Below are positions 1 to 64,000 of a DNA stretch of 64,000 nt, in pieces. Where the stretch lies: contig CAVSZB010000007.1 in NCBI GenBank assembly GCA_963732385.1, positions 96,001 to 160,000 on the forward strand. Reading direction: 5' to 3'. The DNA comes from an uncultured bacterium. Its GTDB lineage: Bacteria; Krumholzibacteriota; Krumholzibacteriia; LZORAL124-64-63. Each line of letters begins with the position of its first letter. Positions within the stretch are counted from its first letter, which is position 1. Made by a program: the position numbers and the translations under genes. The notes below the pieces were generated by a model, which did not search any database, was not told the origin of the DNA, and saw only the letters and a program-made list of their open reading frames with translations.

Positions 1-1488
1 GCCGACCGGCAGCGGGCCGACAGCGCCACTCGCGCCGCCGACCTGCGCGGGGAGGCGGCCGAGCTGGAGCGCGAACGCGACGCCGCGCGGGCAGCGGTGG
101 CTGAACTGCGGCTGGTGCGTTCCCGGGCGGAGGGGGAGCGGCGCGAAATCGAGACCGCGACCACGCATCTGCGCGAGAGTGGCGCCGAGTTGTCGGCCCG
201 TGAGGAGCGTCTCGGGCAGGAGACGCAGATCCTGTCCGAACAGGCCGCCGCCATGTCCGCGGAACTCGGGGAGCGGCGCGAGCAATTGGCCGGGGGTTTC
301 CAGGAGAGGGAGCGGCGCCGGCAGCTCGTGCAGGCGGCGGCGGAGTCGATCCGCGCGCTGCACGCCGAGACGAACGCCTGGCACGACCGCGTCAAAGCGA
401 TCGAAGACCAGCGCGCCGCCTGTCGCGAGCGTCTGCACGGCTTCGAGACCGAGCTCGCCACGCTCGATGTGCGGCGGCGCAACCTCGTCGACCGGATCGA
501 GGAGCAGTACAAGGGGGGCTTCCGGGAGCTGGTGCGGTCGGTTGACCCCGCGGTGCTTCCGGATGAGCTGGAACGCGACGGAGAGGTGTTCCAGGCCGAC
601 CAGGCCGCGACGTTGCTGGCCGACCGGCGTGAGAAGCTGAATGCGCTCGGCCCGGTCAACCAGCTGGCGATCGAAGAGTACGAGACCAGGAAGGAGCGCC
701 TGCGCTTCCTGGAAACTCAGCTCAGGGATGTCGAGCAGGCCAAAGCCGATCTGCTCGATGTCATCCAGCAGATCAACCGCACCGCGCGCAAGCTGTTCGG
801 CGACACCTTCGAGGAGGTGCGCCGCAACTTCATCGCGGTGTTCCAGACCCTCTTCGAGGGGGGGCGCGCGGAGTTGGAGCTCATCCGCACCGATGACCCG
901 CTCGAGGGCCAGGTGAGGATCGTCGCGCAGCCGCGCGGCAAGCTGGTGGACAACGTCAGCCTGCTGTCGGGCGGCGAGCGCTGCCTGACGGCGCTGTCGC
1001 TGCTGTTCGCCGTCTACCTGGTGAAGCCGTCGCCGTTCTGCCTGCTCGACGAGGTGGACGGCCCGCTCGACGATTCCAACACGAACCGTTTCGTGCGCAT
1101 GCTGCGGGAATTCTCCGGTTCCACGCAGTTCCTGGTGGTGACGCACAACAAGCTGACCATGGAGACCGCCAACCATCTCTTCGGCGTGACAATGATGGAG
1201 GCCGGCGTGAGCTCGATGGTGTCGGTCTCGTTCCAGGATGTCGCCCAGACCCGTTCCGACGACGAACTCGGGCGCGCCATCGCGACGCGCCGGCGCGAGC
1301 TCGATCGCCAGGTCGCCGCGCGCGCGCTGCTCGCACAGGACGACGCTGACGAGTCGCCGGGAGCCCGCTTCACCCTCGATGATGCCGACGGCGACTCCGC
1401 CGAAGAAGCCACCGCCGCCGCCGAAGCAGCCGCGGCGTCCGACGCGCCGGTCGCGGATGCGACCGCGGCGGGGGAGGGCGCCGCGTGA
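1..1488 (+). CDS. smc: Chromosome segregation protein SMC, C-terminal part (5' truncated by window)
   Basis: Frame is open from base 1. Coiled coil, LGPVN motif, ABC signature LSGGE, Walker B/D-loop CLLDEVDGPLD, H-loop VVTHNK. Lies next to ftsY. Confidence 0.95.
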   Translation, partial: ADRQRADSATRAADLRGEAAELERERDAARAAVAELRLVRSRAEGERREIETATTHLRESGAELSAREERLGQETQILSEQAAAMSAELGERREQLAGGFQERERRRQLVQAAAESIRALHAETNAWHDRVKAIEDQRAACRERLHGFETELATLDVRRRNLVDRIEEQYKGGFRELVRSVDPAVLPDELERDGEVFQADQAATLLADRREKLNALGPVNQLAIEEYETRKERLRFLETQLRDVEQAKADLLDVIQQINRTARKLFGDTFEEVRRNFIAVFQTLFEGGRAELELIRTDDPLEGQVRIVAQPRGKLVDNVSLLSGGERCLTALSLLFAVYLVKPSPFCLLDEVDGPLDDSNTNRFVRMLREFSGSTQFLVVTHNKLTMETANHLFGVTMMEAGVSSMVSVSFQDVAQTRSDDELGRAIATRRRELDRQVAARALLAQDDADESPGARFTLDDADGDSAEEATAAAEAAAASDAPVADATAAGEGAA

Positions 1489-2567
1489 TCCGCGGGGCGC
1501 TGGATCGACTGCGGCGTGGTCTGAGCAAGACCCGCGTCGATTTTCTCGGCAGGCTGAGCGCCATCTTCGGCGGGCGCGTCCGTCTCGACGCCGACACGCT
1601 CGATCAGATCGAAGAGCTGCTGCTGCGCGCCGACATGGGCGTGGCAGCCAGCCTGCGCATCACGCGCACCCTCGAGCAGCGGGTCAAGGCGGCCGGCGGC
1701 GAGGCGACTCTGCAGGGGGTGCTCGAGGTGATCCGCGCCGACGCGCGCGACATCCTGATCTCCGCGCGTCCGCGCGTCAGACCCCCCGATTGGGATGCTG
1801 TCGAGGCGGCCGAGACCGGTCGGTCGGCGCCGGGTGGCGGCGGGACCAGGCGGAAGAAAGGGCGCGCGGCCGCTTCGCCGCCGTCGGCGGACGCGCCCGA
1901 AGCCCTGTCCGCGTCGACCGGTCCGGAGGTGCTGCTGATCGTCGGCGTCAACGGCACCGGCAAGACCACCAGCATCGCCAAGCTGGCCGCGCTCCACAAG
2001 GCGCAGGGACGCTCCGTGCTGCTCGCCGCGGCTGACACTTTCCGGGCGGCGGCGGTGGAGCAGTTGTCGGTCTGGGCGGACCGCGTCGGCGTGCCGTGCG
2101 TGCGTCAGGGACAGGGGGCCGACCCGGCGGCCGTCGTCTTCGATGCGCTGTCGGCCGCGGCCGCGCGGGGGCACGACCTGGTCATCGTCGACACCGCCGG
2201 GCGTCTGCACACCAGGACCAACCTCATGGCCGAGATGGCCAAGATCGCGCGGGTGATCGAACGGCGGACCGGCCGTCCTCCCCGCACGCTGCTGGTCGTG
2301 GACGCCAACACGGGGCAGAACGGTCTCGCCCAGGCGCGGGTGTTCGCGGAGACGATCCCGGTGGACGGACTGATCCTGGCCAAGCTTGACGGCACGGCCA
2401 AAGGGGGCATCGTCATCGCGATCGCGGAGGAGATCGGGCTGCCGGTGCTCTACGTCGGCACCGGAGAGACCGCGGCCGACCTGGCGGAGTTCGACGTCGA
2501 CGCTTTTCTGGAGGCCTTTTTCGCCGACTGGCAGGGGGCGGAAGAGGGGGATGCCGGCGCGTCTTGA
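1485..2567 (+). CDS. ftsY: SRP receptor FtsY
   Basis: GVNGTGKTTSIAKLA, DTFRAAA, DTAGRLH, AKLDGTAKGG and VGTGE motifs. GTGA overlap with the smc stop. Confidence 0.96.
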   Translation: MIRGALDRLRRGLSKTRVDFLGRLSAIFGGRVRLDADTLDQIEELLLRADMGVAASLRITRTLEQRVKAAGGEATLQGVLEVIRADARDILISARPRVRPPDWDAVEAAETGRSAPGGGGTRRKKGRAAASPPSADAPEALSASTGPEVLLIVGVNGTGKTTSIAKLAALHKAQGRSVLLAAADTFRAAAVEQLSVWADRVGVPCVRQGQGADPAAVVFDALSAAAARGHDLVIVDTAGRLHTRTNLMAEMAKIARVIERRTGRPPRTLLVVDANTGQNGLAQARVFAETIPVDGLILAKLDGTAKGGIVIAIAEEIGLPVLYVGTGETAADLAEFDVDAFLEAFFADWQGAEEGDAGAS

Positions 2568-2592
2568 CGTTTGTCGGCGCATGACTTACGTT
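2564..2592 (+). promoter_or_regulatory. Putative sigma70-type promoter for the rib operon
   Basis: TTGACG-N17-TACGTT overlapping the ftsY stop, about 45 nt upstream of the riboswitch. Confidence 0.55.
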
Positions 2593-2634
2593 TCCTCCTT
2601 CACGCGGCGCCTCAAGGTGTCCGCGAGACGATCC

Positions 2635-2748
2635 GCAACTTCGGGGCGGGGTGCAAGTCCCCACCGGCGGTGACAGCCCGCGAGCCCGCAAGGGCAGATC
2701 CGGTGGAACTCCGGGGCCGACAGTGAAAGTCTGGATGGGAGAAGTTGG
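2635..2748 (+). ncRNA. FMN riboswitch (RFN element)
   Basis: AACTTCGGGGCGGGGTGCAAGTCCCCACCGGCGGT...CCGCGA...AGATCCGGTG...CCGGGGCCGACAGT..AGTCTGGATGGGAGAAGTT matches the RFN consensus. P1 is AACTTC/GAAGTT. Directly upstream of ribD. Confidence 0.96.
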
Positions 2749-2825
2749 GGAAGCTGCGCGGCCGTCCACCGGCAGGGGGGACGCTGCGCCCTACCCGCCT
2801 CTCCCGCCCCGCAACGGGGGCGACA

Positions 2826-4010
2826 ATGCTCACGCCGCCACAGCCTGACGACGCGCGCTGGATGGCCGAAGCGCTGGCGCTGGCCGCGCGTTTGCCGCAC
2901 CGCCCGTGGCCCAATCCACCGGTCGGCGCGGTGGTCGTGCGCGATGGCCGGGTGGTCGGCCGCGGTGCGCACCTGGGCGCGGGGTTGCCGCACGCCGAAC
3001 TGCTCGCGCTCGACGAGGCGGGCGAGGCGGCGCGGGGGGCCACGCTTTTTCTGACGCTCGAGCCGTGCAACCACCAAGGTCGCACGCCACCCTGCGCGCC
3101 GCGCGTGGCGGCGTGCGGTCTGGAGCGCCTGGTGGTCGCCGTGGCCGATCCCAACCCCACCGTGCCGGGGGGCGGCCTGGCGGTGGCGCTCGACGCCGGC
3201 CTCGCGGTCACCGTGGGGGTGGCCGGGGAACGGGCGCTGGACCTGATCTGGCCGTTCGTGACCACGAACGCCTTCGAACGTCCCTACGTCCTGCTGAAGA
3301 CCGCGGTGTCGCTCGACGGTCGTTTCACGCCGGGTCCCGCGCCTGTGGGCGCCGCGCCGCAGCCGGCCTACCTGACCGGGCTCGCCGCGCGGCGCGATGC
3401 GCACATCCTGCGCCGCTGGGCCGACATCGTGCTGGTCGGCGAGCAGACCGCGGCCGTCGATCGCCCGCAACTGAATGGCCGGCTCGTGCCGGATGAAGCC
3501 GAGTGTCCGGCGGCGGAACCGCTGCCGGCCTATGCCGACAGCGATCTCAGTTTCTCCGGCGACTGGGCGCAGGAGCGTTTCCTCGCCTTTGCCGGGGAGC
3601 ACGCCGCTCCGGCGCGGCGGGCGCAGGTGGAGGCGCAGGGCGGAGTCGTGGTGTCGTGCGCCGAACGGGCCGGACGGATCGAACCGGAGTCGCTGCTGGC
3701 GGAGGCGTTCCGGTTCGGCGGACGCTTCGTGATGATCGAGGGGGGGCCGCGCCTGGCCGCCGCGTTCCTGAAGCGCGGCCTGGTCGATCGCTGGGTGCAG
3801 TACATCGCTCCGGTCTTCAGCGGCGCCGGCGTGCAGTGGCCGGAGGTGGCCACGGGCGCCGCGGAGCGGCTCCACTTCACGAGCGCGCGACCGGTCAGAC
3901 ACGATCTGCGGCTGGTCCACGACCGGCTGCCATTCGCACAACTGCTGCAGGAGTTGACCATCGACACGGTGTCCGGCCTGCGTCGCCGCGTCGGCGGCGG
4001 ACAGGCGTAG
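2826..4010 (+). CDS. ribD: Riboflavin biosynthesis deaminase/reductase RibD
   Basis: PNPPVGAV, HAE, TLEPCNHQGRTPPC, SLDG and IEGG motifs. ATG 2826 chosen because it lies downstream of the riboswitch. Confidence 0.95.
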   Translation: MLTPPQPDDARWMAEALALAARLPHRPWPNPPVGAVVVRDGRVVGRGAHLGAGLPHAELLALDEAGEAARGATLFLTLEPCNHQGRTPPCAPRVAACGLERLVVAVADPNPTVPGGGLAVALDAGLAVTVGVAGERALDLIWPFVTTNAFERPYVLLKTAVSLDGRFTPGPAPVGAAPQPAYLTGLAARRDAHILRRWADIVLVGEQTAAVDRPQLNGRLVPDEAECPAAEPLPAYADSDLSFSGDWAQERFLAFAGEHAAPARRAQVEAQGGVVVSCAERAGRIEPESLLAEAFRFGGRFVMIEGGPRLAAAFLKRGLVDRWVQYIAPVFSGAGVQWPEVATGAAERLHFTSARPVRHDLRLVHDRLPFAQLLQELTIDTVSGLRRRVGGGQA

Positions 4011-4019
4011 GAGGGGCGG

Positions 4020-4697
4020 GTGTTCACCGGCCTGGTGCGCGAGATCGGCACGCTGCGCGCGGCGACGCGCCGGGGCGGGGTCACGCGCCTGATCGTGGCG
4101 GCGCCCGGCTGCGCGCCGCGGCTGGCGCCCGGCGACAGCCTGGCGGTCAACGGGATCTGCCTGACGGTGGCGGCGCGGCGCGGCCCGCTGGTCACCCTCG
4201 AGGCGGTGGCGGAGACGCGTCGGGTCACCACCCTGGGGGAATGGCGCGCCGGCCGCCGGGTCCATCTCGAGCCGGCCCTGCGCGCCGGCGAGGGGCTCGA
4301 CGGGCACTTCGTGCAGGGGCACGTGGACGGGACCGGACGGGTCGTGGCGCACGAGCGACGTTCCGGGGCCTGGCTTCTCACGGTGGCGCTGCCGGTCGTG
4401 CTGGCGCGCGAACTCGTGCCCAAGGGGGCGATCGCCGTGGACGGCGTCAGCCTCACGCTCGACGACCGGCCCCCGGGCGACCGTTTCACGGTGAGTCTCG
4501 TGCCGCGCACGCTGGCCGCCACCTGTCTGGGCGCCCTGCGTCCGGGCGATGCGGTGAACATCGAGCTGGATGCGCTGGCGCGGGCGGCCGCGCGCGCCGG
4601 CGTGGCCGGAGCGGGCGGGGAGCCTGGGCCTTCGCGCGCGGCGCTCACGCTGGCGGATCTGCTGTCGCGCGGTTTCGGCCGCGGAGGAGCGTCATGA
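4020..4697 (+). CDS. ribE: Riboflavin synthase (alpha chain)
   Basis: N-terminal MFTGLV, SLAVNGICLTV, GHFVQGHVD, DGVSLT, VNIELD. Confidence 0.95.
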   Translation: MFTGLVREIGTLRAATRRGGVTRLIVAAPGCAPRLAPGDSLAVNGICLTVAARRGPLVTLEAVAETRRVTTLGEWRAGRRVHLEPALRAGEGLDGHFVQGHVDGTGRVVAHERRSGAWLLTVALPVVLARELVPKGAIAVDGVSLTLDDRPPGDRFTVSLVPRTLAATCLGALRPGDAVNIELDALARAAARAGVAGAGGEPGPSRAALTLADLLSRGFGRGGAS

Positions 4698-5911
4698 CGG
4701 ACGAACCGGGATTCGACACGATCGAAGACGGCGTTGCGGCGCTGCGTCGGGGCGAAACCGTGATCGTCGTCGACGACCGCGATCGCGAGAACGAGGGCGA
4801 CTTCGTGCTGGCCGCCGAGCACGTGACCGCCGAGGCGGTCAATTTCATCACCAAGCACGGACGCGGGCTGCTCTGTCTCGCCGCCACCCGCGAACGGGTC
4901 GCCGCCCTGGAGCTGCAGCCGATGGTCGCGCGGAACACCGCCCCGCTCGGCACGTCGTTCACGGTGTCTGTGGACGCCGCGCGCGACGTCACGACCGGCA
5001 TTTCCGCGCAGGACCGCGCGCGCACGGTGCGGGTCTTCGTCGATCCGGCCACGCGGCCCGCCGACCTGGTGCGGCCCGGGCATGTCTTCCCGCTGGAGGC
5101 GCAGCCGGGCGGCGTGTTGCAGCGCGCCGGACACACCGAGGCGGTGGTTGACCTCTGCCGCATCGCGGGGCTGGCGCCGGCCGGGGTGCTCTGCGAGATC
5201 ATGGACGAGGACGGCAGCATGGCCCGTCTGCCGCGTCTGCGCGTACTGGCGGACCAGTTCGGCCTGCGGCTCGTCTGTATCGCGGACCTGATCGCGTACC
5301 GCCGCCGTCACGAGATCCTCGTGCGCCGCGAGACCGAAGTCGAACTGCCGACGCGCTGGGGCGATTTCCGCCTCGTCGCCTACAGCACCTCCGTGGACGA
5401 ATCGCTGCACCTGGCTTTGGTGCGCGGCACGCTCGTTCCCGAAACGCCTGCCCTGGTACGGGTGCACTCCGAATGTCTCACCGGCGACCTTTTCCACTCG
5501 CTTCGCTGCGATTGCGGCGAGCAGCTCGAGGCGGCGCTGGCGGCGATCGCGGAGCGCGGGCAGGGGGTGTTCCTGTACATGCGGCAGGAGGGGCGGGGGA
5601 TCGGCCTGCTCAACAAGCTGCGCGCCTACCGGTTGCAGGAAGAGGGGAGTGACACGGTCGAGGCGAACCACCGGCTCGGTTTCCCGGCCGATCTGCGCGA
5701 GTACGGGCTCGGAGCGCAGATCCTGGCCGATCTCGGCGTGCGTCGCATGGAGCTGATGACCAACAATCCGCGGAAGATCGTCGGCCTCGACAGCTACGGC
5801 CTCGAGGTGACGGGGCGCGTGGCGCTCGAGGTCCGTCCGAACGCGCGCAACCTGCGCTACCTGCAGACGAAGAAGGCCAGACTCGGCCATCTGCTCGAGC
5901 ATCTGGAGTGA
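4694..5911 (+). CDS. ribBA: Bifunctional DHBP synthase / GTP cyclohydrolase II
   Basis: DDRDRENEGD, RPGHVFPL, GHTEA, RVHSECLTGD...RCDCGEQL, QEGRGIGL. ATG 4694 follows GGAGG; the longer ORF from 3503 is spurious. Confidence 0.96.
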   Translation: MTDEPGFDTIEDGVAALRRGETVIVVDDRDRENEGDFVLAAEHVTAEAVNFITKHGRGLLCLAATRERVAALELQPMVARNTAPLGTSFTVSVDAARDVTTGISAQDRARTVRVFVDPATRPADLVRPGHVFPLEAQPGGVLQRAGHTEAVVDLCRIAGLAPAGVLCEIMDEDGSMARLPRLRVLADQFGLRLVCIADLIAYRRRHEILVRRETEVELPTRWGDFRLVAYSTSVDESLHLALVRGTLVPETPALVRVHSECLTGDLFHSLRCDCGEQLEAALAAIAERGQGVFLYMRQEGRGIGLLNKLRAYRLQEEGSDTVEANHRLGFPADLREYGLGAQILADLGVRRMELMTNNPRKIVGLDSYGLEVTGRVALEVRPNARNLRYLQTKKARLGHLLEHLE

Positions 5912-5963
5912 CCGGCGCCGGCTCCGCCCCGGCGGGCGGCGGCGGCGCATTAAGGAGGAAGGG

Positions 5964-6443
5964 ATGGGCCAGACATTTCAGGGGCGTTTCGACGCCCGCG
6001 GTCGGCGGATCGCGCTGGTGGCGAGCCGGTTCAACGAGTTCTTCACGCGCGAGCTCCTCGCGGGGGCGCGCGACTGTCTCGATCGCCACGGGGTGCCCGA
6101 AGCGAATGTCGACAGCGTCTGGGTGCCGGGCAGTTTCGAGCTCCCGCTCGTGGCGCAGCGCCTCGCGCGCGGCGGCCGGTACGGGGCCGTGATCTGTCTC
6201 GGCTGCCTCGTGCAGGGCGACACGCCGCACTTCCAGCTCGTCGCCGCCGAGGTGACCAAGGGGATTGCGCAGATCGGCCTCGAAACCGGCGTGCCGGTGG
6301 TCTTCGGCGTGGTCACCGCCGAGACCCTGGAGCAGGCGATCGAGCGCTCCGGCACGAAAGCCGGCAACCGCGGCTTCGACGCGGCGCTTTCGGCCCTTGA
6401 GCTGATCGATCTGCTGGCGCAGGTCGACGGCGCGGAAGGCTAG
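5964..6443 (+). CDS. ribH: 6,7-dimethyl-8-ribityllumazine synthase
   Basis: SRFN, VPGSFELP, GDTPHF, FGVVT, QAIERSG. Strong SD AAGGAGG. Confidence 0.96.
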   Translation: MGQTFQGRFDARGRRIALVASRFNEFFTRELLAGARDCLDRHGVPEANVDSVWVPGSFELPLVAQRLARGGRYGAVICLGCLVQGDTPHFQLVAAEVTKGIAQIGLETGVPVVFGVVTAETLEQAIERSGTKAGNRGFDAALSALELIDLLAQVDGAEG

Positions 6444-6446
6444 GGG

Positions 6447-6926
6447 ATGGGCCGACGCCGCAAGGGGCGCGAGATCCTCGTGCAGGCCCTCTATGCCTCT
6501 GACGTGGGCGGATTTCCGCTGGCGCACACGCTTGACGATCAGCTGGCGCGGCGGGAGGGAGCCGACGAGACCAACTCCTTCGCCCGCGCCCTTGCTGACC
6601 AGGTCACGGTGCGCCTGCCGGTCGTCGACGCCTGGCTCGCCTCGCTGCTTGAGAACTGGGACCCGGCGCGCGTCGGCCACGTCGAACGCGCCATCCTGCG
6701 ACTCTCGCTGACCGAACTGGGGTGGTGCCCCGAGGTGCCGCAGGCGGTGGCGATCAACGAGGCCTGCGAACTGGCCCGGCTGTTCGCCGACGAGCAGGCG
6801 GTGGCCTTCGTCAACGGCATTCTCGACCGCGCGGCGCGGCAGATCATCGACGGGACGTATCCTCCGCGCGCCGTCGCACCGGATGTCGTCGCGCCGGAGG
6901 CCGGGCCGGAGGAGGCGCCGCGGTGA
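6447..6926 (+). CDS. nusB: Transcription antitermination factor NusB
   Basis: RRKGRE..VQALY, ERAILRL, AINEACELA, FVNGILD. Canonical ribH-nusB order. Confidence 0.94.
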   Translation: MGRRRKGREILVQALYASDVGGFPLAHTLDDQLARREGADETNSFARALADQVTVRLPVVDAWLASLLENWDPARVGHVERAILRLSLTELGWCPEVPQAVAINEACELARLFADEQAVAFVNGILDRAARQIIDGTYPPRAVAPDVVAPEAGPEEAPR

Positions 6927-7705
6927 GATCCTCCACCCGTGCGCACTGGCAGACCTTCTGGGAGCAGGCCGACTCCCTCTCCCTCGCCGATGTCTACGAC
7001 AACGACGGCCGGATCGTGCGGGAGATCCTCGCGGCGGGCGATGCGGCGGGCCGCCGCATGCTCGAGGTGGGGGCCGGCAGCGGCCGCGACGCGGTGGCGC
7101 TGGCCCTGGCCGGCGCCGATGTGGTCACGATCGACTACGCCGTCGGTTCGCTCGCGCTCACGGCGGAGGCGGCGGCCCGGGCCGGCGCGCGCGTGGGAGC
7201 GGTGGGCGGTGACGCCCTCGCGCTGCCGTTCGCCGACGGCACCTTCGATGTCGTCTTCCACCAGGGTCTGCTCGAACACTTCCGCGATCCGGGCCCGTTG
7301 CTGGCCGAGAACCGGCGCGTGCTGCGGCCGGGCGGAGTGCTGGTCGTTGACGTGCCGCAGAAATGGCACTACTACACCGCCGGCAAGCAGCTCCTGATCG
7401 CGGCCGGCCGCTGGTTCGCCGGCTGGGAGACGCAGTTCACGCCGCGGGAGCTCGAACAGGTCGTCGCCCGGCAGGGGCTGAGCGTCGAGAGGACCTACGG
7501 GGACTGGATGGTGCCGGGGCTGTGGTACCGCGCGCTGCGCAAGATCCTCTTGACGCGCCTCGGGCTGCGGCTTCCCATGTATCCCGATCCGCTGCCGCCT
7601 TTTTCGCGTCTCGCCGCCGCCGCGCGCCGGCGGTGGCGGGACCGCCGGGTGGCTCTCTATACGATGATGACCATCGGCGTCGTGGCCCGTCGGCCGCGGG
7701 CGTGA
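6923..7705 (+). CDS. Class I SAM-dependent methyltransferase
   Basis: MLEVGAGSG, DALALPF.DGTFDVV..QGLLEHF, RVLRPGG. GTGA overlap with the nusB stop. Confidence 0.88.
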   Translation: MRSSTRAHWQTFWEQADSLSLADVYDNDGRIVREILAAGDAAGRRMLEVGAGSGRDAVALALAGADVVTIDYAVGSLALTAEAAARAGARVGAVGGDALALPFADGTFDVVFHQGLLEHFRDPGPLLAENRRVLRPGGVLVVDVPQKWHYYTAGKQLLIAAGRWFAGWETQFTPRELEQVVARQGLSVERTYGDWMVPGLWYRALRKILLTRLGLRLPMYPDPLPPFSRLAAAARRRWRDRRVALYTMMTIGVVARRPRA

Positions 7706-7717
7706 CCAGCGCCGGAG

Positions 7718-8884
7718 GTGCTCCCCCTGAGGATCCTGGCCGTCAATTGGCGTGATATCGGCGACCCTCTCGGTGGCGGCGCCGAGATCCACCTGCACGA
7801 GATCCTCCGGCGCGCGGTGGTCGCGGGCCACACGGTCGATCTGGTCGTGTCGGCCTGGCCCGGCGCGGCGGCCGAGGAGACCGTCGATGGCGTGCGCGTG
7901 ATCCGCCGCGGCGACTGGCGGGTCGCCAACTGGATGCTGCCCGGCGTGGTCCGCCGCCTGCTGCGCGAGCGGCGCTATGATCTGCTGGTCGAGGACATCA
8001 ACAAGATCCCTTTCTTCACGCCGCTCTACGCGGGCGGAGTACCGGTCGTGGCGGTCGTGCCGCATCTGTTCGGCGGCACGGTCTTCCGCGAAGCGAATCC
8101 CGCCGTGGCCGTCTACGTCTGGGCCGCCGAGCGGGCCATTCCCGCGGTCTACCGCGGCGTCGATTTCGAGGTCATCAGCCCCTCCACCCGCGACGACCTG
8201 GTGGCGCGTGGGCTCGACGCGGCGCGGGTCACGACGATCTTCTGCGGGCTCGACCACGCCCGCCTGCGACTGGACGCGCCGCCGCCGCGCGACCCCGGTC
8301 CGCTGCTCGTCACCTGGAGCCGTCTGCGGCGCTACAAGAGTGTGGATGTGGCGCTGCGGGCCTTCGCGCTGGTGGCGCGGGAACTGCCGGAGGCGCGTCT
8401 GCTCGTCATCGGGCGCGGACCCGACGAACCCCGGCTGCGGCGGCTCGCCGCCGGCCTCGGCCTGGGCGAGCGGGTCGCCTTCCCCGGGCACCTGGCGCAG
8501 CCGGATCTGGTGCGGACGCTGCACCGCGCGCGCGTCTGCCTCAATCCGAGCCCCAAGGAGGGGTGGGGCCTGACGGTCGTCGAAGCCAACGCCTGCGGGC
8601 TGCCGGTCGTGGCGAGCGCGCGGCCCGGTCTGCGCGATTCGGTGCGTGACGGCGAGACCGGCCTGCTCGCGCCGTACGGCGATGCCGCGGCGTTCGCTGC
8701 CGCGGCCCTGCGGCTGCTGCGCGAGCCGGAGTTGTGGGCGCGCCAGAGCGCCGCGGCGCGCGCCTGGGCGGCTACGTTCAGTTGGGAGCGCTGCGCGCGG
8801 GAGTCGCTCGACCTGTTCGCCCAGGCACGGGAGCGGCAACTCGCCGGGCGTGGCGGGCGGTTGCGGACCGGGGGCGGGGCATGA
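7718..8884 (+). CDS. Glycosyltransferase family 4 (GT-B)
   Basis: NWRD...GGAE N-terminus and EGWGLTVVEANACG (EX7E) motif. Confidence 0.92.
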   Translation: MLPLRILAVNWRDIGDPLGGGAEIHLHEILRRAVVAGHTVDLVVSAWPGAAAEETVDGVRVIRRGDWRVANWMLPGVVRRLLRERRYDLLVEDINKIPFFTPLYAGGVPVVAVVPHLFGGTVFREANPAVAVYVWAAERAIPAVYRGVDFEVISPSTRDDLVARGLDAARVTTIFCGLDHARLRLDAPPPRDPGPLLVTWSRLRRYKSVDVALRAFALVARELPEARLLVIGRGPDEPRLRRLAAGLGLGERVAFPGHLAQPDLVRTLHRARVCLNPSPKEGWGLTVVEANACGLPVVASARPGLRDSVRDGETGLLAPYGDAAAFAAAALRLLREPELWARQSAAARAWAATFSWERCARESLDLFAQARERQLAGRGGRLRTGGGA

Positions 8885-9861
8885 GCGCGGCGCGGCGCTG
8901 GTGGGAACTGGCGGCCAAGCTGGCGCTCAGCGCCCTGCTGCTGGCCTGGCTGTTCTCCAGCCACCTCTCGGTCACGGAGATCCGGGGCGCGCTCGCCGCG
9001 CCCCGCTGGTCGTGGCTGCTGGGCGCGCTCGTCGTCTACGGTCTCTCGACGCTGGGCGGCACGCTGCAGTGGCTGTGGATCCTGCGGGCGGCCGGGGTGA
9101 CGGCGTCGGCCGGCGAGTTGCATCGTCTCTACCAGGTGGGGCTTTTCTTCAACAATTTCCTTCCCGCCAACGTTGGCGGAGACGCCGTCAAGATCTTCGA
9201 CCTCGGCCGGCAGGAGGGCCGCCCGCTGAAGATCTTCTGCGCGACCGTTCTCGACCGCCTCATCGGCCTGACCGGTCTGACCCTGCTCGCCCTTGCGGCG
9301 GTCGCGCTGATCGCCGCGCGGACCGCCGCGTTGCCGACGGTCTACCCGCTGCTCCTGGCGCTGCTGGCCTGGCTCGCCCTGCTGGCGCTGATGCTGTCGC
9401 GGCGGGTCTCGTCGCGACTGCCGCGTCTGCTGCGGCGTCTGCGCGCCGCCGCCGCCGCCGCCCGCGTGGAGGAGGCGCTGGGCGAGTTCGCGCTCTACCG
9501 GCCGCGGCTGCGCTGGTTCCTGGGGGTGCTCACCTTCTCGGTGGTCGTGCAGGCCTTGCGCGTGGCCACCCACCTGCTGGCGGCCGCCGGCCTGGGTCTG
9601 GCTCTGACCGGCCTGCAGTCGCTCCAGCTGTTCGTGCTCGTGCCGCTGCTCGGCATCCTGGTCGCGCTGCCGGTCTCGATCAACGGGATCGGCCTGCGCG
9701 AATCGTTTACCGCCCTCCTGTTCACGAGCGCCGGTCTTGGGCGCGCTCCCGCCGTGGCGATGGAATTGATCGCTTTCCTCGTCCAGGTCGCCTGGAGTCT
9801 GGTCGGCGGTGCCCTGTTCCTGCTGGGCCGGCGCCGGGCGCGAGCGATGGACGAGATTTGA
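8881..9861 (+). CDS. YbhN/UPF0104 flippase-like membrane protein (lysylphosphatidylglycerol synthase TM domain family)
   Basis: Multiple TM segments; GLFFNNFLPANVGGD, DRLIGL, LPVSINGIGLRE. Confidence 0.85.
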   Translation: MSAARRWWELAAKLALSALLLAWLFSSHLSVTEIRGALAAPRWSWLLGALVVYGLSTLGGTLQWLWILRAAGVTASAGELHRLYQVGLFFNNFLPANVGGDAVKIFDLGRQEGRPLKIFCATVLDRLIGLTGLTLLALAAVALIAARTAALPTVYPLLLALLAWLALLALMLSRRVSSRLPRLLRRLRAAAAAARVEEALGEFALYRPRLRWFLGVLTFSVVVQALRVATHLLAAAGLGLALTGLQSLQLFVLVPLLGILVALPVSINGIGLRESFTALLFTSAGLGRAPAVAMELIAFLVQVAWSLVGGALFLLGRRRARAMDEI

Positions 9862-9908
9862 GCGCTCCCAGGACGGGGGACCGTCCGGGAACCGTCCGGG
9901 CGTCGGGG

Positions 9909-9937
9909 TTGTTGGCTATTGGTTGATGTGGTAGATT
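9909..9937 (+). promoter_or_regulatory. Possible sigma70-type (extended -10) promoter for the DUF2723 operon
   Basis: TTGTTG-N17-TAGATT with TG-n before the -10, in a T-rich intergenic patch. Confidence 0.35.
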
Positions 9938-10045
9938 GCGCCGCGGCGGGCGGGTCCGCCGAAGCGGGGCGCCGGGGCGCCGGGGCCGGGCCCTGGGGCA
10001 TGCGGATCGAGCCGGGCGAAGGGAGCGGGTTTGCGCAAGGACTGG

Positions 10046-12757
10046 ATGCGGCAGCCCGGGGCGTGGAGCGCCCTGGGTGTTTTCGTGCTGGCTCTGGTGG
10101 TCTATGTCCGGACCATGGCGCCGAACCTCAGTTTCTGGGACTGCGGCGAATACATCACCTGCTGCCATATCCTGGGCATACCGCACCAGCCCGGCACACC
10201 GCTCTATGTGCTGATGGGGCGCGTCTTCGACATCCTGCTCTTCTTCTTCTCGACGGCGCGGGCCGTGAATTTCATGTCGGCGTTCTTCAGCGCGCTCGGG
10301 GTGATGTTCACCTATCTGGTGATCGCCGACCTGGCGCGTCGCGCCGATCCCGATAGTGGCTGGCTGGCGCAGGCCGGCGGCGTGATCGGCGCCCTCTTCC
10401 TGCTGTTCAGCGACACCTACTGGAACAACGCCGTCGAGGCCGAGGTGTACGGGCTGGCGGCCTTCATGGTGGCCTTGCTCGCCTGGCTCGGCCTGCGCTG
10501 GTACGACGCGCGGCGCGAGGCGCATGGCGACGGCATCCTGTACCTGATCTTCTACCTGCTGGGGCTGGGGGTCGGCTTCCACCTCGGCGCGCTGCTGGTC
10601 TATCCCGCGATCTTCATTCTGGTGGTGCTGTCGCGCGACCGCAGGTTGTCCCTGCCCGACCTGATGATCGCCAGCGCCGGGCTCGCGCTCTTCCTGCTCT
10701 CGACGATGCTCAAGAGCAGCGGCACCCTGCTCCTGCTGCTCGGCGTCTACACCGTTCTGGTGGCCGCGCGCGCACTGGCCGGTCGCCGCTTCGCGCTGAT
10801 CGGATCGGGACTGTTCGTGCTCGGACTGTCGGTGCATCTGTACATGCTGATCCGCGCCGGCCAGCACCCGGCGATCAACCAGTCGCAGCCCGACAATTTC
10901 GGCACGCTGATGTCGGTCCTGCGCCGCGAGCAGTACCCGCCGATCGACCCGTTCCAGCGGCAGGCGCCGCTGTGGAGCTGGCAGTTCCCCTACTACTATG
11001 AGTTCCTGCTGCGGCAGTTCTCGTTTTTGGGAGACGGCCGCGGCGCGCTCGCGCGGATCGGCATCTTCGTCGGTCCGATCTTCCTGGGGCTGCTCGGCAT
11101 TTTCCACGGTCTGCGGCGCGCCCGGCCCTGGATCTGGATGCTGCTCGCCGGCTATCTCATCAACGCCGAAGGCCTGACGCTCTATCTGAATTTCAGCAAC
11201 CACGAGGTCCGCGAGCGCGACTACTTCTATTCGACCGGGTTCATGTTCGCGGCCATGCTGATCGGACTGGGCGCGGCCGCGCTGCTGCGCTATGCGGCCG
11301 GCCCCGAGGGAAAATCGGCGCGGCAACTGGCGGCGGGAAAGCGCGTGGACGCGGTGCGCGCCGGTCTCCTGGCGAAAATCGCCGCCGGGCTGCTGATCGT
11401 CATCGCCGCGCTGCCGCTGCTCGTGCCGGGACATCCGAAGTGGGTCCAGCACGACCGTTCGCGCAACTCGATCCCCCGGGAGTACGCCTGGAACATGCTC
11501 GCCGGCCTCGACCGCAACGCGATCATCTTCACCAACGGGGACAACGACACCTTCCCGATCTGGTACCTGCAGGAGGTCGAGAAGTTTCGCCGGGATGTCA
11601 CGGTGCTGAACCTCAGTCTCGTGAATCTCCCCTGGTACGTTAAGCAGATGCGGCAGCGCGATCCCGACCTGCCGCTCTCCTACACCGATCAGCAGATCGA
11701 CCAGCTCGAGGCCCGCATCTACGAGAATCCCAGCACGGGCGAGCAGCAGATCCTGTATGTCCGCGACTACATCGTGCACGACGTCCTGACCGCGAACCGG
11801 AAGCGCCCCTCGCCGCGGCCCGCCTTCTTCGCGGTGACGATTCCCAAAGAGAACATGGATCTCTACTTCCCCTACCTGAAGATGGAGGGGCTGATGTTTC
11901 GGCTGATGCCCGACAAGCAGCCGGGGGGGGAACCGGGCGTGGACGGCGAGCGCACGCTGCAGAATCTGCTCGGCGTATACGACTACCGGGCGCTGCTGAC
12001 GGGCGACTCCGCGGCGCGCAGACGGCTGTTCGCAGACACGGCCGGCGCGTCGCCCGCTGCGAGCGATGCGGGCGCGCCGGTGCGGCTGGCGGGCGTGGCG
12101 GGAGCGCGGTTGGATTTCGAACCGCTGGTGGCCCTGCTCGGCGAGAAGCGGCGCGATGTCTGGCGCGACCAGAACACGACGAACCTGCTGGGCAACTACC
12201 CGGCGGCGGCCGTGCGCGCCGGGTATGGCTATCTGCTCGAAGCGCAGGCGGAATCGGTCGCCGACACGGTGCTGTACGACCATCTCATCGATCGCTCCCT
12301 GTCCGCCTTCGAACTGGCGCGACGCTTCGACCCGTTCTTCCCCACGGTCGGGGATTTCTATCCGCTGTTGCTGGTGGAGAAGGGCCGCAGCGGGGAGGCG
12401 CTGGCGTTCCTCGATGAGTATCTGGTGTCGGTCGGACCGGGCCGGAGGGTGCGTCCGGAGGAGGCCGAGGAGTTGCTCAACAAGACGATGATAGCGATGG
12501 CCAGCAGCGGGCGGTCGGGGGCGGCCACCACCTACCTCGAAAACCGGATCACGGCCGCGCCGCGCGATCCGATCGCCTACCGCGTGCTGTTCAACGTGCA
12601 GCGGGTGAGCGGCGACATTCCGACGGCGCGGCGGATCCTCGAGCGCTGGCGGGCCGCCAGCGGGCAGGGAGATGCCGAAATGGAGCGGGTCCTGCAACGG
12701 CTCGACGTCACCGGTTCCCCGGCGGCGCCTCCGGATACACAAGGGGATGAGCAATGA
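10046..12757 (+). CDS. DUF2723 / TMEM260-like GT-C membrane glycosyltransferase with TPR-like C-terminus
   Basis: SFWDCGEY...HQPGTPLY, AVEAEVY, EVRERDYF, TNGDNDTFP.WYLQEVE..RRDV...NLSL; many TM helices. Start could be TTG 10031. Confidence 0.88.
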   Translation: MRQPGAWSALGVFVLALVVYVRTMAPNLSFWDCGEYITCCHILGIPHQPGTPLYVLMGRVFDILLFFFSTARAVNFMSAFFSALGVMFTYLVIADLARRADPDSGWLAQAGGVIGALFLLFSDTYWNNAVEAEVYGLAAFMVALLAWLGLRWYDARREAHGDGILYLIFYLLGLGVGFHLGALLVYPAIFILVVLSRDRRLSLPDLMIASAGLALFLLSTMLKSSGTLLLLLGVYTVLVAARALAGRRFALIGSGLFVLGLSVHLYMLIRAGQHPAINQSQPDNFGTLMSVLRREQYPPIDPFQRQAPLWSWQFPYYYEFLLRQFSFLGDGRGALARIGIFVGPIFLGLLGIFHGLRRARPWIWMLLAGYLINAEGLTLYLNFSNHEVRERDYFYSTGFMFAAMLIGLGAAALLRYAAGPEGKSARQLAAGKRVDAVRAGLLAKIAAGLLIVIAALPLLVPGHPKWVQHDRSRNSIPREYAWNMLAGLDRNAIIFTNGDNDTFPIWYLQEVEKFRRDVTVLNLSLVNLPWYVKQMRQRDPDLPLSYTDQQIDQLEARIYENPSTGEQQILYVRDYIVHDVLTANRKRPSPRPAFFAVTIPKENMDLYFPYLKMEGLMFRLMPDKQPGGEPGVDGERTLQNLLGVYDYRALLTGDSAARRRLFADTAGASPAASDAGAPVRLAGVAGARLDFEPLVALLGEKRRDVWRDQNTTNLLGNYPAAAVRAGYGYLLEAQAESVADTVLYDHLIDRSLSAFELARRFDPFFPTVGDFYPLLLVEKGRSGEALAFLDEYLVSVGPGRRVRPEEAEELLNKTMIAMASSGRSGAATTYLENRITAAPRDPIAYRVLFNVQRVSGDIPTARRILERWRAASGQGDAEMERVLQRLDVTGSPAAPPDTQGDEQ

Positions 12758-13803
12758 CCGGTACGGAGCTTCAGGAGCTGGTCTCATCCCTGCCCGACGG
12801 TGTGCCGCCTGCGGTAGGGCGGGGGCGGCGCGTGGTCGTGACCGGCTGCGCCGGTTTCATCGGCAGCCACCTCACGGAGGCGCTGCTGCACCTCGGATGC
12901 GAGGTCGTCGGCGTCGATGCGCTGACCGACTACTACGACCCGGCCTTCAAGCGGGAGAACCTGGCCGGCGCCCTGGCCCATCCCGGCTTCCGCTTCGTGG
13001 AGGCGGACCTGCTCGCACTCGACGCGGTCGAGTTGTTGTCCGGCGCCGCGGCCTGTTTCCACCTGGCCGCCCAGGCGGGGGTACGCGCGAGCTGGGGGCG
13101 CCACTTCACGGAGTATCTGGCCCGTAACATCCTGGCCACCCAGCATCTGCTCGAGGCGTGCCTCGATCCGGCGGTGCGCAACGGCCTGACGCGCTTCGTC
13201 TACTCGAGCTCGAGTTCAGTCTACGGCGAGCGCGCCGCTCTGCCGGTCACCGAGCAGGCGCTGCCCCAGCCGCACTCGCCGTACGGGGTGACCAAGCTGG
13301 CGGCCGAGCACCTCTGCCTGCTCTACTCCGCGAACGCCGGCGTGCCGACGAGCAGTCTGCGCTATTTCACGGTGTACGGCCCCCGTCAGCGACCCGATAT
13401 GGCGTTCCGCAAGTTCGTCGACGCGGCGCTCGACGACGGATCGTTCGCCATGTACGGCGATGGGCGCCAGACGCGCGATTTCACCTACGTGGCGGACGCC
13501 GTGCGCGCCAACCTGCTGGCCACCGCCGCGCCGGGTGTGGGGGATGTGTTCAATGTCGGCGGCGGCGCCCGCATCTCCCTGGCCGAGGCGCTCGAGCGGT
13601 TGACCGCCCTGCTGATGCCGCTGCCGGACGGGCGGACGCCGCAGATCGAGCGACATCCGGCGGCGCGCGGCGATGTCCGCGATACCTTCGCCGACCGCAC
13701 CCACGTCGAGCGGACGATCGGCTACCGCCCGACCGTGCCGTTCGACGAGGGGCTCGCGCGCCTGGTCGCGTGGGCGCGGGGCAGGAGGACGACTCGTGGC
13801 TGA
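12754..13803 (+). CDS. NAD-dependent nucleotide-sugar epimerase/dehydratase (UDP-glucuronate 4-epimerase-like)
   Basis: VTGCAGFIGSHL, HLAAQAGVR, SSSSVYG, YGVTK, YFTVYGPRQRPDMA. Confidence 0.93.
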   Translation: MTGTELQELVSSLPDGVPPAVGRGRRVVVTGCAGFIGSHLTEALLHLGCEVVGVDALTDYYDPAFKRENLAGALAHPGFRFVEADLLALDAVELLSGAAACFHLAAQAGVRASWGRHFTEYLARNILATQHLLEACLDPAVRNGLTRFVYSSSSSVYGERAALPVTEQALPQPHSPYGVTKLAAEHLCLLYSANAGVPTSSLRYFTVYGPRQRPDMAFRKFVDAALDDGSFAMYGDGRQTRDFTYVADAVRANLLATAAPGVGDVFNVGGGARISLAEALERLTALLMPLPDGRTPQIERHPAARGDVRDTFADRTHVERTIGYRPTVPFDEGLARLVAWARGRRTTRG

Positions 13804-14740
13804 ACGCGCGTCTCCGGTCTGCGACATCTCGGTCATCATCCCGGCCTACAACGAGGCGGAATCGTTGCCCGAGCTGCTCGAACGCATCGACGAGGTCGTG
13901 CGGGGCATGGGGCGCACCTACGAGGTGTGGGTGATCGATGACGGCAGCCGCGACGGCACGTTCGCGGCGGTCGAAGCGGTGGCGCGGCGCCTGCCCCAGG
14001 TCCACGCGCTGGTTTTTACCCGGAACTTCGGCAAGGCCGCGGCCCTTTCGGCCGGCTTTGCGCGGACGCGGGGGCGGATCGTCATCACCATGGACGCCGA
14101 TCTGCAGGACGACCCGGCCGAGATCCCGCGGCTGGCGGCGGCGATCGAGGCTGGCAGCGATCTGGTCTCCGGCTGGAAGCAGGACCGGCAGGACGGATTC
14201 ATCAAGAACCAGTCGTCGCGGGTCTTCAACGGGGTCACCGCGCTGATGATCGGGCTGCGGCTGCACGACTTCAACTGCGGCCTGAAAGCGTATCGCGACG
14301 AGGTGGTCCGCACCGTGCGGGTCTATGGCGAGATGCATCGCTTCATCCCCGCCATGGCCCACCTCGAGGGATTCCGCGTGACGGAACTGCCGGTGCGGCA
14401 CCACCGTCGTCGTCACGGTCGCACGAAGTACGGTGCGAACCGGTTCCTGAACGGCTTTCTTGACCTGTTGACACTGCTGTTCCTCAACTCCCGCGCCACC
14501 TCGCCGCTGCATTTTTTCGGGCGGATCGGACTGCTGATGTTCCTGCTCGGCTCCGGTATCAACGGCTACTTCCTTTTCGAGTGGGCCACCGGGCACGGCC
14601 TGCGGCTGCGGCCGCTGCTGTTGTTGGGAGTGGTCCTGTTCATCATGGCGGTCCAGTTCGTCAGTCTCGGCCTGATGTCCGAGCTGATCGTCGCCGGTCG
14701 CCATCCGGAGCAGGAATACCGTGTCCGGCGCGAATTCTGA
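13796..14740 (+). CDS. GT2 polyprenyl-phosphate glycosyltransferase (ArnC/GtrB-like)
   Basis: IPAYNE, DDGSRD, RNFGKAAAL, MDADLQDDP, HDFNCGLKAY, two C-terminal TMs. SD AGGAGG before GTG 13796. Confidence 0.9.
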   Translation: MAERASPVCDISVIIPAYNEAESLPELLERIDEVVRGMGRTYEVWVIDDGSRDGTFAAVEAVARRLPQVHALVFTRNFGKAAALSAGFARTRGRIVITMDADLQDDPAEIPRLAAAIEAGSDLVSGWKQDRQDGFIKNQSSRVFNGVTALMIGLRLHDFNCGLKAYRDEVVRTVRVYGEMHRFIPAMAHLEGFRVTELPVRHHRRRHGRTKYGANRFLNGFLDLLTLLFLNSRATSPLHFFGRIGLLMFLLGSGINGYFLFEWATGHGLRLRPLLLLGVVLFIMAVQFVSLGLMSELIVAGRHPEQEYRVRREF

Positions 14741-15665
14741 GCCGCGGTCGGGAGGGGAGGCGGGGCCGCTTCCCTCCTTGACGGTGGTCGTCGTCAACTG
14801 GAACGGCCGCCACCTGCTCGCCGAATGTCTCGGCTCGGTGCTGACCAACGGCTACTCTCCGCTCGAGGTGATCCTGGTCGACAACGGATCGACCGATCAT
14901 TCGGTGGAGTTTGTGCGCAAGGCGTTTCCCACGGTTTCGATCATCGTCTCGCCGGAGAATCTGCGTTGGGCGGGTGGCAACAATCTGGCGCTGCGCCGTC
15001 TGCGCGCGGAGCCGCCCCGCAACCGGCAGATCCTGCTGCTCAACAACGACACGTTCGTGCCTGAGGGCAGTCTGACGCGGCTGGTGCTGGCGCTGCACGG
15101 TGAGCCGCGGGCCTGGGCGGCCACCCCGCGCATCTGCTACTTCGACGATCCCGCCCGGGTCTGGTACGACGGCGGCGAGGCGGGGCCGCGTTCCGGCTGG
15201 ATCAGGCACCACGGCATCCGGCGTCTCGCCGGGCGCCTCTCGTTCCAGCCCCGTTTCGTGGACTGGGGCACCGGCTGTGCCCTGCTGCTCGGCGAAGACG
15301 CCCTGCGCGAGATCGGCGAACTCGACGAGAGTTTCTGGTTCTACGGCGAGGACTCCGACTATTGCCTGCGCATCAAGGCGGCGGGGGGGCGCATCCTGCA
15401 CGTGCCGACCGCCCTCGTGCTGCACCATGTGAGCGATGCGCTCGGCAGTTTCAGCCCACGCAAGGCCTACCTGAAGAGCCGCAGCCACGTCCGGCTGCTG
15501 CGGCGGCACTGGCCGCGGCGCAGTTGGCCGCTGCTCGTGCCGAGCCAGGTCGTCTTCTACGGCGGGCTGACGCTGTGGCACCTCTTTGGCGGTCGGCGCG
15601 AAACAGCCTCTGCCGCCCTGCAAGGCGTGCTCGACGAATTGCGCGGCGCCCCGCCCGGCTGCTGA
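14721..15665 (+). CDS. Glycosyltransferase family 2 (rhamnosyltransferase-like)
   Basis: VVVNWNG, VDNGSTD, LLLNND, GCALL, FYGEDSDYC. Confidence 0.9.
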   Translation: MSGANSEPRSGGEAGPLPSLTVVVVNWNGRHLLAECLGSVLTNGYSPLEVILVDNGSTDHSVEFVRKAFPTVSIIVSPENLRWAGGNNLALRRLRAEPPRNRQILLLNNDTFVPEGSLTRLVLALHGEPRAWAATPRICYFDDPARVWYDGGEAGPRSGWIRHHGIRRLAGRLSFQPRFVDWGTGCALLLGEDALREIGELDESFWFYGEDSDYCLRIKAAGGRILHVPTALVLHHVSDALGSFSPRKAYLKSRSHVRLLRRHWPRRSWPLLVPSQVVFYGGLTLWHLFGGRRETASAALQGVLDELRGAPPGC

Positions 15666-15681
15666 CGGCCGCCGTCGGCGG

Positions 15682-15711
15682 TGGACACGCGGTCGAGGGC
15701 GATGCTATCCT
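15682..15711 (+). promoter_or_regulatory. Possible sigma70-type promoter
   Basis: TGGACA-N18-TATCCT with TG-n extended -10, 45 nt before the TTG at 15757. Confidence 0.35.
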
Positions 15712-15756
15712 TCCCGATCCGTCCACCGTGCCGCCAGGAGAAGGAAGGAAACGGTC

Positions 15757-18378
15757 TTGTCGTCGCGACGCCCGCGAGCGACCCCGCCACCGATCGCGCC
15801 CGCGGCGGCGAATCGATCCCGTCGGCGTCTGCCGGAGGGGCTCCTGCCGCTGGTGGCGGTGCTCCTGGCGCTGGCCCTGCTCTACCCCGGCCCGTTGTTC
15901 CAGGGACGGATCTTCGTCAGCGGAGACGCGCGTAACCAGGATGCCTTCACGCTCGTCGGTGATGCGGCGCTCGCGCGCGGTATCTACCCGCAGTGGAATC
16001 CCTATCTGTTCGGCGGGATGCCTACCTTCGGCTCGCTCAGCTACACGAAATTTGTCTATCCGCCGTCGGTCGTCCTCAACTTCCTGCACGATCCCCTCGG
16101 CCTGCCGCCCCTGACCTGGCTGTTTGCGCACCTCATCTTCGGTGCATTGGGCATGGCCTGCCTGCTGCGCCGCTGGGGGGTGTCGCCCGCCGGACGGGCG
16201 TTGGGCGGGCTGGTCTGGGTGCTGGCGCCGAACGTGGTCGCGTGGTGCGTGTACGGGCACGGCTCGAAGCTTGGCGCGGCGATGTACCTGCCGTGGATCG
16301 TGGCGGGGGCGTTCGAGGTGCTGGGCGGGGGCGGTCGGCGCGCGGTGGCGCTGACGGCGCTCATGCTGGGGCTGCAACTGCTTCGCGGACACGTGCAGAT
16401 CACCTACTACACCCTGCTGGCGGTGGGGCTGCTGGCGGTGGCGCAGACCTGGCGGCCGTTCCTGCCGGCGGGTGCCACCGGCGCGGCGGCATCGTTGTCG
16501 GAACCTCCGCTCCCGGTGCGCGCCCGCCGTCTGGGGGCGCTGGCCGGGGCGCTGGCGCTCGCCTTCCTCCTCGGTGCGGTGCTGCTGTTGCCGCTGCGCG
16601 GTTACGCCGGCGCCTCGATCCGCGGCCTGTCCGCGAGCGGGGGCGGCGCCTCGTACGACTACGCCACGAACTGGAGTTTCTCGCCAGCCGAGTTGCCGAC
16701 CCTCGTGCTGCCGGCCGCCTCCGGTTTCGGCAAGGGCAGCTACTGCGGGCCGATGCCGTTCACCGACTATCCGAACTACTTCGGCTTCCTCTGGCTCGCG
16801 CTGGTGGTCGCCGCGGCCTGGGCGGCGCGGCCGCGGCTGGCCTGGGCGCTGCTCGTGCTTTCCCTGCTCGCCCTGCTGGTCTCTTTCGGACGCCATGGTT
16901 CGCCTCTGTTCGACCTGTTCTACCGGCATCTGCCCTACTTCAACAAGTTTCGCATCCCGGTGATGATCCTGATCCTGCCCACGTTCGCGCTGGCGCTGCT
17001 GGCGGCGCTCGGCGCGGACGCGCTCGCGCGCGACAGGACCGGTCCCGGCCGCGGCCGGGGGGACCGGTTGCGGGCGGCGCTGCCGGTCGGTCTGGCCCTG
17101 CTCGGCGGCGTGCTTTTGCTGGGCGCCGTCGGTCTGGCGAGAGGTCCCTACCAGGACCAGTTGCGCGCGCTGGCCGCGGGCGCCGGGCGGCCTGGTCCGG
17201 TGGCGGGCCAGCTGGCGGTGGCGTGGAATCTGCAGCGGGCCGATCTCGTGCGCATCGGCGCTCTCCTGCTCGTCGCGGGCGGCGTGCTGGCCTGGGCGGC
17301 GCGTCATCCCGGATTCCGGCGCGCCTGGCTCGGCTGGACGCTGGCTGCGCTCGTGGCGCTGGATCTCGGCGCGGTGGCGACACGCATCGTGCATCCGGAG
17401 CGGGCGCTGATCGAGGTGGGGCAGGATGCCCAGGGGCAGGCGGCGCTCGTGCGGGCGACGCCGCTGCTGGCCGACTTCGTGCCGCCTCGTCGCGATCTGG
17501 GACAGGGGCCGGTCTTCACCTCGCTCGCGCAGCAGGTCGGACACGATCGGGTCTGGCCGCTCGGCGCGCTCGGAGGCAGCGGGGATTTCATGGCGGCCGG
17601 GGTGCGTTCGCTCGGCGGGTACCATCCGGCCAAGCTGGCCGCCTTCGAGCCGATCCGGGAGCGGCTGTTCGGGCGCGAGGAGCCGGCGGCGAGACTGGCA
17701 AACTGGCTTGCCGGCCGCGTGGTGGCCGTGCCGGGCGAACTGCCGCCGCAGGCGCAGCCGTGGTTGCGGGAACTGGGCGCGGACCTCGTCTTTCCGCCGC
17801 TGCTGAGCGGCGGCGGCATGACGTTCTACGCGAACCGCGCGGCGTTGCCGCGCGCGCGGCTGTACGACCGCTGGATCGCGGTCGGTTCGCTGCCGGGCGG
17901 CGGCCAGCTGGACAATTTCCTGGAGCGGCTGCAGTCGGGCGCGTGGGGGCCGGACCGGCCGGTCGCGCTCGATCGGACGCCGGTTCCGGCCCCGCTGCCG
18001 GCCGGCGCGCCGCTGCCGGCCCCGATTTTCGAGCGGGACGACCTCGGCGAGGTGTGCCTGCGCACGACGGCGCCGGTTCCGAGCGTGTTGCTGCTGGCCG
18101 ACATGGCGGCACCCGGCTGGACGGTGTCGATCGACGGGCGTCCGGCCACCGCGTTGCGTGGCGATCTGGTGCTGCGGGCGGTGGCGGTTCCGGCTGGCGA
18201 CCATCTTGTGCGGTGGGTCTATAGCGATCCCTGGCTGCGCCGCGGTCTGGTCTGCAGCGCCGGGGGCAGCGTGATCCTCCTGCTCCTGCTCGCGCCGTGG
18301 CCGACGGTCGCGGCGCATCGCACGCGGGGGGAAGGGTCGGCGCAGCGCGATCTGTCCGGCGAAGAGGGGCGGGGATGA
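15757..18378 (+). CDS. YfhO-family GT-C membrane protein
   Basis: PQWNPYLFGGMP, GHVQITYY, FNKFRIP, many TMs, C-terminal PGWTVSIDG...VLRAVAVPAGDH.V. TTG start follows a purine-rich SD; start uncertain. Confidence 0.82.
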   Translation: MSSRRPRATPPPIAPAAANRSRRRLPEGLLPLVAVLLALALLYPGPLFQGRIFVSGDARNQDAFTLVGDAALARGIYPQWNPYLFGGMPTFGSLSYTKFVYPPSVVLNFLHDPLGLPPLTWLFAHLIFGALGMACLLRRWGVSPAGRALGGLVWVLAPNVVAWCVYGHGSKLGAAMYLPWIVAGAFEVLGGGGRRAVALTALMLGLQLLRGHVQITYYTLLAVGLLAVAQTWRPFLPAGATGAAASLSEPPLPVRARRLGALAGALALAFLLGAVLLLPLRGYAGASIRGLSASGGGASYDYATNWSFSPAELPTLVLPAASGFGKGSYCGPMPFTDYPNYFGFLWLALVVAAAWAARPRLAWALLVLSLLALLVSFGRHGSPLFDLFYRHLPYFNKFRIPVMILILPTFALALLAALGADALARDRTGPGRGRGDRLRAALPVGLALLGGVLLLGAVGLARGPYQDQLRALAAGAGRPGPVAGQLAVAWNLQRADLVRIGALLLVAGGVLAWAARHPGFRRAWLGWTLAALVALDLGAVATRIVHPERALIEVGQDAQGQAALVRATPLLADFVPPRRDLGQGPVFTSLAQQVGHDRVWPLGALGGSGDFMAAGVRSLGGYHPAKLAAFEPIRERLFGREEPAARLANWLAGRVVAVPGELPPQAQPWLRELGADLVFPPLLSGGGMTFYANRAALPRARLYDRWIAVGSLPGGGQLDNFLERLQSGAWGPDRPVALDRTPVPAPLPAGAPLPAPIFERDDLGEVCLRTTAPVPSVLLLADMAAPGWTVSIDGRPATALRGDLVLRAVAVPAGDHLVRWVYSDPWLRRGLVCSAGGSVILLLLLAPWPTVAAHRTRGEGSAQRDLSGEEGRG

Positions 18379-19082
18379 AAAGCTGCGTGGTCATCCCGAC
18401 CTACAACGAGGCGGAGAACATCGGCGGGCTGGTGCCGCTCGTGCTGGCACGCGACCCGGAGTTGTCGGTGCTCGTGGTCGACGACACCTCGCCCGACGGC
18501 ACGGGGGCGATTGTGCGCGCCCTGCCCGGATTCGGAACACGCGTCCACCTGTTGTCGCGGCCGGTCAAGGCGGGGCTGGGCGCCGCGTACATCGCCGGCT
18601 TCCAGTGGGTGCTCGCCCATACCGACGCCGCAGCGATCTTCGAGATGGACGCCGATTTCAGCCACGATCCCGCCGCGCTCGACCAGTTCCTGCGCGAGAT
18701 CCGCGACGCCGACGTCGTGATCGGCAGTCGCTACCTGCACGGCGTGACGGTGGTCAACTGGCCGCTGCGCCGGTTGGTGTTGAGCGTCGGCGCCAACATC
18801 TACACGCGGATCGTCACCGGGATGCCGCTCAAGGACAGCACCGGCGGCTTCAAGTGCTTCCGCCGCGAGGTGCTGGCGGCGCTGCCGCTCGAGCGCATCA
18901 AGAGTGACGGCTACGGGTTCCAGATCGAGGTCAACCACCTTTGCTGGCGGCGGGGCTACCGCATCAGGGAGATCCCGATCACGTTCACGGACCGGCGGGT
19001 CGGCATCTCCAAGATGTCGAAGCGGATCATCTGGGAAGCGATGTGGATGGTCTGGGCGTTGCGGCTGAAGCGGATCTTCTAG
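18375..19082 (+). CDS. Polyprenol monophosphomannose synthase (DPM1/Ppm1-like GT2)
   Basis: IPTYNEAENI, DD.SPDGTG, GLGAAYIAGF, EMDADFSHDP, D.TGGFKCFR, F.DRRVG.SKMS. Confidence 0.93.
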   Translation: MKSCVVIPTYNEAENIGGLVPLVLARDPELSVLVVDDTSPDGTGAIVRALPGFGTRVHLLSRPVKAGLGAAYIAGFQWVLAHTDAAAIFEMDADFSHDPAALDQFLREIRDADVVIGSRYLHGVTVVNWPLRRLVLSVGANIYTRIVTGMPLKDSTGGFKCFRREVLAALPLERIKSDGYGFQIEVNHLCWRRGYRIREIPITFTDRRVGISKMSKRIIWEAMWMVWALRLKRIF

Positions 19083-19105
19083 GGCGCGGCGCGCCGGGGG
19101 CGGAC

Positions 19106-20782
19106 GTGAAGCTTTCGATCATCATCGTCCACTACGATACGCCCGACGATCTGGCGCGCTGTCTCGATTCGCTGGGCGCGCATCCGCCAGCCTGTCCGCA
19201 TGAGATCGTGGTGGTGGACAACGCTTCGCATGCTTCGGGACTGACCGAGCTGCGCGCGCGTCACTCCGGTGTCCGCTGGCTGCTCAACCACGAGAACGTC
19301 GGCTACGCGCGCGGCGTGAATCAGGGTTTCGCCGCGGCGCCGGCCGACTACCATCTCGTGCTCAACCCCGACATCGTGGTCGCGCCGGGCGCGTTGGACG
19401 AGCTGCTTGCCTTCGCCGAGGCCCGACCGCGCGCCGGTATCGTGGGGCCGCAACTGCTCAACGAGGATGGGACGGTCCAGGACTCCTGCCGCCGCTTCTA
19501 CACCTTCCGGGCTCTGCTGCTGCGGCGGACCTTCCTGGGCCGCCTCTGGCCCCGCGCCCGCGCCGTGGAAGCCCACCTGATGCGCGATTTTGACCACGAC
19601 CGGGAGCGGGCGGTGGACTGGGTGCTCGGCGGCTGCATGCTGGTGCGGCGGGCGGCGCTGGAGCGGGTCGGACCGCTCGACCGGCGGTTCTTCCTCTACT
19701 TCGAGGATGTCGACTGGTGTTTCCGGATGTGGCAGGCGGGGTGGGAGGTGCTCTATTTTCCCGGCGCGCGCTTCACCCACCGGCACCGGCGCCAGAGCGC
19801 GAAGGGGGGGGCGCTGCGTCGCGGTTTCTGGCTCCACCTGTCCAGCCTGATCTCGTTCTATGAGAAGTGGGGCCTGCTGGTCTATCTGTTCAAGCGGTGG
19901 CGTGGCCCGGTGGGGGTGGCGCTGCAGTGGGGGATCGACATGGCGGCGCTCGGCGGGGCGCTGCTGGGCGCGTATGCGCTGCGCTCCGCCGTGAACCCGC
20001 TGTTTCCTGAACCGCTGTTCCCCCTGCGCGACTACGGCCCGCTCTTCTTCTTCGGCGCGCTGCTCGCCACGGTGACCTTCCTGCTGCGCGGCCGGTACCG
20101 CGGCCGGCCCGCTCGCGGCCCGGTCGGGATGGCGAGGCGCGCGCGTGAGACCGGCACCGTTGCCCTGCTGTTGCTGGCCAGCACCTACCTGAGCCACCAG
20201 CAGACCTACAGCCGGGCTGTCCTGCTGCTGTTTGCTCCGCTGGCGACGGTGGCGCTCGCGCTCGGTGAAGGGTTGTTCGCCGCCGTGCGGCGGCGCCTCG
20301 AGCGCGGCTGGCTGTCGCTGGAACGGACGCTGCTCGTGGGTTCGCCCGCCGCGGTCGGGGCGTGGCTCGACGGCCATGGCGACGGTCGTGCGCTCGGGCT
20401 CGATCCGGTCGGCTATCTCGCCCCGGCGCCGGCGCACTCCACTCCCGGCCCGTTGGCCGGCGGGGCGGTCCCGTGGCTCGGCGCGCCCGAGTCGCTGCCG
20501 GACCTGGTCGAGCGGTACCGCATCTCGCAGGTGGTGTTCTGGGACTGGCCGCGGGAAGACGCGGGGGCGCGCGATTCCCTGGACGCCTTGCGCCGTCGCC
20601 GCATCCGCCTGCGCTGGCGGGTGGAGGAGGCGTGGCTGCTGGAGGCCGGCGCCCGCTCGGAACCGTTCGGCGGGAGCGGCAGCGTGGTCCTGGATCCGCC
20701 GTCCGTATCCGCACCGTCCGGTCTGCGCCGCGGGTCCGCCCGGAGCGGCGAACCTGGGCAGGCGGGCGGAGATGCCATATAG
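19106..20782 (+). CDS. GT2 glycosyltransferase fused to a 4-TM plus CoA-binding-like region (N-terminal module of sugar phosphotransferases)
   Basis: IIVHY, VDNAS, NVGYARGVN, LNPD, VDWVLGGCML, FFLYFEDVDWC; then TMs, YSRAVL and RTLLVG...PVGYL. Confidence 0.85.
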   Translation: MKLSIIIVHYDTPDDLARCLDSLGAHPPACPHEIVVVDNASHASGLTELRARHSGVRWLLNHENVGYARGVNQGFAAAPADYHLVLNPDIVVAPGALDELLAFAEARPRAGIVGPQLLNEDGTVQDSCRRFYTFRALLLRRTFLGRLWPRARAVEAHLMRDFDHDRERAVDWVLGGCMLVRRAALERVGPLDRRFFLYFEDVDWCFRMWQAGWEVLYFPGARFTHRHRRQSAKGGALRRGFWLHLSSLISFYEKWGLLVYLFKRWRGPVGVALQWGIDMAALGGALLGAYALRSAVNPLFPEPLFPLRDYGPLFFFGALLATVTFLLRGRYRGRPARGPVGMARRARETGTVALLLLASTYLSHQQTYSRAVLLLFAPLATVALALGEGLFAAVRRRLERGWLSLERTLLVGSPAAVGAWLDGHGDGRALGLDPVGYLAPAPAHSTPGPLAGGAVPWLGAPESLPDLVERYRISQVVFWDWPREDAGARDSLDALRRRRIRLRWRVEEAWLLEAGARSEPFGGSGSVVLDPPSVSAPSGLRRGSARSGEPGQAGGDAI

Positions 20783-20851
20783 TGGAAAGAGTTGTCCGCT
20801 CCGCGGGGCCCCCTGAATGGTCTGGTCGTGTCGGTCGGAGGTTGCCGAAGT

Positions 20852-23309
20852 GATGTTATGCCTGCTTGGCGGGACCGGTCCGCACGCCCGGCGCGCGATC
20901 GCGGCGGTTCTTTTGTGCCTGCCTGCGCTGCCGGCGGTGGCGCAGGAGGTTTCCTTCACCTCGCTGACGGCGGCGCGCGAATGCCGCGTCCTGCTGCCGG
21001 ACGGCGAACAGATCTATGGAGGGCTGAGCGACGGCGGCGTGGTGGTCTGGAATGCCGCCGACCCCGCGCTCTACACCCGCTGGACGGTGGAGGATGGCCT
21101 TTCCGGCCAGCGGGTCAACGCGCTGGCCACGTCCGGATCCCATATCTGGGTAGCTACCTCGGGGGCTGGACTCACGCGGGTGACGCCAGGGGTGGTGCCG
21201 GAGTTCCGGCAGTACGCCAATCTCGGCGGACTCGACATCACCACCGTCATCGCGACGACCCGCGGCACCGCGGAGGTGGTCTACTATGGCCTGCTTGGCG
21301 CCGGCGTGGGGGTTATCAATAGTGGTCTGCCCGGCGCGATCTACACTCAGGTGGAGCACGGGCTGGTCGGCGACGACGTCAGCGCGCTCGCCTTCCTCGG
21401 CAATGACCTGTGGGTCGGCACGGAGGAGGGGGTGTCACGCTTCGCCGCCAACGTGTTCACGACCGAGGTGGCCGGTCTGACCGACCTCCGGATCAACACC
21501 CTGCAGGCCGTGGGAGACACGCTGCTGTTCGCCGGCACTTTCACCGACGGCGTTTACCGCTGGGACGACGGCGCGGCCCGGTGGGAAAGACTTGGGGCGC
21601 TCGACGGCCTGGTGCTCGCGATCGCCGCGCAGGGTGGGGCGGTGTGGGCGCTGATCGAGGGTGTCGGCAGCGAGAACCGGCTCTGGCGCTGGGACGGCGC
21701 CACGTGGACCGCTGCCAGCCTGCCCGAGTCGCGCACGCGCGTGATCGCCCGGAACGACGGTGAACTCTGGTGCGCCGGGCTGCGCATCGATCCGGACTGC
21801 GACCCGGACGGGCGGGCCACGCGGGCCTTCCTGGCCCGGCGTGATGAAGCGGCCTGGTCGTCGTGGGGCATGCACGAACTGCTCTTTCTTGGCGTGGACG
21901 GCGTCTCCTTCGGACCCGACGGCGCGTTCTGGCTCGGATCGCGCGAGGGGGTGGGGGTGGCGCGGCGCACCGTCGACGGCCAATGGGGGCAGGTGGCCGG
22001 TCTTGCCACGGCCGCCAACGACTCCGCCGGGCTGTTCGCTTTCGGGGCCAACATCCTCTCTTTGGCGGCCGCGCCCGACGGGGATGTCTGGGTCTCGCAG
22101 TACGATTTCCGCGTGCCGGGGCAGGGAGGGCTGCTGCGCCTGCGTCCCGGCGCCGCGGTCGATCTGACGGACGCCGCCGGGGTGCTGCTGCCGCCGACGG
22201 AAGCCCCTCCCGGCCACCACCGCACGGTGCGGGTCGTGCGGCATCCCGATGGTCCCCTGATGATGTGCACGGACCAGCTGGGGGTGGATGTGCTGGTCGA
22301 TCCGGCGCGTCCCCGTGATCCGGCGGCCTGGGTGCGTCTGCCGGTCGATACGGAAGGTCTGGGCGGGGGGATCGTGCGCGACGCGGTCGTGGCGCGGCGG
22401 GACGTGGTCTGGTTCACCGTCAACGGGATCGGCCTGATGCGCTGGGACATCAATGGACCGGCCGGCCCGGAGGCCCCGCTGACGTGGTCCGACCTCGCCG
22501 ACGACGTCTGGACCGGACCGATCGCCGCCTTGTCCGGCACGAATTTCAACTTTGCCCAGGCGCGGGCGCTCGCCGCGCCGGCCGACGGCACGCTGTGGGC
22601 CGGCGGCAGTGGCGGCGTGGCGCATCTGCGCCCGCTCGACGGCGGCGGCGCCGTCCTGCTGGCGGCGTATGGCGCGAAAGCGGACGTCTATCTCGCCGGA
22701 CTCCTCACCGGCACGGTTTCCGACCTCGAACTCGACGACAACGGCGACCTGTGGGTCGCGCTCGAGGGGGGGCTCAACCGGATCCGGCAGCGCGGGGACC
22801 AAACCACCATCGACGCCTGGACCAACCTGGAAGCCTATGCTGCCTACAGCCTTGGCAATCTCTACTCGCCGAGCGTGCTCGCCGGTCTGCCGGGCGCCAT
22901 CTTCTACGAACTGGCGTCCGATCCCGGCTCCGGGAGATTGCTCGCCGGCAGCAATTACGGCGCGGTGATGATCGACGTCGCCCCGCTTGGCGCGGTGGAC
23001 GCGGAGGTGCTTGCGGGGCTGTTCCTCTATCCCAACCCGTTCGCGGGCGGCACCGGGGCGGCGGGGCTGAAACTGGACGGCGTGACCGTCGAGGTGACGA
23101 CCACCGGGTCGTCCGTGACCGGAGGGGTCACGGTGGAGGTGTACGACCTGCAGGGGCAGCTCGTGCACCGGGCGAGCCACGTGGGCACCGGCGATCCGTT
23201 CTGGGACGGCCGCAATCTGCAGGGCGATCCGGTCAGCAGCGGACTCTACATGGTAAAGGTGACTCTGGATGGACAGAACGCGGTGCGGACGCTTGCGGTC
23301 GTGCGCTGA
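20852..23309 (+). CDS. PorZ-like secreted beta-propeller protein with C-terminal FlgD-Ig/T9SS-type sorting domain
   Basis: Signal peptide, repeated propeller blades (DGL...V.AL....IWVAT..G), C-terminal LYPNPF...EVYDLQGQLV...WDGRN.QG..VSSGLY. Start could be 20817. Confidence 0.75.
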
Positions 23310-23330
23310 ATCTTCCGCGGGAAAGCCGAC

Positions 23331-24806
23331 GTGAGCCGCCCCGCGGGCGACGCGCCGCGGCGTCTGCTGATCATCGGCGCCGGTGAGGCGGGGCAGTCGC
23401 TGGTGCGCGAACTGCAGGCCGGCGGCTGGCCGGTCACGCCGGTAGGTTTCCTCGACGACGATCCGGCGCTGCGGGGAGAGTCGCCGTGCGGCCTGCCGGT
23501 GCTCGGCGCCACGGCCGATCTGCCGGACGCAGCCGTGCGCAGCGGGGCGCAGGAGATCCTCATCGCCATCCCTTCCGCCACTGGCGCGGTCATCCGCCGG
23601 CTGGTGCTGCTGTGCCGGCGCGCGGGGCTGCCGGTACGCATCGTGCCGGGCATCCGCGCCATCATCGAGGGGGACGTCCGCTTCGACCAGGTGCGGCCGG
23701 TCGCGCCCGACGACCTGCTTGGCCGCGAGAGCGTCACCTTCCGCGTCGATGGCGCGCGCGAACTCGTGGCGGGACGGCGCGTGCTGGTGACAGGAGCAGG
23801 TGGTTCCATCGGTGGCGAACTGTGCCGGCAACTGCTGCCGTTCGCGCCCGCGGAGCTGCTGCTGCTCGGTCGCGGCGAGAACAGCCTGTTCGAGATCGCC
23901 GCGGAACTGGAGCCGCGGCGGGGCAAGGTCGCGCTGCGCACGCTGATCTGCGATGTGCGGGATGGTGAACGGCTCGCTGTCCTGGCCGGACGTCACGGCG
24001 TCGATCTCATCCTGCACGCCGCCGCGCACAAGCACGTGCCGCTGATGGAGGAGAATCCCGAGGAGGCGGTGGCGGTCAACGTGCTCGGCACCGCGAACCT
24101 GATCCACTTCGCCCGCCAGGTCGGCGCTGAGCGTCTGGTGCTGGTGTCGACCGACAAGGCGGCCATCCCCGCGAGCATCATGGGCGCCACGAAACGGGTG
24201 GCCGAGGAACTGGTGCGCGCGGCCGGAGTCGCCGGCGGTCCGACACGCTTCCTGACCGTCCGCTTCGGCAACGTGCTCGGCAGCCGTGGTTCCGTGGTGC
24301 CGCTGTTCCAGGACCGGATCCGCCGCGGCCTGCCGCTGCCGGTCACGGACCGGGCCATGACCCGCTACTTCATGACCATCCGGGAGGCGGCGCAGCTCGT
24401 GATCGAGGCGATGGCTCTGGGCGAGAGCGGCGCCACCTACATCCTCGAGATGGGGGAGCCGGTGTCGATCCTGGAACTGGCGCGCAATCTGCTCGCCCTG
24501 TCCGGGTTCGATCCTGACGGCGGCGACGGCGGCCCCGGCATCGTCATCACCGGCGCCCGCCCGGGCGAGAAGCTGACCGAGGAACTCGTCGCCCGCGACG
24601 AAACGCTGGCGCCGGGGGCGAATCCGCTGATCCGGCGCGCGGTCACCGCGCGCCCCGTGCTGGCCGATCCGGAGGCGGTCGTGGCTTCCTTGCTGGGGCC
24701 GGCCCGCGCCGGTGATATGGCGGGGGTGCGGCAGGTCCTGGCGCGCCTGCCGGGCCTGGCGGCGGTGACGGCCGTTTTCCCCGCGCCGGAGGTGACCCGT
24801 CCATGA
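23331..24806 (+). CDS. CapD/PglF-family UDP-GlcNAc 4,6-dehydratase
   Basis: IIGAGEAG, DLLGRE, VTGAGGSIGGELCRQ, HAAAHKHVPLME, STDKA...MGATKR, VRFGNVLGSRGSV, RPGEKL.E. Confidence 0.93.
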   Translation: MSRPAGDAPRRLLIIGAGEAGQSLVRELQAGGWPVTPVGFLDDDPALRGESPCGLPVLGATADLPDAAVRSGAQEILIAIPSATGAVIRRLVLLCRRAGLPVRIVPGIRAIIEGDVRFDQVRPVAPDDLLGRESVTFRVDGARELVAGRRVLVTGAGGSIGGELCRQLLPFAPAELLLLGRGENSLFEIAAELEPRRGKVALRTLICDVRDGERLAVLAGRHGVDLILHAAAHKHVPLMEENPEEAVAVNVLGTANLIHFARQVGAERLVLVSTDKAAIPASIMGATKRVAEELVRAAGVAGGPTRFLTVRFGNVLGSRGSVVPLFQDRIRRGLPLPVTDRAMTRYFMTIREAAQLVIEAMALGESGATYILEMGEPVSILELARNLLALSGFDPDGGDGGPGIVITGARPGEKLTEELVARDETLAPGANPLIRRAVTARPVLADPEAVVASLLGPARAGDMAGVRQVLARLPGLAAVTAVFPAPEVTRP

Positions 24807-25981
24807 CTCCCGATTCAGGTGCCGAGCCCGCGTTCCTGCCGTTTTTCCGCCCCAGTCTGGGCGAGGAGGAGATCGCGGCGGTGGCCGACACTCTGCGCTC
24901 CGGGTGGCTCACCTACGGGCCGCGCACGCGCGAGTTCGGCCGCGCCTGCGCCGACTATCTCGGAGCGACGCACGGTGTGCCGGTCGCCTCGTGTTCGGCC
25001 GGACTGTTCCTGGCGCTCAAGGCGCTCGGGGTCGGCCCGGGCGACGAAGTGGTGTTGCCGTCGCTCACTTTCACCGCCACGCTCTCGGCGATCCTGCACT
25101 GCGGCGCGACGCCGATCCTGGCCGATGTGGAAGACGCCACGCTCGGCCTCGATCCGGAGCGGGTCGCCGAGTTGCTGAGTCCGCGCACCCGGGCGATCGT
25201 GCCGGTCCACATGGCGGGACACCCCTGCCGCATCCGGGAACTGCTCGCCCTCGCGCGATCGCGCGGCGTGGCGGTGGTCGAGGATGCGGCGCACGCCTTC
25301 GGCGCGGCGGTGGAGGGCCGCCGCCTTGGGACGTTCGGCGACGCCACGGTCTTCTCGTTCTACGCGACGAAGTGCATCACCACCGGCGACGGCGGCCTGA
25401 TCACCACGGCCGACGACGGTCTCGCGCGCGAGCTGGAGCTGCTCTGCTTCCACGGCATGGACGGCAACGCGTGGCAGCGCTACGGCGACCGCGGGCGGTG
25501 GTACTACGAGATCGTGCGGGTCGGCTGGAAGCTGCACCTGGGCGATCCGGCGGCGGCGCTCGGCCTGGTTCAGCTGCGCCGGGCCGACGCGTTGCAGGCG
25601 CGACGCGCGGCGCTGGCGCGGGGCTTCACCGAGCGGTTGGCCGACCTGCCCGGCGTGACCCTGCCGCTCGAGGCGCCGTGGGCCACGCATGCCTGGCATC
25701 TCTACCTGCTGCGCGTCGATCCGGAGGTCGTGCGCGAGGGGCGCGACGGGGTGATCGCCGATCTCGCCGACGCGCGCATCGGAAGTTCGGTCCACTTCAT
25801 TCCGCTGCACCATCATCCAGCCTACCGCGAACTGCTCGCGCCGCAGGCGGACCGCCTGGCGCGCACCGAACGTTATTTCCGCGAAGCGGTCACTCTGCCG
25901 CTCTTCCCGGCGATGACCGACGCGGAGGCGCAACGGGTCACCGATGCGGTGCGGGCGAGCGTCCGCCGCCGCGTGCGCTGA
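24803..25981 (+). CDS. DegT/DnrJ/EryC1/StrS PLP-dependent sugar aminotransferase
   Basis: SGWLT.GP, EDAAHA, FSFYATKCITTGDGG, HAWHLY, SVHFIPLH. Confidence 0.94.
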   Translation: MTPDSGAEPAFLPFFRPSLGEEEIAAVADTLRSGWLTYGPRTREFGRACADYLGATHGVPVASCSAGLFLALKALGVGPGDEVVLPSLTFTATLSAILHCGATPILADVEDATLGLDPERVAELLSPRTRAIVPVHMAGHPCRIRELLALARSRGVAVVEDAAHAFGAAVEGRRLGTFGDATVFSFYATKCITTGDGGLITTADDGLARELELLCFHGMDGNAWQRYGDRGRWYYEIVRVGWKLHLGDPAAALGLVQLRRADALQARRAALARGFTERLADLPGVTLPLEAPWATHAWHLYLLRVDPEVVREGRDGVIADLADARIGSSVHFIPLHHHPAYRELLAPQADRLARTERYFREAVTLPLFPAMTDAEAQRVTDAVRASVRRRVR

Positions 25982-27069
25982 TGGCGCCGGGGGCCGGTCC
26001 TGCGTCGCCGCCTCTGGTGGTGACGGTCGAGCCGGCGCCGCCGCCCGGCTGGGAGGCGCTGCTTGCGGATGATCCGTACGCTACATTTTTCCACACGTCC
26101 CTCTGGAGCGACGCGCTGCGCCGGCACGCGGGCGGCGTGACGCCAATCTGGTTCGTCGCGCGCGCGCAGGGGCGTTGCGTGGGCGGGCTGTCAGCGGTGG
26201 CGCGACGGCGCGGGCCGCTGCGCCTGCTGCAGAGCCACTTCGACGGCACCGCGGGCGGGCCGCTGATCGCGCCCGACCTCCCTGAGGCGGAGCGTGACGC
26301 GGTCGCGGCGTCGCTGTTGGCGGCATGGGCGCGCGCGGCGAGGCGTCCGGACGTGGCCGCCGCCGCGCTGGTCCTGTCGTCTGACGCCGACACCCGCTGG
26401 GGGGGCGGGCTCGCGCGGTGCGGCTGGCGCCGGCGCGAGTTGCCGTTCGCGACGATTCCGCTCGTCGGCGGACCGGAGGCGGTCGAGTACGGCGTCCTGC
26501 CCAAGAACCGGCGCAACGAGCGCAATCGGGCCCTGCGACGCGGCTGCGATGCCGGAGTGACGACCGATCCGGGCGCGCTCACCGAGTACTATCCGGTCTA
26601 CCTTGCCGCGGCGCGCCGCTGGGGGGTCGCGCCGACGCCGGAGGCGCTTTTGCACGATCTGCTCGCGCGCGGCGCGGGCGCGGCCTTCCTCAGTTGGGTG
26701 CGGCGCGACGGTCGTCTCATCGGCGGACACGTCTGCTTCCGGCACGGCGCCGAAGTCGTCGCCTGGAACGGCGCCACCCTGCCGGAGCACGCCGAGGTCT
26801 TCCCTGCCACGCTGCTGATCTGGACCGATGTCGTCGAAGCGTGTCGGGGCGGCGCGCAGCGGCTCGACCTCGGGGGCAGCGGCGGCATCGCCGGAGTCGC
26901 CCGCTTCAAGGAACTGCTCGGCGCGAGCTTCGCGACGCGGGGCTGCTGGGAGACGGCGGCGCCCCTGTACCGGATCTGGCGGCGGCTGAGCGCGGCCAGG
27001 CGTCGCGTGGCGGGCGCAGCGACCGGCGGCAACGCGGCCGCGGCATCGCACGGGGGAGGCGCTCCGTGA
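25981..27069 (+). CDS. FemAB-like GNAT-fold N-acyltransferase
   Basis: ATFFHT..W, RNERNRA.R.G, LDLGGSGG..G..RFKE..GA. TGATG overlap with the degT stop. Confidence 0.78.
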   Translation: MAPGAGPASPPLVVTVEPAPPPGWEALLADDPYATFFHTSLWSDALRRHAGGVTPIWFVARAQGRCVGGLSAVARRRGPLRLLQSHFDGTAGGPLIAPDLPEAERDAVAASLLAAWARAARRPDVAAAALVLSSDADTRWGGGLARCGWRRRELPFATIPLVGGPEAVEYGVLPKNRRNERNRALRRGCDAGVTTDPGALTEYYPVYLAAARRWGVAPTPEALLHDLLARGAGAAFLSWVRRDGRLIGGHVCFRHGAEVVAWNGATLPEHAEVFPATLLIWTDVVEACRGGAQRLDLGGSGGIAGVARFKELLGASFATRGCWETAAPLYRIWRRLSAARRRVAGAATGGNAAAASHGGGAP

Positions 27070-28370
27070 GGCTGCTGCGCACCGGTGGAGAGGTGCTCGC
27101 GGCACGCGCCGCGCAGGTCGTGGCGGGCGCGGCCGTCGGTCTGCTGGTGGCGCGGGCACTCGGCCCCGCGGCGCAGGGACATTACAGCCTGACGATCGCC
27201 GTAATGACCTTCGCGGGCGCTCTCTTCAACGGCGGCGTTGGTCTGTCCGCGGTGCCGCCGCTGCGACGTCACGAACTGTCCCTGCGTCGGGTCGTGCGCG
27301 CGCAGGGGACGTGGCTGGCGTTCGCCGGCGCGGGATTGCTGGCCGTGGGCGTCGTCGCGACCGCCGGGCCCGCGGCCGCCTGGACCGCCACGCACCTCGG
27401 CTGGACCGGAGCCGTGGCGGCCGCGGCAGCCGTCGGTGCAGCCGCTCTGCTCGCCTGCGACGTGCTGTTCTACGATCTGCTCGCACAGGGACGCCCGGTC
27501 GCCGGCGCGGTGGCCGTACTGGCGCGGCCCGGCTCGCATCTGCTGTTGCTCACGGTCGTTCTCGCGCTGACCGGCGGGCTGCGTCCGGGCGCGGCCGTCG
27601 GTCTGTTCGCGGCGGCGCAGGTCGTCGGCGCGGGGGCGCTGTTCGCTCTGCTGCGGCGGCGGGAGCCGACCGGAGAGCAGGTGGGAGAGCCTCCGGTCGC
27701 GACGGGCGAGGACTGGCCACGCGGCGCTCCCGCGCTGGCGCGCGCTCTGCTGCGCTCCGGCTGGCTCGGACAACTTTCCGCCGTCGCTTCGCTGCTGCAC
27801 ATGCGGCTCAATTTCGCGTTGCTGGCGGCATGGCACGGGCCGGCGGCGGTGGGGGTGTTCTCGGTGGCGGTGCTGGTGGGCGAACTGCTCTGGAATCTGC
27901 CGTCTGCGCTCAGCCCGATCCTCGTCTACAGTTCGGCCGCGGCCGGCGACGCCGGCACCCGGGATCGTCTGGCGGCGCGCGCTGTGCGCGTCGGACTGAT
28001 CGCCACGGCGGCGGTGGCGCTGCCGCTCGGGCTGGCCGCCGGCTGGCTGCTCCCGCGTCTGTTCGGCGGCGAGTACGCGGCCGCCGTACCGGCGCTGCGT
28101 GCCCTGCTGCCGGGCATCGTGGCCTTCGCGCCGGGCGCGGTTCTGGCCGGCGACTTCATCGGGCGCGGCCGTCCCGGCTGGAACGCGCAGGCGAGCGGCT
28201 TCACGCTCGCCATCAATCTGGTCGCGGGGGTGGCGCTGGTGCCGCGCTTCGGTCTGACAGGAGCTGCGTGGGCCTCGACCATCGCTTACGCCAGCGGTGC
28301 AGTCTGGATGGTGCTGCGTTTTCGCCGCGCCAGCGGCTTGACGTGGCACGGACTGCTCGGGCTGGCCTGA
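27066..28370 (+). CDS. Wzx-type polysaccharide flippase (MOP superfamily)
   Basis: ARALGPAAQGHYSL, VGVFSVAV, FGGEY, LVPRFGLTGAAWASTIAY; multiple TMs. Confidence 0.85.
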   Translation: MRLLRTGGEVLAARAAQVVAGAAVGLLVARALGPAAQGHYSLTIAVMTFAGALFNGGVGLSAVPPLRRHELSLRRVVRAQGTWLAFAGAGLLAVGVVATAGPAAAWTATHLGWTGAVAAAAAVGAAALLACDVLFYDLLAQGRPVAGAVAVLARPGSHLLLLTVVLALTGGLRPGAAVGLFAAAQVVGAGALFALLRRREPTGEQVGEPPVATGEDWPRGAPALARALLRSGWLGQLSAVASLLHMRLNFALLAAWHGPAAVGVFSVAVLVGELLWNLPSALSPILVYSSAAAGDAGTRDRLAARAVRVGLIATAAVALPLGLAAGWLLPRLFGGEYAAAVPALRALLPGIVAFAPGAVLAGDFIGRGRPGWNAQASGFTLAINLVAGVALVPRFGLTGAAWASTIAYASGAVWMVLRFRRASGLTWHGLLGLA

Positions 28371-28593
28371 GCGGTCGCATTGAATCATATGTGATTTAAT
28401 TTCAATGCCTTGCGAGATGGCTGCGCAGATCGCACCCGCCGGGGGGGTTGGTCCCCACGATGGCCGGGCGCAGCGGACCGGGCACCCTCGCGCTGACGAT
28501 ACGATAACCCGAATTCAAACCTTGAGTTACAGCATCGCGCTTCGCGGCGTGGTGGCCGTCGTCACGACCGGGAAAAATAGTGCGAGGAGGCGC

Positions 28594-28622
28594 TTGACTG
28601 CCCAGTGGGGGATGGCTACGAT
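28594..28622 (+). promoter_or_regulatory. sigma70-type promoter of the dcw cluster
   Basis: TTGACT-N17-TACGAT, 62 nt upstream of the mraZ ATG. Confidence 0.7.
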
Positions 28623-28625
28623 GCC

Positions 28626-28660
28626 GTGGCTTCAGGTGGGGGAAAAAGGGTCAGAGTGGT
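28626..28660 (+). promoter_or_regulatory. MraZ-binding direct repeats
   Basis: GTGGC (28626), GTGGG (28636), AAGGG (28646), GTGGT (28656) at 10-bp period between the promoter and mraZ. Confidence 0.7.
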
Positions 28661-28684
28661 GAAAACAGGATTCGAGGCTCAGGG

Positions 28685-29191
28685 ATGATCGAGGCCACCC
28701 GTCACGACCTGCCGCAGTTGCCCGAACCGGTGTTTGCCGGCGGCTACGAGCGTGCCGTGGACGGCAAGGGGCGGTTCAACCTCCCCTTCCGTTTCCGGCG
28801 GCGCGGCGGCAAGGCGCGGGACAGGAGCGCGGTGCGGGAGGCCGGCCCGAAGGAGCGGTATACGATCGTCAGGGGTCCCGACGCCGTTCTGCTCGTCTAT
28901 CCCTATGACGTCTGGCTCGAGGTGTTCGATCAGTTGAGTCGCGACGCCCAGACTCCGGAGGAGCGCGACCAGGTGCGACGCCTCAGCCACGGCAGCCACA
29001 CGCTGGAGCTCGATGCCCAGGGGCGGGTCGCGGTTCCGCAGGAGTTCCTCTCCCACGCAGGACTGTCAGGCCGGGTTCTCTGCATCGGGATGCGGCGGCT
29101 GATGGAGCTTTGGGATCCGGAGCGGTACCGGCGCAAGCAGGAGGCGGCGCCGGCTCTCGATCCCCGCACGGAGGCCAGGCTGTACGCGTGA
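28685..29191 (+). CDS. mraZ: Transcriptional regulator MraZ
   Basis: F.G.YE..VDGKGR..LP and ELDAQGRVAVP (two DxxGR motifs), ELWD; first gene of the dcw cluster. Confidence 0.92.
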   Translation: MIEATRHDLPQLPEPVFAGGYERAVDGKGRFNLPFRFRRRGGKARDRSAVREAGPKERYTIVRGPDAVLLVYPYDVWLEVFDQLSRDAQTPEERDQVRRLSHGSHTLELDAQGRVAVPQEFLSHAGLSGRVLCIGMRRLMELWDPERYRRKQEAAPALDPRTEARLYA

Positions 29192-29210
29192 TAGCCCAGG
29201 GAGGGGCGCT

Positions 29211-29645
29211 ATGCCAGGGATGGAGCCCGGTGCGCCGAGAGAGTCGATCCGGCGGCACGTCGCGTTCGAGGTCCTCGACGGTGGTGTGGATTTCGAAATT
29301 CGCGAACGTGGCGCGACCGTCTGGATCACTCTCTCGGGCGTGCTCGACGCGGAGCGTCTCGCCCCGCTGATGCGGCGGGTCGTGCCGCTGCTGCACCGTC
29401 GCGGCCGCCGGGTCGTGCTCGACGGTCGCCGCCTCATGCACCTCGACTATCGGTGCGTGGCTCAGCTCCTGGCCTGGAGCGACGGTCTGCGCGCATTCGA
29501 CCACCAGCTCCTGTTGTACGGCTGGAATGCCTATCTGCGCGCCATCCTCCGCGTGGAGGACTGGGGTGGACGACTCAGCCCCGGCCCCGTGAGTCTGCCG
29601 GCAGGTCATGCCAATGTCGCTGGCGGCCCGGAGTCGGCGCGATGA
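29211..29645 (+). CDS. STAS-domain protein
   Basis: ITLSGVLD...RVVLDG..L.HLDYRCV..L pattern of a STAS fold. SD GGAGG; ATGA overlap with the rsmH start. Confidence 0.75.
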   Translation: MPGMEPGAPRESIRRHVAFEVLDGGVDFEIRERGATVWITLSGVLDAERLAPLMRRVVPLLHRRGRRVVLDGRRLMHLDYRCVAQLLAWSDGLRAFDHQLLLYGWNAYLRAILRVEDWGGRLSPGPVSLPAGHANVAGGPESAR

Positions 29646-30601
29646 CCGCTGCCGCGGTGCACGTGCCGGTCCTGCGGGACGCCGTGCTCGATTTCCTGCG
29701 TCCCGCTTCCGGTCGACGGTTCGTGGATGGCACCTACGGTTGTGGCGGGCATGCCGCCGGGTTGCTTGCCGGCGGCGCGGAGGTGCTCGCGCTCGATCTC
29801 GACCGGGCGGCGATCGATCTCTGCCGCGTGCAGGCCGCCGCGCAGCCCCGTCTGCTCTGCTCCCGGACCTCCTTCCGCAATCTCGCCACCGCCATGACGG
29901 ACGTCGGCTGGCCGGAGTGCAACGGCATCCTGCTCGATCTGGGCGTCAGCTCGCCGCAGTTGGACGATCCGGCGCGCGGTTTTACCTACCGCGCGGAGGC
30001 GGAGCTGGACCTGCGCTTCGACCGCGACGCCGGCGAACCGGCGTGGCGACTCCTGGCGCGACTCGCCGAACGCGAAATCGCCGACCTGATCTGGCGCTAT
30101 GGCGAGGAGCGTCGGTCCCGCCGGATCGCCGCCGCCATCGTGGCGGCGGCGGCGCGCGAGCCGGTGCGATCGACCACCGCCCTGCGCACGGCCGTGGAAT
30201 CCGCCGTGCCCGCGGGGCCGGGACGCACCGCGACCATGAGCCGGGTTTTCCAGGCGCTGCGCATCGCCGTCAACGGTGAACTCGAAGCGCTCACGCAGGC
30301 GTTGGAACAGATGCCCGAGGCGCTGGCCGAGGACGGCATCGTTGTCATCATCGCCTATCATTCGCTGGAAGACCGCCTGGTCAAGCAGTGGCTGGTCCGG
30401 GAGAACCGCGATTGCATCTGTCCTCCCGACGCGCCGGCCTGCCGCTGTAGCCACCGCCGCACCATGAAATCGCTGACCGGTCGGCCCCTCGGGCCCGGGC
30501 CGGAAGAGCTCGCCCTGAATCCGCGTGCGCGCAGCGCCCGTCTGCGCGCCGCCCGCCGACTCGCCGAGCCGGCGTCACCTGCAGGGAGTCGCACATGCTG
30601 A
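29642..30601 (+). CDS. rsmH: 16S rRNA m4C1402 methyltransferase RsmH (MraW)
   Basis: HVPVL, DGTYGCGGH, DLGVSSPQLD..RGF, FQALRIAVN.EL, YHSLEDR.VK, NPRARSARLR. Confidence 0.96.
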   Translation: MTAAAVHVPVLRDAVLDFLRPASGRRFVDGTYGCGGHAAGLLAGGAEVLALDLDRAAIDLCRVQAAAQPRLLCSRTSFRNLATAMTDVGWPECNGILLDLGVSSPQLDDPARGFTYRAEAELDLRFDRDAGEPAWRLLARLAEREIADLIWRYGEERRSRRIAAAIVAAAAREPVRSTTALRTAVESAVPAGPGRTATMSRVFQALRIAVNGELEALTQALEQMPEALAEDGIVVIIAYHSLEDRLVKQWLVRENRDCICPPDAPACRCSHRRTMKSLTGRPLGPGPEELALNPRARSARLRAARRLAEPASPAGSRTC

Positions 30602-31053
30602 GGTGGCTGCGCCCCATCGCCGACCGTCGTCCGCGGCCGAACGCGCGTTACTGCGGTCCGCTGGCCCGCCCGCGGCGCCTCGGGGGCCAGACGGCGCTGC
30701 TGACCATCGTGCTGGGCGCGGTGGCGACCGCGGCGCTCACCGAGGTCATTACCGTCAACAACCGGATCGTGGTCGCGCGCACCGAGATCGATCGTCTGCG
30801 CAGCGAGCAGGCCTACCTCGAGGCGTCCATCGGCGGGCTCGAGGGGACGTGGGGACGTCTGGCCGCACGCGACTCGGTCGTGGCGCGGGCCGGGCGCGAG
30901 CTTGGCCTCGTCACCGCCGAGGCGCCCGGGGTGGTGGTCGTCGTCATGGGCGACGTCGCCGGAGTCGGCAATCCCGCCTGGCGACGGGCGCTCGACAAGG
31001 TAGGCGGGGCGGAGGGGGTGGCCGCGGCCGCGGCGCAGGAGCGGCGACCGTGA
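30595..31053 (+). CDS. ftsL: Cell division protein FtsL-like
   Basis: Single TM followed by a coiled coil, lying between rsmH and ftsI. Confidence 0.65.
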   Translation: MLRWLRPIADRRPRPNARYCGPLARPRRLGGQTALLTIVLGAVATAALTEVITVNNRIVVARTEIDRLRSEQAYLEASIGGLEGTWGRLAARDSVVARAGRELGLVTAEAPGVVVVVMGDVAGVGNPAWRRALDKVGGAEGVAAAAAQERRP

Positions 31054-33161
31054 AACGGCGCGCCGGCGGACGGCTGTTCAAACTGCAGATCGCGGTGGTG
31101 GGCGCGGGGCTGGTCCTGCTGGCCCGGCTCGTGGCCCTGCAACTGTTCGGACATGCGGACTACCTGGCGCAGGCGCAGGCGCAGTGGCGCCATCGCGAGG
31201 AGCTGGTTCCCGAGCGCGGCAACATCTACGATCGCAACGGCCGACCGCTGGCCCTCTCCGCGACGACCTGGCGGGTCGGTGTGGCGACCTCGCAGGTGCG
31301 CCGGCCCGAGGCGCTGGCCGGTCGGCTCGCCCGCTGCCTGCCGGTCGATTCCGCACGGGTGGTGGCGAGCATCCGCGGCCCCCGCGGCGGGCACTTCGTA
31401 GTGCACAAGGAGGCGGTGCTGCGCCGCGGCGCGCTCGACTCCCTGCGCCAGACGGAAGGGGTCACGCTGGAGCCGCTCTGTGACCGTCTCTACCCGCTCG
31501 ACGGCGCCGGCGCCTCGCTGATCGGTTTCCATCGCGAGGATACGCGCGGCTCGGTCTCGACCGGTCTGGAGCGCAGCCTCGGCGCCACGCTCTCGGGTGA
31601 GCCGGGCGTCGCCTGGCGCATCGATTCCCCGCGGACCGACCGCCCGCTCGGCTCCATCGTCCTGCAGGAACCGGTCCACGGACATCACCTCGTGCTGACG
31701 CTCGACGCCGATGTCCAGCAGCTCTGCGAGGAGGAACTGGCGCGCGCAGTGCAGGAGTGCGGCGCCCGGGGCGGCGCCGTAGTGGTCGTCGAGCCGCAGT
31801 CGGGCGAGGTCGTGGCGATCGCCGCCTGCCCCCTCATCCGCGAGCGTGAGCACGCGGGGGGCGACCTGGCGGTCTGGAACAACTTCGCCCTGACCGGCAT
31901 CTACGAACCGGGTTCGGTCTTCAAGATCTTCTCGTCCGCGGTGTTGCTGCGCCACGGCGCGATCGACTCCAACACGGTCTACGACTGCTCCAACGACAAC
32001 TTCGGCTCCTTCCGCATCCACAATTCCGAAAGTCACAGCTACGGTCCGCTGAACTTCATGCAGGCGTTCGCGAAGTCGAGCAACATCTGGTTCGCCCGCG
32101 CCGCGGGACGGCTGAGTCCCGAGGACATGTACCGCGGACTCAGGGACTTCGGCTTCGGCACCTGCACGCAGGCGCCCTACCAGGCGGAACCGGCCGGAAT
32201 CCTGCGTCAGCCGGCGCGGTGGTCGGCGCGCAGCCTGTCGACGATCTCGATCGGGCAGGAGGTGGCGGTCACCTCGCTGCAGCTGGCGATGGCCGGCAGC
32301 GCCATCGCCAACGGCGGCCGCCTGCTCGCTCCCCGCCTCGTGCGCGAAGTGCGCGACCACGACCACGCGACCCTGGAGCGGGGGGAGCCGGTGGTCGTGC
32401 GCCGGGTGCTGACGCCAGAGCAGGCGCGTCTGGTGCGGCTGGCGATGCAGCGGGTGGTCGAGTGCGGCACCGGCAGGGCCGCTGCCGTGCCGTGGACGAA
32501 GACCGGCGGCAAGACCGGCACCGCCCAGAAGGCCGAGCCGGGCCGCGGCTACCTGCCCGGCAAATATATGGCGAGCTTCCTCGGCATCGTGCCGGTCGAA
32601 ACGCCGAAGCTGGTCGTGCTGGCGGTGTTGGACGAGCCGGACGCCGCGCATCATTACGCGTCGCAGAGTGCGGCGCCTTTGTTCGCGCGACTCGTGGAGG
32701 GGATCCGTCGGTCGACAGACTGGCTGACGGGGGTTGAGGGGCCGGACCCGGCGCTGACGCTGGCTCCCCGACCCACCCCTTCCGCGAGCGTGCCCGATGT
32801 GCTGTATCTCTCGCTGCCGGCCGCCGCGCTGGAGTTGCGCCGCGCCGGGTTCGTGCTGGGCGGCGGCGAGCGGGGTGGCTGGGTCGTGGAACAGGTGCCT
32901 GACGGCGGCGCCCGCTGCGCGCCCGGGGACACGGTCTGGGTGACGGCCGCTGCGGAGCGCGCCGTGCCCACCGCGCCGGGCCAGGTCTGTCCCGACCTCG
33001 GCGGACTGTCGAACCGTCAGGTCGGACGTCTCGCGGCGCGGCTCGGGCTCCCGGTCGTGGTGCGCGGCGCGGGCTACGTTGTGGAGCAGGAGCCGGCCGC
33101 CGGCGTTTCGCTCGACGGGGTCGGCGCCGTGACGGTCGTGATGGAGTCGCGATGGCGATGA
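31050..33161 (+). CDS. ftsI: Septal transpeptidase FtsI/PBP3 with C-terminal PASTA-like domains
   Basis: RGNIYDRNG, GLE, YEPGSVFK (SxxK), KSSN (SxN), GKTGTAQK; VPDV and CPDL PASTA-like starts. Confidence 0.93.
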   Translation: MKRRAGGRLFKLQIAVVGAGLVLLARLVALQLFGHADYLAQAQAQWRHREELVPERGNIYDRNGRPLALSATTWRVGVATSQVRRPEALAGRLARCLPVDSARVVASIRGPRGGHFVVHKEAVLRRGALDSLRQTEGVTLEPLCDRLYPLDGAGASLIGFHREDTRGSVSTGLERSLGATLSGEPGVAWRIDSPRTDRPLGSIVLQEPVHGHHLVLTLDADVQQLCEEELARAVQECGARGGAVVVVEPQSGEVVAIAACPLIREREHAGGDLAVWNNFALTGIYEPGSVFKIFSSAVLLRHGAIDSNTVYDCSNDNFGSFRIHNSESHSYGPLNFMQAFAKSSNIWFARAAGRLSPEDMYRGLRDFGFGTCTQAPYQAEPAGILRQPARWSARSLSTISIGQEVAVTSLQLAMAGSAIANGGRLLAPRLVREVRDHDHATLERGEPVVVRRVLTPEQARLVRLAMQRVVECGTGRAAAVPWTKTGGKTGTAQKAEPGRGYLPGKYMASFLGIVPVETPKLVVLAVLDEPDAAHHYASQSAAPLFARLVEGIRRSTDWLTGVEGPDPALTLAPRPTPSASVPDVLYLSLPAAALELRRAGFVLGGGERGGWVVEQVPDGGARCAPGDTVWVTAAAERAVPTAPGQVCPDLGGLSNRQVGRLAARLGLPVVVRGAGYVVEQEPAAGVSLDGVGAVTVVMESRWR

Positions 33162-34696
33162 CGCTGGCGCGCCTGTGTGCCTCCTGCCCCGGGCTGCAAC
33201 TGACCGGTGATGCGCAGACGGCGATTTCGACCGTGACCGTGGATTCGCGCCGGGCCGGCCCCGGCGCGCTGTTCGTGGCGGTGAGGGGAGCCAGCGCCGA
33301 CGGTCATGCCTTCGTGGCCGACGCCGTGGCTGGCGGCTGTGCCGCGGTGGCGGTCGACGCGGCGCGCCTGCCGGGCCTGGGGCTCGATACCGCGACGGGT
33401 CGGCCGGCCGCGATCGTGGTCGCGCCCGGCACCGCGCGGCTGCCGGCGCTGCTGGCGCGCGAACTGCACGGCCGCCCGGACGAGCAACTCGTCGTGGCCG
33501 GCATCACCGGCACGAATGGCAAGACCACCGTGTCCTTTTTGCTGCGCGCGCTGCTCGGCGCGCTGCGCGGCCCGTGCGGACTGCTCGGCACGGTTCGCTA
33601 CGAGACCGGTCGGACCACCCGCCCGGCGCCGCTCACCACCCCGGACGGTCCCACACTGTTCGCCCTGCTGGCCGAGATGACCGGCGCCGGCGCGCGCGCC
33701 GCGGCCATGGAACTCTCTTCGCACGCGCTTGACCAGGGACGCGCGGCCGGCCTGGCGCTCGATGTTGCGGTGCTGACGAACCTCGGTCGCGATCACCTGG
33801 ATTATCACGCCGATCTCGCCGCCTATCTGGCCGCCAAGACGCGCATCGTCGAGCTGCTGCGCGACGGCCCGCGGACGAAAGGCCCCGGAGCGCTCGTCTA
33901 CAACGCGGCCGAGTCGGCCTTCGCCGGTCTGATTGCGGTGGGCGCCGGACTGCGTGTCGTGCGCTTCGACGCCGGCGTTGGCGCAACGGACAAGACGGCG
34001 GAGGTGCGGGTCGTGCGGCGCGAACTTTCGGCCTCCGGCACGCGGCTCACCATCCACTGCCTCGGCGAGCGGCTCGAACTGGTCAGCCCGCTGGTCGGCC
34101 GCTTCAACGTGGAGAACCTGGCGGCGGCGCTGGCCGCCGGCGTGGCGCTCGGACTGCCGGCCGCTGCCTGCGCGGAGGCGCTGGCGGGCGCGGAGCAGGT
34201 GCCGGGGCGCCTGGAGCGGATCGCCCTGCCGGTGGGTGCGGTGGCGGTCGTGGATTACGCCCACACCCCCGACGCGCTGGCGGCAGCCGCCGCGGCCGGC
34301 CGCGAGCTGGCCGCGGGGCGACTGTTGCTGGTGTTCGGCTGCGGTGGCGATCGTGATCGGGGCAAGCGCCCGCTGATGGGCGCGGTGGCGGCGCGGGAGG
34401 CGGACGCCGTCTGGATCACCTCCGACAACCCGCGTGGCGAGGAGCCGTCCGTCATCTGCAGAGCCATCCGCGAGGGTTTCGACGGCGTGGCCGAGCCGCG
34501 CGCCGGAGCCTGTGCGGTCGTTATCGATCGCACCGCGGCGATCGACGCGGCGCTCGCCGCGGCGCGCGACGGTGACGTGGTCCTGGTGGCCGGGAAGGGC
34601 CACGAGGACTACCAACTGATCGGCGGACGGCGGCTGGACCTCGACGACCGGCGCCTGGTCCGCGACTGGATCGCGCGGGAGGGACGCGATGGATGA
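33158..34696 (+). CDS. murE: UDP-MurNAc-tripeptide synthetase MurE (meso-DAP type)
   Basis: GITGTNGKTT, MELSSH, DHLDYH, DYAHTPD, FGCGGDRD, DNPR, AGKGHE.YQ. Start 33152 or 33158. Confidence 0.96.
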   Translation: MTLARLCASCPGLQLTGDAQTAISTVTVDSRRAGPGALFVAVRGASADGHAFVADAVAGGCAAVAVDAARLPGLGLDTATGRPAAIVVAPGTARLPALLARELHGRPDEQLVVAGITGTNGKTTVSFLLRALLGALRGPCGLLGTVRYETGRTTRPAPLTTPDGPTLFALLAEMTGAGARAAAMELSSHALDQGRAAGLALDVAVLTNLGRDHLDYHADLAAYLAAKTRIVELLRDGPRTKGPGALVYNAAESAFAGLIAVGAGLRVVRFDAGVGATDKTAEVRVVRRELSASGTRLTIHCLGERLELVSPLVGRFNVENLAAALAAGVALGLPAAACAEALAGAEQVPGRLERIALPVGAVAVVDYAHTPDALAAAAAAGRELAAGRLLLVFGCGGDRDRGKRPLMGAVAAREADAVWITSDNPRGEEPSVICRAIREGFDGVAEPRAGACAVVIDRTAAIDAALAAARDGDVVLVAGKGHEDYQLIGGRRLDLDDRRLVRDWIAREGRDG

Positions 34697-36173
34697 GCGG
34701 GGATACCTGGTGGCCGAGGCGGCCGCCGACCTCGCCGGGGCACGGCTGCTCGCCGGGGCGCTGATCGCCGCCGGGGGCCACTGGCGGCCGTGGTCGGCCG
34801 CCGGCGGGCAGCCGTTGCCGGGCGCCTTCCACGGCGCTTCGCTCGACTCCCGGCGGATCCGTCCGCATGAGCTGTTCGTCGCCCTGCCGGGAGAGCGGGT
34901 AGACGGGCGGCGTTTCGCGGCCGCGGCGCTGGCCGCGGGCGCTGCCTGCGTGCTGGCCGGGGCGACGGGGGCCGCGGCCGGTGGCACGGACGCGGATCCG
35001 CTGACGGCGGCGGCGCCGCCTCGCGATGGCGCGGTCATCCTGCTCGCCACCGACGCGCGCGCGGCTCTGACCACGCTCGCGGCCTGCTGGCGGGCCGCGC
35101 TGCCGGTCGCGGTGGCGGCCATCACCGGCACCAACGGCAAGACGACGACGAAGGACCTGCTGGCCGCCATCCTGGCCGCCGCGGGTCCGACGCACGCCAC
35201 GGCCGGCAATCTGAACAACACGCTCGGCCTGCCGCTGACCCTGCTCGGGCTGACCAGCGCTCACCGTTTCGCGGTGCTCGAGTTGGGCGCCTCGGCTGAG
35301 GGGGACATCGCGCGGCTGGCGCCGACCGCCGCGCCGCGGATCGGCGTGATCACCAATGCCTCGCCGGCCCATCTCGCGGAGTTCGGCTCGCTCGCGGGGA
35401 TCGTGCGGGGCAAGGGCGAACTGCTCGACGCGCTGCCTGCCGACGGCACCGCGGTGCTCAACGCCGACAGCCAGGGGTTCGACGCCTGGGCGGCGCGGGC
35501 GCGCTGCCGCCTCGTGACGCATGGCGAAACCGGCGGCGATCTGCGCTGGCGCTGGCGTCCGGCGCCGGAGCCGGGCCGTGGGTTGCTGGAACTGGAGGGC
35601 CGGGTCTGGGAGGTCCCGCTGCCGGGGCGCCACAATGGTGCGAACCTCGCCGCGGCTTTGCTCGCCGCGCGCGCCCTTGGCGTGGACGATCGCACGGCCG
35701 CTGCCGGGCTGGCCCGCTTCGCGCCGTCGCCGCACCGCGGTCACCTGGAACGGATCGGCGGAGCGCTCGTGCTCGACGACTGCTACAACGCGAATCCGGC
35801 CAGCGTGCTGAGCGCGGCGACCGCGCTGGTATCGCTGCCCGGAGACGGTCGCGCGCTGGCAGTGCTTGGCGTGATGGCCGAGCTGGGTGACGATAGCGCG
35901 ACGCTGCACCGGCAGACCGGTGAGCGTCTGGCGGCGGCGGGACTGCACGGACTGCTCGCCGTCGGCGCGGGGGCCGAAGAGCTGGCGGCGGGGTTTGCGG
36001 CGGCAGCCCCCGGTCAGGGGTTCTGGGTGGCCGCGAAGCCGGAAGCCACGCAGTGGCTGGTGGAGCAGGCGCGGCCGGGCGATCGCGTGCTGGTGAAGGG
36101 CTCGCGTTCGGCCGGCATGGAGGATGTTCTGGCGGCGTGGCGCCGATCAGCCACGGGCCCAACGGGCGTCTGA
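34689..36173 (+). CDS. murF: UDP-MurNAc-pentapeptide synthetase MurF
   Basis: DSR, GTNGKTTTK, GNLNN.LGLP, D.YNANP.S, LG.MAELG, VKGSR. Confidence 0.95.
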   Translation: MDERGYLVAEAAADLAGARLLAGALIAAGGHWRPWSAAGGQPLPGAFHGASLDSRRIRPHELFVALPGERVDGRRFAAAALAAGAACVLAGATGAAAGGTDADPLTAAAPPRDGAVILLATDARAALTTLAACWRAALPVAVAAITGTNGKTTTKDLLAAILAAAGPTHATAGNLNNTLGLPLTLLGLTSAHRFAVLELGASAEGDIARLAPTAAPRIGVITNASPAHLAEFGSLAGIVRGKGELLDALPADGTAVLNADSQGFDAWAARARCRLVTHGETGGDLRWRWRPAPEPGRGLLELEGRVWEVPLPGRHNGANLAAALLAARALGVDDRTAAAGLARFAPSPHRGHLERIGGALVLDDCYNANPASVLSAATALVSLPGDGRALAVLGVMAELGDDSATLHRQTGERLAAAGLHGLLAVGAGAEELAAGFAAAAPGQGFWVAAKPEATQWLVEQARPGDRVLVKGSRSAGMEDVLAAWRRSATGPTGV

Positions 36174-36188
36174 CGGGGGAGTGGCAGC

Positions 36189-37277
36189 ATGTTCTACCAT
36201 CTGCTCTATCCGCTGCACACCGAATGGTCGGCGCTGCGGGTATTCCAGTACATCACGTTCCGCGGCGCCTACGCCACGATCACCGCCCTGCTCATCAGCT
36301 TTATCTTCGGAGGCTGGGTGATTCGCCGGCTGCACACGCTGCAACTCGGCGAGCGCATCCGGGCGGACGGTCCGCCGACGCACCAGGCCAAGGCCGGCAC
36401 CCCCACGATGGGCGGCGTGCTGATCCTGACCGCCATCGTCGTACCGACGCTGCTGTGGGCCGACCTGACCAATCGTTACGTGCTGCTGGCCCTGCTGGCC
36501 ACGGTCTGGATGGGTCTGCTCGGTTTCATCGACGACTATCTGAAGGTCGTCAAGAAGCGCCCGAAGGGGATGATCGGCCGGGTGAAGCTGGCCGGCCAGG
36601 TCGGTTACGGCATCATCCTGAGTATCCTGCTTCTGGCGGGCAACGGAGGCGCCCCGCTGGTCACCAGCACGACGGTGCCGTTCCTCAAGAACGCGCTGCC
36701 CGATCTCGGGCTGTTCTACATCCCGCTGATCATTCTCGTGGTCGCCGGCACGAGCAATGCGGTCAACCTGACCGACGGTCTCGACGGTCTGGCGATCGGT
36801 CTGTGTGCCCTGGCCTTCGGCGCCTTCGCCGGCCTGTCCTACGTCAGCGGCAACCGCATATTTGCCGCATACCTCAACATCCCTTACCTGCCGGGGGCCG
36901 GCGAGCTGACCATCTACTGTCTGGCCGTCGTCGGAGCGGCGCTCGGCTTCCTCTGGTTCAACGCCCACCCGGCGCGGGTGTTCATGGGTGACACGGGGAG
37001 CCTCGCGCTGGGCGGCGCGCTCGGCACCGTGGCGATCCTGATCAAACGCGAACTGCTGCTGCCGCTGATCGGTGGCATCTTCGTACTCGAAGCGCTTTCG
37101 GTGATGGCGCAGGTGGCGTCGTTCCGCTGGCGCGGCGGACGAAGGATATTTCGCATGGCGCCCATCCACCACCACTTCGAACTGCTCGGCTGGTCGGAGA
37201 CGCAGGTCGTGGTGCGCTTCTGGATCGTGGGCATTCTGCTGCTGTTGCTTAGCTTCAGCACGATCAAGCTGCAGTAG
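36189..37277 (+). CDS. mraY: Phospho-MurNAc-pentapeptide transferase MraY
   Basis: K.GTPTMGG, DDY.K, NAVNLTDGLDGLA, VFMGDTGSL, MAPIHHHFE. Confidence 0.97.
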   Translation: MFYHLLYPLHTEWSALRVFQYITFRGAYATITALLISFIFGGWVIRRLHTLQLGERIRADGPPTHQAKAGTPTMGGVLILTAIVVPTLLWADLTNRYVLLALLATVWMGLLGFIDDYLKVVKKRPKGMIGRVKLAGQVGYGIILSILLLAGNGGAPLVTSTTVPFLKNALPDLGLFYIPLIILVVAGTSNAVNLTDGLDGLAIGLCALAFGAFAGLSYVSGNRIFAAYLNIPYLPGAGELTIYCLAVVGAALGFLWFNAHPARVFMGDTGSLALGGALGTVAILIKRELLLPLIGGIFVLEALSVMAQVASFRWRGGRRIFRMAPIHHHFELLGWSETQVVVRFWIVGILLLLLSFSTIKLQ

Positions 37278-37285
37278 GGGGTGTG

Positions 37286-38671
37286 ATGGCGCGGCCGGAT
37301 GTGCGGGGCGGAATCTACCTGGTGCTCGGACTGGCGCGTAGCGGTTGTGCGGCCGGGGCGCTGCTGCGTCGGCACGGCGCGGTGGTCATCGGCTACGATG
37401 ATGCGCCCGAGCGAGAGCTGCGCGCGGGCTGGGTCGCGCGGGATCTCGCCACGCTGGCCGAGGCGGCCTTCGATGAGGTGCGGGCCGGCGGCGCCTGGGG
37501 CGATCTCGACACGCGACGTCTCGCCGGTGTCGTGCTCAGTCCCGGGTTTCCGCCCGACCACCCGCGGCTGGCCGGCCTGCGGGAACGCGTCGAGGTCCGG
37601 GGCGAACTGGAGTGGGCCGCGCGATTCTGCGGGGCGCGCCTGATCGGAATCACCGGCACGAACGGCAAGACGACCACGACCGAGTTGACCGCCCACCTGG
37701 CCCGCGCCGCCGGCTGGCGCGCGGAGGCGCTCGGCAACGTCGGTCGGCCGTTCAGCCTCGTCGCCGACTCGCTCGGCGTGGATGACGTGGCGGTGTTGGA
37801 GCTGAGCAGCTTCCAGCTCGAGACGATCGAGACCTTCCGGCCGGCGGTGGCGGTGGTGCTCAACCTCGAGCCGGACCATCTGGACCGCTATCCGGACGTG
37901 ACGACCTACTACCGGACGAAACGGCGTCTGGTGGAGGCGCTGCCCCCCGACGGCTGGTTCGTCACCTGGACCGGCTGTCGCGAGGCGCTTGGCTGGCGCC
38001 CGGATGGCCCGTCGCTGCGGTTCGGCGCGCGGATGGACGGGGCGCAGGTCTGGGCCGACGCGGCGGAACTCGGCCTGGACTGGAACGGAGCCGTGCATCG
38101 ACTATGCGAACCGTCCGCGCTGCGGCTGCGCGGGGCGCCCAACCTGCTCAACGCCTGCGCCGCGGTGGCCGCCCTGCTGCCGCTTGGCGCCGATCCGGCG
38201 GCGCTGGCGGCCGGGCTGCCCGGATTTTCCGGCCTGCCGCATCGGCAGCGGACCGTGGCCAGGCTCGGCGATGTGGATTTCGTGGACGATTCCAAGGCGA
38301 CCAACGTCGCCGCCGTGACCGCCGGTCTGGCGGGATACGGCTCAGCGGTCGTGCTCATCGTGGGGGGACGCGGCAAGGGCGAAGACTACGCGCCGCTGAG
38401 GGCCGCCCTCGGGCCGGTCCGGGCCGTGGTGTCCATCGGCGAAGAGGGCCCGGCGATCGCGGCCACGCTGGCCGGCCTGGTGCCGGTCCTGCCGGCCGCC
38501 ACCCTCGATGAGGCGGTGGCAACCGCCGCCCGCCTGGCCGCGCCGCGGGGAACCGTGCTGCTGAGTCCCGCCTGCGCGAGCTACGACATGTTCCGGGACT
38601 ATGTCGATCGCGGCGAACGTTTCACCGCGGCCGCCCACGCGTTGGGCGCCGTTGCCGGGGAGGAAACATGA
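37286..38671 (+). CDS. murD: UDP-MurNAc-L-Ala:D-Glu ligase MurD
   Basis: GLARSG, GITGTNGKTTTT, ELSSFQL, DHLDRY, DDSKATN, LLSPACASYD.F. Confidence 0.96.
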   Translation: MARPDVRGGIYLVLGLARSGCAAGALLRRHGAVVIGYDDAPERELRAGWVARDLATLAEAAFDEVRAGGAWGDLDTRRLAGVVLSPGFPPDHPRLAGLRERVEVRGELEWAARFCGARLIGITGTNGKTTTTELTAHLARAAGWRAEALGNVGRPFSLVADSLGVDDVAVLELSSFQLETIETFRPAVAVVLNLEPDHLDRYPDVTTYYRTKRRLVEALPPDGWFVTWTGCREALGWRPDGPSLRFGARMDGAQVWADAAELGLDWNGAVHRLCEPSALRLRGAPNLLNACAAVAALLPLGADPAALAAGLPGFSGLPHRQRTVARLGDVDFVDDSKATNVAAVTAGLAGYGSAVVLIVGGRGKGEDYAPLRAALGPVRAVVSIGEEGPAIAATLAGLVPVLPAATLDEAVATAARLAAPRGTVLLSPACASYDMFRDYVDRGERFTAAAHALGAVAGEET

Positions 38672-39861
38672 CGAGGATCCTGCGCCGCTGGTCCGGTCGG
38701 CTGGAGGAGTACGACGGCTGGCTGCTCTGGGCCGTGTTCGTGCTTTGTCTGCTCGGCACGGTGATGGTCTACGAGGCGGGCAGCTTCCGGCCCGAAGCGC
38801 GGGGGCACGCCGACTACCTGTTGCGTCACCTCACGCGGCTGGCCCTCGGTCTGGCCGCGCTGTTCGTGCTGGCCGGCCGCGATGACCGCGACCTGCGCCG
38901 ACCGCTCGTGAACTGGGGACTGCTCGGCGGGGCGCTGGCGCTGATGGCCTTCACGGTCGTGATGGGGCTCGGTTCCTCGCGCGCCGGCTGCGCCCGCTGG
39001 CTGTCTTTCCTGCCGGTGCAGCCGATCGAACTGGCCAAGGTGGCCCTGGCGATCTTCCTGGCCGAGCGCCTGGCCGACCCCTCCCGCCGCTGGGCCTTTG
39101 ACCGCGAACTGGCCCGACTGTTGGCGGCGCCGGCGGCCCTGGTCGTGATTCTGGCCCTGCAGCCGAACTTCGGCAATGCCCTGGTGATCTGCCTGTTCAC
39201 GCTCGTCATGCTGTACGCGGGCGGCATGCCGCTGCGGATGTTCGGGCTGATGCTCGGCCCGCTCGGCGGGTTGGCCCTGCTCGGGGTGCTGTTCGTGCCG
39301 AAGATCACCTTCCGCGTCAGTTCGTGGTGGGCCGGGCTGACCGGCGACGGGGCCGGCTACCAGGTTCACCAGTCGCTGATCGGACTGGGCGCCGGTGGCT
39401 GGCACGGCTTCGGTTTCGGCGGCAGCCATCAGCGTTTCTGGTTCCTGCCCGAGTCGCACACCGACTTCATCTTCTCCGTGGTGGGGGAGGAACTGGGGCT
39501 CATCGGGGCGGCCCTGACGTTGGCGCTGCTCGTGATCGTGGCTCTGCGCGGGTACGGCATCGCGAGGCGGGCCCCTGACCGCTTCGGGCGGTTCACCGCG
39601 GCCGGCCTGACCACGCTGTTGTTCCTGTACGCCTTCCTGAACATGGCCATGGTGACCGGCGTGGTGCCGGTGATGGGGTTGCCGCTGCCGTTCGTAAGCT
39701 ATGGCGGTTCCGCCCTGGTGACGAACCTGGCCGCGGTGGGCCTTTTGCTGGCCATCGACCGCCGCGCGCGCGCCGCACGGGCGGCGGCGCCGCGGCAGGC
39801 GCGCCTGTGGGAGACAGCCGGGGAGGGGAGCGCGCGTGTCTGGTCGCGGGCACAGAGCTGA
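38668..39861 (+). CDS. ftsW: SEDS peptidoglycan polymerase FtsW
   Basis: ARW, QPIELAK, QPNFG, LPESHTDFIF.VVGEELG, LPFVSYGGS. Confidence 0.95.
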   Translation: MTRILRRWSGRLEEYDGWLLWAVFVLCLLGTVMVYEAGSFRPEARGHADYLLRHLTRLALGLAALFVLAGRDDRDLRRPLVNWGLLGGALALMAFTVVMGLGSSRAGCARWLSFLPVQPIELAKVALAIFLAERLADPSRRWAFDRELARLLAAPAALVVILALQPNFGNALVICLFTLVMLYAGGMPLRMFGLMLGPLGGLALLGVLFVPKITFRVSSWWAGLTGDGAGYQVHQSLIGLGAGGWHGFGFGGSHQRFWFLPESHTDFIFSVVGEELGLIGAALTLALLVIVALRGYGIARRAPDRFGRFTAAGLTTLLFLYAFLNMAMVTGVVPVMGLPLPFVSYGGSALVTNLAAVGLLLAIDRRARAARAAAPRQARLWETAGEGSARVWSRAQS

Positions 39862-40969
39862 CGGCGGCCGTCCGGTCCGCCTCCTGATCGCGGGGGGCGG
39901 CACGGGCGGACACGTCTATCCGGGCCTGGCAGTGGCGGAGGCGGTGCGCCTGCTCTGCCCCGCGGCGGAAGTGCGCTTCTGCGGGACCCGCCAGGGGCTC
40001 GAGGCCACGGTCGTGCCGGCGGCCGGCTGGCGTCTGCACACGGTTCCCGCCTCCGGGATGCGCGGGCTCGGCCCGGTCGCGCGCGGGCGGTTCCTGGTGA
40101 ACCTCGTGGCCGGCGATCTGGCGGCGCTGGCGCTGCTGCTGCGGTGGCGTCCCGACGCTGTGCTCGGCACCGGCGGCTACGCAAGCGCGCCGGCGCTGTT
40201 GGCGGCGCGCTCGCTCGGAGTGCCGGTGGCGCTGCAGGAGCAGAACGCCGTGCCCGGCTCCGCGAACCGACTGCTCGCGCGCTTTGCGAACCGGATCTAT
40301 CTCGGCACCGCGGCGGCGGCCGAACGGTTCCCGGGGCGCGACTGCCTCGTCACGGGCAATCCGGTGCGCGCCGCCTTCAGCGCGGCGGCGGTCGGGCCGG
40401 CCGGGGCGCCCGACGTCCTGAACGTGCTGATGTTCGGTGGCAGTCGCGGCGCGCGCACGCTCAACCGCGCCGCGCGCGAACTGGCGGTGCTCTGGCGCGG
40501 GCGTGAGGACATCGCGCTCCTGGTGCAGACCGGCCCCGCCGGGCGCGACGAGGTCGCGGCTGCCTTCGCCGGCTGGGCGCCGGAGCGGGCGCGGGTCGTG
40601 GCCTACATCGATGACATGGCGTCCGCGCTGGCCGGGGCCGATCTGGCGGTCTGCCGCGCCGGGGCCATGACGCTGGCCGAGCTGGCGGTGGCCGGGAGGC
40701 CGGCCGTGCTGGTACCGTTTCCGCATGCCACGGACGATCATCAGTGGCACAATGCGCAGGATGTGGCGGTCGGCGGGGCCGCCGTGGTCGTGCGCGACGA
40801 GACCTGCGACGGAGCGACGCTCGCCGCGATCATGAGCGAACTGGGCCGCGATCGGTCACGGCTGGCGGCCATGGCGCGCGCGAGCGCGGAGCGGGCACGG
40901 CCCGACGCCGCGCGGCGCATCGCGAGCGACCTGTTGCGGCTGGCCGGATGCGCCATGCCCGGCGCGTAG
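39836..40969 (+). CDS. murG: Lipid II GlcNAc transferase MurG
   Basis: GGGTGGHVYPG, GGY.S, EQNAVPG.ANR, GNPVR, GGSRGA, HQ..NA. Confidence 0.96.
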   Translation: MSGRGHRADGGRPVRLLIAGGGTGGHVYPGLAVAEAVRLLCPAAEVRFCGTRQGLEATVVPAAGWRLHTVPASGMRGLGPVARGRFLVNLVAGDLAALALLLRWRPDAVLGTGGYASAPALLAARSLGVPVALQEQNAVPGSANRLLARFANRIYLGTAAAAERFPGRDCLVTGNPVRAAFSAAAVGPAGAPDVLNVLMFGGSRGARTLNRAARELAVLWRGREDIALLVQTGPAGRDEVAAAFAGWAPERARVVAYIDDMASALAGADLAVCRAGAMTLAELAVAGRPAVLVPFPHATDDHQWHNAQDVAVGGAAVVVRDETCDGATLAAIMSELGRDRSRLAAMARASAERARPDAARRIASDLLRLAGCAMPGA

Positions 40970-40981
40970 GAGGAGGACAGC

Positions 40982-42364
40982 GTGTTCCGGAACACCCGGC
41001 ACATCCACATGGTCGCGATCGGCGGGGTGGGGATGAGCGGCATCGCCGAGATCCTGCTCAACCTCGGTTTTCGCGTCAGCGGCAGCGACCTGCGCCTGTC
41101 GCCCGCGACGGAACGGCTGGCGCGGCTCGGGGCGACGATCCACATCGGTCATCGGCCGGAGCAGATCATCGGCGCCGACGTCGTCGTCTACTCGTCCGCC
41201 GTCACGGCTGCCAATCCGGAAATCGTCGAGGCCCGTCGCAGGCGCGTCCCGGTCGTGCGGCGCGCCGACATGCTGGCCGAGTTGATGCGCCTGAAGTACG
41301 GGATCGCGATCGCCGGCTCCCACGGCAAGACCACCACCACTTCCCTGGTGGCTGCCGTGCTTGCCGAGGGGTCGCTCGATCCGACCGTGCTGGTGGGCGG
41401 CCGGGCGCTGGCCACGGGTCGCAACGCCGTGCTGGGCAGCGGCGAGTATCTCGTCGCCGAGGCTGATGAGAGCGACGGCACGTTCCTCCGTCTGACGCCG
41501 ACCATTGCCGTCGTGACCAACATCGATCTCGAGCACGTCGATCACTACCCCGATCTCCCCGCGCTGCGCGCGGCGTTCGCGGAGTTCCTGGCCCGGGTGC
41601 CGTTCTACGGTACCTGCGTGCTCTGTCTGGACGACCCGGAGGTGCGCGGCCTGGTGGCGCGTCTCGATCGCAAGGTGATCACCTACGGGCTGTCCGCCGA
41701 GGCGCAGGTGCGGGCCGTTCCGGCCGCGTCCACTCCCGACGGTCCCGCGGTCGCTACGGTCTTCGCCCACGGCTGCGAACTGGGGCCGATCGAGTTGCGA
41801 CTGCGCGGGCGGCACAACCTGGTCAACGCGCTGGCGGCGGTGGCGGTCGGGATGGAACTGGGCGTCTCCTTCGGGCAGATCGCCGCCGGACTGGCCCGGT
41901 TCGCCGGCGTGGACCGGCGCTTCGAGGAGCGCGGGGAGCACGGCGGTGTGCGCGTGGTAGACGATTACGGTCACCACCCCACCGAGATCGGCGCCACGCT
42001 GCAGGTGGCGTGCGATACCGGTCGGCGGGTGGCCGTGCTGTTCCAGCCGCATCGCTACACGCGCACGGCGCGTTTCCGGCACGAATTCGCCGATGCTCTC
42101 GCCGTGGCCGACACGGTCGCTCTGCTGCCGGTCTACGCCGCCAGCGAGGAGCCGCAGCCTGGCGTGGACAGCGGGCTGATCGTGAGCGGGCTGCGGGACA
42201 AGGGCCTGACCGACGCTGTGCAGGTGGAGGATCTGGACGAAGTGCGGTCGTGGCTTGACGCCGCGGTACGGCCCGGCGATTTGCTGCTGACGCTCGGCGC
42301 GGGCGATATCGGACGCCTGGTCGACCCGATCTGCGGCCATCTGGATACGAGGAGACTGCCATGA
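40982..42364 (+). CDS. murC: UDP-MurNAc:L-Ala ligase MurC
   Basis: IGGVGMSGIA, GSHGKTTTTS, EADESDG, DDYGHHPTEI, FQPHRYTRT. Confidence 0.97.
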   Translation: MFRNTRHIHMVAIGGVGMSGIAEILLNLGFRVSGSDLRLSPATERLARLGATIHIGHRPEQIIGADVVVYSSAVTAANPEIVEARRRRVPVVRRADMLAELMRLKYGIAIAGSHGKTTTTSLVAAVLAEGSLDPTVLVGGRALATGRNAVLGSGEYLVAEADESDGTFLRLTPTIAVVTNIDLEHVDHYPDLPALRAAFAEFLARVPFYGTCVLCLDDPEVRGLVARLDRKVITYGLSAEAQVRAVPAASTPDGPAVATVFAHGCELGPIELRLRGRHNLVNALAAVAVGMELGVSFGQIAAGLARFAGVDRRFEERGEHGGVRVVDDYGHHPTEIGATLQVACDTGRRVAVLFQPHRYTRTARFRHEFADALAVADTVALLPVYAASEEPQPGVDSGLIVSGLRDKGLTDAVQVEDLDEVRSWLDAAVRPGDLLLTLGAGDIGRLVDPICGHLDTRRLP

Positions 42365-43308
42365 GCTGCAACCCGCTCACCCCGGGAGAGCGCGGCCCGG
42401 CTGCCGGTTCCGCGTTGGCGTCGACGCGACGGGGACGCCGGCCGCGCCGCCGGCTGCTCTGGCTGCTGTCGCTGGCGTTCATTGCCGTGGCGGGAGTGCT
42501 CGGGGGGGCCCGCTGGCTGCTGACGGCCGAGCGGTTCGCGGTTGTGCGGATCGAGACCGGCCCCTATCGCTTCAGTGATCCGGCCCGGCTCGAGGCGCAA
42601 CTGGGCACCGCACTCGGCAGCAACATCTGGACCGGCGCCGGCGCGCGCCGGCTGTTGGTCGATCTGCCCGCTCTGCCGTGGGTGCGCCGGGCCCGCGTGG
42701 CGCGAGAACTGCCCGGCACGCTGCGTGTCGAGATCGAGGAGTGGCGTCCGCTGCTGGAGGTGGCGCCCGATTCAAGCGTCGGCGCGGGGCCAGGCGAATT
42801 TGTCCTGCTTGCCGATGGGCGCGTGGAGCCGTTCCCCGGCCATCTTCCGCGGCCCGATCTGCCGCTGCTGGTCGGCGCGCGGTTGCAGACGCGGCCCGAC
42901 GGCGGCTGGCGGCTCGTGCCGGGCCAGGCCGACAGCGTGCTCGCGCTCGCGGCGGCCGTGGCCGAGACCGGGATTGAGGGGTGTGCGCCGGTGGATTTCA
43001 TTCTGACCGGCGACGAGGGGCTGAGCCTGGTGCTGCAGGGGGGGCGGGCCCGCCTCCTGGTCGGTGGCGAGGACTATGCCGGTCGCCTGCGCCGGTTCCT
43101 CGCGCTGCGCAACCGACTGTCGGATGGCGCCGTGGTCGACCTCCGGTTCGAACGGCGACTTTTCGTGGATGACCAGAACACTGCCGAACCGTTGCCTGCG
43201 GGCGACGGCGCCGGAGCAGCAGAGGAATCGGCGGTCCGGCGCGGCCGGGCCACGGTCGCGGCGCCTGCGGGCCGCGCCGCACGCGCACGCGCCCGAGCGC
43301 GCGTCTAG
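42361..43308 (+). CDS. ftsQ: Cell division protein FtsQ/DivIB
   Basis: Single TM, POTRA-like PWVRRARVARELPGTLRVEIEE, C-terminal VDLRF; lies before ftsA. Confidence 0.85.
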   Translation: MSCNPLTPGERGPAAGSALASTRRGRRPRRRLLWLLSLAFIAVAGVLGGARWLLTAERFAVVRIETGPYRFSDPARLEAQLGTALGSNIWTGAGARRLLVDLPALPWVRRARVARELPGTLRVEIEEWRPLLEVAPDSSVGAGPGEFVLLADGRVEPFPGHLPRPDLPLLVGARLQTRPDGGWRLVPGQADSVLALAAAVAETGIEGCAPVDFILTGDEGLSLVLQGGRARLLVGGEDYAGRLRRFLALRNRLSDGAVVDLRFERRLFVDDQNTAEPLPAGDGAGAAEESAVRRGRATVAAPAGRAARARARARV

Positions 43309-43329
43309 ACGACCGGGAAGGAGCCTCGG

Positions 43330-44592
43330 ATGAGCAACGGACAACTGCTGGTCGCCTGCGACTTCGGAACCTCCAATTTCCGTACGCTGGTCAGCACGGT
43401 GGGCGCGGACGGGCGCGTCGAGGTGCTCGGCGCGGCCTGCGTGGCGGCTGCCGGTTTCCGCGACGGCGATTTCGTCGATCTGCAGGCCGGGAGCCACGCG
43501 ATCGAACGGGCGGTGGGGGCGGCCGAGGCGGAAGCCGACGTCGACATCGCCGCTTTCTTCTACAACATCGCCGGCAGTCACCTGCGATCCTTCTCGGCGC
43601 GGGGACAGATCCAGCTCGGGCCGGTCCCGCGCGCCATCACCGCGGTCGACATGGACTCCGCGCTGAACCGTGCGCGCACCCTGGAGATCCCATTCGACCA
43701 GTGCATCCTCGCCGCCAACCCGGTCGATTGGGCGGTGGACCGGGTCCACGGCATCGTCGATCCGCGCGGCCGGCTTGGCAGCCAGCTCCAGGTCGATGCC
43801 CACCTCGTGACCGCCTCCGGAACCGTCGTGCGCAACGTGGAGCACGCCATCAAGACGGCCGGCTATGAGGTCGCCGGCCGTGCAGTGGACAGCCTGGCCA
43901 CGGCCGAGGCTCTGCTGCAGACGCAGGAGCTCGATGAGGGGGTTTTGCTGATCGATGTCGGGGGACGTTCCACGCAGTGGGCGCTCTTCCGCGGCGGACG
44001 GCTGGCCGGCAACGGCGCCGTGCCGTGGGGCGGCGCCCATCTGACCGCCGACCTCGCGCATGGCCTGCGCGTCGGCCTCCAGGAGGCGGAGCAGGTGAAG
44101 AGGCAGTGCGGCGTCGTGCTGCGTAGTCTCGTGGATGAAGCCGACCCTTTGGCGCTGTTCGAGGAGGAGCGCCCGGCTCCGTCGCCCGGCCTGCTCGCCG
44201 CGATCCTCGAACCGCGTCTCGAGGAGATATTCGCGCTGGTGAAGAACGATCTGCGCGACCCGGGTCTGCTTTCCGGGCTGGGTCGCGGCGTGGTGCTGAC
44301 CGGCGGCGGCAGTCGTTGCCGCGGCGCCGCCGCGCTCTGCGAGGAGGTGTTCGGGCTGCCGGCCGTCTGTCGCTATCTGCCGCCGGGAATGGCAGGGAAC
44401 GAGCGGCTGGGCGACGGCCAGTGGGCCACCGCGCTCGGCCTGACCCTCTGGGCGATGCGCGGCGAGGTGCAGACCCGGGCAGCCGTTGCGTCGGCGGGCG
44501 GCGGGGAGACGTCGGTCCCCCTCTGGCACCGGATGCGCAGCCGGCTGGGACGGGCCTCCCGGCCCGGGGGGGGGGCGGCGCCGGGGCGTTGA
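43330..44592 (+). CDS. ftsA: Cell division protein FtsA
   Basis: DFGTS, IAGSH, LIDVGG, GG..LT.DL, VVLTGGGS, ATALGL, C-terminal amphipathic helix. Confidence 0.92.
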   Translation: MSNGQLLVACDFGTSNFRTLVSTVGADGRVEVLGAACVAAAGFRDGDFVDLQAGSHAIERAVGAAEAEADVDIAAFFYNIAGSHLRSFSARGQIQLGPVPRAITAVDMDSALNRARTLEIPFDQCILAANPVDWAVDRVHGIVDPRGRLGSQLQVDAHLVTASGTVVRNVEHAIKTAGYEVAGRAVDSLATAEALLQTQELDEGVLLIDVGGRSTQWALFRGGRLAGNGAVPWGGAHLTADLAHGLRVGLQEAEQVKRQCGVVLRSLVDEADPLALFEEERPAPSPGLLAAILEPRLEEIFALVKNDLRDPGLLSGLGRGVVLTGGGSRCRGAAALCEEVFGLPAVCRYLPPGMAGNERLGDGQWATALGLTLWAMRGEVQTRAAVASAGGGETSVPLWHRMRSRLGRASRPGGGAAPGR

Positions 44593-44719
44593 ACGCGACG
44601 GTGCGCGTGAAAAAGGTATTGGACGGAACCTTCGCCATGTGCTAATTATCGCCCCGTCACGGATGGCGGCCCGCCTGAGGATCGCGTGCACCCGGCTCAT
44701 GGATGAGGGGGCGATCATC

Positions 44720-46264
44720 ATGTTCGAGTTCGTTGAAGATGTCGATCAGGTAGCCCGGATCAAGGTCGTTGGGGTTGGCGGGGCGGGCGGCAATGCCGTC
44801 AACCGCATGGTCGAGGCGGGGCTCACCGGGGTCGAATTCCTGGCCGTCAATACTGATGCCCAGGCCCTGCGCCAGTCGCTCGCCCATCAGACCCTGCAGA
44901 TTGGCACGCAGATCACGCGCGGGCTCGGCTCCGGCGGAGATCCGGTCATCGGTCGCAAGGCGGTCGAGGAGGACGAGGCGGCGCTGACCGACGCTCTCCA
45001 CGGTTGCGACATGGTGTTCGTCACCGCCGGCATGGGCGGCGGCACCGGCACCGGCGCCGCGCCGGTCGTGGCCCGCATCGCCCGCGAACTCGGCGCGCTC
45101 ACCGTGGCTGTCGTCACCAAGCCGTTCGGGTTCGAGGGCAGTGTCCGCATGGCGCAGGCGGAGGTGGGAACTTCCGAACTGCGGGACAACGTCGACACGC
45201 TGATCATGATCCCCAACCAGCGGCTGCTCGAGGTCATCCCTCCCACGACGACCTTCATCGAGGCGTTCCGGATCGCCGACAACGTGCTCTACGAAGCGAC
45301 CCGCGGCATCCATGAGATTATCGCCCGTCCCAACCTGGTCAATCTCGACTTCGCCGACGTCCGCTCAGTCATGAAGGGCATGGGTGTGGCCCTGATGGGG
45401 ACCGGTCGGGCGCGGGGCGAAAACCGGGCCGAGGAGGCTGCGCGCGCGGCGATCAGTTCGCCGCTGCTGGAGGATGTCGACATCCACGGCGCCCGCGCGG
45501 TGCTCGTCAATCTCACAAGCGCCGATCTCGGCATCGCCGAGGTGAGCCGCGCCATGAGCCTCGTGCAGGAGGCGGCCGGCGCTCAGGCGCACATCATGTT
45601 CGGCTATGGCATCGATGAGGCCCTCGGAGACGAACTGCAGGTCACGGTCGTGGCGACCGGTTTCACGGCGGGTCAGCCGCCGGTAGCGGAGTCCCCGGTG
45701 GTTGCGCGCGCCGCGGCGCGCGTCGAGGCAGCGCCGACGCCGGCTTCGGTGGCGTTTGCCCCGGCGCCAGACCTCCCCCCTGCTCCGAAGCCCGCCGTGC
45801 TGGCTGAGCCGGCCGCGCCGGCGCAAATTCCGGCTCCGGCCGTCGCCGCCACCGCTGTCGCGGCCGCGACCGTCGCTGCGACGCCGGCCGCGCAGCCCGC
45901 TCCTGACTCCTTCTTTATCACTTCGCCGGCGTCATCGCCGCCGCTGCGGCGGGCTGCGCCTGCGCCCGAACCGGCCCTCGCGTGGGAGGAAAAGGTCGCG
46001 CCGCCCGCCCCCCGGCATCTCGTCGCCGCGGCGGCCGCCGCCGGCAGCGACGATTTCCTGGTTGCCCGGCCTGCCGCTTCGGAACTGTCCGATCCGCTCC
46101 GACCGTTCCTGACGCCGCTTGATCCGGTGGCGCCGCTGGCAGCGACGGTCGGGACCGGTGGGGGCTCTTTCGGCGCGCCGGCCGCGCGGACTTCGTCCTT
46201 CCAGAGCGACGCGCTCATGGCCGACCTCAGCGAACCGGCCTACACGCGGAAGTACCTGGACTGA
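44720..46264 (+). CDS. ftsZ: Cell division protein FtsZ (long C-terminal linker)
   Basis: GVGGAGGNAVNRM, NTDAQAL, GMGGGTGTGAAP, NLDFADV, VVATGF; ends in EPAYTRKYLD. Confidence 0.97.
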   Translation: MFEFVEDVDQVARIKVVGVGGAGGNAVNRMVEAGLTGVEFLAVNTDAQALRQSLAHQTLQIGTQITRGLGSGGDPVIGRKAVEEDEAALTDALHGCDMVFVTAGMGGGTGTGAAPVVARIARELGALTVAVVTKPFGFEGSVRMAQAEVGTSELRDNVDTLIMIPNQRLLEVIPPTTTFIEAFRIADNVLYEATRGIHEIIARPNLVNLDFADVRSVMKGMGVALMGTGRARGENRAEEAARAAISSPLLEDVDIHGARAVLVNLTSADLGIAEVSRAMSLVQEAAGAQAHIMFGYGIDEALGDELQVTVVATGFTAGQPPVAESPVVARAAARVEAAPTPASVAFAPAPDLPPAPKPAVLAEPAAPAQIPAPAVAATAVAAATVAATPAAQPAPDSFFITSPASSPPLRRAAPAPEPALAWEEKVAPPAPRHLVAAAAAAGSDDFLVARPAASELSDPLRPFLTPLDPVAPLAATVGTGGGSFGAPAARTSSFQSDALMADLSEPAYTRKYLD

Positions 46265-46331
46265 GCCGGCGGTGGCGGCGACGCGCCGTCCCCGGCGCGC
46301 CGACCGCGGGCGCGAGGGCGGGAGCGGGACG

Positions 46332-47993
46332 ATGTCGCTGATCGGCAAACTGCTCGGGCGGCACGAAGACGATCCGTATGCCCGGGGGATCACCCTGTTC
46401 GATGCAGGGCGCTATGCCGAGGCCGCCGAAGCTCTGCGCGGCGCCGTCCAGAAGCGACGGCCCACAGCCGCCGGCAATCTGGCCGCCTTCTATCAACTGC
46501 AGGCTCTGACCCGTGAAGGACGGCGTCTGCTGCGGGCCGGTCAGGCGGCGGCGGCGAGTCCGTTTCTCGCCGAGGCGGTTGCCGGCTGGGACCGCTACCC
46601 CGATCTGCACGCTCTGCTCGGCCTGACGCAGGCCCAGGCGGGGCAGTGGCCCGAGGCGCTGCACTCCGCCACGGAAGCTCTCCGCCGCAACCCGGACTAC
46701 GTTGAAGCGCGGCTTCTGGAGGCTGCGGCGTTGCGACGTCTCGGTCGTTTGCGGGAGGCGGCGGCGAGCCTCGACAAGCTCGTAGAGTCGGGTCGCCGCG
46801 TCGATCACCCGCTGATCGCCTCGTTGTCACGCGCCGGCGGTTACGACGCCGACCACCTCCCCGACGATCTCGAGGCGCGGATCGAGCGTCTCGCGACCGG
46901 CCCGGAGCCGGGCAGCGAGGTGGCTACGGCGGTCGCGCTCTGTCGCGCCGGGCGCTGGAAGGAAGGAGTGGAGAATCTGCGCGCCCTCTGTGCGGCGCGA
47001 CCGGACTACCCCGATTATCGGCTCAAGCTCGGGGCGGCTCTCTACCAACTCGGCCGGAATGATGATGCTCTTGCGGAACTCGCGCACGCGCTCGCGGTCC
47101 AGCCGCATTACCACACGGCCGCCCATCTCATGGCGCTCGTTCTCGCGGACCAGGGACGGTTCTCATCCGCGCGCGAGGTTCTGGCGGCGCATCCACCGGC
47201 GGCCGGAAGCACGGCCGGCAATCCGCACGAGACGCTCTTTTCCGCCTACCTTTCCGCGGTGCTGGCGCTGCTTGGCGGCTGCCCCGGTGATGCGCTGGCC
47301 ATGCTGGCCGACTGGGAGGATCTGACGCTGACCTTCGCGCGCGGCGAACTGGTGCGGGCCGCCGCGGAGGATCTGCTGGGCCGTCCGGACGCTGCCGGCC
47401 GGCGGCTGGCTGCGCTGGCGACTGCCTGGCCCGGGGATGCCGCGTACCAGCATCTGCATGTGTGTCATCTGCTGCGCGCAGGCGATTTGGCGACCGCCGA
47501 GCGCGTGTTGTCCCGCTGGCCCTCCGCGGGCGAAGGGAACGCTGATATCCGTCCGCTTCTGCTCAACACCCACCTTACCCTGGCCCGCGATCGGGCAGTG
47601 CCGTCTCCACCGGCCGGCGTGGTGGAGGCGGGTGACCCGGCCTGGCGTTTTCTGGCGGTGCGGGCCTTCGCGCAAAGGGGGCAGTGGGCCGAGAGTCTCG
47701 CCGGAGCGTCGGTGCTATGGCGGGAGGGGTGGCGCACCGAGCGGGTGGCGCTGGTCCTGCTGGGCGCGGCGAACGCGGTTGGCGAGGCGCCCGCCGATCT
47801 GGTGACCGACCGCTGGGAGGTGCTGCCGGAATCGGTGCTGCCGCTGCTCTTGCCGCTGTGGAATCGGACCGGCCGCGCCGTCGAGGCGGACGCCATATGT
47901 GCGCGTCATCGCGAGCTTCACGGGGAGGACCTGCGCTGGACCTGGCTATGGCCTTCGTTCTGGCTGGAGCCGGTCCGCCGCTGGATCGGCTGA
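46332..47993 (+). CDS. Tetratricopeptide repeat protein
   Basis: Repeated TPR patterns (YPDLHALLG, PDY.EAR, PDYPDYRLKLGAALYQLGR..A); no signal peptide. Confidence 0.8.
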   Translation: MSLIGKLLGRHEDDPYARGITLFDAGRYAEAAEALRGAVQKRRPTAAGNLAAFYQLQALTREGRRLLRAGQAAAASPFLAEAVAGWDRYPDLHALLGLTQAQAGQWPEALHSATEALRRNPDYVEARLLEAAALRRLGRLREAAASLDKLVESGRRVDHPLIASLSRAGGYDADHLPDDLEARIERLATGPEPGSEVATAVALCRAGRWKEGVENLRALCAARPDYPDYRLKLGAALYQLGRNDDALAELAHALAVQPHYHTAAHLMALVLADQGRFSSAREVLAAHPPAAGSTAGNPHETLFSAYLSAVLALLGGCPGDALAMLADWEDLTLTFARGELVRAAAEDLLGRPDAAGRRLAALATAWPGDAAYQHLHVCHLLRAGDLATAERVLSRWPSAGEGNADIRPLLLNTHLTLARDRAVPSPPAGVVEAGDPAWRFLAVRAFAQRGQWAESLAGASVLWREGWRTERVALVLLGAANAVGEAPADLVTDRWEVLPESVLPLLLPLWNRTGRAVEADAICARHRELHGEDLRWTWLWPSFWLEPVRRWIG

Positions 47994-48017
47994 CGGGGGG
48001 ACGCGCCCCCCGGCCGT

Positions 48018-48410
48018 TCAACTGGTCGCGCCGGTTTTGGCGAGGCGGTTGATCATGGTGACAACGCGCTCGAGTTCATACGGCTTGCTGACGTAGGCGT
48101 CCGCGAGATATTGCTGGGTGCGCAGACGGTGTTTTTCATCCTCGGAGGCGGTCAGAATCAGGACCGGAAGATTCGCGGTGCGCCCGAGAGACCGGATCCG
48201 CTTGAGCAGTTCGAACCCGTCCATCACCGGCATCATCAGATCGAGCACGACACAGTCGGGCAGGGCCTCCTGCAGCGCGCGGAATCCCTCTGCGCCGTCC
48301 GCGGCCGTCCGCACGGCGAAGCCGCGCGTCTCCAGTTGCAGCGCGAGAATCCGTCGCACCGAGGGGTCATCTTCCACGAGCAGAACCTGGATCGCATCAT
48401 TCTCTGACAT
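48018..48410 (-). CDS. Single-domain response regulator (receiver)
   Basis: LLVEDD, LDLMMP.MDG, ILTAS, SKPY. Confidence 0.92.
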   Translation of the reverse strand: MSENDAIQVLLVEDDPSVRRILALQLETRGFAVRTAADGAEGFRALQEALPDCVVLDLMMPVMDGFELLKRIRSLGRTANLPVLILTASEDEKHRLRTQQYLADAYVSKPYELERVVTMINRLAKTGATS

Positions 48411-48530
48411 ATACGGTCACTCTCCTGGTCCACGGGCGATCACCGACCTGGAACCGCGGGCGTGGACGGATGTTCGCGTTGCTGTTATCGTCCGGGCAGC
48501 CAAGCGCTTGACCAGGAAGTGCAGAACAAG

Positions 48531-50030
48531 ATGATGTCTATCTTAATATTCCCAGCCCCCGGCGATCGGTGCTTTCCGGCCTGCCGCATCGGAGTCGCGG
48601 GTCTATTCCTGATGTTGACCGCCGCCGTGGCGACGGCCCAGCCCGCCGCCCTTCCGCCGGCGTCGGCGACCGCCGATCCCTGTGTGGAAGGGGTGCGCCT
48701 GTTCCGGGGGCGCGATCTCCGGAGTGCCGAACCGCTCCTGCAGCGGTGCGTGGCCGAGCACCCCGCCGCCGAACCGCTCGCCTGCCTGGCGGCGATCGCG
48801 TCGCTCGGCGGGCGTTCGCAACAGTCCGGCGAGTACGCGGCGCGGGCGGTCGAACTGGACAGCACCAGCGTGGATGCGCGGTACTGGCTCGGGCGGGCCC
48901 AGATGGAGCAGGGGGACAAGGCCGCCGCCCAGCGGACCTGGGATGGCGGTCTGCGGCTCTCCACCGATCACGCCGGCATCCTGGAGGGACTGGCGCGGCT
49001 CGCGGCCGATCGCGGCGAAACGTCGAAGGCGTACAATCTCCTCGCGCGGATGGTGCGCATAGGCAAGGCGGAGGGTTGGACCCACCGGATGCTGGCCGAT
49101 CTGGCGCGGCGGCGGGGGTTGTGGGCGGACGCCCTGCAGCATTGGCGCGACGCCATGGCGCTCGACGGGGAGGACGCGGCCTCCCGGCGCACCGAAGTGG
49201 ACCTCGCGATTCTCGCCGGGGACACCGTGGCGGCGGTCAAGGCGGGACGGCAGGCACTGACCCTGAGTCCCGACGGCCCTGGCTACGGCAGCCTGGGTCA
49301 GGCGCTGTTCGCCGCACGGCGCTACGACGAAGCGGTCGGGGTGCTGCGCCGGGCGGTCGAGCTGGAGCCGGCCGAGCCGCAGCACCGCATCAACCTCGCC
49401 AATGTCCTTGAGGTGCTCGATCAACCCGAAGAGGCGGAGCAGAACTTCGCGCAGTACGTGAAGCTCCAGCCCTCGGATGCCCGTGGGCGCTTCAATTACG
49501 GTGTTCATCTGCAGAACCAGAGTCGCCCGCTGGAGGCGCTGACGCAGATCCAGGAGGCGGTCCGGCTGTCGCCAGGCATGCTGACCGCAAGGGTCGTCCA
49601 GGGGCAATTGCTGGAGCAACTCGGTCGCTATCCGGAGGCGCTGGCGGTCGTCGATACACTCATGGCCCGCGATCAAAATAGCGAGAACCGGGCTCAACTG
49701 AGAGCCTGGCGAGCCAACGTGGTGGGCAAGCAGCAGGACGACGCGGCGGCCTCGCAGGCCGGACTGATGCATCTGCTCCATATCGTGACCGCCGACACCG
49801 TGGCGGTGCGCCTCATCCGGCGCGATCTGCAGTCCGGACTCGATTTTGCGGCGCTGGCGACGCGGTACAGCAGAGGTCCGACCGCCGCGCAGGGGGGGGA
49901 CATCGGAAGGGTGGCGCCGGAGGATCTGGTGGAACCAATGCGTTCGGCAGTGCGCGTGCTCGCGTTAGACGCCGTCACGCCCCCGTTGGAGGCGCGCGGT
50001 CAGTGGCATTTTTTCAAACGCGTGCGGTGA
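48531..50030 (+). CDS. Exported TPR protein with C-terminal parvulin (PpiC) PPIase domain
   Basis: Hydrophobic stretch ending AVATA-Q, multiple TPRs, C-terminal HIV...DFAALA.RYS.GPTAAQGGDIG..., ending WHFFKR. Start uncertain. Confidence 0.8.
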   Translation: MMSILIFPAPGDRCFPACRIGVAGLFLMLTAAVATAQPAALPPASATADPCVEGVRLFRGRDLRSAEPLLQRCVAEHPAAEPLACLAAIASLGGRSQQSGEYAARAVELDSTSVDARYWLGRAQMEQGDKAAAQRTWDGGLRLSTDHAGILEGLARLAADRGETSKAYNLLARMVRIGKAEGWTHRMLADLARRRGLWADALQHWRDAMALDGEDAASRRTEVDLAILAGDTVAAVKAGRQALTLSPDGPGYGSLGQALFAARRYDEAVGVLRRAVELEPAEPQHRINLANVLEVLDQPEEAEQNFAQYVKLQPSDARGRFNYGVHLQNQSRPLEALTQIQEAVRLSPGMLTARVVQGQLLEQLGRYPEALAVVDTLMARDQNSENRAQLRAWRANVVGKQQDDAAASQAGLMHLLHIVTADTVAVRLIRRDLQSGLDFAALATRYSRGPTAAQGGDIGRVAPEDLVEPMRSAVRVLALDAVTPPLEARGQWHFFKRVR

Positions 50031-50039
50031 GTGGGTGGG

Positions 50040-50231
50040 TCAGGCAACCTTTTTGAAGCCGGGCGTGCGCAGGCAGCGCGTGCAGACGTAGCCGCGCTGA
50101 ACCCGGCCGGCGGCCTCGAACCTGACCTTCTGCAGATTCGGCAACCAGCGGTGGCGTGAGACGTTGTGGGCATGGCTGATACGATTGCCGTACTGCGGAC
50201 CCTTGCCGCAGACGGAGCAAATCCGGCTCAT
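50040..50231 (-). CDS. rpmB: 50S ribosomal protein L28 (Zn-ribbon form)
   Basis: [22 protein letters not shown]...RWLPNLQ...VCTRCLR; SD GGAGG. Confidence 0.96.
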
Positions 50232-50271
50232 AGAAAGTCCTCCAGCTCCGAGTGGATATTCACGACCTGAT

Positions 50272-50300
50272 AATTTAGCATGCCGTCCGCGGCGCGGCAA
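50272..50300 (-). promoter_or_regulatory. sigma70-type promoter of rpmB
   Basis: Minus strand TTGCCG-N17-TAAATT with TG-n extended -10. Confidence 0.6.
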
Positions 50301-50335
50301 GGGTTTTCCGGCGAACAGCCGGAGGAGGGGCGATC

Positions 50336-52420
50336 GTGACAGGACCCCCGACCTGGGACACCCCGGTGCAGTTCCTGCGCACGGTCGGCCCTGTCCGGGC
50401 GCTCGCGCTGGCGCGACTAGGCATCGCCACGGCTGGAGATCTGCTGCGGCACTACCCCCGCCGCTGGTTCGATCGCGGCACCGTCACGCCGATCCAACGC
50501 CTGGCCGCCGGCAGGGAAGCCACGGTCGAGGGGGAGATCCTGACCGTTGGCGAAAGGCGCACCCGCCGGGGCGGTTCGCTCCAGACGATCACCCTCGCCG
50601 ACAGCACCGGCCACCTTCTCCTCGTCTGGTTCAATCAGGGCTATCTGCTGCGCCAGTTGCGTCCAGGCCTGAGAATGATGTGCAGCGGCCTGGTGCAGAC
50701 CCATACCGGGCGGCCGCAGTTCATCCATCCCGACTGGGCCCTGATCGGCGGGGAGGAAGATCCTCTGCACACCGGCCGACTCGTGCCGCAGTACGCGCTG
50801 ACGCAGGGGCTCGGACAACATTGGTTGCGGCACCTCATCCACGACACCCTGACGGCGCTGCTGCCGGGACTCGGGGAAACTCTGCCCGCGGCCCTGTGCC
50901 GCCGTCGCTGCCTGAGCGGGCTGGGCGAGGCGCTGCGCGGGATCCATTTTCCGGCCACGCCTCAGGAGCGCGACGCAGCGCTGGGACGTCTGGTCTACGA
51001 GGAGCTGTTCCTCGTGCACCTGGCGATGACGCTGCGGCGGCGCGGCCTGACCGCGCGCGAGGGGATACGGCTGGAGAAGCCGGGCGACCTCACTCGCCGG
51101 CTGGTGGAGGGGTTGCCGTTCCGTCTGACCGCGGCGCAGCGACGGGTGCTGGCCGAAATCCTGGCCGACCTGCGCTCGGGCCGCCCCATGCATCGGCTGC
51201 TGCAGGGGGATGTCGGTTCCGGCAAGACCATCGTGGCGCTCGTGGCCGCGCTGTTCGTGATCGAACAGGGCTGGCAGGCTGCGCTCCTGGCGCCCACGGA
51301 GATCCTCGCCGCGCAGCACGGGGCCACGCTCACCCGCCTGGCCTCACCGCTCGGGGTGACCGTGGCGTCGTTGACCGGCGGCACGCCGGCGGCCGAGCGG
51401 CGGGCGGTGCTCAACGCCGCGACCCGGGGCGAGATCGACCTCCTGATCGGCACGCACGCCCTGCTGCAGGCCGATGTCCGCCTGCCGCGCCTGGCGCTGA
51501 CCATCGTCGACGAGCAGCACCGGTTCGGGGTCGCCCAGCGCGGCCGCGCGGCAGCGCCGACCGCCGGTGGGGCGCCGCCGCACATGCTGGTGATGAGCGC
51601 AACGCCGATCCCGCGCAGCCTCGCACTGACGCTTTACGGTGACCTTGACCTCTCCTGGCTCGACGAACTTCCGCCGGGACGCCAGCCGGTCGCCACCCAC
51701 ATCCTGACGGCGGAGCGGCAGGAAGAGGTCCACGCGCGACTCGTGGCGGAGCTGGGGGCCGGGCGGCAGGCCTATGTCGTTTTTCCGGTCATCGAGGCGA
51801 CGGCCGGTGGCGATCTGCGGGCTGCGAAGGCGGAGTACGAACGACTTGCCGCGGGTCCGTTCCGGGCCTGGCGCGTCGCGCTGCTGCACGGCCGCCTGAA
51901 GCCGCGCGAAAAGGCGGATGTTATGGCGAGGTTCGCGGAGGGCCGGCTCGACCTGCTCGTGGCGACCACTATCGTGGAGGTGGGGCTCGACGTGCCCAAT
52001 GCCACGGTGATGGTGATCCACCACCCCGAGCGTCTCGGCCTGGCGCAGCTCCACCAGCTGCGCGGGAGGGTGGGACGCGGCGCCACCCGGGCCGACTGCT
52101 GGCTGCTGACCGACCCCTGGGCGGCTCCGGAGACCCGTGAACGGATCGCTTTCTTCGCCGCCCACACCGACGGTTTCGCCCTCGCCGAGGAGGACCTGAG
52201 GCGGCGTGGGCCGGGGGAACTGCTCGGCACGCGCCAGCACGGCGCGCCGGGATTCCGCCTGGCCAATCCGCTGCGCGACGCCGCCGTGGTGCGGGCCTGC
52301 GCGGACGACGCGGCGGCCCTGCTGGCGGCCGACCCGGGTCTCGCCTCGCCGGACGGCGAACGCCTGCGGCGGGCGCTGGCCGGGGGCTTCAGCCACCTCC
52401 TGCCGCCAGCGGCCGGTTGA
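50336..52420 (+). CDS. recG: ATP-dependent DNA helicase RecG
   Basis: [55 protein letters not shown]. Confidence 0.97.
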
Positions 52421-52507
52421 TCCAGCCATTCCCCTCAAGCCGGTGGCGCGTGGGACGATAAACCGTCCGGAAAGGAGCCGTACGCGTCCTCGCACTACGG
52501 CTACAAC

Positions 52508-52894
52508 ATGCGTCGACTGGCTCTTGATGATATGCCGTGCGGTCTGACCGTCGCGCGCGCAGTCCGCAACGCGGCCAACACCGTCCTGCTCGAGCGGGGC
52601 GTGGTGCTGGATGCGCGGATGATCGGCTGCCTGCGCTCGCTCGGGGTCAGCCACGTCTACGTCCATCCCGATCGCAGCGCGGACCCCCCCGACGCTCTGG
52701 AGCAGGCGGTCCGCGAGGAGGTGACCCGGCGCCAGGAGCGCCGTTTCGGCGATGTCTCCGGTGATCCGTATCGGGCGGCCCTCATGGCCGCCACGATCGA
52801 GATCAAGGTCGGCGAGCGACTTGCGGCAGGGGTCTTCCCGCCGGCGGATCGCGAGCCGGTCGCCGCGCCATCCGGGGGGGGGGCCGATGCGTGA
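52508..52894 (+). CDS. Small protein resembling the N-terminal accessory domain of HD-GYP/HDOD proteins
   Basis: G.TVAR.V.N....VLL..G..L....I..L...GV..VYV pattern; overlaps the HDOD start. Confidence 0.6.
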   Translation: MRRLALDDMPCGLTVARAVRNAANTVLLERGVVLDARMIGCLRSLGVSHVYVHPDRSADPPDALEQAVREEVTRRQERRFGDVSGDPYRAALMAATIEIKVGERLAAGVFPPADREPVAAPSGGGADA

Positions 52895-53801
52895 TCGCGT
52901 GCACGATCTGACCCGACGGATCCACGACCTGCCGACCCTGCCGGCCGTCTATCAGCAGGTCGAGGCGCTGACGCGCGATCCCTCATCGTCGTCCGCGCAG
53001 CTGGCGCAACTCCTCTCCCGGGACCCGGTGCTCACCGCGCGGCTGCTGAGGGTGGTCAATTCGGCGCGTTACGCGCTGACCGAACGGGTCACGACCGTCT
53101 CCCGGGCCATCAGCATCCTCGGGCACCGCACTGTCCGGGACACCGTGCTGGTGACGTCGGTCCTGAGCCTGCTGCCGAATGAGCCGCGGCGCCGGGATCT
53201 CGCGGAAGCGTTCTGGCGCCACGCCATCGCCGTCGGCTCGGCCGCGCAGGTCCTGGGGGCTCCGAACGGGGGACCGGCGGCGGAGGAATTCTTCACCGCC
53301 GGCCTGCTGCACGATATGGGCAAGCTGATCTGGCTGCGCTTCTTCCCCGATGATCTGCTGGCCATGCACGATTCGGCCGCGTCCGCCGGCATCACGCTGC
53401 TCGAGGCCGAACTGGCGATGGCGGGCACGACCCACGTCCGACTCGGGCGGATCCTGGCGCGTCGCTGGCGGCTGCCGGAGATTTACCAGGATGTGATCGG
53501 GTTCCACCACGAGGTGGGGGGCGGGACCGGCAACGGGTCGATCTGCTTCGTGGTGCAGCTGGCCGATCTTGTTGCACATGCGCTGGAACTTGGCTGGCCG
53601 TCGCCGCTGGGGTTGCCGGCCGTGCAGCCGGAGGCGTGGCTCTCCCTGCGCCTCGATCCGGAGGTCCTGCCGGACATGCTCGAGGCGGTCCAGGCGGAAT
53701 TTCAGGAGAATATCGAACTGTTCCCGCTATTCACGAACGACGGCGCCGCCGAGGCGTCGGGAGGCCGGGAGGCGACGCCGGCGCCGGCGCTGGCGGGTTG
53801 A
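52887..53801 (+). CDS. HDOD domain protein
   Basis: LPTLP, DPVLTARLLRVVNS, FWRH, AGLLHDMGK, H..LG..LA.RW.LP, HH. Confidence 0.9.
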   Translation: MRDRVHDLTRRIHDLPTLPAVYQQVEALTRDPSSSSAQLAQLLSRDPVLTARLLRVVNSARYALTERVTTVSRAISILGHRTVRDTVLVTSVLSLLPNEPRRRDLAEAFWRHAIAVGSAAQVLGAPNGGPAAEEFFTAGLLHDMGKLIWLRFFPDDLLAMHDSAASAGITLLEAELAMAGTTHVRLGRILARRWRLPEIYQDVIGFHHEVGGGTGNGSICFVVQLADLVAHALELGWPSPLGLPAVQPEAWLSLRLDPEVLPDMLEAVQAEFQENIELFPLFTNDGAAEASGGREATPAPALAG

Positions 53802-53858
53802 CGATGATCCGGCGCGTGCGCCGGTGAAGACATCGCTGAGGCGAGGGAGGTTCTTTCC

Positions 53859-54494
53859 ATGATCACGACCTGTACCGGATGTCAGACCCGTTACCGCCTG
53901 GACGACGGCCGAGTGCCGCGGCGCCGGATCCGGGTGCGCTGCCCGCGTTGCGAGGCGGTCTTCGCCCTGGACGGGACGCAGGCGGCGGCGCAGGTCGCGC
54001 CGGCCGAGGACGGGCTCGTCATCGAGCGCTCCGGAGGGGGTCTGTTCAGCGCTCCGCCGGCCTCCGCGGCGGCAGTGGAGATGCCACGCCCCGTTCCTCA
54101 TCCGCAATCGTTCCCGACTCCTGCGCCGGCCGCGGCTCCGGCGGGCGCTTTCGCGACCGCGCGGACGACGACGGTCTCGACCGCCGCGGTGGCCGAGCCG
54201 GCGGCTCCGGCCGCCGATCCCGAGGCTCCCGGCGATCCGGGCGGCCGACCGCGCCGCGATCGCGACAAGGCCCGCCGCCTGGCGCGCGCCCTGGTGTCCG
54301 ACATCCTGGTCTACAACCGCGAATCGCGCGACCGGGCCATGAAAGAGGGCAACCTCATCCAGGCGCTCGGTCCTGAAATCAAGAAGTCGTGGGAGTTGTA
54401 CAAGGAGCGGGTCACCCCCGAGGTGGCCAACAGCACTTCGCATTTCCGGGACGCCCTGAACGAGATCCTGGCCGAGGGGCAGAAAGTCTTCTAG
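53859..54494 (+). CDS. Zinc-ribbon (MJ0042-type) protein with Pro/Ala linker and RomX-like C-terminal domain
   Basis: CTGC...VRCPRC N-terminus; C-terminal ARRLARALVSDILVYN...EI.KS.ELYKERV...F.DALNEIL. SD GGAGG. Confidence 0.8.
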   Translation: MITTCTGCQTRYRLDDGRVPRRRIRVRCPRCEAVFALDGTQAAAQVAPAEDGLVIERSGGGLFSAPPASAAAVEMPRPVPHPQSFPTPAPAAAPAGAFATARTTTVSTAAVAEPAAPAADPEAPGDPGGRPRRDRDKARRLARALVSDILVYNRESRDRAMKEGNLIQALGPEIKKSWELYKERVTPEVANSTSHFRDALNEILAEGQKVF

Positions 54495-54514
54495 GACGGA
54501 AGGAGCAGGCCGGG

Positions 54515-55384
54515 ATGGATCAATCCGCCCCGGAAGCCCTCACCTTCGGGCTGTCCACGCGCGCGTTGGCGGAGCTCAAGGGGCTCGCGCCGGCCGAGGG
54601 GGACCGTCTGCGTCTGGCGTTGGCCGGCGAGGACCCGGTGCTGGCGCCCGATGATCCGGGTGAGCGCCTCTGTGCGCTGCTGGTTGCTGCCGAGTGCGGC
54701 GGGGAAATCCCGCCGGCGCTGGTGGCCGCCATACGCGAACACCTCGACGGCGGTCGCTATCTGATCGCCCTTTCGAGTCGCGGCGGCGCCGCGACCGGCG
54801 GCGGCGGTGAGTGCGTCGCGGGGACTGACGGAGCGATTGCGAACGGAGAAACGTTCGGTCCGGCCGGCGGGGAGACCGGCGCCTTCCGTGAGTTCCTGGA
54901 TCGCTGGCGCTTCGAACGTATTTTCCGCACTGCACCGCAACTGGCCGGCTATGGACGGGCCACGCTCGAACTGACCATTCCGAACGAAGAGGCCCTCATC
55001 CCGGGACTGAGTCATACCGTGGGGCTGCTGCTGCGGGAGTTCGGATTCGCCCAGGACGACTGGATGTCCACCGTGCCTCTGGTGCTTGACGAGGTGCTGA
55101 CCAACGCCATGCGCCACGGCAACCAGGGGGTGCCGGGAAAATGCGTGCACGTCAGTGTCGTCATCGACGCCGAGATGCTGCGCGTGACCGTCACCGATGA
55201 GGGAGAGGGCTTCCAGCGCGAAGGCGTGGCCGATCCCCGCCAGGGTGACCGCATCTGGCGCACGGGTGGGCGGGGACTGTTTCTGATCGAGCAGTTGATG
55301 GACGAAGTGTCCTACCGCGACGAGGGGCGCACCGTCGATCTCGTCAAGCACAATCGTGCCGTCAGCTCCCCTTGCCTCGGCTGA
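54515..55384 (+). CDS. RsbW/SpoIIAB-like anti-sigma Ser/Thr kinase (HATPase_c_2) with N-terminal extension
   Basis: EVLTNAMRHGN, DEGEGF, GGRGLFLI..LMDEV.Y; SD AAGGAG. Confidence 0.85.
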   Translation: MDQSAPEALTFGLSTRALAELKGLAPAEGDRLRLALAGEDPVLAPDDPGERLCALLVAAECGGEIPPALVAAIREHLDGGRYLIALSSRGGAATGGGGECVAGTDGAIANGETFGPAGGETGAFREFLDRWRFERIFRTAPQLAGYGRATLELTIPNEEALIPGLSHTVGLLLREFGFAQDDWMSTVPLVLDEVLTNAMRHGNQGVPGKCVHVSVVIDAEMLRVTVTDEGEGFQREGVADPRQGDRIWRTGGRGLFLIEQLMDEVSYRDEGRTVDLVKHNRAVSSPCLG

Positions 55385-55802
55385 TATCCGTCAGGATGGC
55401 GTCGATGTGCTGACGGATGCGGGTGTTCTGATCCGGTTCGAAGAGCGCCTTCCGCACCCGCCCGTCGGAATCCTTCTTGAGGTACCGCAGCGATTGCAGG
55501 TCGGTCATGGGCATCAGGATGTCCTTGGAGACCTTGACCTCGATGGTCTCCCCCTCCTGGTTGCAGCCCGGATTGTTGAACGGGTGCATGCCCATGCCCC
55601 AGCCGTGGACGATCATCGAGCAGACCAGAGCGCGGAATGTGTTCTGACCCTGGACAGTCTCGAGATCGAGGTTGTCGCTCAGGCGGTCCATCACGCCGTC
55701 CACCATGAGCACCAGCTTCTCGACGACCGTGGGGTCGATCTCCATCTGCAGCAGCCGGGTGAACATCGCTTTGAGAATCCGGTCCGTATTGGTGACGGTC
55801 AT
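55362..55802 (-). CDS. Hypothetical protein (146 aa)
   Basis: GGAG 8 nt upstream of ATG, G/C-ending codons, globular-type composition, upstream sigma54 motif. No family recognised. Confidence 0.7.
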   Translation of the reverse strand: MTVTNTDRILKAMFTRLLQMEIDPTVVEKLVLMVDGVMDRLSDNLDLETVQGQNTFRALVCSMIVHGWGMGMHPFNNPGCNQEGETIEVKVSKDILMPMTDLQSLRYLKKDSDGRVRKALFEPDQNTRIRQHIDAILTDISRGKGS

Positions 55803-55941
55803 GCCATTCGCTCCGAGGTCCGGGGGGTGGGGGGCGCCGCGAACGCGCGGCGGTTCGTCTTTCAGTATCGCGCCCGGCGGCCCACGCTTGAGTCGTCTTC
55901 ACGGCGACCGCGAGCGGCCCGCGCCGGGCATCGTTGCTGTA

Positions 55942-55958
55942 TGCAAATTGCCCGCCAA
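55942..55958 (-). promoter_or_regulatory. sigma54 (-24/-12) promoter for the 146-aa gene
   Basis: Minus strand TTGGCGGGCAATTTGCA (GG-N10-GC, TTGCA). Confidence 0.6.
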
Positions 55959-55997
55959 ATGGGAACAAGGCCACGGACAATTTCGCAAACGGCGCAA

Positions 55998-56010
55998 TAT
56001 CAGTCGGTTA
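55998..56010 (+). promoter_or_regulatory. IHF-binding site
   Basis: TATCAGTCGGTTA matches WATCARNNNNTTR, in an AT-rich patch between two sigma54 motifs. Confidence 0.55.
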
Positions 56011-56024
56011 ATGATGCTGGAGGA

Positions 56025-56040
56025 AGGCACGGCGCTTGCT
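56025..56040 (+). promoter_or_regulatory. sigma54 (-24/-12) promoter for the MglA-like gene
   Basis: AGGCACGGCGCTTGCT (GGCAC-N5-TTGCT), 30 nt before ATG 56071. Confidence 0.7.
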
Positions 56041-56070
56041 TTACGATTCGGTGATGAAAGGCCCCTGCAC

Positions 56071-56958
56071 ATGATGGACAGCCACTCGACCACCGCCGTC
56101 TCCTCACCGGCCCGCACCTGCCGCGTCCTCTTCTTTGGACCGTCCGGGAGTGGCAAGACGGCGAATCTAATCCAGATCGCCAGTTGCGTGCCGCAGGAGT
56201 TCCGGGTGCCGGTCGCGGCGACGGGGGGGGGCGAGCGTTTCAGCTTCCGCGTGGATGCCGGCGATCTCGGTCCCTGGATCGTCGAGGCGGTGGTTGCCGA
56301 TGCCGCGGCGGTGGGCGTCCCCGTGGCCGCCGGGCGCGGCTTCCCCTTCGACGGTGTGGTTTTCGTGGCCGACTCCAGCGCCGACCGTCTCGATCTGAAC
56401 CTGAGCGCGATCGAGACGTTGAAGACCGATCTCGAGGCGGGCGGGTACGATCTCACCTCTCTGCCGATGGTGATCCAGTACAACCACCAGGACGCTCCGG
56501 GGCGCCTGCCGGTGGATCGGCTCGAGAGCCTGCTCAATCCCTGGGGCATGCCGTCGTTTCCGGCCATCGCGGCCCAGGGGGTGGGGGTACGCGAGACTCT
56601 GCGCGCCGTGCTCGGGCTGACGATGCGTCAGCTCGATCGCGCCGCCGCCGCGCCCGCTGAAACCGACGGGCCCGGATCCGGTTGTGACCATGCCCCGGCC
56701 GCGATGCCGGCGCCAGCGTCCGCATCGCCGGCGCCAGCGGCAGCGTTTTCGCGGGCGGTCTCGGTGCCGGCGCCCGCGGTGGGCGATGACCGGGTGCTCC
56801 GCATCGAACCGGAGGAGCGGGGCGAGACCATGTTCGCCACCCGCCGTCCTCCCATCGTCGTCCCGGTGCGGGTGCCGCGCTCGTTGCTGGAGCGCTACGG
56901 CACGGTGCGGATCGTGCTCGAGTTGGAAGTGGACGGTCGCGGCCCCGGCGTGGATTGA
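56071..56958 (+). CDS. Degenerate MglA-like small GTPase with C-terminal extension
   Basis: VLFFGPSGSGKTANL (P-loop), DGVVFVADS, LPMVIQYNHQD, FPAIA.QGVGVRETL follow the MglA pattern; G3/TVPGQ is absent. Confidence 0.75.
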   Translation: MMDSHSTTAVSSPARTCRVLFFGPSGSGKTANLIQIASCVPQEFRVPVAATGGGERFSFRVDAGDLGPWIVEAVVADAAAVGVPVAAGRGFPFDGVVFVADSSADRLDLNLSAIETLKTDLEAGGYDLTSLPMVIQYNHQDAPGRLPVDRLESLLNPWGMPSFPAIAAQGVGVRETLRAVLGLTMRQLDRAAAAPAETDGPGSGCDHAPAAMPAPASASPAPAAAFSRAVSVPAPAVGDDRVLRIEPEERGETMFATRRPPIVVPVRVPRSLLERYGTVRIVLELEVDGRGPGVD

Positions 56959-57001
56959 ACCGTCCGCCAGCGGCGCTTGCAGGCCGCCGAAGGTGTCGCG
57001 G

Positions 57002-57030
57002 TTGACCCGCCGTTCTGTCTCGCTTATCCT
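57002..57030 (+). promoter_or_regulatory. sigma70-type promoter, probably giving a leaderless mRNA
   Basis: TTGACC-N17-TATCCT, 7 nt before ATG 57038; no SD. Confidence 0.6.
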
Positions 57031-57037
57031 CTCCCAC

Positions 57038-57925
57038 ATGACAGATTTACGCCACACAGCCCTGCCCGCCGACGGCGATCAGGCCGCGCACACCGGAACC
57101 GAATGGTTCGCACTCGGCCAGCGCGCCGAGGGGGACGGCGATCTGGACGCCGGCAGGCGGGCCTACGCGGCCGCGGTCGCGCAGGATCCGCGCCAGCCGG
57201 AATGGCACTACCGGCTCGGCTGTGTCAGCCGTAAGCTCGGTCTGCTTGCTGAGGCGGTGGTCGCCTTTCGACGGGCCGCCGAACTGGCGCCGGAGGAGGC
57301 GCGTCACCTGTTGAATCTGGGCACTGTGTTCGACCGTCTCGGCCAGCGGGAAGAGGCGGTGCGCAGCTACCAGGCGGCGCTCTCGCGCGACCCGCGCAAC
57401 GCCGAGGCGCACAACAATCTCGGCGCCATCCACGCGGAGGCGGGGCGTTCGGAAGAGGCGGTGCGTTCGTTCGAGGCGGCCATCGCGGCGCGGCCCGATG
57501 CGCAGGGGTGGCAGAATCTCGGCCTGGTGCATTTCCATCAGGACGATTTCGAGCGGGCGCTGCACTGCTTCGAACAGGTGCTGCTGCTCGCCCCCGACTC
57601 CGCGCTGGGGCACTACTACGCCGGTCTGTGCCAGATGCGCAAGGGGCTCTACCGCGAGGCGACGCTGCGTTTCCGCCGCGCCTTCGAACTCGATGCGCGT
57701 CTCGGTCGCGCCCAGTTTCACGCCGGGGCCTGTCTGCACAAGGTGGGGCGTTTCGACGAGGCGCTGCTGGCGCTGCGGCGGGCTCTGGAATCGTTTCCGG
57801 AGGATCCGCGGCTGCACTACCAGCTCGGCCTCACCTGCGATGCGCTGCTGCTGCATCAGGAGGCGCGCCAGCACTATCGCCACGCCCGCGCCGTCAATGC
57901 CGGCGGCTTCGGCGGTACGCTCTGA
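57038..57925 (+). CDS. Cytoplasmic tetratricopeptide repeat protein
   Basis: About eight consecutive TPRs (e.g. AEAHNNLGAIHAEAGRSEEAVRSFEAAI). Confidence 0.9.
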   Translation: MTDLRHTALPADGDQAAHTGTEWFALGQRAEGDGDLDAGRRAYAAAVAQDPRQPEWHYRLGCVSRKLGLLAEAVVAFRRAAELAPEEARHLLNLGTVFDRLGQREEAVRSYQAALSRDPRNAEAHNNLGAIHAEAGRSEEAVRSFEAAIAARPDAQGWQNLGLVHFHQDDFERALHCFEQVLLLAPDSALGHYYAGLCQMRKGLYREATLRFRRAFELDARLGRAQFHAGACLHKVGRFDEALLALRRALESFPEDPRLHYQLGLTCDALLLHQEARQHYRHARAVNAGGFGGTL

Positions 57926-57974
57926 CCCCGCGGGGGCAGGCCGGCACGGGACCTGGATTGGGAAAACGGGGGGA

Positions 57975-58349
57975 TCAGGCGATCGTCGCGTCGAGGCAGC
58001 GACTGACAGTTTCGCGCACCCGATCCGGATCGAACGGCTTCACCAGGAAATCGCGCGCGCCGGCCTTGATCGCCTCGAGCACCTTCTGTTTCTGACCGAG
58101 AGCGCTGATCATGATCACGTTCGCGTCCGGGTCGGCCGCGACGATCGCCTTGAGCGCGCCGATGCCGTCCAGACGGGGCATGGTGATGTCGAGCGCGACG
58201 AGATCGGGCTTCAATTCACGGTACATGTGCACCGCCTGCTCGCCGTCGCGCGCTTCGCCCGCCACGGTCAGTCCCATCTCGCAGACGATCTCCCTGAGCA
58301 TCGCGCGCATGAATTCAGCGTCGTCCACGATGAGAACTGTGTTGCCCAT
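57975..58349 (-). CDS. CheY-like single-domain response regulator
   Basis: LIVDDAEFMR.ML, LDITMP.LDG, MISALGQ, DFLVKPF (Bacillus/Thermotoga CheY-type pattern). Confidence 0.9.
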   Translation of the reverse strand: MGNTVLIVDDAEFMRAMLREIVCEMGLTVAGEARDGEQAVHMYRELKPDLVALDITMPRLDGIGALKAIVAADPDANVIMISALGQKQKVLEAIKAGARDFLVKPFDPDRVRETVSRCLDATIA

Positions 58350-58570
58350 CAATGACCTCCCCAGGGCCCGTGCTGCCCTGGTGGTGGCGGGCCGGCCGCG
58401 GCCGGCGGCTTCTGTTGCTTCGGCGCGCTGACGGTCCGCGCCGGAGTCCGGCGCCTCGCGAGCCTGGCGGCCGGGCATCTCCATGGTGTACTTTGGTTTC
58501 GACGCGACCGGCGGCCCCCTTTAGCCTGATATCCGCGGGGGATGGGCGCCGATCGGGAAGGAGGGGCGGC

Positions 58571-60028
58571 ATGCGGAGGCAGGAAACGGTCCGATCCCGG
58601 CGCGGCGGCCGGCCGGGGGGCTGGAGACGGGTGGCGCTGGCGGTGGTCGTGGTGGCTCTGGGGCTCGGCGGGGCCACGGCGGGGGCCGCCACGTCTCCGG
58701 TGGCGGCCTCCGAGGCGCCGGGGCGCAAGGCCCTGGATGTGACCATCTACAACAACGATCTCGCGCTCGTGCGCGAGGTGCGCGCCGTGGAACTGCCGGC
58801 GGGGGCGTGCGCGCTCGAATTCCGCGACGTGCCGGCGCAGATTGAGCCGCGGTCGCTGTTGGTCGACTTCGGCGCGAAGTCGCCGGTGCGGCTGCTCGAA
58901 CAGGATTACGAGTTCGATCTCCTCTCGCGCGAGAAGATCCTCGAGAAGTACATCGGGCAGGAGGTCGCCTGGATCCAGGAGGATGGCAGGCGCATCAGGG
59001 GGCGGCTGCTCGGCATGACCGCCGGGCCGGTGTTCGAAGTGGACGGCGAGGTGCTGTTCGAAGTGCCGGGCCGCATCGCCCTGCCGGCGCTGCCGGCGAA
59101 TCTGCGGGCGCGTCCCACCCTGGTCTGGCGCCTCGACGCCGGCAAGGGTGGCGCGGTCGAGGTGGAGGCCTCCTACCTCACGCGTGGCGTCTCCTGGTCG
59201 ACCGACTACGTCCTGCAGCTGGACGCCAGGGGGGAGCGCGCCGGCCTGCAGGCCTGGGTCTCGATCGACAACCGCAGTGGCGGCGCGTTCGGTGACGCGC
59301 GCCTGCTGCTCGTGGCGGGGGAGATCAGCCAGGTGCGGCCGCAGCCGGCGCCGCGGATGATGATGAAGACCATGGCGGCGGCCGACTACGCCGAGGGGGT
59401 GCAGGAGGAGGCGCTCTACGACTACCACCTCTACACGCTGCCGGGCGTGACCACGCTCAAGGATGCGCAGATCAAGCAGGTTTCGCTGTTCGAGGCGGGC
59501 GGCATCGGCGTGCGGCGGCACTACCGTCTCGGCGGCCAGGCGTACTGGTTCCAGAGCCCGCGCCTGAAGCAGAAGACCGAGGAGAAGGTGGCGGTGTCGC
59601 TCACCTTTGAAAATCGCCAGGCCAACGGCCTGGGGCTGCCGCTGCCGGCCGGCACGGTGCGGGTGTACGGTCAGGCCGCCTCGGGCGGGCGCCAGCTGCT
59701 GGGCGAGGACCGCATCGATCACACGCCAAAGGACGAGGAGGTCGAACTGCAGATCGGCGTCGCGTTCGATCTCGTGGCGGAGCGGACCCAGACCGACTAC
59801 AAACGCATTGCCGACAACGTTCACCAGTCGGCCTATCGCCTCGTGCTGCGCAATCACAAGGCCGAGGCGGTCACCGTCGAGGTGGTCGAGCCGACCGGCG
59901 GGGACTGGCAGGTCCTCGAGTCGTCGTTGCCGGCGCGTAAGCGCAGCGTGTCGGCTTTGGAGTTCGATGTGCCGGTGCCGGCGGGCGGAGAGACCGTGTT
60001 GACGTACCGGCTGCAGGTGAGCTACTAG
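58571..60028 (+). CDS. DUF4139 domain exported protein
   Basis: Signal peptide, VTIYNNDLALVREVR, EQDYEFDL, SYLTRG.SW..DY, YHLYTL, GLGLPLPAG.VRVY, IDHTPKDE. Confidence 0.85.
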   Translation: MRRQETVRSRRGGRPGGWRRVALAVVVVALGLGGATAGAATSPVAASEAPGRKALDVTIYNNDLALVREVRAVELPAGACALEFRDVPAQIEPRSLLVDFGAKSPVRLLEQDYEFDLLSREKILEKYIGQEVAWIQEDGRRIRGRLLGMTAGPVFEVDGEVLFEVPGRIALPALPANLRARPTLVWRLDAGKGGAVEVEASYLTRGVSWSTDYVLQLDARGERAGLQAWVSIDNRSGGAFGDARLLLVAGEISQVRPQPAPRMMMKTMAAADYAEGVQEEALYDYHLYTLPGVTTLKDAQIKQVSLFEAGGIGVRRHYRLGGQAYWFQSPRLKQKTEEKVAVSLTFENRQANGLGLPLPAGTVRVYGQAASGGRQLLGEDRIDHTPKDEEVELQIGVAFDLVAERTQTDYKRIADNVHQSAYRLVLRNHKAEAVTVEVVEPTGGDWQVLESSLPARKRSVSALEFDVPVPAGGETVLTYRLQVSY

Positions 60029-60111
60029 CACGCGGTCCCGGTACGCATGTCGGCAGGAGAACGGGGGCGATCACGCGGTCGCCCCTGGTTTCGTGCGGGC
60101 AGGGGGGTGGC

Positions 60112-62415
60112 TCAGCCTCCCAGATCGGCGAGCCGGCGGCGCAGTTGCGGATCGGCCGGGCTCAGCGCGACCGCCCTGGCCAGCGCTGTCCGGGCCCCCG
60201 CCCGGTCGCCCAGGCGCAGGCGCGCCTCGCCGAGGTTTGCCCACGCTTCCACGCGGCGGGGAGCCCGCCGCGCGACGATGCCGAACTGGGCGGCGGCCCC
60301 CGCCACGTCCCCCTCCTGGAAGAGACAGACGCCGAGGCTCAGACGCGTGTCGAGCAGGCGGCTGTTGGCCGCGACGGCGGCGGCGAAGCGCGCGCGCGCG
60401 CCGGCGATGTCGCCGCGCGCCAGGAGCTGGTTGCCGGAGTTGTGCAACAGGATCGGGTGGTCGGGGCGCGCGACCAGGCCGCGCCGGTACACCGTTTCAG
60501 CTTCCGTATCCAGGCCGCCCAGGCGCAGCAGATCCCCGAGTGCCAGACAGCGATCCGCCGCGCGGGCTCCACCTCCGGAGGTTGGCAAATCCGCCAGCAG
60601 GTGCTGCATCGCGGCACGCAGCACGGGGCCGGGATCGGGCGACAGCTGGTCGGGCGGCAGACCGGTCGGCGCGGTGTTTGGTGAGGGCAGGAAGAGGACT
60701 CCCGCCTCGTCTGCGTCGGCCAGATGCCAGCGCGGACTCGCCAGCAACGTTGTGATGAGGCGATCGGTGGTGCGCGTGGCGTGCGCCAGAACCACGGCGT
60801 CCGCACGCCGCCGCGCCAGCAGCGCGAGCGCGCCGCTGCCCCCCGCCCTGAGGCTCGCGTACTCGCGCCAGACCTCGGGGGGGTAGACCTCGGTGCGTCC
60901 GTCGATGAACACCAGGCCGGCGCGGGTCTGGATGAGCGTGGAGGCGGCGTCGATGTTGTTGACCACTCGGGGCGTGGCGCCCGGGGAGGCGGTGCGCAGC
61001 GCCGCGGCAGCGGCAAACGGGAACTGGGCCGGGGCCAGTCCCGCGCCGAAGCGTCGGGTAACCCCCTCGCGCAGATAGAAGCCGTCGTCGCGGATCGCCG
61101 GGATCCAGGCGACGCAGACCACGGCCGCGGCGGCGAGCGACACGGCCGGCAGCGCGCGCGCGGTCCGTGCTCCGAACGACGCCGGGAGGCGCAGTCGGAA
61201 CGCGGCGAGTCGCCGGGTCCAGAGCAGTGGCCGGTCCGGATCGTACCCGCCGTGCGCGAGCATGAAAGCCACCGCGCAGAAACCTAGGTTGCGCTGCGCC
61301 CAGACGGTGGCGCCGAAACCGGCCGCCAGCAGCGCCAGGCGCAGCGGCGGCACGCGCCCCGCCGTGCCGACGGCCCAGAGCACGGCCCATACGAGACAGA
61401 TCCGGAAGATCAGCACCGTAACGCCGAGCCCGTTCTGCATGCTCAGCAGCGGCGACATTTCGGCGATCGTCTGCCGCAGATCGGGACCGCCGCCGAGCTG
61501 GCCCAGTGCCCGCAGGGGATAGAGCAGGCCCGCGGGGCCGTGCGGTGTCAGCGCGCCGGCCAGCAGCGTGATCAAGGCCGGTCCCAGAAATCCGAGCGGA
61601 GTGGAGAAGGCGGCGGGCCGCGGCGCCGGAACGCGCGCGGGGCGCGGCGCGAGCCGGCGCTCCAGCGGCCACAGCAGTGCGGCGAGCAGCCAGAGGGCCG
61701 GCACGAGAATCCAGAAACCGTGCCACTGCGCCCAGACCAGGGCCAGCCAGAACGTCCGGCCCGCGGGGGCGCGGGGCGAGAGGAGCGGCCGCCAGCGCTG
61801 CCAGGCGCGCGTGCGGGGCGGGGGAGCGCCACCGGCATCGCTGGTGCCGGCGTCACCGGCCCGGCCGATCCAATGCACAGCGAGCGCGAAGGCGATCAGG
61901 GATGGTAGTTCCGGTCGCAGCACCAGACGCGGCCAGGCGAGCGCCAGCATGCCGGTCAGCGGCAGGGCCACGGCCGCGGCGCGCCCGGGACTCGGCAGAC
62001 GATTGCGGGGGCGGGATCCGGCGCCATCCAGCCAGAGCACGATCACCAGGGCGGCGGCGAGCACCTGGCAGGCAAGACTCCACGGGGCGGCGCGCGAGGC
62101 GCCGTGCCGGCCGGCGGCCGTCAGCGCTACCCCGATCTGGAACAGCCACTCGTGATCGGTCCAGCGGTAGTCAGGCGCGGTAAAACTGTATGTGTTGTGC
62201 GTTGCGAGCGCGTGCTCGCGCAGGAGGTCGGTGCCGGCCCGGTCGTGGAGCCAGAGATCGAGATCGCTGAGCGTGTGGCGGGTCAGTGTCTGCGCGAGCG
62301 CCAGGGGCACAAGGAGTGAGAGCCCGAGTGCCAGCGCGAGCGCGAACTGGCGCCTCTTCCCCTTCTGCGCGCCCTGCCCGGCGCGGGGCGGGGGTGTGCC
62401 GATCCCCAACGCCAT
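60112..62415 (-). CDS. Multi-pass membrane protein (GT-C-like) with C-terminal TPRs
   Basis: DLWLH..AG, HEWLFQ, RPE, W.QWHG, FIDGRTEVY; many TMs; three to four TPRs. SD GGAG before ATG 62415. Confidence 0.75.
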   Translation of the reverse strand: MALGIGTPPPRAGQGAQKGKRRQFALALALGLSLLVPLALAQTLTRHTLSDLDLWLHDRAGTDLLREHALATHNTYSFTAPDYRWTDHEWLFQIGVALTAAGRHGASRAAPWSLACQVLAAALVIVLWLDGAGSRPRNRLPSPGRAAAVALPLTGMLALAWPRLVLRPELPSLIAFALAVHWIGRAGDAGTSDAGGAPPPRTRAWQRWRPLLSPRAPAGRTFWLALVWAQWHGFWILVPALWLLAALLWPLERRLAPRPARVPAPRPAAFSTPLGFLGPALITLLAGALTPHGPAGLLYPLRALGQLGGGPDLRQTIAEMSPLLSMQNGLGVTVLIFRICLVWAVLWAVGTAGRVPPLRLALLAAGFGATVWAQRNLGFCAVAFMLAHGGYDPDRPLLWTRRLAAFRLRLPASFGARTARALPAVSLAAAAVVCVAWIPAIRDDGFYLREGVTRRFGAGLAPAQFPFAAAAALRTASPGATPRVVNNIDAASTLIQTRAGLVFIDGRTEVYPPEVWREYASLRAGGSGALALLARRRADAVVLAHATRTTDRLITTLLASPRWHLADADEAGVLFLPSPNTAPTGLPPDQLSPDPGPVLRAAMQHLLADLPTSGGGARAADRCLALGDLLRLGGLDTEAETVYRRGLVARPDHPILLHNSGNQLLARGDIAGARARFAAAVAANSRLLDTRLSLGVCLFQEGDVAGAAAQFGIVARRAPRRVEAWANLGEARLRLGDRAGARTALARAVALSPADPQLRRRLADLGG

Positions 62416-62467
62416 CGCGGTTCTCCGTCCTCCCTGGACACGATTCTGGTTTGCTGCGGCCGGGGAT

Positions 62468-62496
62468 ACGTTAGACGCCGGATCGGACGCGGTCCA
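62468..62496 (-). promoter_or_regulatory. Possible sigma70-type promoter for the GT-C-like gene
   Basis: Minus strand TGGACC-N17-TAACGT. Confidence 0.4.
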
Positions 62497-62573
62497 ACCT
62501 GAGTTTGGGTCGCCAGGCCCCCCTTTGGCCACTCTGGCCCCTTGACAATCTGGAACCTGTGCCGGGATGACTT

Positions 62574-62588
62574 TTGACAATATGTCAA
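62574..62588. promoter_or_regulatory. Palindromic operator/enhancer TTGACA-ATA-TGTCAA
   Basis: Perfect 6-3-6 inverted repeat; second TTGACAAT half-site at 62542; no -10 at 17-nt spacing from any of the TTGACA hexamers. Confidence 0.55.
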
Positions 62589-62702
62589 TCGGAGGGATCG
62601 GCAACGCCGGAATCGTTTCGCTGTCTCCGGCATGGCATTCTCAATTTACTGCAAGGCAACGAGTTATAAATCAAGAAAGCGGAGTGTGTCTTGCGGAATT
62701 GG

Positions 62703-62718
62703 TGGTACGGGACTTGTA
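62703..62718 (+). promoter_or_regulatory. sigma54-like promoter (variant -12) for the sigma factor gene
   Basis: TGGTAC-N5-TTGTA (GG-N10-GT); IHF-like CAA-N4-TTA at 62657-62666. Confidence 0.45.
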
Positions 62719-62788
62719 AGGGACGGGGCATACACACGCAGATAATCGGCGCCTCGCCCGCCCACCGGCGCTTTCCTAGGAGACCCAG

Positions 62789-63685
62789 ATGCGCAAGGCC
62801 CCCGCCACCAAGAGCCAGCCGAAGGCGCGCCGCGAGGCGGCCCGCCTGATGACGAACCTCGACCTCTACTTCCAGGAGGTCAAGGCGTACCCGCTGCTCA
62901 ACCGCAATCAGGAGTGCGAACTGGCGCGCGGCATCCGCGCGAACGACCAGAAGGCGCTGCACACGCTCGTCAAGTCGAACCTGCGCTTCGTGGTCAGCAT
63001 CGCCAAGGAGTACGCGCACTACGGCGTGCCGCTGGAAGATCTCATCAACGAAGGCAACCTCGGTCTGTTGAAGGCGGCGCAGCGCTTCGACGAAACGCGT
63101 GGTTACAAGTTCATCTCCTACGCCGTCTGGTGGATCCGGCAGTCGATTCTCGCGGCTCTGGCGAACCAGTCGAAGATCGTGCGGATGCCGCTCAACCGCG
63201 CGCGCGTGCTGAACCAGATCAAGAAGATCTCGAGCGAACTGCAGCAGACGCTGCGGCGCAAGCCGACTCCGGAGGAGATCGCTCTCCAGCTGGGGCTGTC
63301 GCTCGATGAGGTGAAGGACACCCTGCCGCTGATGCAGGACAATTTCTTCCTCGACGATTACGTCGGCAACGACGAGGACTCCACCTACCTCGATTTCCTC
63401 GAGGACACGCACAGCCACGGGCCCGACAGCGGCATCCTGGAGGAGGACCTCCACTCGAGCATCCGGCGCATGCTGACCGACCTCAAGGATCGCGAGGCGA
63501 CGGTGCTGAAGCTGTACTACGGTCTCGGCACCGATCACGAGATGACGCTCGAGGAGATCGGCCAGATCATGGGGCTGACCCGCGAGCGCATCCGGCAGAT
63601 CAAGGAGGAGGCCTTCGACAAGATCCGCACGTCGAAGACCTTCCGGTACATGCAGGACTACGCCGATATGCAGCAGATGTCGTAA
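62789..63685 (+). CDS. RNA polymerase sigma factor, RpoD/SigA family, lacking region 1.1
   Basis: NLRFVVSIAK, DLINEGNLGL.KAA.RFD..RGYKFISYAVWWIRQ, TLEEIG...LTRERIRQI; SD AGGAG. Confidence 0.95.
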   Translation: MRKAPATKSQPKARREAARLMTNLDLYFQEVKAYPLLNRNQECELARGIRANDQKALHTLVKSNLRFVVSIAKEYAHYGVPLEDLINEGNLGLLKAAQRFDETRGYKFISYAVWWIRQSILAALANQSKIVRMPLNRARVLNQIKKISSELQQTLRRKPTPEEIALQLGLSLDEVKDTLPLMQDNFFLDDYVGNDEDSTYLDFLEDTHSHGPDSGILEEDLHSSIRRMLTDLKDREATVLKLYYGLGTDHEMTLEEIGQIMGLTRERIRQIKEEAFDKIRTSKTFRYMQDYADMQQMS

Positions 63686-63710
63686 CTGCGCACGAACGGC
63701 ACGAAGACTG

Positions 63711-63741
63711 GGCCCCGGCGCCGGCGCCGGGGCCTTTTTTT
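63711..63741 (+). terminator. Rho-independent terminator
   Basis: 24-bp perfect palindrome GGCCCCGGCGCCGGCGCCGGGGCC followed by T7, 25 nt after the sigma stop. Confidence 0.88.
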
Positions 63742-63871
63742 CGGTGGTGCGCCCGTCATGGGCGCCGACCTGGCGCTGAAGCACGAGAATTTCGCCGCCG
63801 CACGATCATCTGGGCTCTCGGCGCGAGCGACCCCGCGGAGACGTTCCAGATCGAGTTGCATTCCACCACAT

Positions 63872-63905
63872 GAAGCGCCACACATCACGAAGCGCCACAC
63901 TTCAC
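63872..63905. repeat. 17-bp tandem repeat (2 copies)
   Basis: GAAGCGCCACACATCAC then GAAGCGCCACACTTCAC, adjacent. Confidence 0.8.
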
Positions 63906-63937
63906 AGGATGTCAGCCCGCTCCGACTTGCGCCGGGG

Positions 63938-64000
63938 CAAGTGCCGCCACAAGTGCAGGTGCCGGTGCAGGCGCCTGGGCAAGTGCTGGCGCAAGTGCCT
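63938..64000. repeat. Degenerate hexamer array running off the window edge
   Basis: CAAGTG CCGCCA CAAGTG CAGGTG CCGGTG CAGGCG CCTGGG CAAGTG CTGGCG CAAGTG. Confidence 0.7.

Follow-up and report, generated by a model that had tools for sequence, protein, structure and literature searches.

The MglA-like protein MglA2 and the zinc-ribbon/RomX fusion protein ZnR-RomX, which are encoded close to each other in a genome of the Krumholzibacteriota, would, with a probability of roughly 0.55, form a sigma54-controlled, RomR-less MglA/RomX module for type IVa pili, which is built from Myxococcus-type parts and is accompanied by passenger genes. MglA2 is conserved yet disappears wherever type IV pili disappear, and for this reason MglA2 beside ZnR-RomX probably represents a version of the pilus-polarity switch of Myxococcus that works without RomR. 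The locus lies in a window of 64,000 nucleotides, the whole stretch of DNA that was analysed. All seven ORFs which an earlier note on this DNA had named were present, together with an eighth ORF at the left edge:

52508..52894, plus strand: DUF3391-like ORF (passenger; E 2.7e-5, below the cut-off)
52887..53801, plus strand: HDOD protein (passenger; PF08668, E 1.6e-57)
53859..54494, plus strand: ZnR-RomX (core), with an MJ0042-type zinc ribbon (aa 1-35), a Pro/Ala linker and a RomX domain (aa 134-206)
54515..55384, plus strand: probable pseudo-receiver joined to an RsbW-like HATPase_c_2 domain (PF13581, E 2.1e-24)
55362..55802, minus strand: orphan of 146 aa (passenger; no Pfam match; near-universal, mostly single-copy)
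55998..56010, plus strand: IHF consensus match, not conserved as exact consensus; HU/IHF-family genes are present in the genome
56025..56040, plus strand: sigma54 (-24/-12) promoter motif (core; GG-N10-GC, conserved) for mglA2 and possibly the TPR gene; RpoN is present in the genome
56074..56958 (alternative start 56071), plus strand: MglA2 (core), a tailed MglA paralogue with a G domain (aa 10-192), a low-complexity linker and a C-terminal motif
57038..57925, plus strand: TPR-only protein of 295 aa, downstream of mglA2
57975..58349, minus strand: CheY-like single-domain receiver, which decays where mglA2 and PilM are lost

The order ZnR-RomX, RsbW-like gene (where present), orphan, mglA2 and TPR gene is conserved throughout the phylum, so that the co-conservation looked for in the earlier note was found. 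ZnR-RomX adjoins the orphan in 58 of 59 loci, and MglA2 is present in 48 of them. A metagenome scan for loci outside the phylum started from 562 candidates, of which 80 were kept and 37 with a length of at least 3.5 kb were examined; all loci with enough downstream DNA possessed the same arrangement, including the orphan. A description of the MglA2/ZnR-RomX locus was not found in literature searches for Krumholzibacteri* with MglA or with type IV pili/motility, for Gemmatimona* with MglA and MglB, for RomX with zinc, MglA or Acidobacteria, and for pseudoGTPases. ZnR-RomX fusions may be listed in the supplementary table of 10.1101/2024.02.20.581209 or in the RomX paper of Szadkowski 2019. In the following, f1 denotes the family of the window genome, and f3, f4, f5, f6 and f8 denote other families.

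The ZnR-RomX adaptor and the MglA2 paralogue

The RomX-like domain fused to a zinc ribbon, which had been suggested before, was recovered with PDB 8ZNA (E 1e-10 with the single sequence; 1.9e-15 as a profile); the genome encodes one such fusion. The zinc ribbon itself matches PF13717 (E 1.2e-12) and the zinc ribbon of GltJ/AgmX (7ZOK, E 3.7e-7); the ligands of such zinc ribbons vary outside the Myxococcales (caution in PMC11135422). In RomX, a three-helix bundle, R11, R14 and D19 of helix 1 bind MglA-GTP, and Leu-Arg of helix 3 together with Trp87 bind the receiver domain of RomR (10.1101/2024.02.20.581209; Leu-Arg is numbered 75/76 in the paper and 76/77 in the PDB chain). All three MglA-binding residues are present in ZnR-RomX of the window. 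R14 and D19 occur in 58/59 loci each, and R11 is replaced by Met in 19 of the 22 f1 loci bearing MglA2. At the RomR-binding site Leu-Arg is replaced by Ala-Glu, the chain ends five residues further on and Trp87 is absent. The Leu occurs in 0/59 RomX domains, and the residues counted at the position after it included no Arg. RomR is composed of a receiver, a linker and a Glu-rich C-terminal part (RomR-C). A RomR-like tail was found in none of the approximately 55 receiver proteins listed in the genome, and a five-residue RomR motif was no commoner than its reversed control in 51 genomes. Judged by this motif and the receiver survey, RomR would be absent, as none was found in these genomes.

In family f5, ZnR-RomX is kept together with a sigma54 site in all four pilus-less loci. 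MglB was not found in 11/11 f5 genomes, which nevertheless keep the zinc ribbon, and binding of MglB can therefore not be the sole role of this domain. The predicted complex of the MglA2 G domain and the RomX domain obtained a score of 0.00, which was counted neither for nor against binding.

MglA2 has no Pfam match and was recognized by PDB MglA (E 4e-24); its AlphaFold model likewise resembles MglA, with a best E of 1.3e-17 and a TM of 0.82 over the target. The MglA homology proposed earlier was thus confirmed, and the description as degenerate needs some refinement: R53, T54, G81, Q82 and the G4 Lys are lost in the window copy, whereas K25/T26 of the P-loop (GPSGSGKT) and the G4 Asp are retained. 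The positions of R53 and T54, the intrinsic Arg finger and a switch I residue of MglA according to PMC3199381, are occupied by E and R, and the G4 motif reads NHQD. Among the 22 f1 copies T54 and Q82 do not occur at all, the G4 Lys occurs in two, and T26 is Arg in 19, unlike in the window copy. The Q82 region of the f1 alignment holds an insertion, and the PGQ motif was not found. In contrast, K25, T26, R53, T54, G81, Q82 and NKxD are all present in 27/27 MglA2 proteins of the other families. On the basis of these motifs MglA2 of f1 is a candidate pseudo-GTPase. Its tail ends in a conserved strand-helix-strand motif (aa ~259-288), which occurs once in the genome and retrieved nothing credible from Pfam or PDB. 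The motif may resemble AbrB-type swapped hairpins.

Promoter of mglA2 and co-loss with type IVa pili

A sigma54 site scoring at least 7 of 8 was detected upstream of mglA2 in 44/49 regions, with approximately 0.15 expected in all of them from shuffled sequences. The site precedes mglA2 in 22/22 f1 loci and is found in 0/10 loci from which mglA2 is deleted; it was likewise not found upstream of the orphan (0/74), the TPR gene (0/72), cheY (0/44) and recG (0/56). The pilin gene and pilM are also preceded by sigma54 sites. With its conserved -24/-12 consensus and RpoN in the genome, the mglA2 promoter is predicted to be sigma54-dependent. The IHF site noted earlier in the same region does match the consensus, which is rare (23 exact sites in the genome), but only 2/49 mglA2 upstream regions possess it. 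In f1, ZnR-RomX lacks an upstream sigma54 site (0/32), and the two core genes are therefore not co-regulated in this family. Contigs from RNA libraries of relatives (~90-95% identity) span most of the stretch; they all stem from a single study, have small word shares and may represent DNA, so that transcription or a start site is not shown by them.

Elsewhere in the genome a canonical mglB-mglA pair, flagella and a complete cluster for type IVa pili are encoded, as the search proposed in the earlier note had envisaged for mglBA and the pilus machinery of this non-myxobacterial host. The MglB-MglA1 pair is located ~96 kb from MglA2, downstream of dnaX-ybaB-recR, and contains the sole roadblock gene of the genome. 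The absence of an adjacent MglB, noted earlier, holds for the neighbourhood of MglA2, where no mglB was seen among the loci compared; MglB is not missing from the system.

PilM was identified in 115/120 genomes with intact MglA and in 0/23 genomes without it (143 genomes), counts behind which stand only a small number of separate events (perhaps 2-5 losses in two families), and kin are not independent; on the RecG tree at least three changes of the PilM label are needed. No MglA besides MglA2 was found in f5, where the presence of MglA2 matches that of PilM (7/7 vs 0/4). MglA2, its promoter, MglA1, MglB and PilM are lost or decayed together, and RomX and CheY decay alongside: in f1 loci without mglA2 the mean identity of RomX is 44% (vs 76%) and that of CheY 37% (vs 62%), while the identities of recG, sigma, orphan and TPR are unchanged. 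Genomes with degenerate MglA1 were verified by motif in 6 of 16 cases, and the others were judged by E-value. In f1, the genomes concerned have lost MglA1 and MglB too, so that the signal cannot separate MglA2 from MglA1 there. A link to pili is supported by the co-loss with PilM. Flagella and chemotaxis were considered as partner of the Mgl core and rejected, since all 23 genomes without intact MglA keep flagellin. No gliding gene of the GltJ type scored above the cut-off in the genome (one model only).

Alternative readings and relation to known systems

It is conceivable, if rather doubtful, that ZnR-RomX serves only MglA1/MglB and that MglA2 acts alone like SofG, positioning the pilus ATPases via its tail without touching RomX. 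The sigma54 promoter of its own, the opposite-strand gene between mglA2 and ZnR-RomX and the 2-5 kb of other genes which separate them in f3, f4 and f8 would fit such separate functions, as would the loss of E115, the third acidic residue which MglA contributes to the modelled interface with RomX (Ser or Ala in 22/22 degenerate copies). A precedent exists in SofG, which PMC4316618 describes as an MglB-independent orphan acting on PilB/PilT positioning. However, f5, in which no other MglA than MglA2 was found, keeps RomX, and both genes lie only ~1-6 kb apart in every locus which shows both. It is improbable that the pseudo-receiver/RsbW-like protein substitutes for RomR, with RomX bridging MglA-GTP to the pseudo-receiver and a partner-switching kinase acting on transcription instead of directly on pili. 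The RsbW-like gene directly follows ZnR-RomX in 23/28 loci outside f1, its receiver-like N-terminus is apparently lost with mglA2 in pilus-less f5 loci, and RomX of M. xanthus does bind a receiver domain; yet the gene is missing in 29/31 f1 loci in which RomX persists, the known receiver-binding residues of RomX are not kept, and the receiver match is modest (HHalign 62.6%, E 7e-5).

Two further explanations concern the locus as a whole. Variable gene content, the independence of HDOD, orphan and TPR, and the deletion of mglA2 in several lineages could indicate that degenerate MglA2 is a decaying relic in a cluster of unrelated genes accumulated behind recG. This is very unlikely and for mglA2 largely refuted: the reading frame is open in 22/22 f1 copies, the degenerate G domain is under purifying selection (dN/dS 0.09-0.23 in 5/5 pairs), a new motif became fixed, and the tail motif as well as the sigma54 site (in every f1 copy) are conserved. 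MglA1 copies which are truly decaying differ from MglA2 in their long terminal branches; the underlying MglA tree is a quick tree, in which the placement of the degenerate clade is unreliable owing to long branches. It is hardly tenable that all of the 6 kb, with HDOD and an SgmX-like TPR protein, act as a single polarity system, as originally envisaged, which might be connected with flagella or chemotaxis. The genes are adjacent in the window and in flagellated f6 genomes, and a TPR gene occupies the 3' side of the mglA2 position in 57/59 loci. However, HDOD is found at the place it has in the window in 3/59 loci and tracks flagellin, whereas MglA tracks PilM; TPR and orphan are unaffected by the loss of mglA2; and all genomes devoid of intact MglA have retained flagellin.

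The preferred reading, a RomR-less module for type IVa pili, shares with the M. xanthus MglA/MglB/RomR/RomX system the position of MglB-MglA after recR, a RomX with MglA-binding residues and type IVa pili. It differs in several points: no RomR was found, a zinc ribbon is attached to RomX, whose RomR-binding residues are missing, a second, tailed MglA stands under sigma54, and no GltJ-type gene exceeded the cut-off. More recently, RomRX has been reported to act as an MglA-GTP effector and not as a GEF (10.1101/2024.10.31.621274); the GEF label previously used for RomR/RomX is therefore dated. The association of zinc ribbon and RomX is already in print for REC-containing proteins (10.1101/2024.02.20.581209), and REC/zinc-finger/RomX-like fusions such as Desulfuromonas A0A2N6E6P0 likewise combine a zinc ribbon and a RomX-like bundle in one chain; unlike these, ZnR-RomX has no receiver domain and adjoins a second MglA. 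In GltJ (AgmX; PMC11135422) a zinc ribbon of the same family is placed by a linker beside an MglA-GTP-binding element. ZnR-RomX, in contrast, is soluble, without GYF or membrane part, and would bind MglA via its RomX domain. In the Atlas, look-alike zinc-ribbon proteins are listed in Gemmatimonadota and Eisenbacteria.

SofG of M. xanthus and MglA of Bdellovibrio are also MglA proteins without adjoining MglB and tied to type IV pili, and the latter shares Ser at position 21 with MglA2 of the window (PMC3983030). Both retain GTP-binding or catalytic residues, whereas MglA2 of f1 lacks R53, T54 and Q82 and carries a C-terminal tail. PseudoGTPases such as AAGAB (PMC12490416) similarly combine a G-domain fold with lost G-motif residues and probably bind proteins; MglA2 differs from AAGAB in its derivation from bacterial MglA and in that sister families carry intact orthologues at this locus.

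Outside f1, MglA2 would be a second cycling GTPase. In f1, its catalysis and its sensing of the gamma-phosphate may have disappeared on a single long stem branch, after which a new surface motif (consensus LPVDRLESLLNPWG) became fixed. The protein could then act as a nucleotide-insensitive scaffold or decoy, held by the conserved C-terminal motif, and bias the place or the time at which pili are activated by the MglA1 switch. CheY is a likely phosphorylation input. A more far-reaching picture is offered tentatively: pilus polarity in this phylum may depend on two MglA proteins and a single-chain ZnR-RomX, which replaces RomR by tethering MglB to MglA-GTP, and in one family the second MglA, without a change of locus or sigma54 promoter, may have turned from a cycling GTPase into a pseudo-GTPase scaffold which is under selection and offers a new surface for binding. 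If true, the phylum would provide a natural series showing the states before and after the origin of a Ras-like pseudoenzyme in bacteria. Only a few organisms have so far been used to dissect MglA polarity, and the parts played by RomRX and MglB are being revised. A RomR-free design which joins RomX to a zinc ribbon of the GltJ type allows a minimal, soluble test of the coupling of MglB and MglA-GTP, and with the paired intact and degenerate orthologues of MglA2 the evolution of a pseudo-GTPase can be tested directly on purified proteins.

Neighbouring genes

CheY is probably coupled to the MglA2 core. It is kept at 72% identity in genome G008, in which CheW and flagellin were not found. The RsbW-like gene, present in 25/59 loci, is an ancestral accessory of the locus, and its N-terminal part is a probable pseudo-receiver according to the profile match. 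The assignment as an anti-sigma kinase stands with regard to the HATPase_c_2 domain, in which N, G1 and G2-like boxes are visible, but the protein remains below the NCBIfam cut-offs for RsbW (45 vs 145 bits) and no STAS gene is present in the locus.

HDOD, its upstream ORF, the 146-aa orphan and probably the TPR protein would be neighbours with other roles. The TPR protein is likely a passenger or shared-function gene, as its identity is 53% in loci without and 51% in loci with mglA2. It had been regarded as an SgmX-type effector; SgmX/Bd2492, however, is a two-block TPR protein of 1060 aa (353 aa in Bdellovibrio), which is encoded beside DUF490/TamAB-like genes and acts with MglA, whereas the window protein of 295 aa has other neighbours by description and is kept when mglA2 and PilM are lost.

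The orphan is independent of MglA and pili: it occurs in 198/208 genomes and is unchanged in pilus-less ones. Only 32 related clusters were found in 1.84 billion representatives, and no usable match in the Atlas. Its moderate model (pLDDT 75, pTM 0.44) gave no clear fold match in a comparison of residues 1-72, the best Z of 5.9 referring to unrelated helical parts. The orphan is a near-universal marker of the phylum without a match to a known fold. At the left edge, the DUF3391-like ORF is apparently fused to HDOD in genomes G006 and G016.

Gene content and conservation of the locus

All seven gene types which the earlier note had listed were found at the locus, along with a DUF3391-like ORF:

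52508-52894, DUF3391-like ORF
52887-53801, HDOD protein
53859-54494, zinc ribbon and RomX-like domain (ZnR-RomX)
54515-55384, RsbW-like protein
55362-55802, minus strand, orphan protein
56074-56958, MglA-like protein (MglA2)
57038-57925, TPR protein
57975-58349, minus strand, CheY

The proposed RomX-like identity held, as the domain matched PDB 8ZNA (E 1e-10; as profile 1.9e-15), and so did that of MglA2, which matched M. xanthus MglA in sequence (E 4e-24) and in the fold of a confident structure model. The zinc ribbon matched that of GltJ/AgmX (7ZOK, profile E 3.7e-7). Homologues of high similarity are labelled Candidatus Krumholzibacteria, which makes Krumholzibacteriota the probable phylum. 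The observation is confirmed, and its interpretation is partly supported: by correlation, an MglA/RomX core is linked to pili, whereas HDOD, orphan and TPR genes behave separately.

Gene order was compared in 59 loci from nine families, picked from long contigs by a match to MglA2 or the orphan, with five duplicate or near-duplicate rows omitted. The RomX fusion adjoined the orphan in 58 loci, and MglA2 (48/59) and the TPR gene (57/59) were also frequent, which bears out the neighbourhood; a further 14 loci agreed with this order. The HDOD gene occurred in three loci and the RsbW-like gene in 25 (2/31 in the window's own family, f1; 23/28 in other families), while the minus-strand CheY was found in 28/31 f1 loci vs 1/28 others. 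In families f2, f3, f5 and f7, a different plus-strand receiver often lies 3' of mglA2. It belongs to a distinct single-domain family (e.g. L045:7853-8218, L048:9881-10234) and disappears together with mglA2 in f5; a similar receiver is encoded elsewhere in the window's own genome (G000:C7:998128-998499).

The orphan was present in 198 of 208 genomes of the phylum (43-99% identity), nearly always as a single copy. Only 32 related clusters occurred in the representative library, and a search for a known fold found none. It is a candidate phylum signature gene, retained even after loss of the whole Mgl system. Elsewhere in the window, a STAS-domain gene (PF13466, 29220-29645, plus strand), flanked by mraZ-like and rsmH-like genes where the division cluster starts, encodes a possible partner of the RsbW-like kinase. 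Within this cluster (42361-44592), the crude gene caller called neither murB nor ddl between murC and the ftsQ/ftsA-like genes.

Joint loss of Mgl and pilus genes

The Mgl and pilus genes on which the earlier note had made its reading depend were found in G000. A canonical mglB-mglA pair with the only roadblock match of the genome (C7:55857-57008) follows dnaX-ybaB-recR (names assigned from reading their sequences), a context described for deltaproteobacteria (PMC3983030). A type IVa pilus cluster at C7:251,800-269,000 contains PilB, PilT, PilC, a sensor kinase, a sigma54 activator, pilin-like genes, PilD and PilMNO-secretin. The genome also has flagellins, RpoN, HU/IHF-family genes and two matches to the CheW domain, plus a second, fragmented rpoN-like sequence under the family cut-off (C5:426274-427293). 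G000 possesses a single RomX domain, and among its roughly 55 listed receiver proteins none showed a RomR-like tail; a RomR-C motif, which makes a weak test, occurred at chance frequency across 51 genomes.

Among 143 genomes with a completeness of at least 88%, intact MglA was absent from 23 (16 with a single weak match, six of them checked by motif, and seven with none). PilM was found in 0/23 of these vs 115/120 of the remaining genomes, eight unlisted negatives being inferred from tallies, and flagellin was retained in all 23. On a RecG tree of 55 genomes, the PilM label must change three times or more, so this pattern rests on few events. HDOD homologues and flagellin track each other family by family (92/143 and 88/143 genomes), which, together with its rarity at the locus, speaks against HDOD as a part of the supposed island.

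In f5, MglA2 was the only MglA found (MglB 0/11) and agreed with PilM (7/7 positives vs 0/4 negatives); this family seems to rely solely on the tailed MglA2. The four PilM-negative genomes have lost mglA2 and the receiver from the locus and kept the orphan, TPR, RsbW domain and ZnR-RomX. Three f5 genomes (G055, G060, G069; loci L044, L048, L133) keep PilM with MglA2, and neither canonical MglA nor MglB was found in them.

In nine f1 loci without mglA2, mean identity to the window proteins was 44% vs 76% for RomX and 37% vs 62% for CheY; no fall was seen for recG, the sigma factor, orphan (68 vs 67) and TPR (53 vs 51). Both orphan and TPR are also kept in pilus-less f5; the orphan behaves as a passenger, and the TPR gene probably does. 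G008 has kept CheY at 72% and possesses PilM; CheW and flagellin gave no match there. In many f1 genomes, except G000, G001, G008 and G016, PilM matched as two pieces in one open frame, which suggests an internal insertion in PilM of most f1 genera.

Degenerate MglA2 and its conserved sigma54 motif

The MglA catalytic and Mg-binding residues K25, T26, R53, T54, G81, Q82 and NKxD (PMC3199381), as well as a long tail, are present in 27/27 MglA2 outside f1. T54 and Q82 are absent in 22/22 f1 loci, T26 is replaced by Arg in 19/22, and the G4 Lys is kept in 2/22. The window protein retains the P-loop and the G4 Asp; judged from its residues, it may still bind nucleotide but is unlikely to hydrolyse GTP. 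In a quick tree, all degenerate copies group together on a long stem. Decay is largely ruled out by a new conserved stretch which they share, a C-terminal strand-helix-strand motif in 48/49 MglA2 copies (G055 left out) and dN/dS of 0.09-0.23 in five pairs (simple counting method, GC-rich DNA); these ratios indicate that the degenerate copies are under selection.

T26-to-Arg in MglA2 and R11-to-Met in RomX each occur in 19/22 f1 loci, and G000, G008 and G016 retain both ancestral residues plus the RsbW-like gene. This is weak evidence for coevolution, possibly on a single branch. Canonical MglA of pilus-less f1 genera (L109-L114, e.g. G009:C6, G011:C233, G014:C4, G029:C1, G036:C1, G013:C7) likewise lacks R53, T54 and Q82, on long terminal branches and with MglB mostly undetectable, and probably represents a second, independent degeneration.

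Of the promoter motifs noted earlier, sigma54 (56025-56040) is conserved, scoring at least 7 of 8 in 44/49 mglA2 upstream regions (shuffles: ~0.15 expected; f1 22/22, f5 0/2), but the exact IHF consensus occurs in only 2/49. No sigma54 motif was found 5' of orphan, TPR, CheY or recG, or in the ten mglA2-deleted loci. A second site precedes ZnR-RomX in 30/37 non-f1 loci vs 0/32 in f1. G000 contains 34 intergenic sigma54-like sites, including those 5' of a pilin gene, pilM and flagellin. Such sites also precede a Rho-like, a RadA-like and a flagellin gene named from N-terminal sequence only (C5:161977-163224, C5:119282-120814, C7:479483-480313), and the regulon may be broad.

A putative RomR-free Mgl system

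According to the RomX preprint (10.1101/2024.02.20.581209), M. xanthus RomX contacts MglA-GTP via R11, R14 and D19, and the RomR receiver via a Leu-Arg pair and Trp87. The window domain has kept the former set and lost the latter. The C-terminal helix of MglB is reported as the ligand of the GltJ zinc ribbon, with increased GAP efficiency (PMC11135422), and MglB of G000 has this helix; RomR itself is described to sequester MglB (10.1101/2024.10.31.621274). Because of these three points, ZnR-RomX may couple MglB to MglA-GTP without RomR. MglA2 would be a second input to this system, the ancestral form possibly a cycling GTPase and that of f1 a fixed-state scaffold or decoy. Homology, loss of motifs, selection, conservation of promoters and co-loss are observed, whereas all binding, any localisation to the poles and a function for CheY are inferred. 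The simplest form of this model is at odds with f5, where ZnR-RomX persists in the absence of MglB or pili, and with the lack of RomX R11 in most f1 loci.

In its working, the system would resemble the MglA/MglB/RomRX module. Strictly, it falls outside that module, as no RomR was found, RomX lacks the REC-binding face and the locus shows no SgmX-like effector (PMC7519303); the TPR protein does not fit this role. The RomX preprint already mentions fusions of a zinc finger and a RomX-like domain that include a receiver; orphan MglA proteins (PMC4316618), co-occurrence of RomR with MglA/MglB and pili (PMC3441718) and pseudoGTPases as a class (PMC12490416) are likewise known. A literature search, supplements of the preprint excluded, found no paper on this MglA2/ZnR-RomX locus. 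The present analysis adds the Mgl-pilus co-loss, the conservation of the sigma54 promoters and the separation of core from passenger genes.

Follow-up and report, generated by a model that had tools for sequence, protein, structure and literature searches.

A predicted pseudo-GTPase derived from the polarity switch MglA in one family of Krumholzibacteriota

In the study of bacterial cell polarity, MglA is the model Ras-like switch, and in M. xanthus the TPR protein SgmX is reportedly one of its partners. To our knowledge, nearly all described pseudo-GTPases are eukaryotic; a search of the full-text literature, with most subscription journals outside its scope, returned no paper linking MglA with pseudo-GTPases. 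The features of Group 1 MglA proteins are, in the available text of the survey by Wuichet and Sogaard-Andersen (2015, PMC4316618), an Arg-Thr pair in G2, TVPGQ in G3 and [NT]KxD in G4. Two kinds of described MglA partner are relevant to the locus studied here. RomX is a three-helix bundle in which one helix binds MglA-GTP and another the receiver domain of RomR, according to the accessible part of its description (10.1101/2024.02.20.581209). The MglA of Bdellovibrio, which occurs without MglB, is bound by the TPR protein Bd2492 in the portion of that study open to us (PMC3983030). As for the eukaryotic pseudo-GTPases, the accessible text of two papers assigns them to protein-protein interaction or scaffolding (PMC10211241, PMC12490416).

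We analysed a window of 64,000 nucleotides, which is the whole stretch of DNA considered here (positions 96001-160000 of contig 7, in a genome of 3.8 Mb and 9 contigs), from an uncultured bacterium of the Krumholzibacteriota. One of its genes, encoding the protein P0001, had been described from the letters alone as coding for an MglA-like protein with altered switch regions. The gene and its G domain are placed as follows.

56071..56958, plus strand: gene of P0001, a predicted MglA-derived pseudo-GTPase; intact ORF of 295 aa
56104..56658, plus strand: G domain (residues 12-196), predicted MglA fold (AF2 and Foldseek)

Translation begins at the ATG at 56071, and the orthologues likewise begin MMDSH (alignment A1), the longer open frame from 55672 not being conserved in them. 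All strings quoted in the original prediction are present in the translation, and its assignment to MglA is well supported. Searches of PDB chains with phmmer returned MglA of M. xanthus (E 4e-24) and of T. thermophilus (E 2e-18), followed by matches at E 0.05 or worse, with no convincing relative other than MglA; Pfam and NCBIfam gave no significant match. The AF2 model, built from 29 homologues, has block pLDDT values mostly of 84-97 in the G domain. Its top Foldseek match is 6izw_A (MglA-GTPgammaS/MglB; E 1.3e-17, TM 0.82 on target) and the best 12 PDB matches listed are all MglA, so that no unrelated P-loop family came out as the best structural match. MglA bound to GTP analogues scores slightly higher (TM 0.75-0.82 on target) than the GDP forms (0.72-0.75), and among the former the four complexed with MglB reach 0.76-0.82, although this small lean of the model to GTP-like MglA may stem from AF2 bias. 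A protein collection contains 33 orthologue-like proteins of 256-325 aa with 38-94% identity to P0001, and Krumholzibacteria genome bins are the stated source of some of them.

The same genome encodes a canonical MglA of 205 aa with GKTTN, DRTLFFDF, TVPGQ and NKRD, to which P0001 is 31% identical (E 3e-28). The counterparts of the G motifs in P0001 are located as follows.

56137..56160, plus strand: P-loop GPSGSGKT (G1, residues 23-30), intact in P0001
56224..56256, plus strand: degenerate switch I / G2, GGGERFSFRVD, counterpart of canonical DRTLFFDF
56290..56322, plus strand: degenerate switch II / G3, VVADAAAVGVP
56482..56493, plus strand: G4 variant NHQD, within IQYNHQD (residues 135-141); NKRD in canonical MglA
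56563..56589, plus strand: G5-like A..GVGV, aligning with AFQGVGV of canonical MglA

In alignment A2, the canonical DRTLFFDF stands opposite GERFSFRV, TVPGQ opposite D-AAA and NKRD opposite NHQD, residues 40-92 of P0001 being too divergent for one register. The register of switch I differs by one residue between MAFFT auto and L-INS-i, and there is no G2 Thr in either. The interswitch of P0001 is three residues shorter than that of MglA, and DGVVFVADS follows at residues 94-102.

Motifs were counted in 42 proteins, namely P0001 and 41 orthologues from other genomes of the same family (29 loci returned by the search described below and 12 that were fetched, the other 24 genomes being left out). 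The P-loop, which had been reported as kept, is kept in P0001's genus, but this does not extend to the family: G23, G28 and K29 are invariant (42/42), while Walker-A position 30 is Thr in 3 proteins, Ser in 1 and Arg in 38, making GKR the form of 38/42. In switch I, the proposed replacement of RT.FFD by TGGGERFSF (residues 51-59) was borne out in P0001, and the Thr is missing across the family. The position of the G2 Thr is occupied by Ile (36), Leu (3), Phe (2) or Ala (1), and by Thr in none of the 42; F59 is the only invariant residue of the segment, and an Arg is retained beside the lost Thr in the L-INS-i register. TVPGQ, noted as missing from P0001, is absent from all 42 proteins, four of which have Gln at the aligned position. 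D77 is invariant (42/42) and lies in a VDxG[RKQ]E-type motif in 38/42 (G79 38/42, E81 38/42), instead of which P0001's genus has ADAAA or ADAAV, with neither Gly nor Gln. The change of NKxD to NHQD is present in P0001 as described; in the family the G4 Asn is universal (42/42), Asp is found in 28/42, and the Lys position holds Arg in 19, Gly in 8, Asn in 4, His in 3, Gln in 3, Lys in 2 and others in 3. The G5 segment A..GVGV.ETL lies within AIAAQGVGVRETL (residues 165-177), with A165 in 35/42 and G172 in 42/42.

It had also been suggested that the protein might have an altered nucleotide specificity. A change of specificity brought about by the altered G4, for instance towards xanthine nucleotides or ATP, would be in keeping with NHQD in P0001 and with the variability of G4 in the family, but we regard it as highly improbable and have set it aside, since the guanine-reading Asn is kept, Asp persists in two thirds of the proteins (28/42), and the replacements at the Lys position have no new consensus and look like relaxed constraint.

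Because P0001 is without the switch I Thr and the switch II Gly and Gln, we read it as a predicted pseudo-GTPase, likely a fixed-state adaptor and not a GTP/GDP switch, a reading to which we assign a probability of roughly 70%. P0001 would probably still hold guanine nucleotide, as GKT in G1, the Asn and Asp of G4, and G5 are kept, and it would be expected neither to sense the gamma-phosphate nor to hydrolyse. Its GKR relatives, in which the G4 Asp is often lost, are likely nucleotide-free, judging from their motifs. For P0001's own subclade, with GK[T/S], N.[QR]D and G5, nucleotide binding, and even slow or partner-assisted hydrolysis, would be conceivable. That P0001 is still a working GTPase with unconventional catalysis we consider decidedly unlikely. 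Here GKT, the switch I Arg, D77, the G4 Asn and Asp, and G5 would bind Mg-GTP, and a partner would supply the water-positioning residue in trans, as some GAPs do. G1, both G4 residues and G5 are indeed intact in P0001's subclade (labelled WIN, L014, L040 and L049), the Arg beside the lost Thr and the invariant D77 would fit, and MglA groups with a deviant G4 are still GTPases in the available text of PMC4316618 (Wuichet and Sogaard-Andersen). However, none of the 42 proteins has the Thr responsible for binding Mg and the gamma-phosphate, P0001's genus has lost the G3 Gly and Gln, and the 38 sister proteins are GKR, with the G4 Asp gone in 14/42, although their other regions are equally conserved. 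The nucleotide site is thus degenerate while the remainder is conserved, and therefore selection preserves something other than the nucleotide site.

Within the family, conservation has moved off the nucleotide site and now lies in LPVDRLESLLNPWG, in R18 and W69, and in the tail, which is joined to the G domain by a linker.

56506..56547, plus strand: family-specific invariant surface LPVDRLESLLNPWG (residues 146-159)
56659..56841, plus strand: Pro/Ala-rich linker (residues 197-257), predicted disordered (pLDDT below 50)
56842..56955, plus strand: conserved C-terminal tail (residues 258-295: RRPPIVVPVRVPRSLLERYGTVRIVLELEVDGRGPGVD)

In alignment A1 the stretch L151-G159 (LESLLNPWG) is invariant. 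Conservation within the family reaches at least 90% at D149, R150, S153, L154, W158 and G159, positions not conserved in active MglA; R18, W69 and the tail are invariant or nearly so, again unlike in active MglA proteins. The Pro/Ala linker and beta-rich tail previously noticed in P0001 were recovered: the Pro/Ala-rich stretch covers about residues 192-257 and is followed by the tail core PPIVVPVRVPRSLLERYGTVRIVLELEVD at residues 260-288. Among orthologues the linker varies in both sequence and length (A1), and the tail has the invariant residues P265, V266, P269 and L283 (A1) and a block pLDDT of 70-81 in the AF2 model. A search with the tail region of P0001 recovered only 10 close orthologues, no relevant family emerged when 19 tails were compared with Pfam at a cut-off of E 10, and a PDB profile search with the tail gave no match. 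The sole Pfam match of the tails, Ribosomal_L23, was taken as chance (E 0.05). The strand-helix-strand pattern of the tail may resemble the swapped hairpins of the AbrB/SpoVT type, but a kinship with these found no support in the region, Pfam or PDB searches. In the protein collection, long MglA-like proteins, 37/40 of which keep TVPGQ, have as C-terminus either a hydrophobic anchor-like segment or similar amphipathic strands, a pattern that points to a tethering role of the C-terminus throughout the long MglA-like class.

The surroundings of the gene were compared in 18 family loci with flanks, chosen for long contigs. In all of them the order is zinc-ribbon (plus strand), u146 (minus), target (plus) and TPR (plus), mostly followed by CheY (minus) and DUF4139 (plus). 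In the window, the neighbours are as follows.

53859..54494, plus strand: zinc-ribbon / RomX-like fusion; Pfam Zn_ribbon_4 on residues 1-35
55362..55802, minus strand: orphan u146, 146 aa, divergent neighbour of the target gene
57038..57925, plus strand: TPR protein, 295 aa, 80 bp downstream of the target; Pfam TPR_1/TPR_2, E about 1e-40
57975..58484, minus strand: CheY-type single-domain response regulator; Pfam Response_reg, E 5e-30

Residues 134-206 of the zinc-ribbon fusion match RomX (PDB 8ZNA, residues 5-77; E 1e-10), and the RomX-like fusion is present at 18/18 family loci and at 13/14 further loci. Its zinc ribbon is weakly like the gliding-motility protein 7zok (E 0.08). The TPR gene follows the target at 18/18 family loci and follows a long MglA paralogue in other families. 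The response regulator, for which the PDB search ranked CheY proteins highest (E 1e-40), was found at 17/18 family loci. In our reading, P0001 would belong to a polarity-like module. The orphan u146 is present in 197/208 genomes of the phylum, and only 33 representatives, mostly fragments, occur among 1.84 billion clustered proteins. It has no Pfam, NCBIfam or PDB profile match, and an atlas search gave no lead. Its AF2 model is poor (pLDDT 61); Foldseek returned nothing with E up to 0.001 for this model, and RomX 8ZNA is absent among the matches listed. The idea of u146 as a RomX-like or roadblock-like partner was dropped, there being no fold or profile match and the RomX-like domain residing in the zinc-ribbon protein. 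The adjacency of u146 and the target may be inherited and not functional, since u146 is divergently transcribed and present across the phylum, and since it persists at the loci without the GTPase gene, we do not claim it as a partner.

A canonical mglB-mglA pair lies on the same contig at 55.9-57.1 kb, about 95 kb upstream of the target. The genome has a single Roadblock (PF03259) match, outside the window and directly before the canonical mglA, in agreement with the earlier remark that no mglB adjoins the gene of P0001. A search of 14 loci with the genome's MglB brought up no roadblock gene at a distance of up to about 7 kb from the paralogue slot in any of them (14/14). These observations bear on a decoy function, in which P0001 would tune the canonical switch by sequestering MglB or RomR/RomX-type proteins, as regulators of the canonical MglA. 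The presence of the canonical pair in the same genome, the RomX-like protein encoded two genes from the target and the slightly closer match of the P0001 model to MglB-bound GTP-like MglA than to GDP forms would all suit such a decoy. Yet MglB contacts MglA mainly via the switch regions, as seen in the complex structures from T. thermophilus and M. xanthus, and it is in the switch regions that P0001 has diverged most; together with the lack of an mglB match nearby at the 14 loci searched, this makes a decoy very unlikely.

Elsewhere in the phylum, u146 and the TPR gene flank an MglA paralogue of 348-556 aa (8/8 loci, five other families; L052-L057, L064 and L065). All eight of these long paralogues have GKTTN, DRT[LI]FFDF, TVPGQ and NKRD or NKQD, and they are 54-58% identical to canonical MglA (L057 48%). 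An acidic Pro-rich linker of 150-350 aa with an F[IV]TDP.RR-type motif leads to a tail of the same kind as that of P0001, for example ..TIEVPVRLTRNQISKSVPIKLELKIQVVDD (alignment A5), the shared pattern being ..VPV....h.IvLeh.h. In a tree of 69 G domains, the 13 canonical MglA proteins form one clade (SH-aLRT 100), and so do the 42 degenerate proteins (SH-aLRT 100), whose stem measures 3.5 substitutions per site. The degenerate clade sits with the long paralogues on the non-canonical side (support 95), their mutual order not being settled by the tree, and within it the GK[T/S] subclade of four and the 38 GKR proteins are sister groups (96). In its family, P0001 is the orthologous counterpart of the long MglA paralogue, which elsewhere in the phylum keeps every G motif. 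Since the same slot elsewhere holds a paralogue with canonical motifs and the same tail, a single origin of the degenerate form, at the root of P0001's family, is likely. Retention of TVPGQ and NKRD in orthologues, which the original prediction had named as a sign that this copy is simply decaying, has a divided answer: none of the 42 family proteins has TVPGQ, while the motifs are kept at 8/8 loci of other families. The loss is therefore lineage-specific and not the decay of a single copy. The main survey of prokaryotic small GTPases used a length range of 150-240 aa, as stated in its available text (PMC4316618), and since the long paralogues exceed it, their architecture of disordered linker and tail or anchor may be under-described.

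A profile of 29 orthologues was searched in 208 Krumholzibacteriota genomes, 91 of the same family and 117 of eight other families. Full-length orthologues of P0001 were found in 66/91 genomes of the family (E 4.7e-57 or better, one partial) and in 0/117 genomes of the other families, where the best matches (E 2e-38 or weaker) cover the G domain only. In the family, 25/91 genomes are without a match. We looked at one locus from each of six no-match genera, and in 6/6 the target is gone and u146 directly adjoins the TPR gene. These two neighbours stay at all six loci, the RomX fusion being missing in one (L061). Part of the family can do without the target gene, and since the RomX fusion, u146 and the TPR gene persist without it, the neighbours are independent of the target.

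Where the gene is present, it is not a decaying copy: it is under purifying selection. The ORFs of all 41 other orthologues read are intact, and dN/dS is 0.09-0.31 in 58 within-genus pairs (NG86). The check proposed with the original prediction, whether orthologues share the same substitutions under purifying selection, came out positive, the G2 and G3 losses being common to 42/42. Compared with a same-genus genome, P0001 has a dN/dS of 0.205 in the G domain, 0.49 in the linker and 0.03 in the tail; the per-genus medians are 0.07-0.22, 0.29-0.62 and 0.03-0.32, respectively. Values of 0.2-0.3 in some genera are relaxed relative to u146 (0.047 in a same-genus comparison), and across the same 18 loci the target is 35-49% identical, versus 64-81% for u146. 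This faster evolution, together with the absence from 25/91 family genomes, is what one would expect of a functionless gene being lost. That explanation is nevertheless hardly credible given the intact ORFs in 41 other genomes, the dN/dS range, the tail value of 0.03 in P0001's genus, the invariance of stretches of the LESLLNPWG type, and the age of a clade that spans many genera. As a side observation, metatranscriptome contigs of 90-95% likeness from two runs of one study overlie parts of u146 and the TPR gene, as well as the target at 56152-56459 and 56508-56690; these contigs come from relatives, might reflect DNA carry-over and hold no information on level or strand.

The tree and the deletion loci thus yield a series from an active tail-bearing paralogue, through a degenerate form with a P-loop and a GKR form, to gene loss. 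One way to interpret its GKR stage is that the MglA paralogue has become a polarity landmark, permanently 'on-like' and independent of nucleotide, that is held by its tail and in which GKR mimics the GTP state. Three residues, the Arg of GKR and, from VDxGRE, the invariant Asp and the new Glu, would then take up the Mg/gamma-phosphate site, and the amphipathic C-terminal tail, interchangeable in relatives with a membrane anchor, would hold the protein in place. This idea is tentative and, on balance, unlikely; if true, the phylum would preserve the active paralogue, a GKT intermediate, the GKR end state and gene loss. We favor the predicted pseudo-GTPase acting as an adaptor. At the base of the family, the GTPase cycle would have been given up and the binding surfaces, the LPVDRLESLLNPWG face and the tail, retained. 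P0001 would bind partners of the module constitutively, with the RomX-like fusion and the TPR protein encoded downstream as candidates, and the tail would position it. Regulated switching could be left to the canonical MglA/MglB pair encoded elsewhere. The hydrolysis-dead scaffold of the original prediction is accordingly upheld as a prediction from sequence, consistent with the MglA fold, the G2 and G3 losses in 42/42 and purifying selection. With the active form, the P-loop intermediate, the GKR form and deletions in one neighbourhood, the phylum offers a natural series in which one can ask which surfaces still matter functionally in a small GTPase that has given up the nucleotide cycle. It also provides a RomR-free setting for studying what RomX-type and TPR partners recognise.

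Compared with MglA itself (PDB 5YMX, 6IZW and 3T12), P0001 has the same fold and about 50% identity over residues 93-191, and the two share the P-loop, DGVVFVADS, QYN..D and the G5 A..G.GV. Unlike MglA, P0001 is without the G2 Thr, TVPGQ and the G4 Lys, has a shorter interswitch, is not coupled to MglB, and adds a disordered linker of 60 aa and a conserved tail of 35 aa. Of the Group 1 features, it has the fold and the P-loop GxxxxGK[T/S] and lacks the Arg-Thr of G2, the TVPGQ of G3 and the [NT]KxD of G4. Because these three defining features are missing, P0001 should, as far as its sequence can tell, not be classed as an MglA switch. It does belong to the tail-bearing Krumholzibacteriota MglA paralogues, a grouping introduced here, with synteny at 18/18 family and 8/8 other-family loci. 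With the long paralogue it shares the slot, the domain order of G domain, disordered linker and tail, and the side of the tree, whereas the long paralogue keeps its G motifs and its closeness to canonical MglA (54-58% identity, L057 48%) and P0001 has lost the motifs and stands at 31%.

SofG of M. xanthus and the Bdellovibrio MglA are likewise MglA-family proteins without a coupled MglB (PMC4316618, PMC3983030). According to the available text of the survey, however, both keep the GTP-binding residues, and SofG has GTPase activity with an intrinsic Arg (PMC4316618); the accessible parts of these sources report neither a G2/G3 loss nor a tail of the P0001 type for either protein. A further parallel is found in the eukaryotic CENP-M, p190RhoGAP pG, AAGAB psGD and Rnd, in which the GTPase fold is kept and catalytic motifs are lost, as described in the text available from PMC10211241 and PMC12490416. 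P0001 combines a GTPase-like sequence and predicted structure with a conserved gene under purifying selection, two marks of a pseudo-GTPase in the accessible text of PMC12490416. For a third, inability to hydrolyse or bind GTP, its sequence shows the loss of the G2 Thr, the G3 Gly and Gln and the G4 Lys, and it would fit the sequence definition given there and in the available part of PMC10211241. The eukaryotic examples belong to unrelated Ras-like lineages, whereas P0001 has sister lineages, within its own phylum, in which the active ancestor form persists.

The gene for the MglA-derived pseudo-GTPase is cleanly absent from six loci (L058-L063), representing six genera of the window's own Krumholzibacteriota family. 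At these loci u146, the orphan gene that is its divergent neighbor, and the TPR gene are separated by approximately 120-220 bp or overlap. In total, 25 of the 91 family genomes lack a full-length match to the pseudo-GTPase. The features considered here are, in order along the window:

28685-46264, + strand, complete cluster of division and cell-wall genes (mraZ, PBP transpeptidase, Mur ligases, mraY, ftsW, murG, ftsQ, ftsA, ftsZ)
53859-54494, + strand, zinc-ribbon protein with a RomX-like C-terminus
54389-55384, + strand, HATPase_c_2 gene (anti-sigma-factor-type kinase), between the RomX fusion and u146
55362-55802, - strand, u146, orphan protein of 146 aa
57002-57030, + strand, sigma-70-like promoter match (TTGACC, 17 nt spacer, TATCCT)

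The u146 protein carries the invariant motifs CSMxxHGWGxGMHP and LFEPDQNxR, has a dN/dS of 0.047 and is encoded as a single copy in 197 of the 208 genomes of the phylum. Outside the phylum its relatives are almost nil (33 representatives, mostly fragments), and a fold search with u146 returned no match. The zinc-ribbon/RomX-like gene is conserved in all 18 family loci and in 13 of 14 loci from elsewhere. The last 73 residues of its product match Myxococcus xanthus RomX (PDB 8ZNA, E = 1e-10), and no RomR-like gene was seen in its locus. The HATPase_c_2 gene is found in only some related loci. The division and cell-wall cluster lies approximately 10 kb upstream of the pseudo-GTPase module, with a TPR-PPIase gene and recG in between.

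Since the 80-bp gap 5' of the TPR gene contains one sigma-70-like match, compared to 0.1 expected from shuffled sequences, the TPR gene may additionally have a promoter of its own.

The loci from other families of the phylum (L052-L057, L064 and L065) encode MglA paralogues of 348-556 aa in which the canonical motifs are present, a short F[IV]TDP[MLW]RR-like motif is conserved in the disordered linker and the C-terminus forms an amphipathic tail. Among MglA-like proteins from the protein collection (P0035-P0074), many metagenome sequences of 330-510 aa retain TVPGQ and NKRD; their C-termini are of two kinds, either amphipathic strand tails or, as in P0036-P0038 and P0040-P0042 among others, a hydrophobic anchor-like segment. 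This long architecture falls beyond the 150-240 aa size range on which a published survey of prokaryotic small GTPases was based (PMC4316618).
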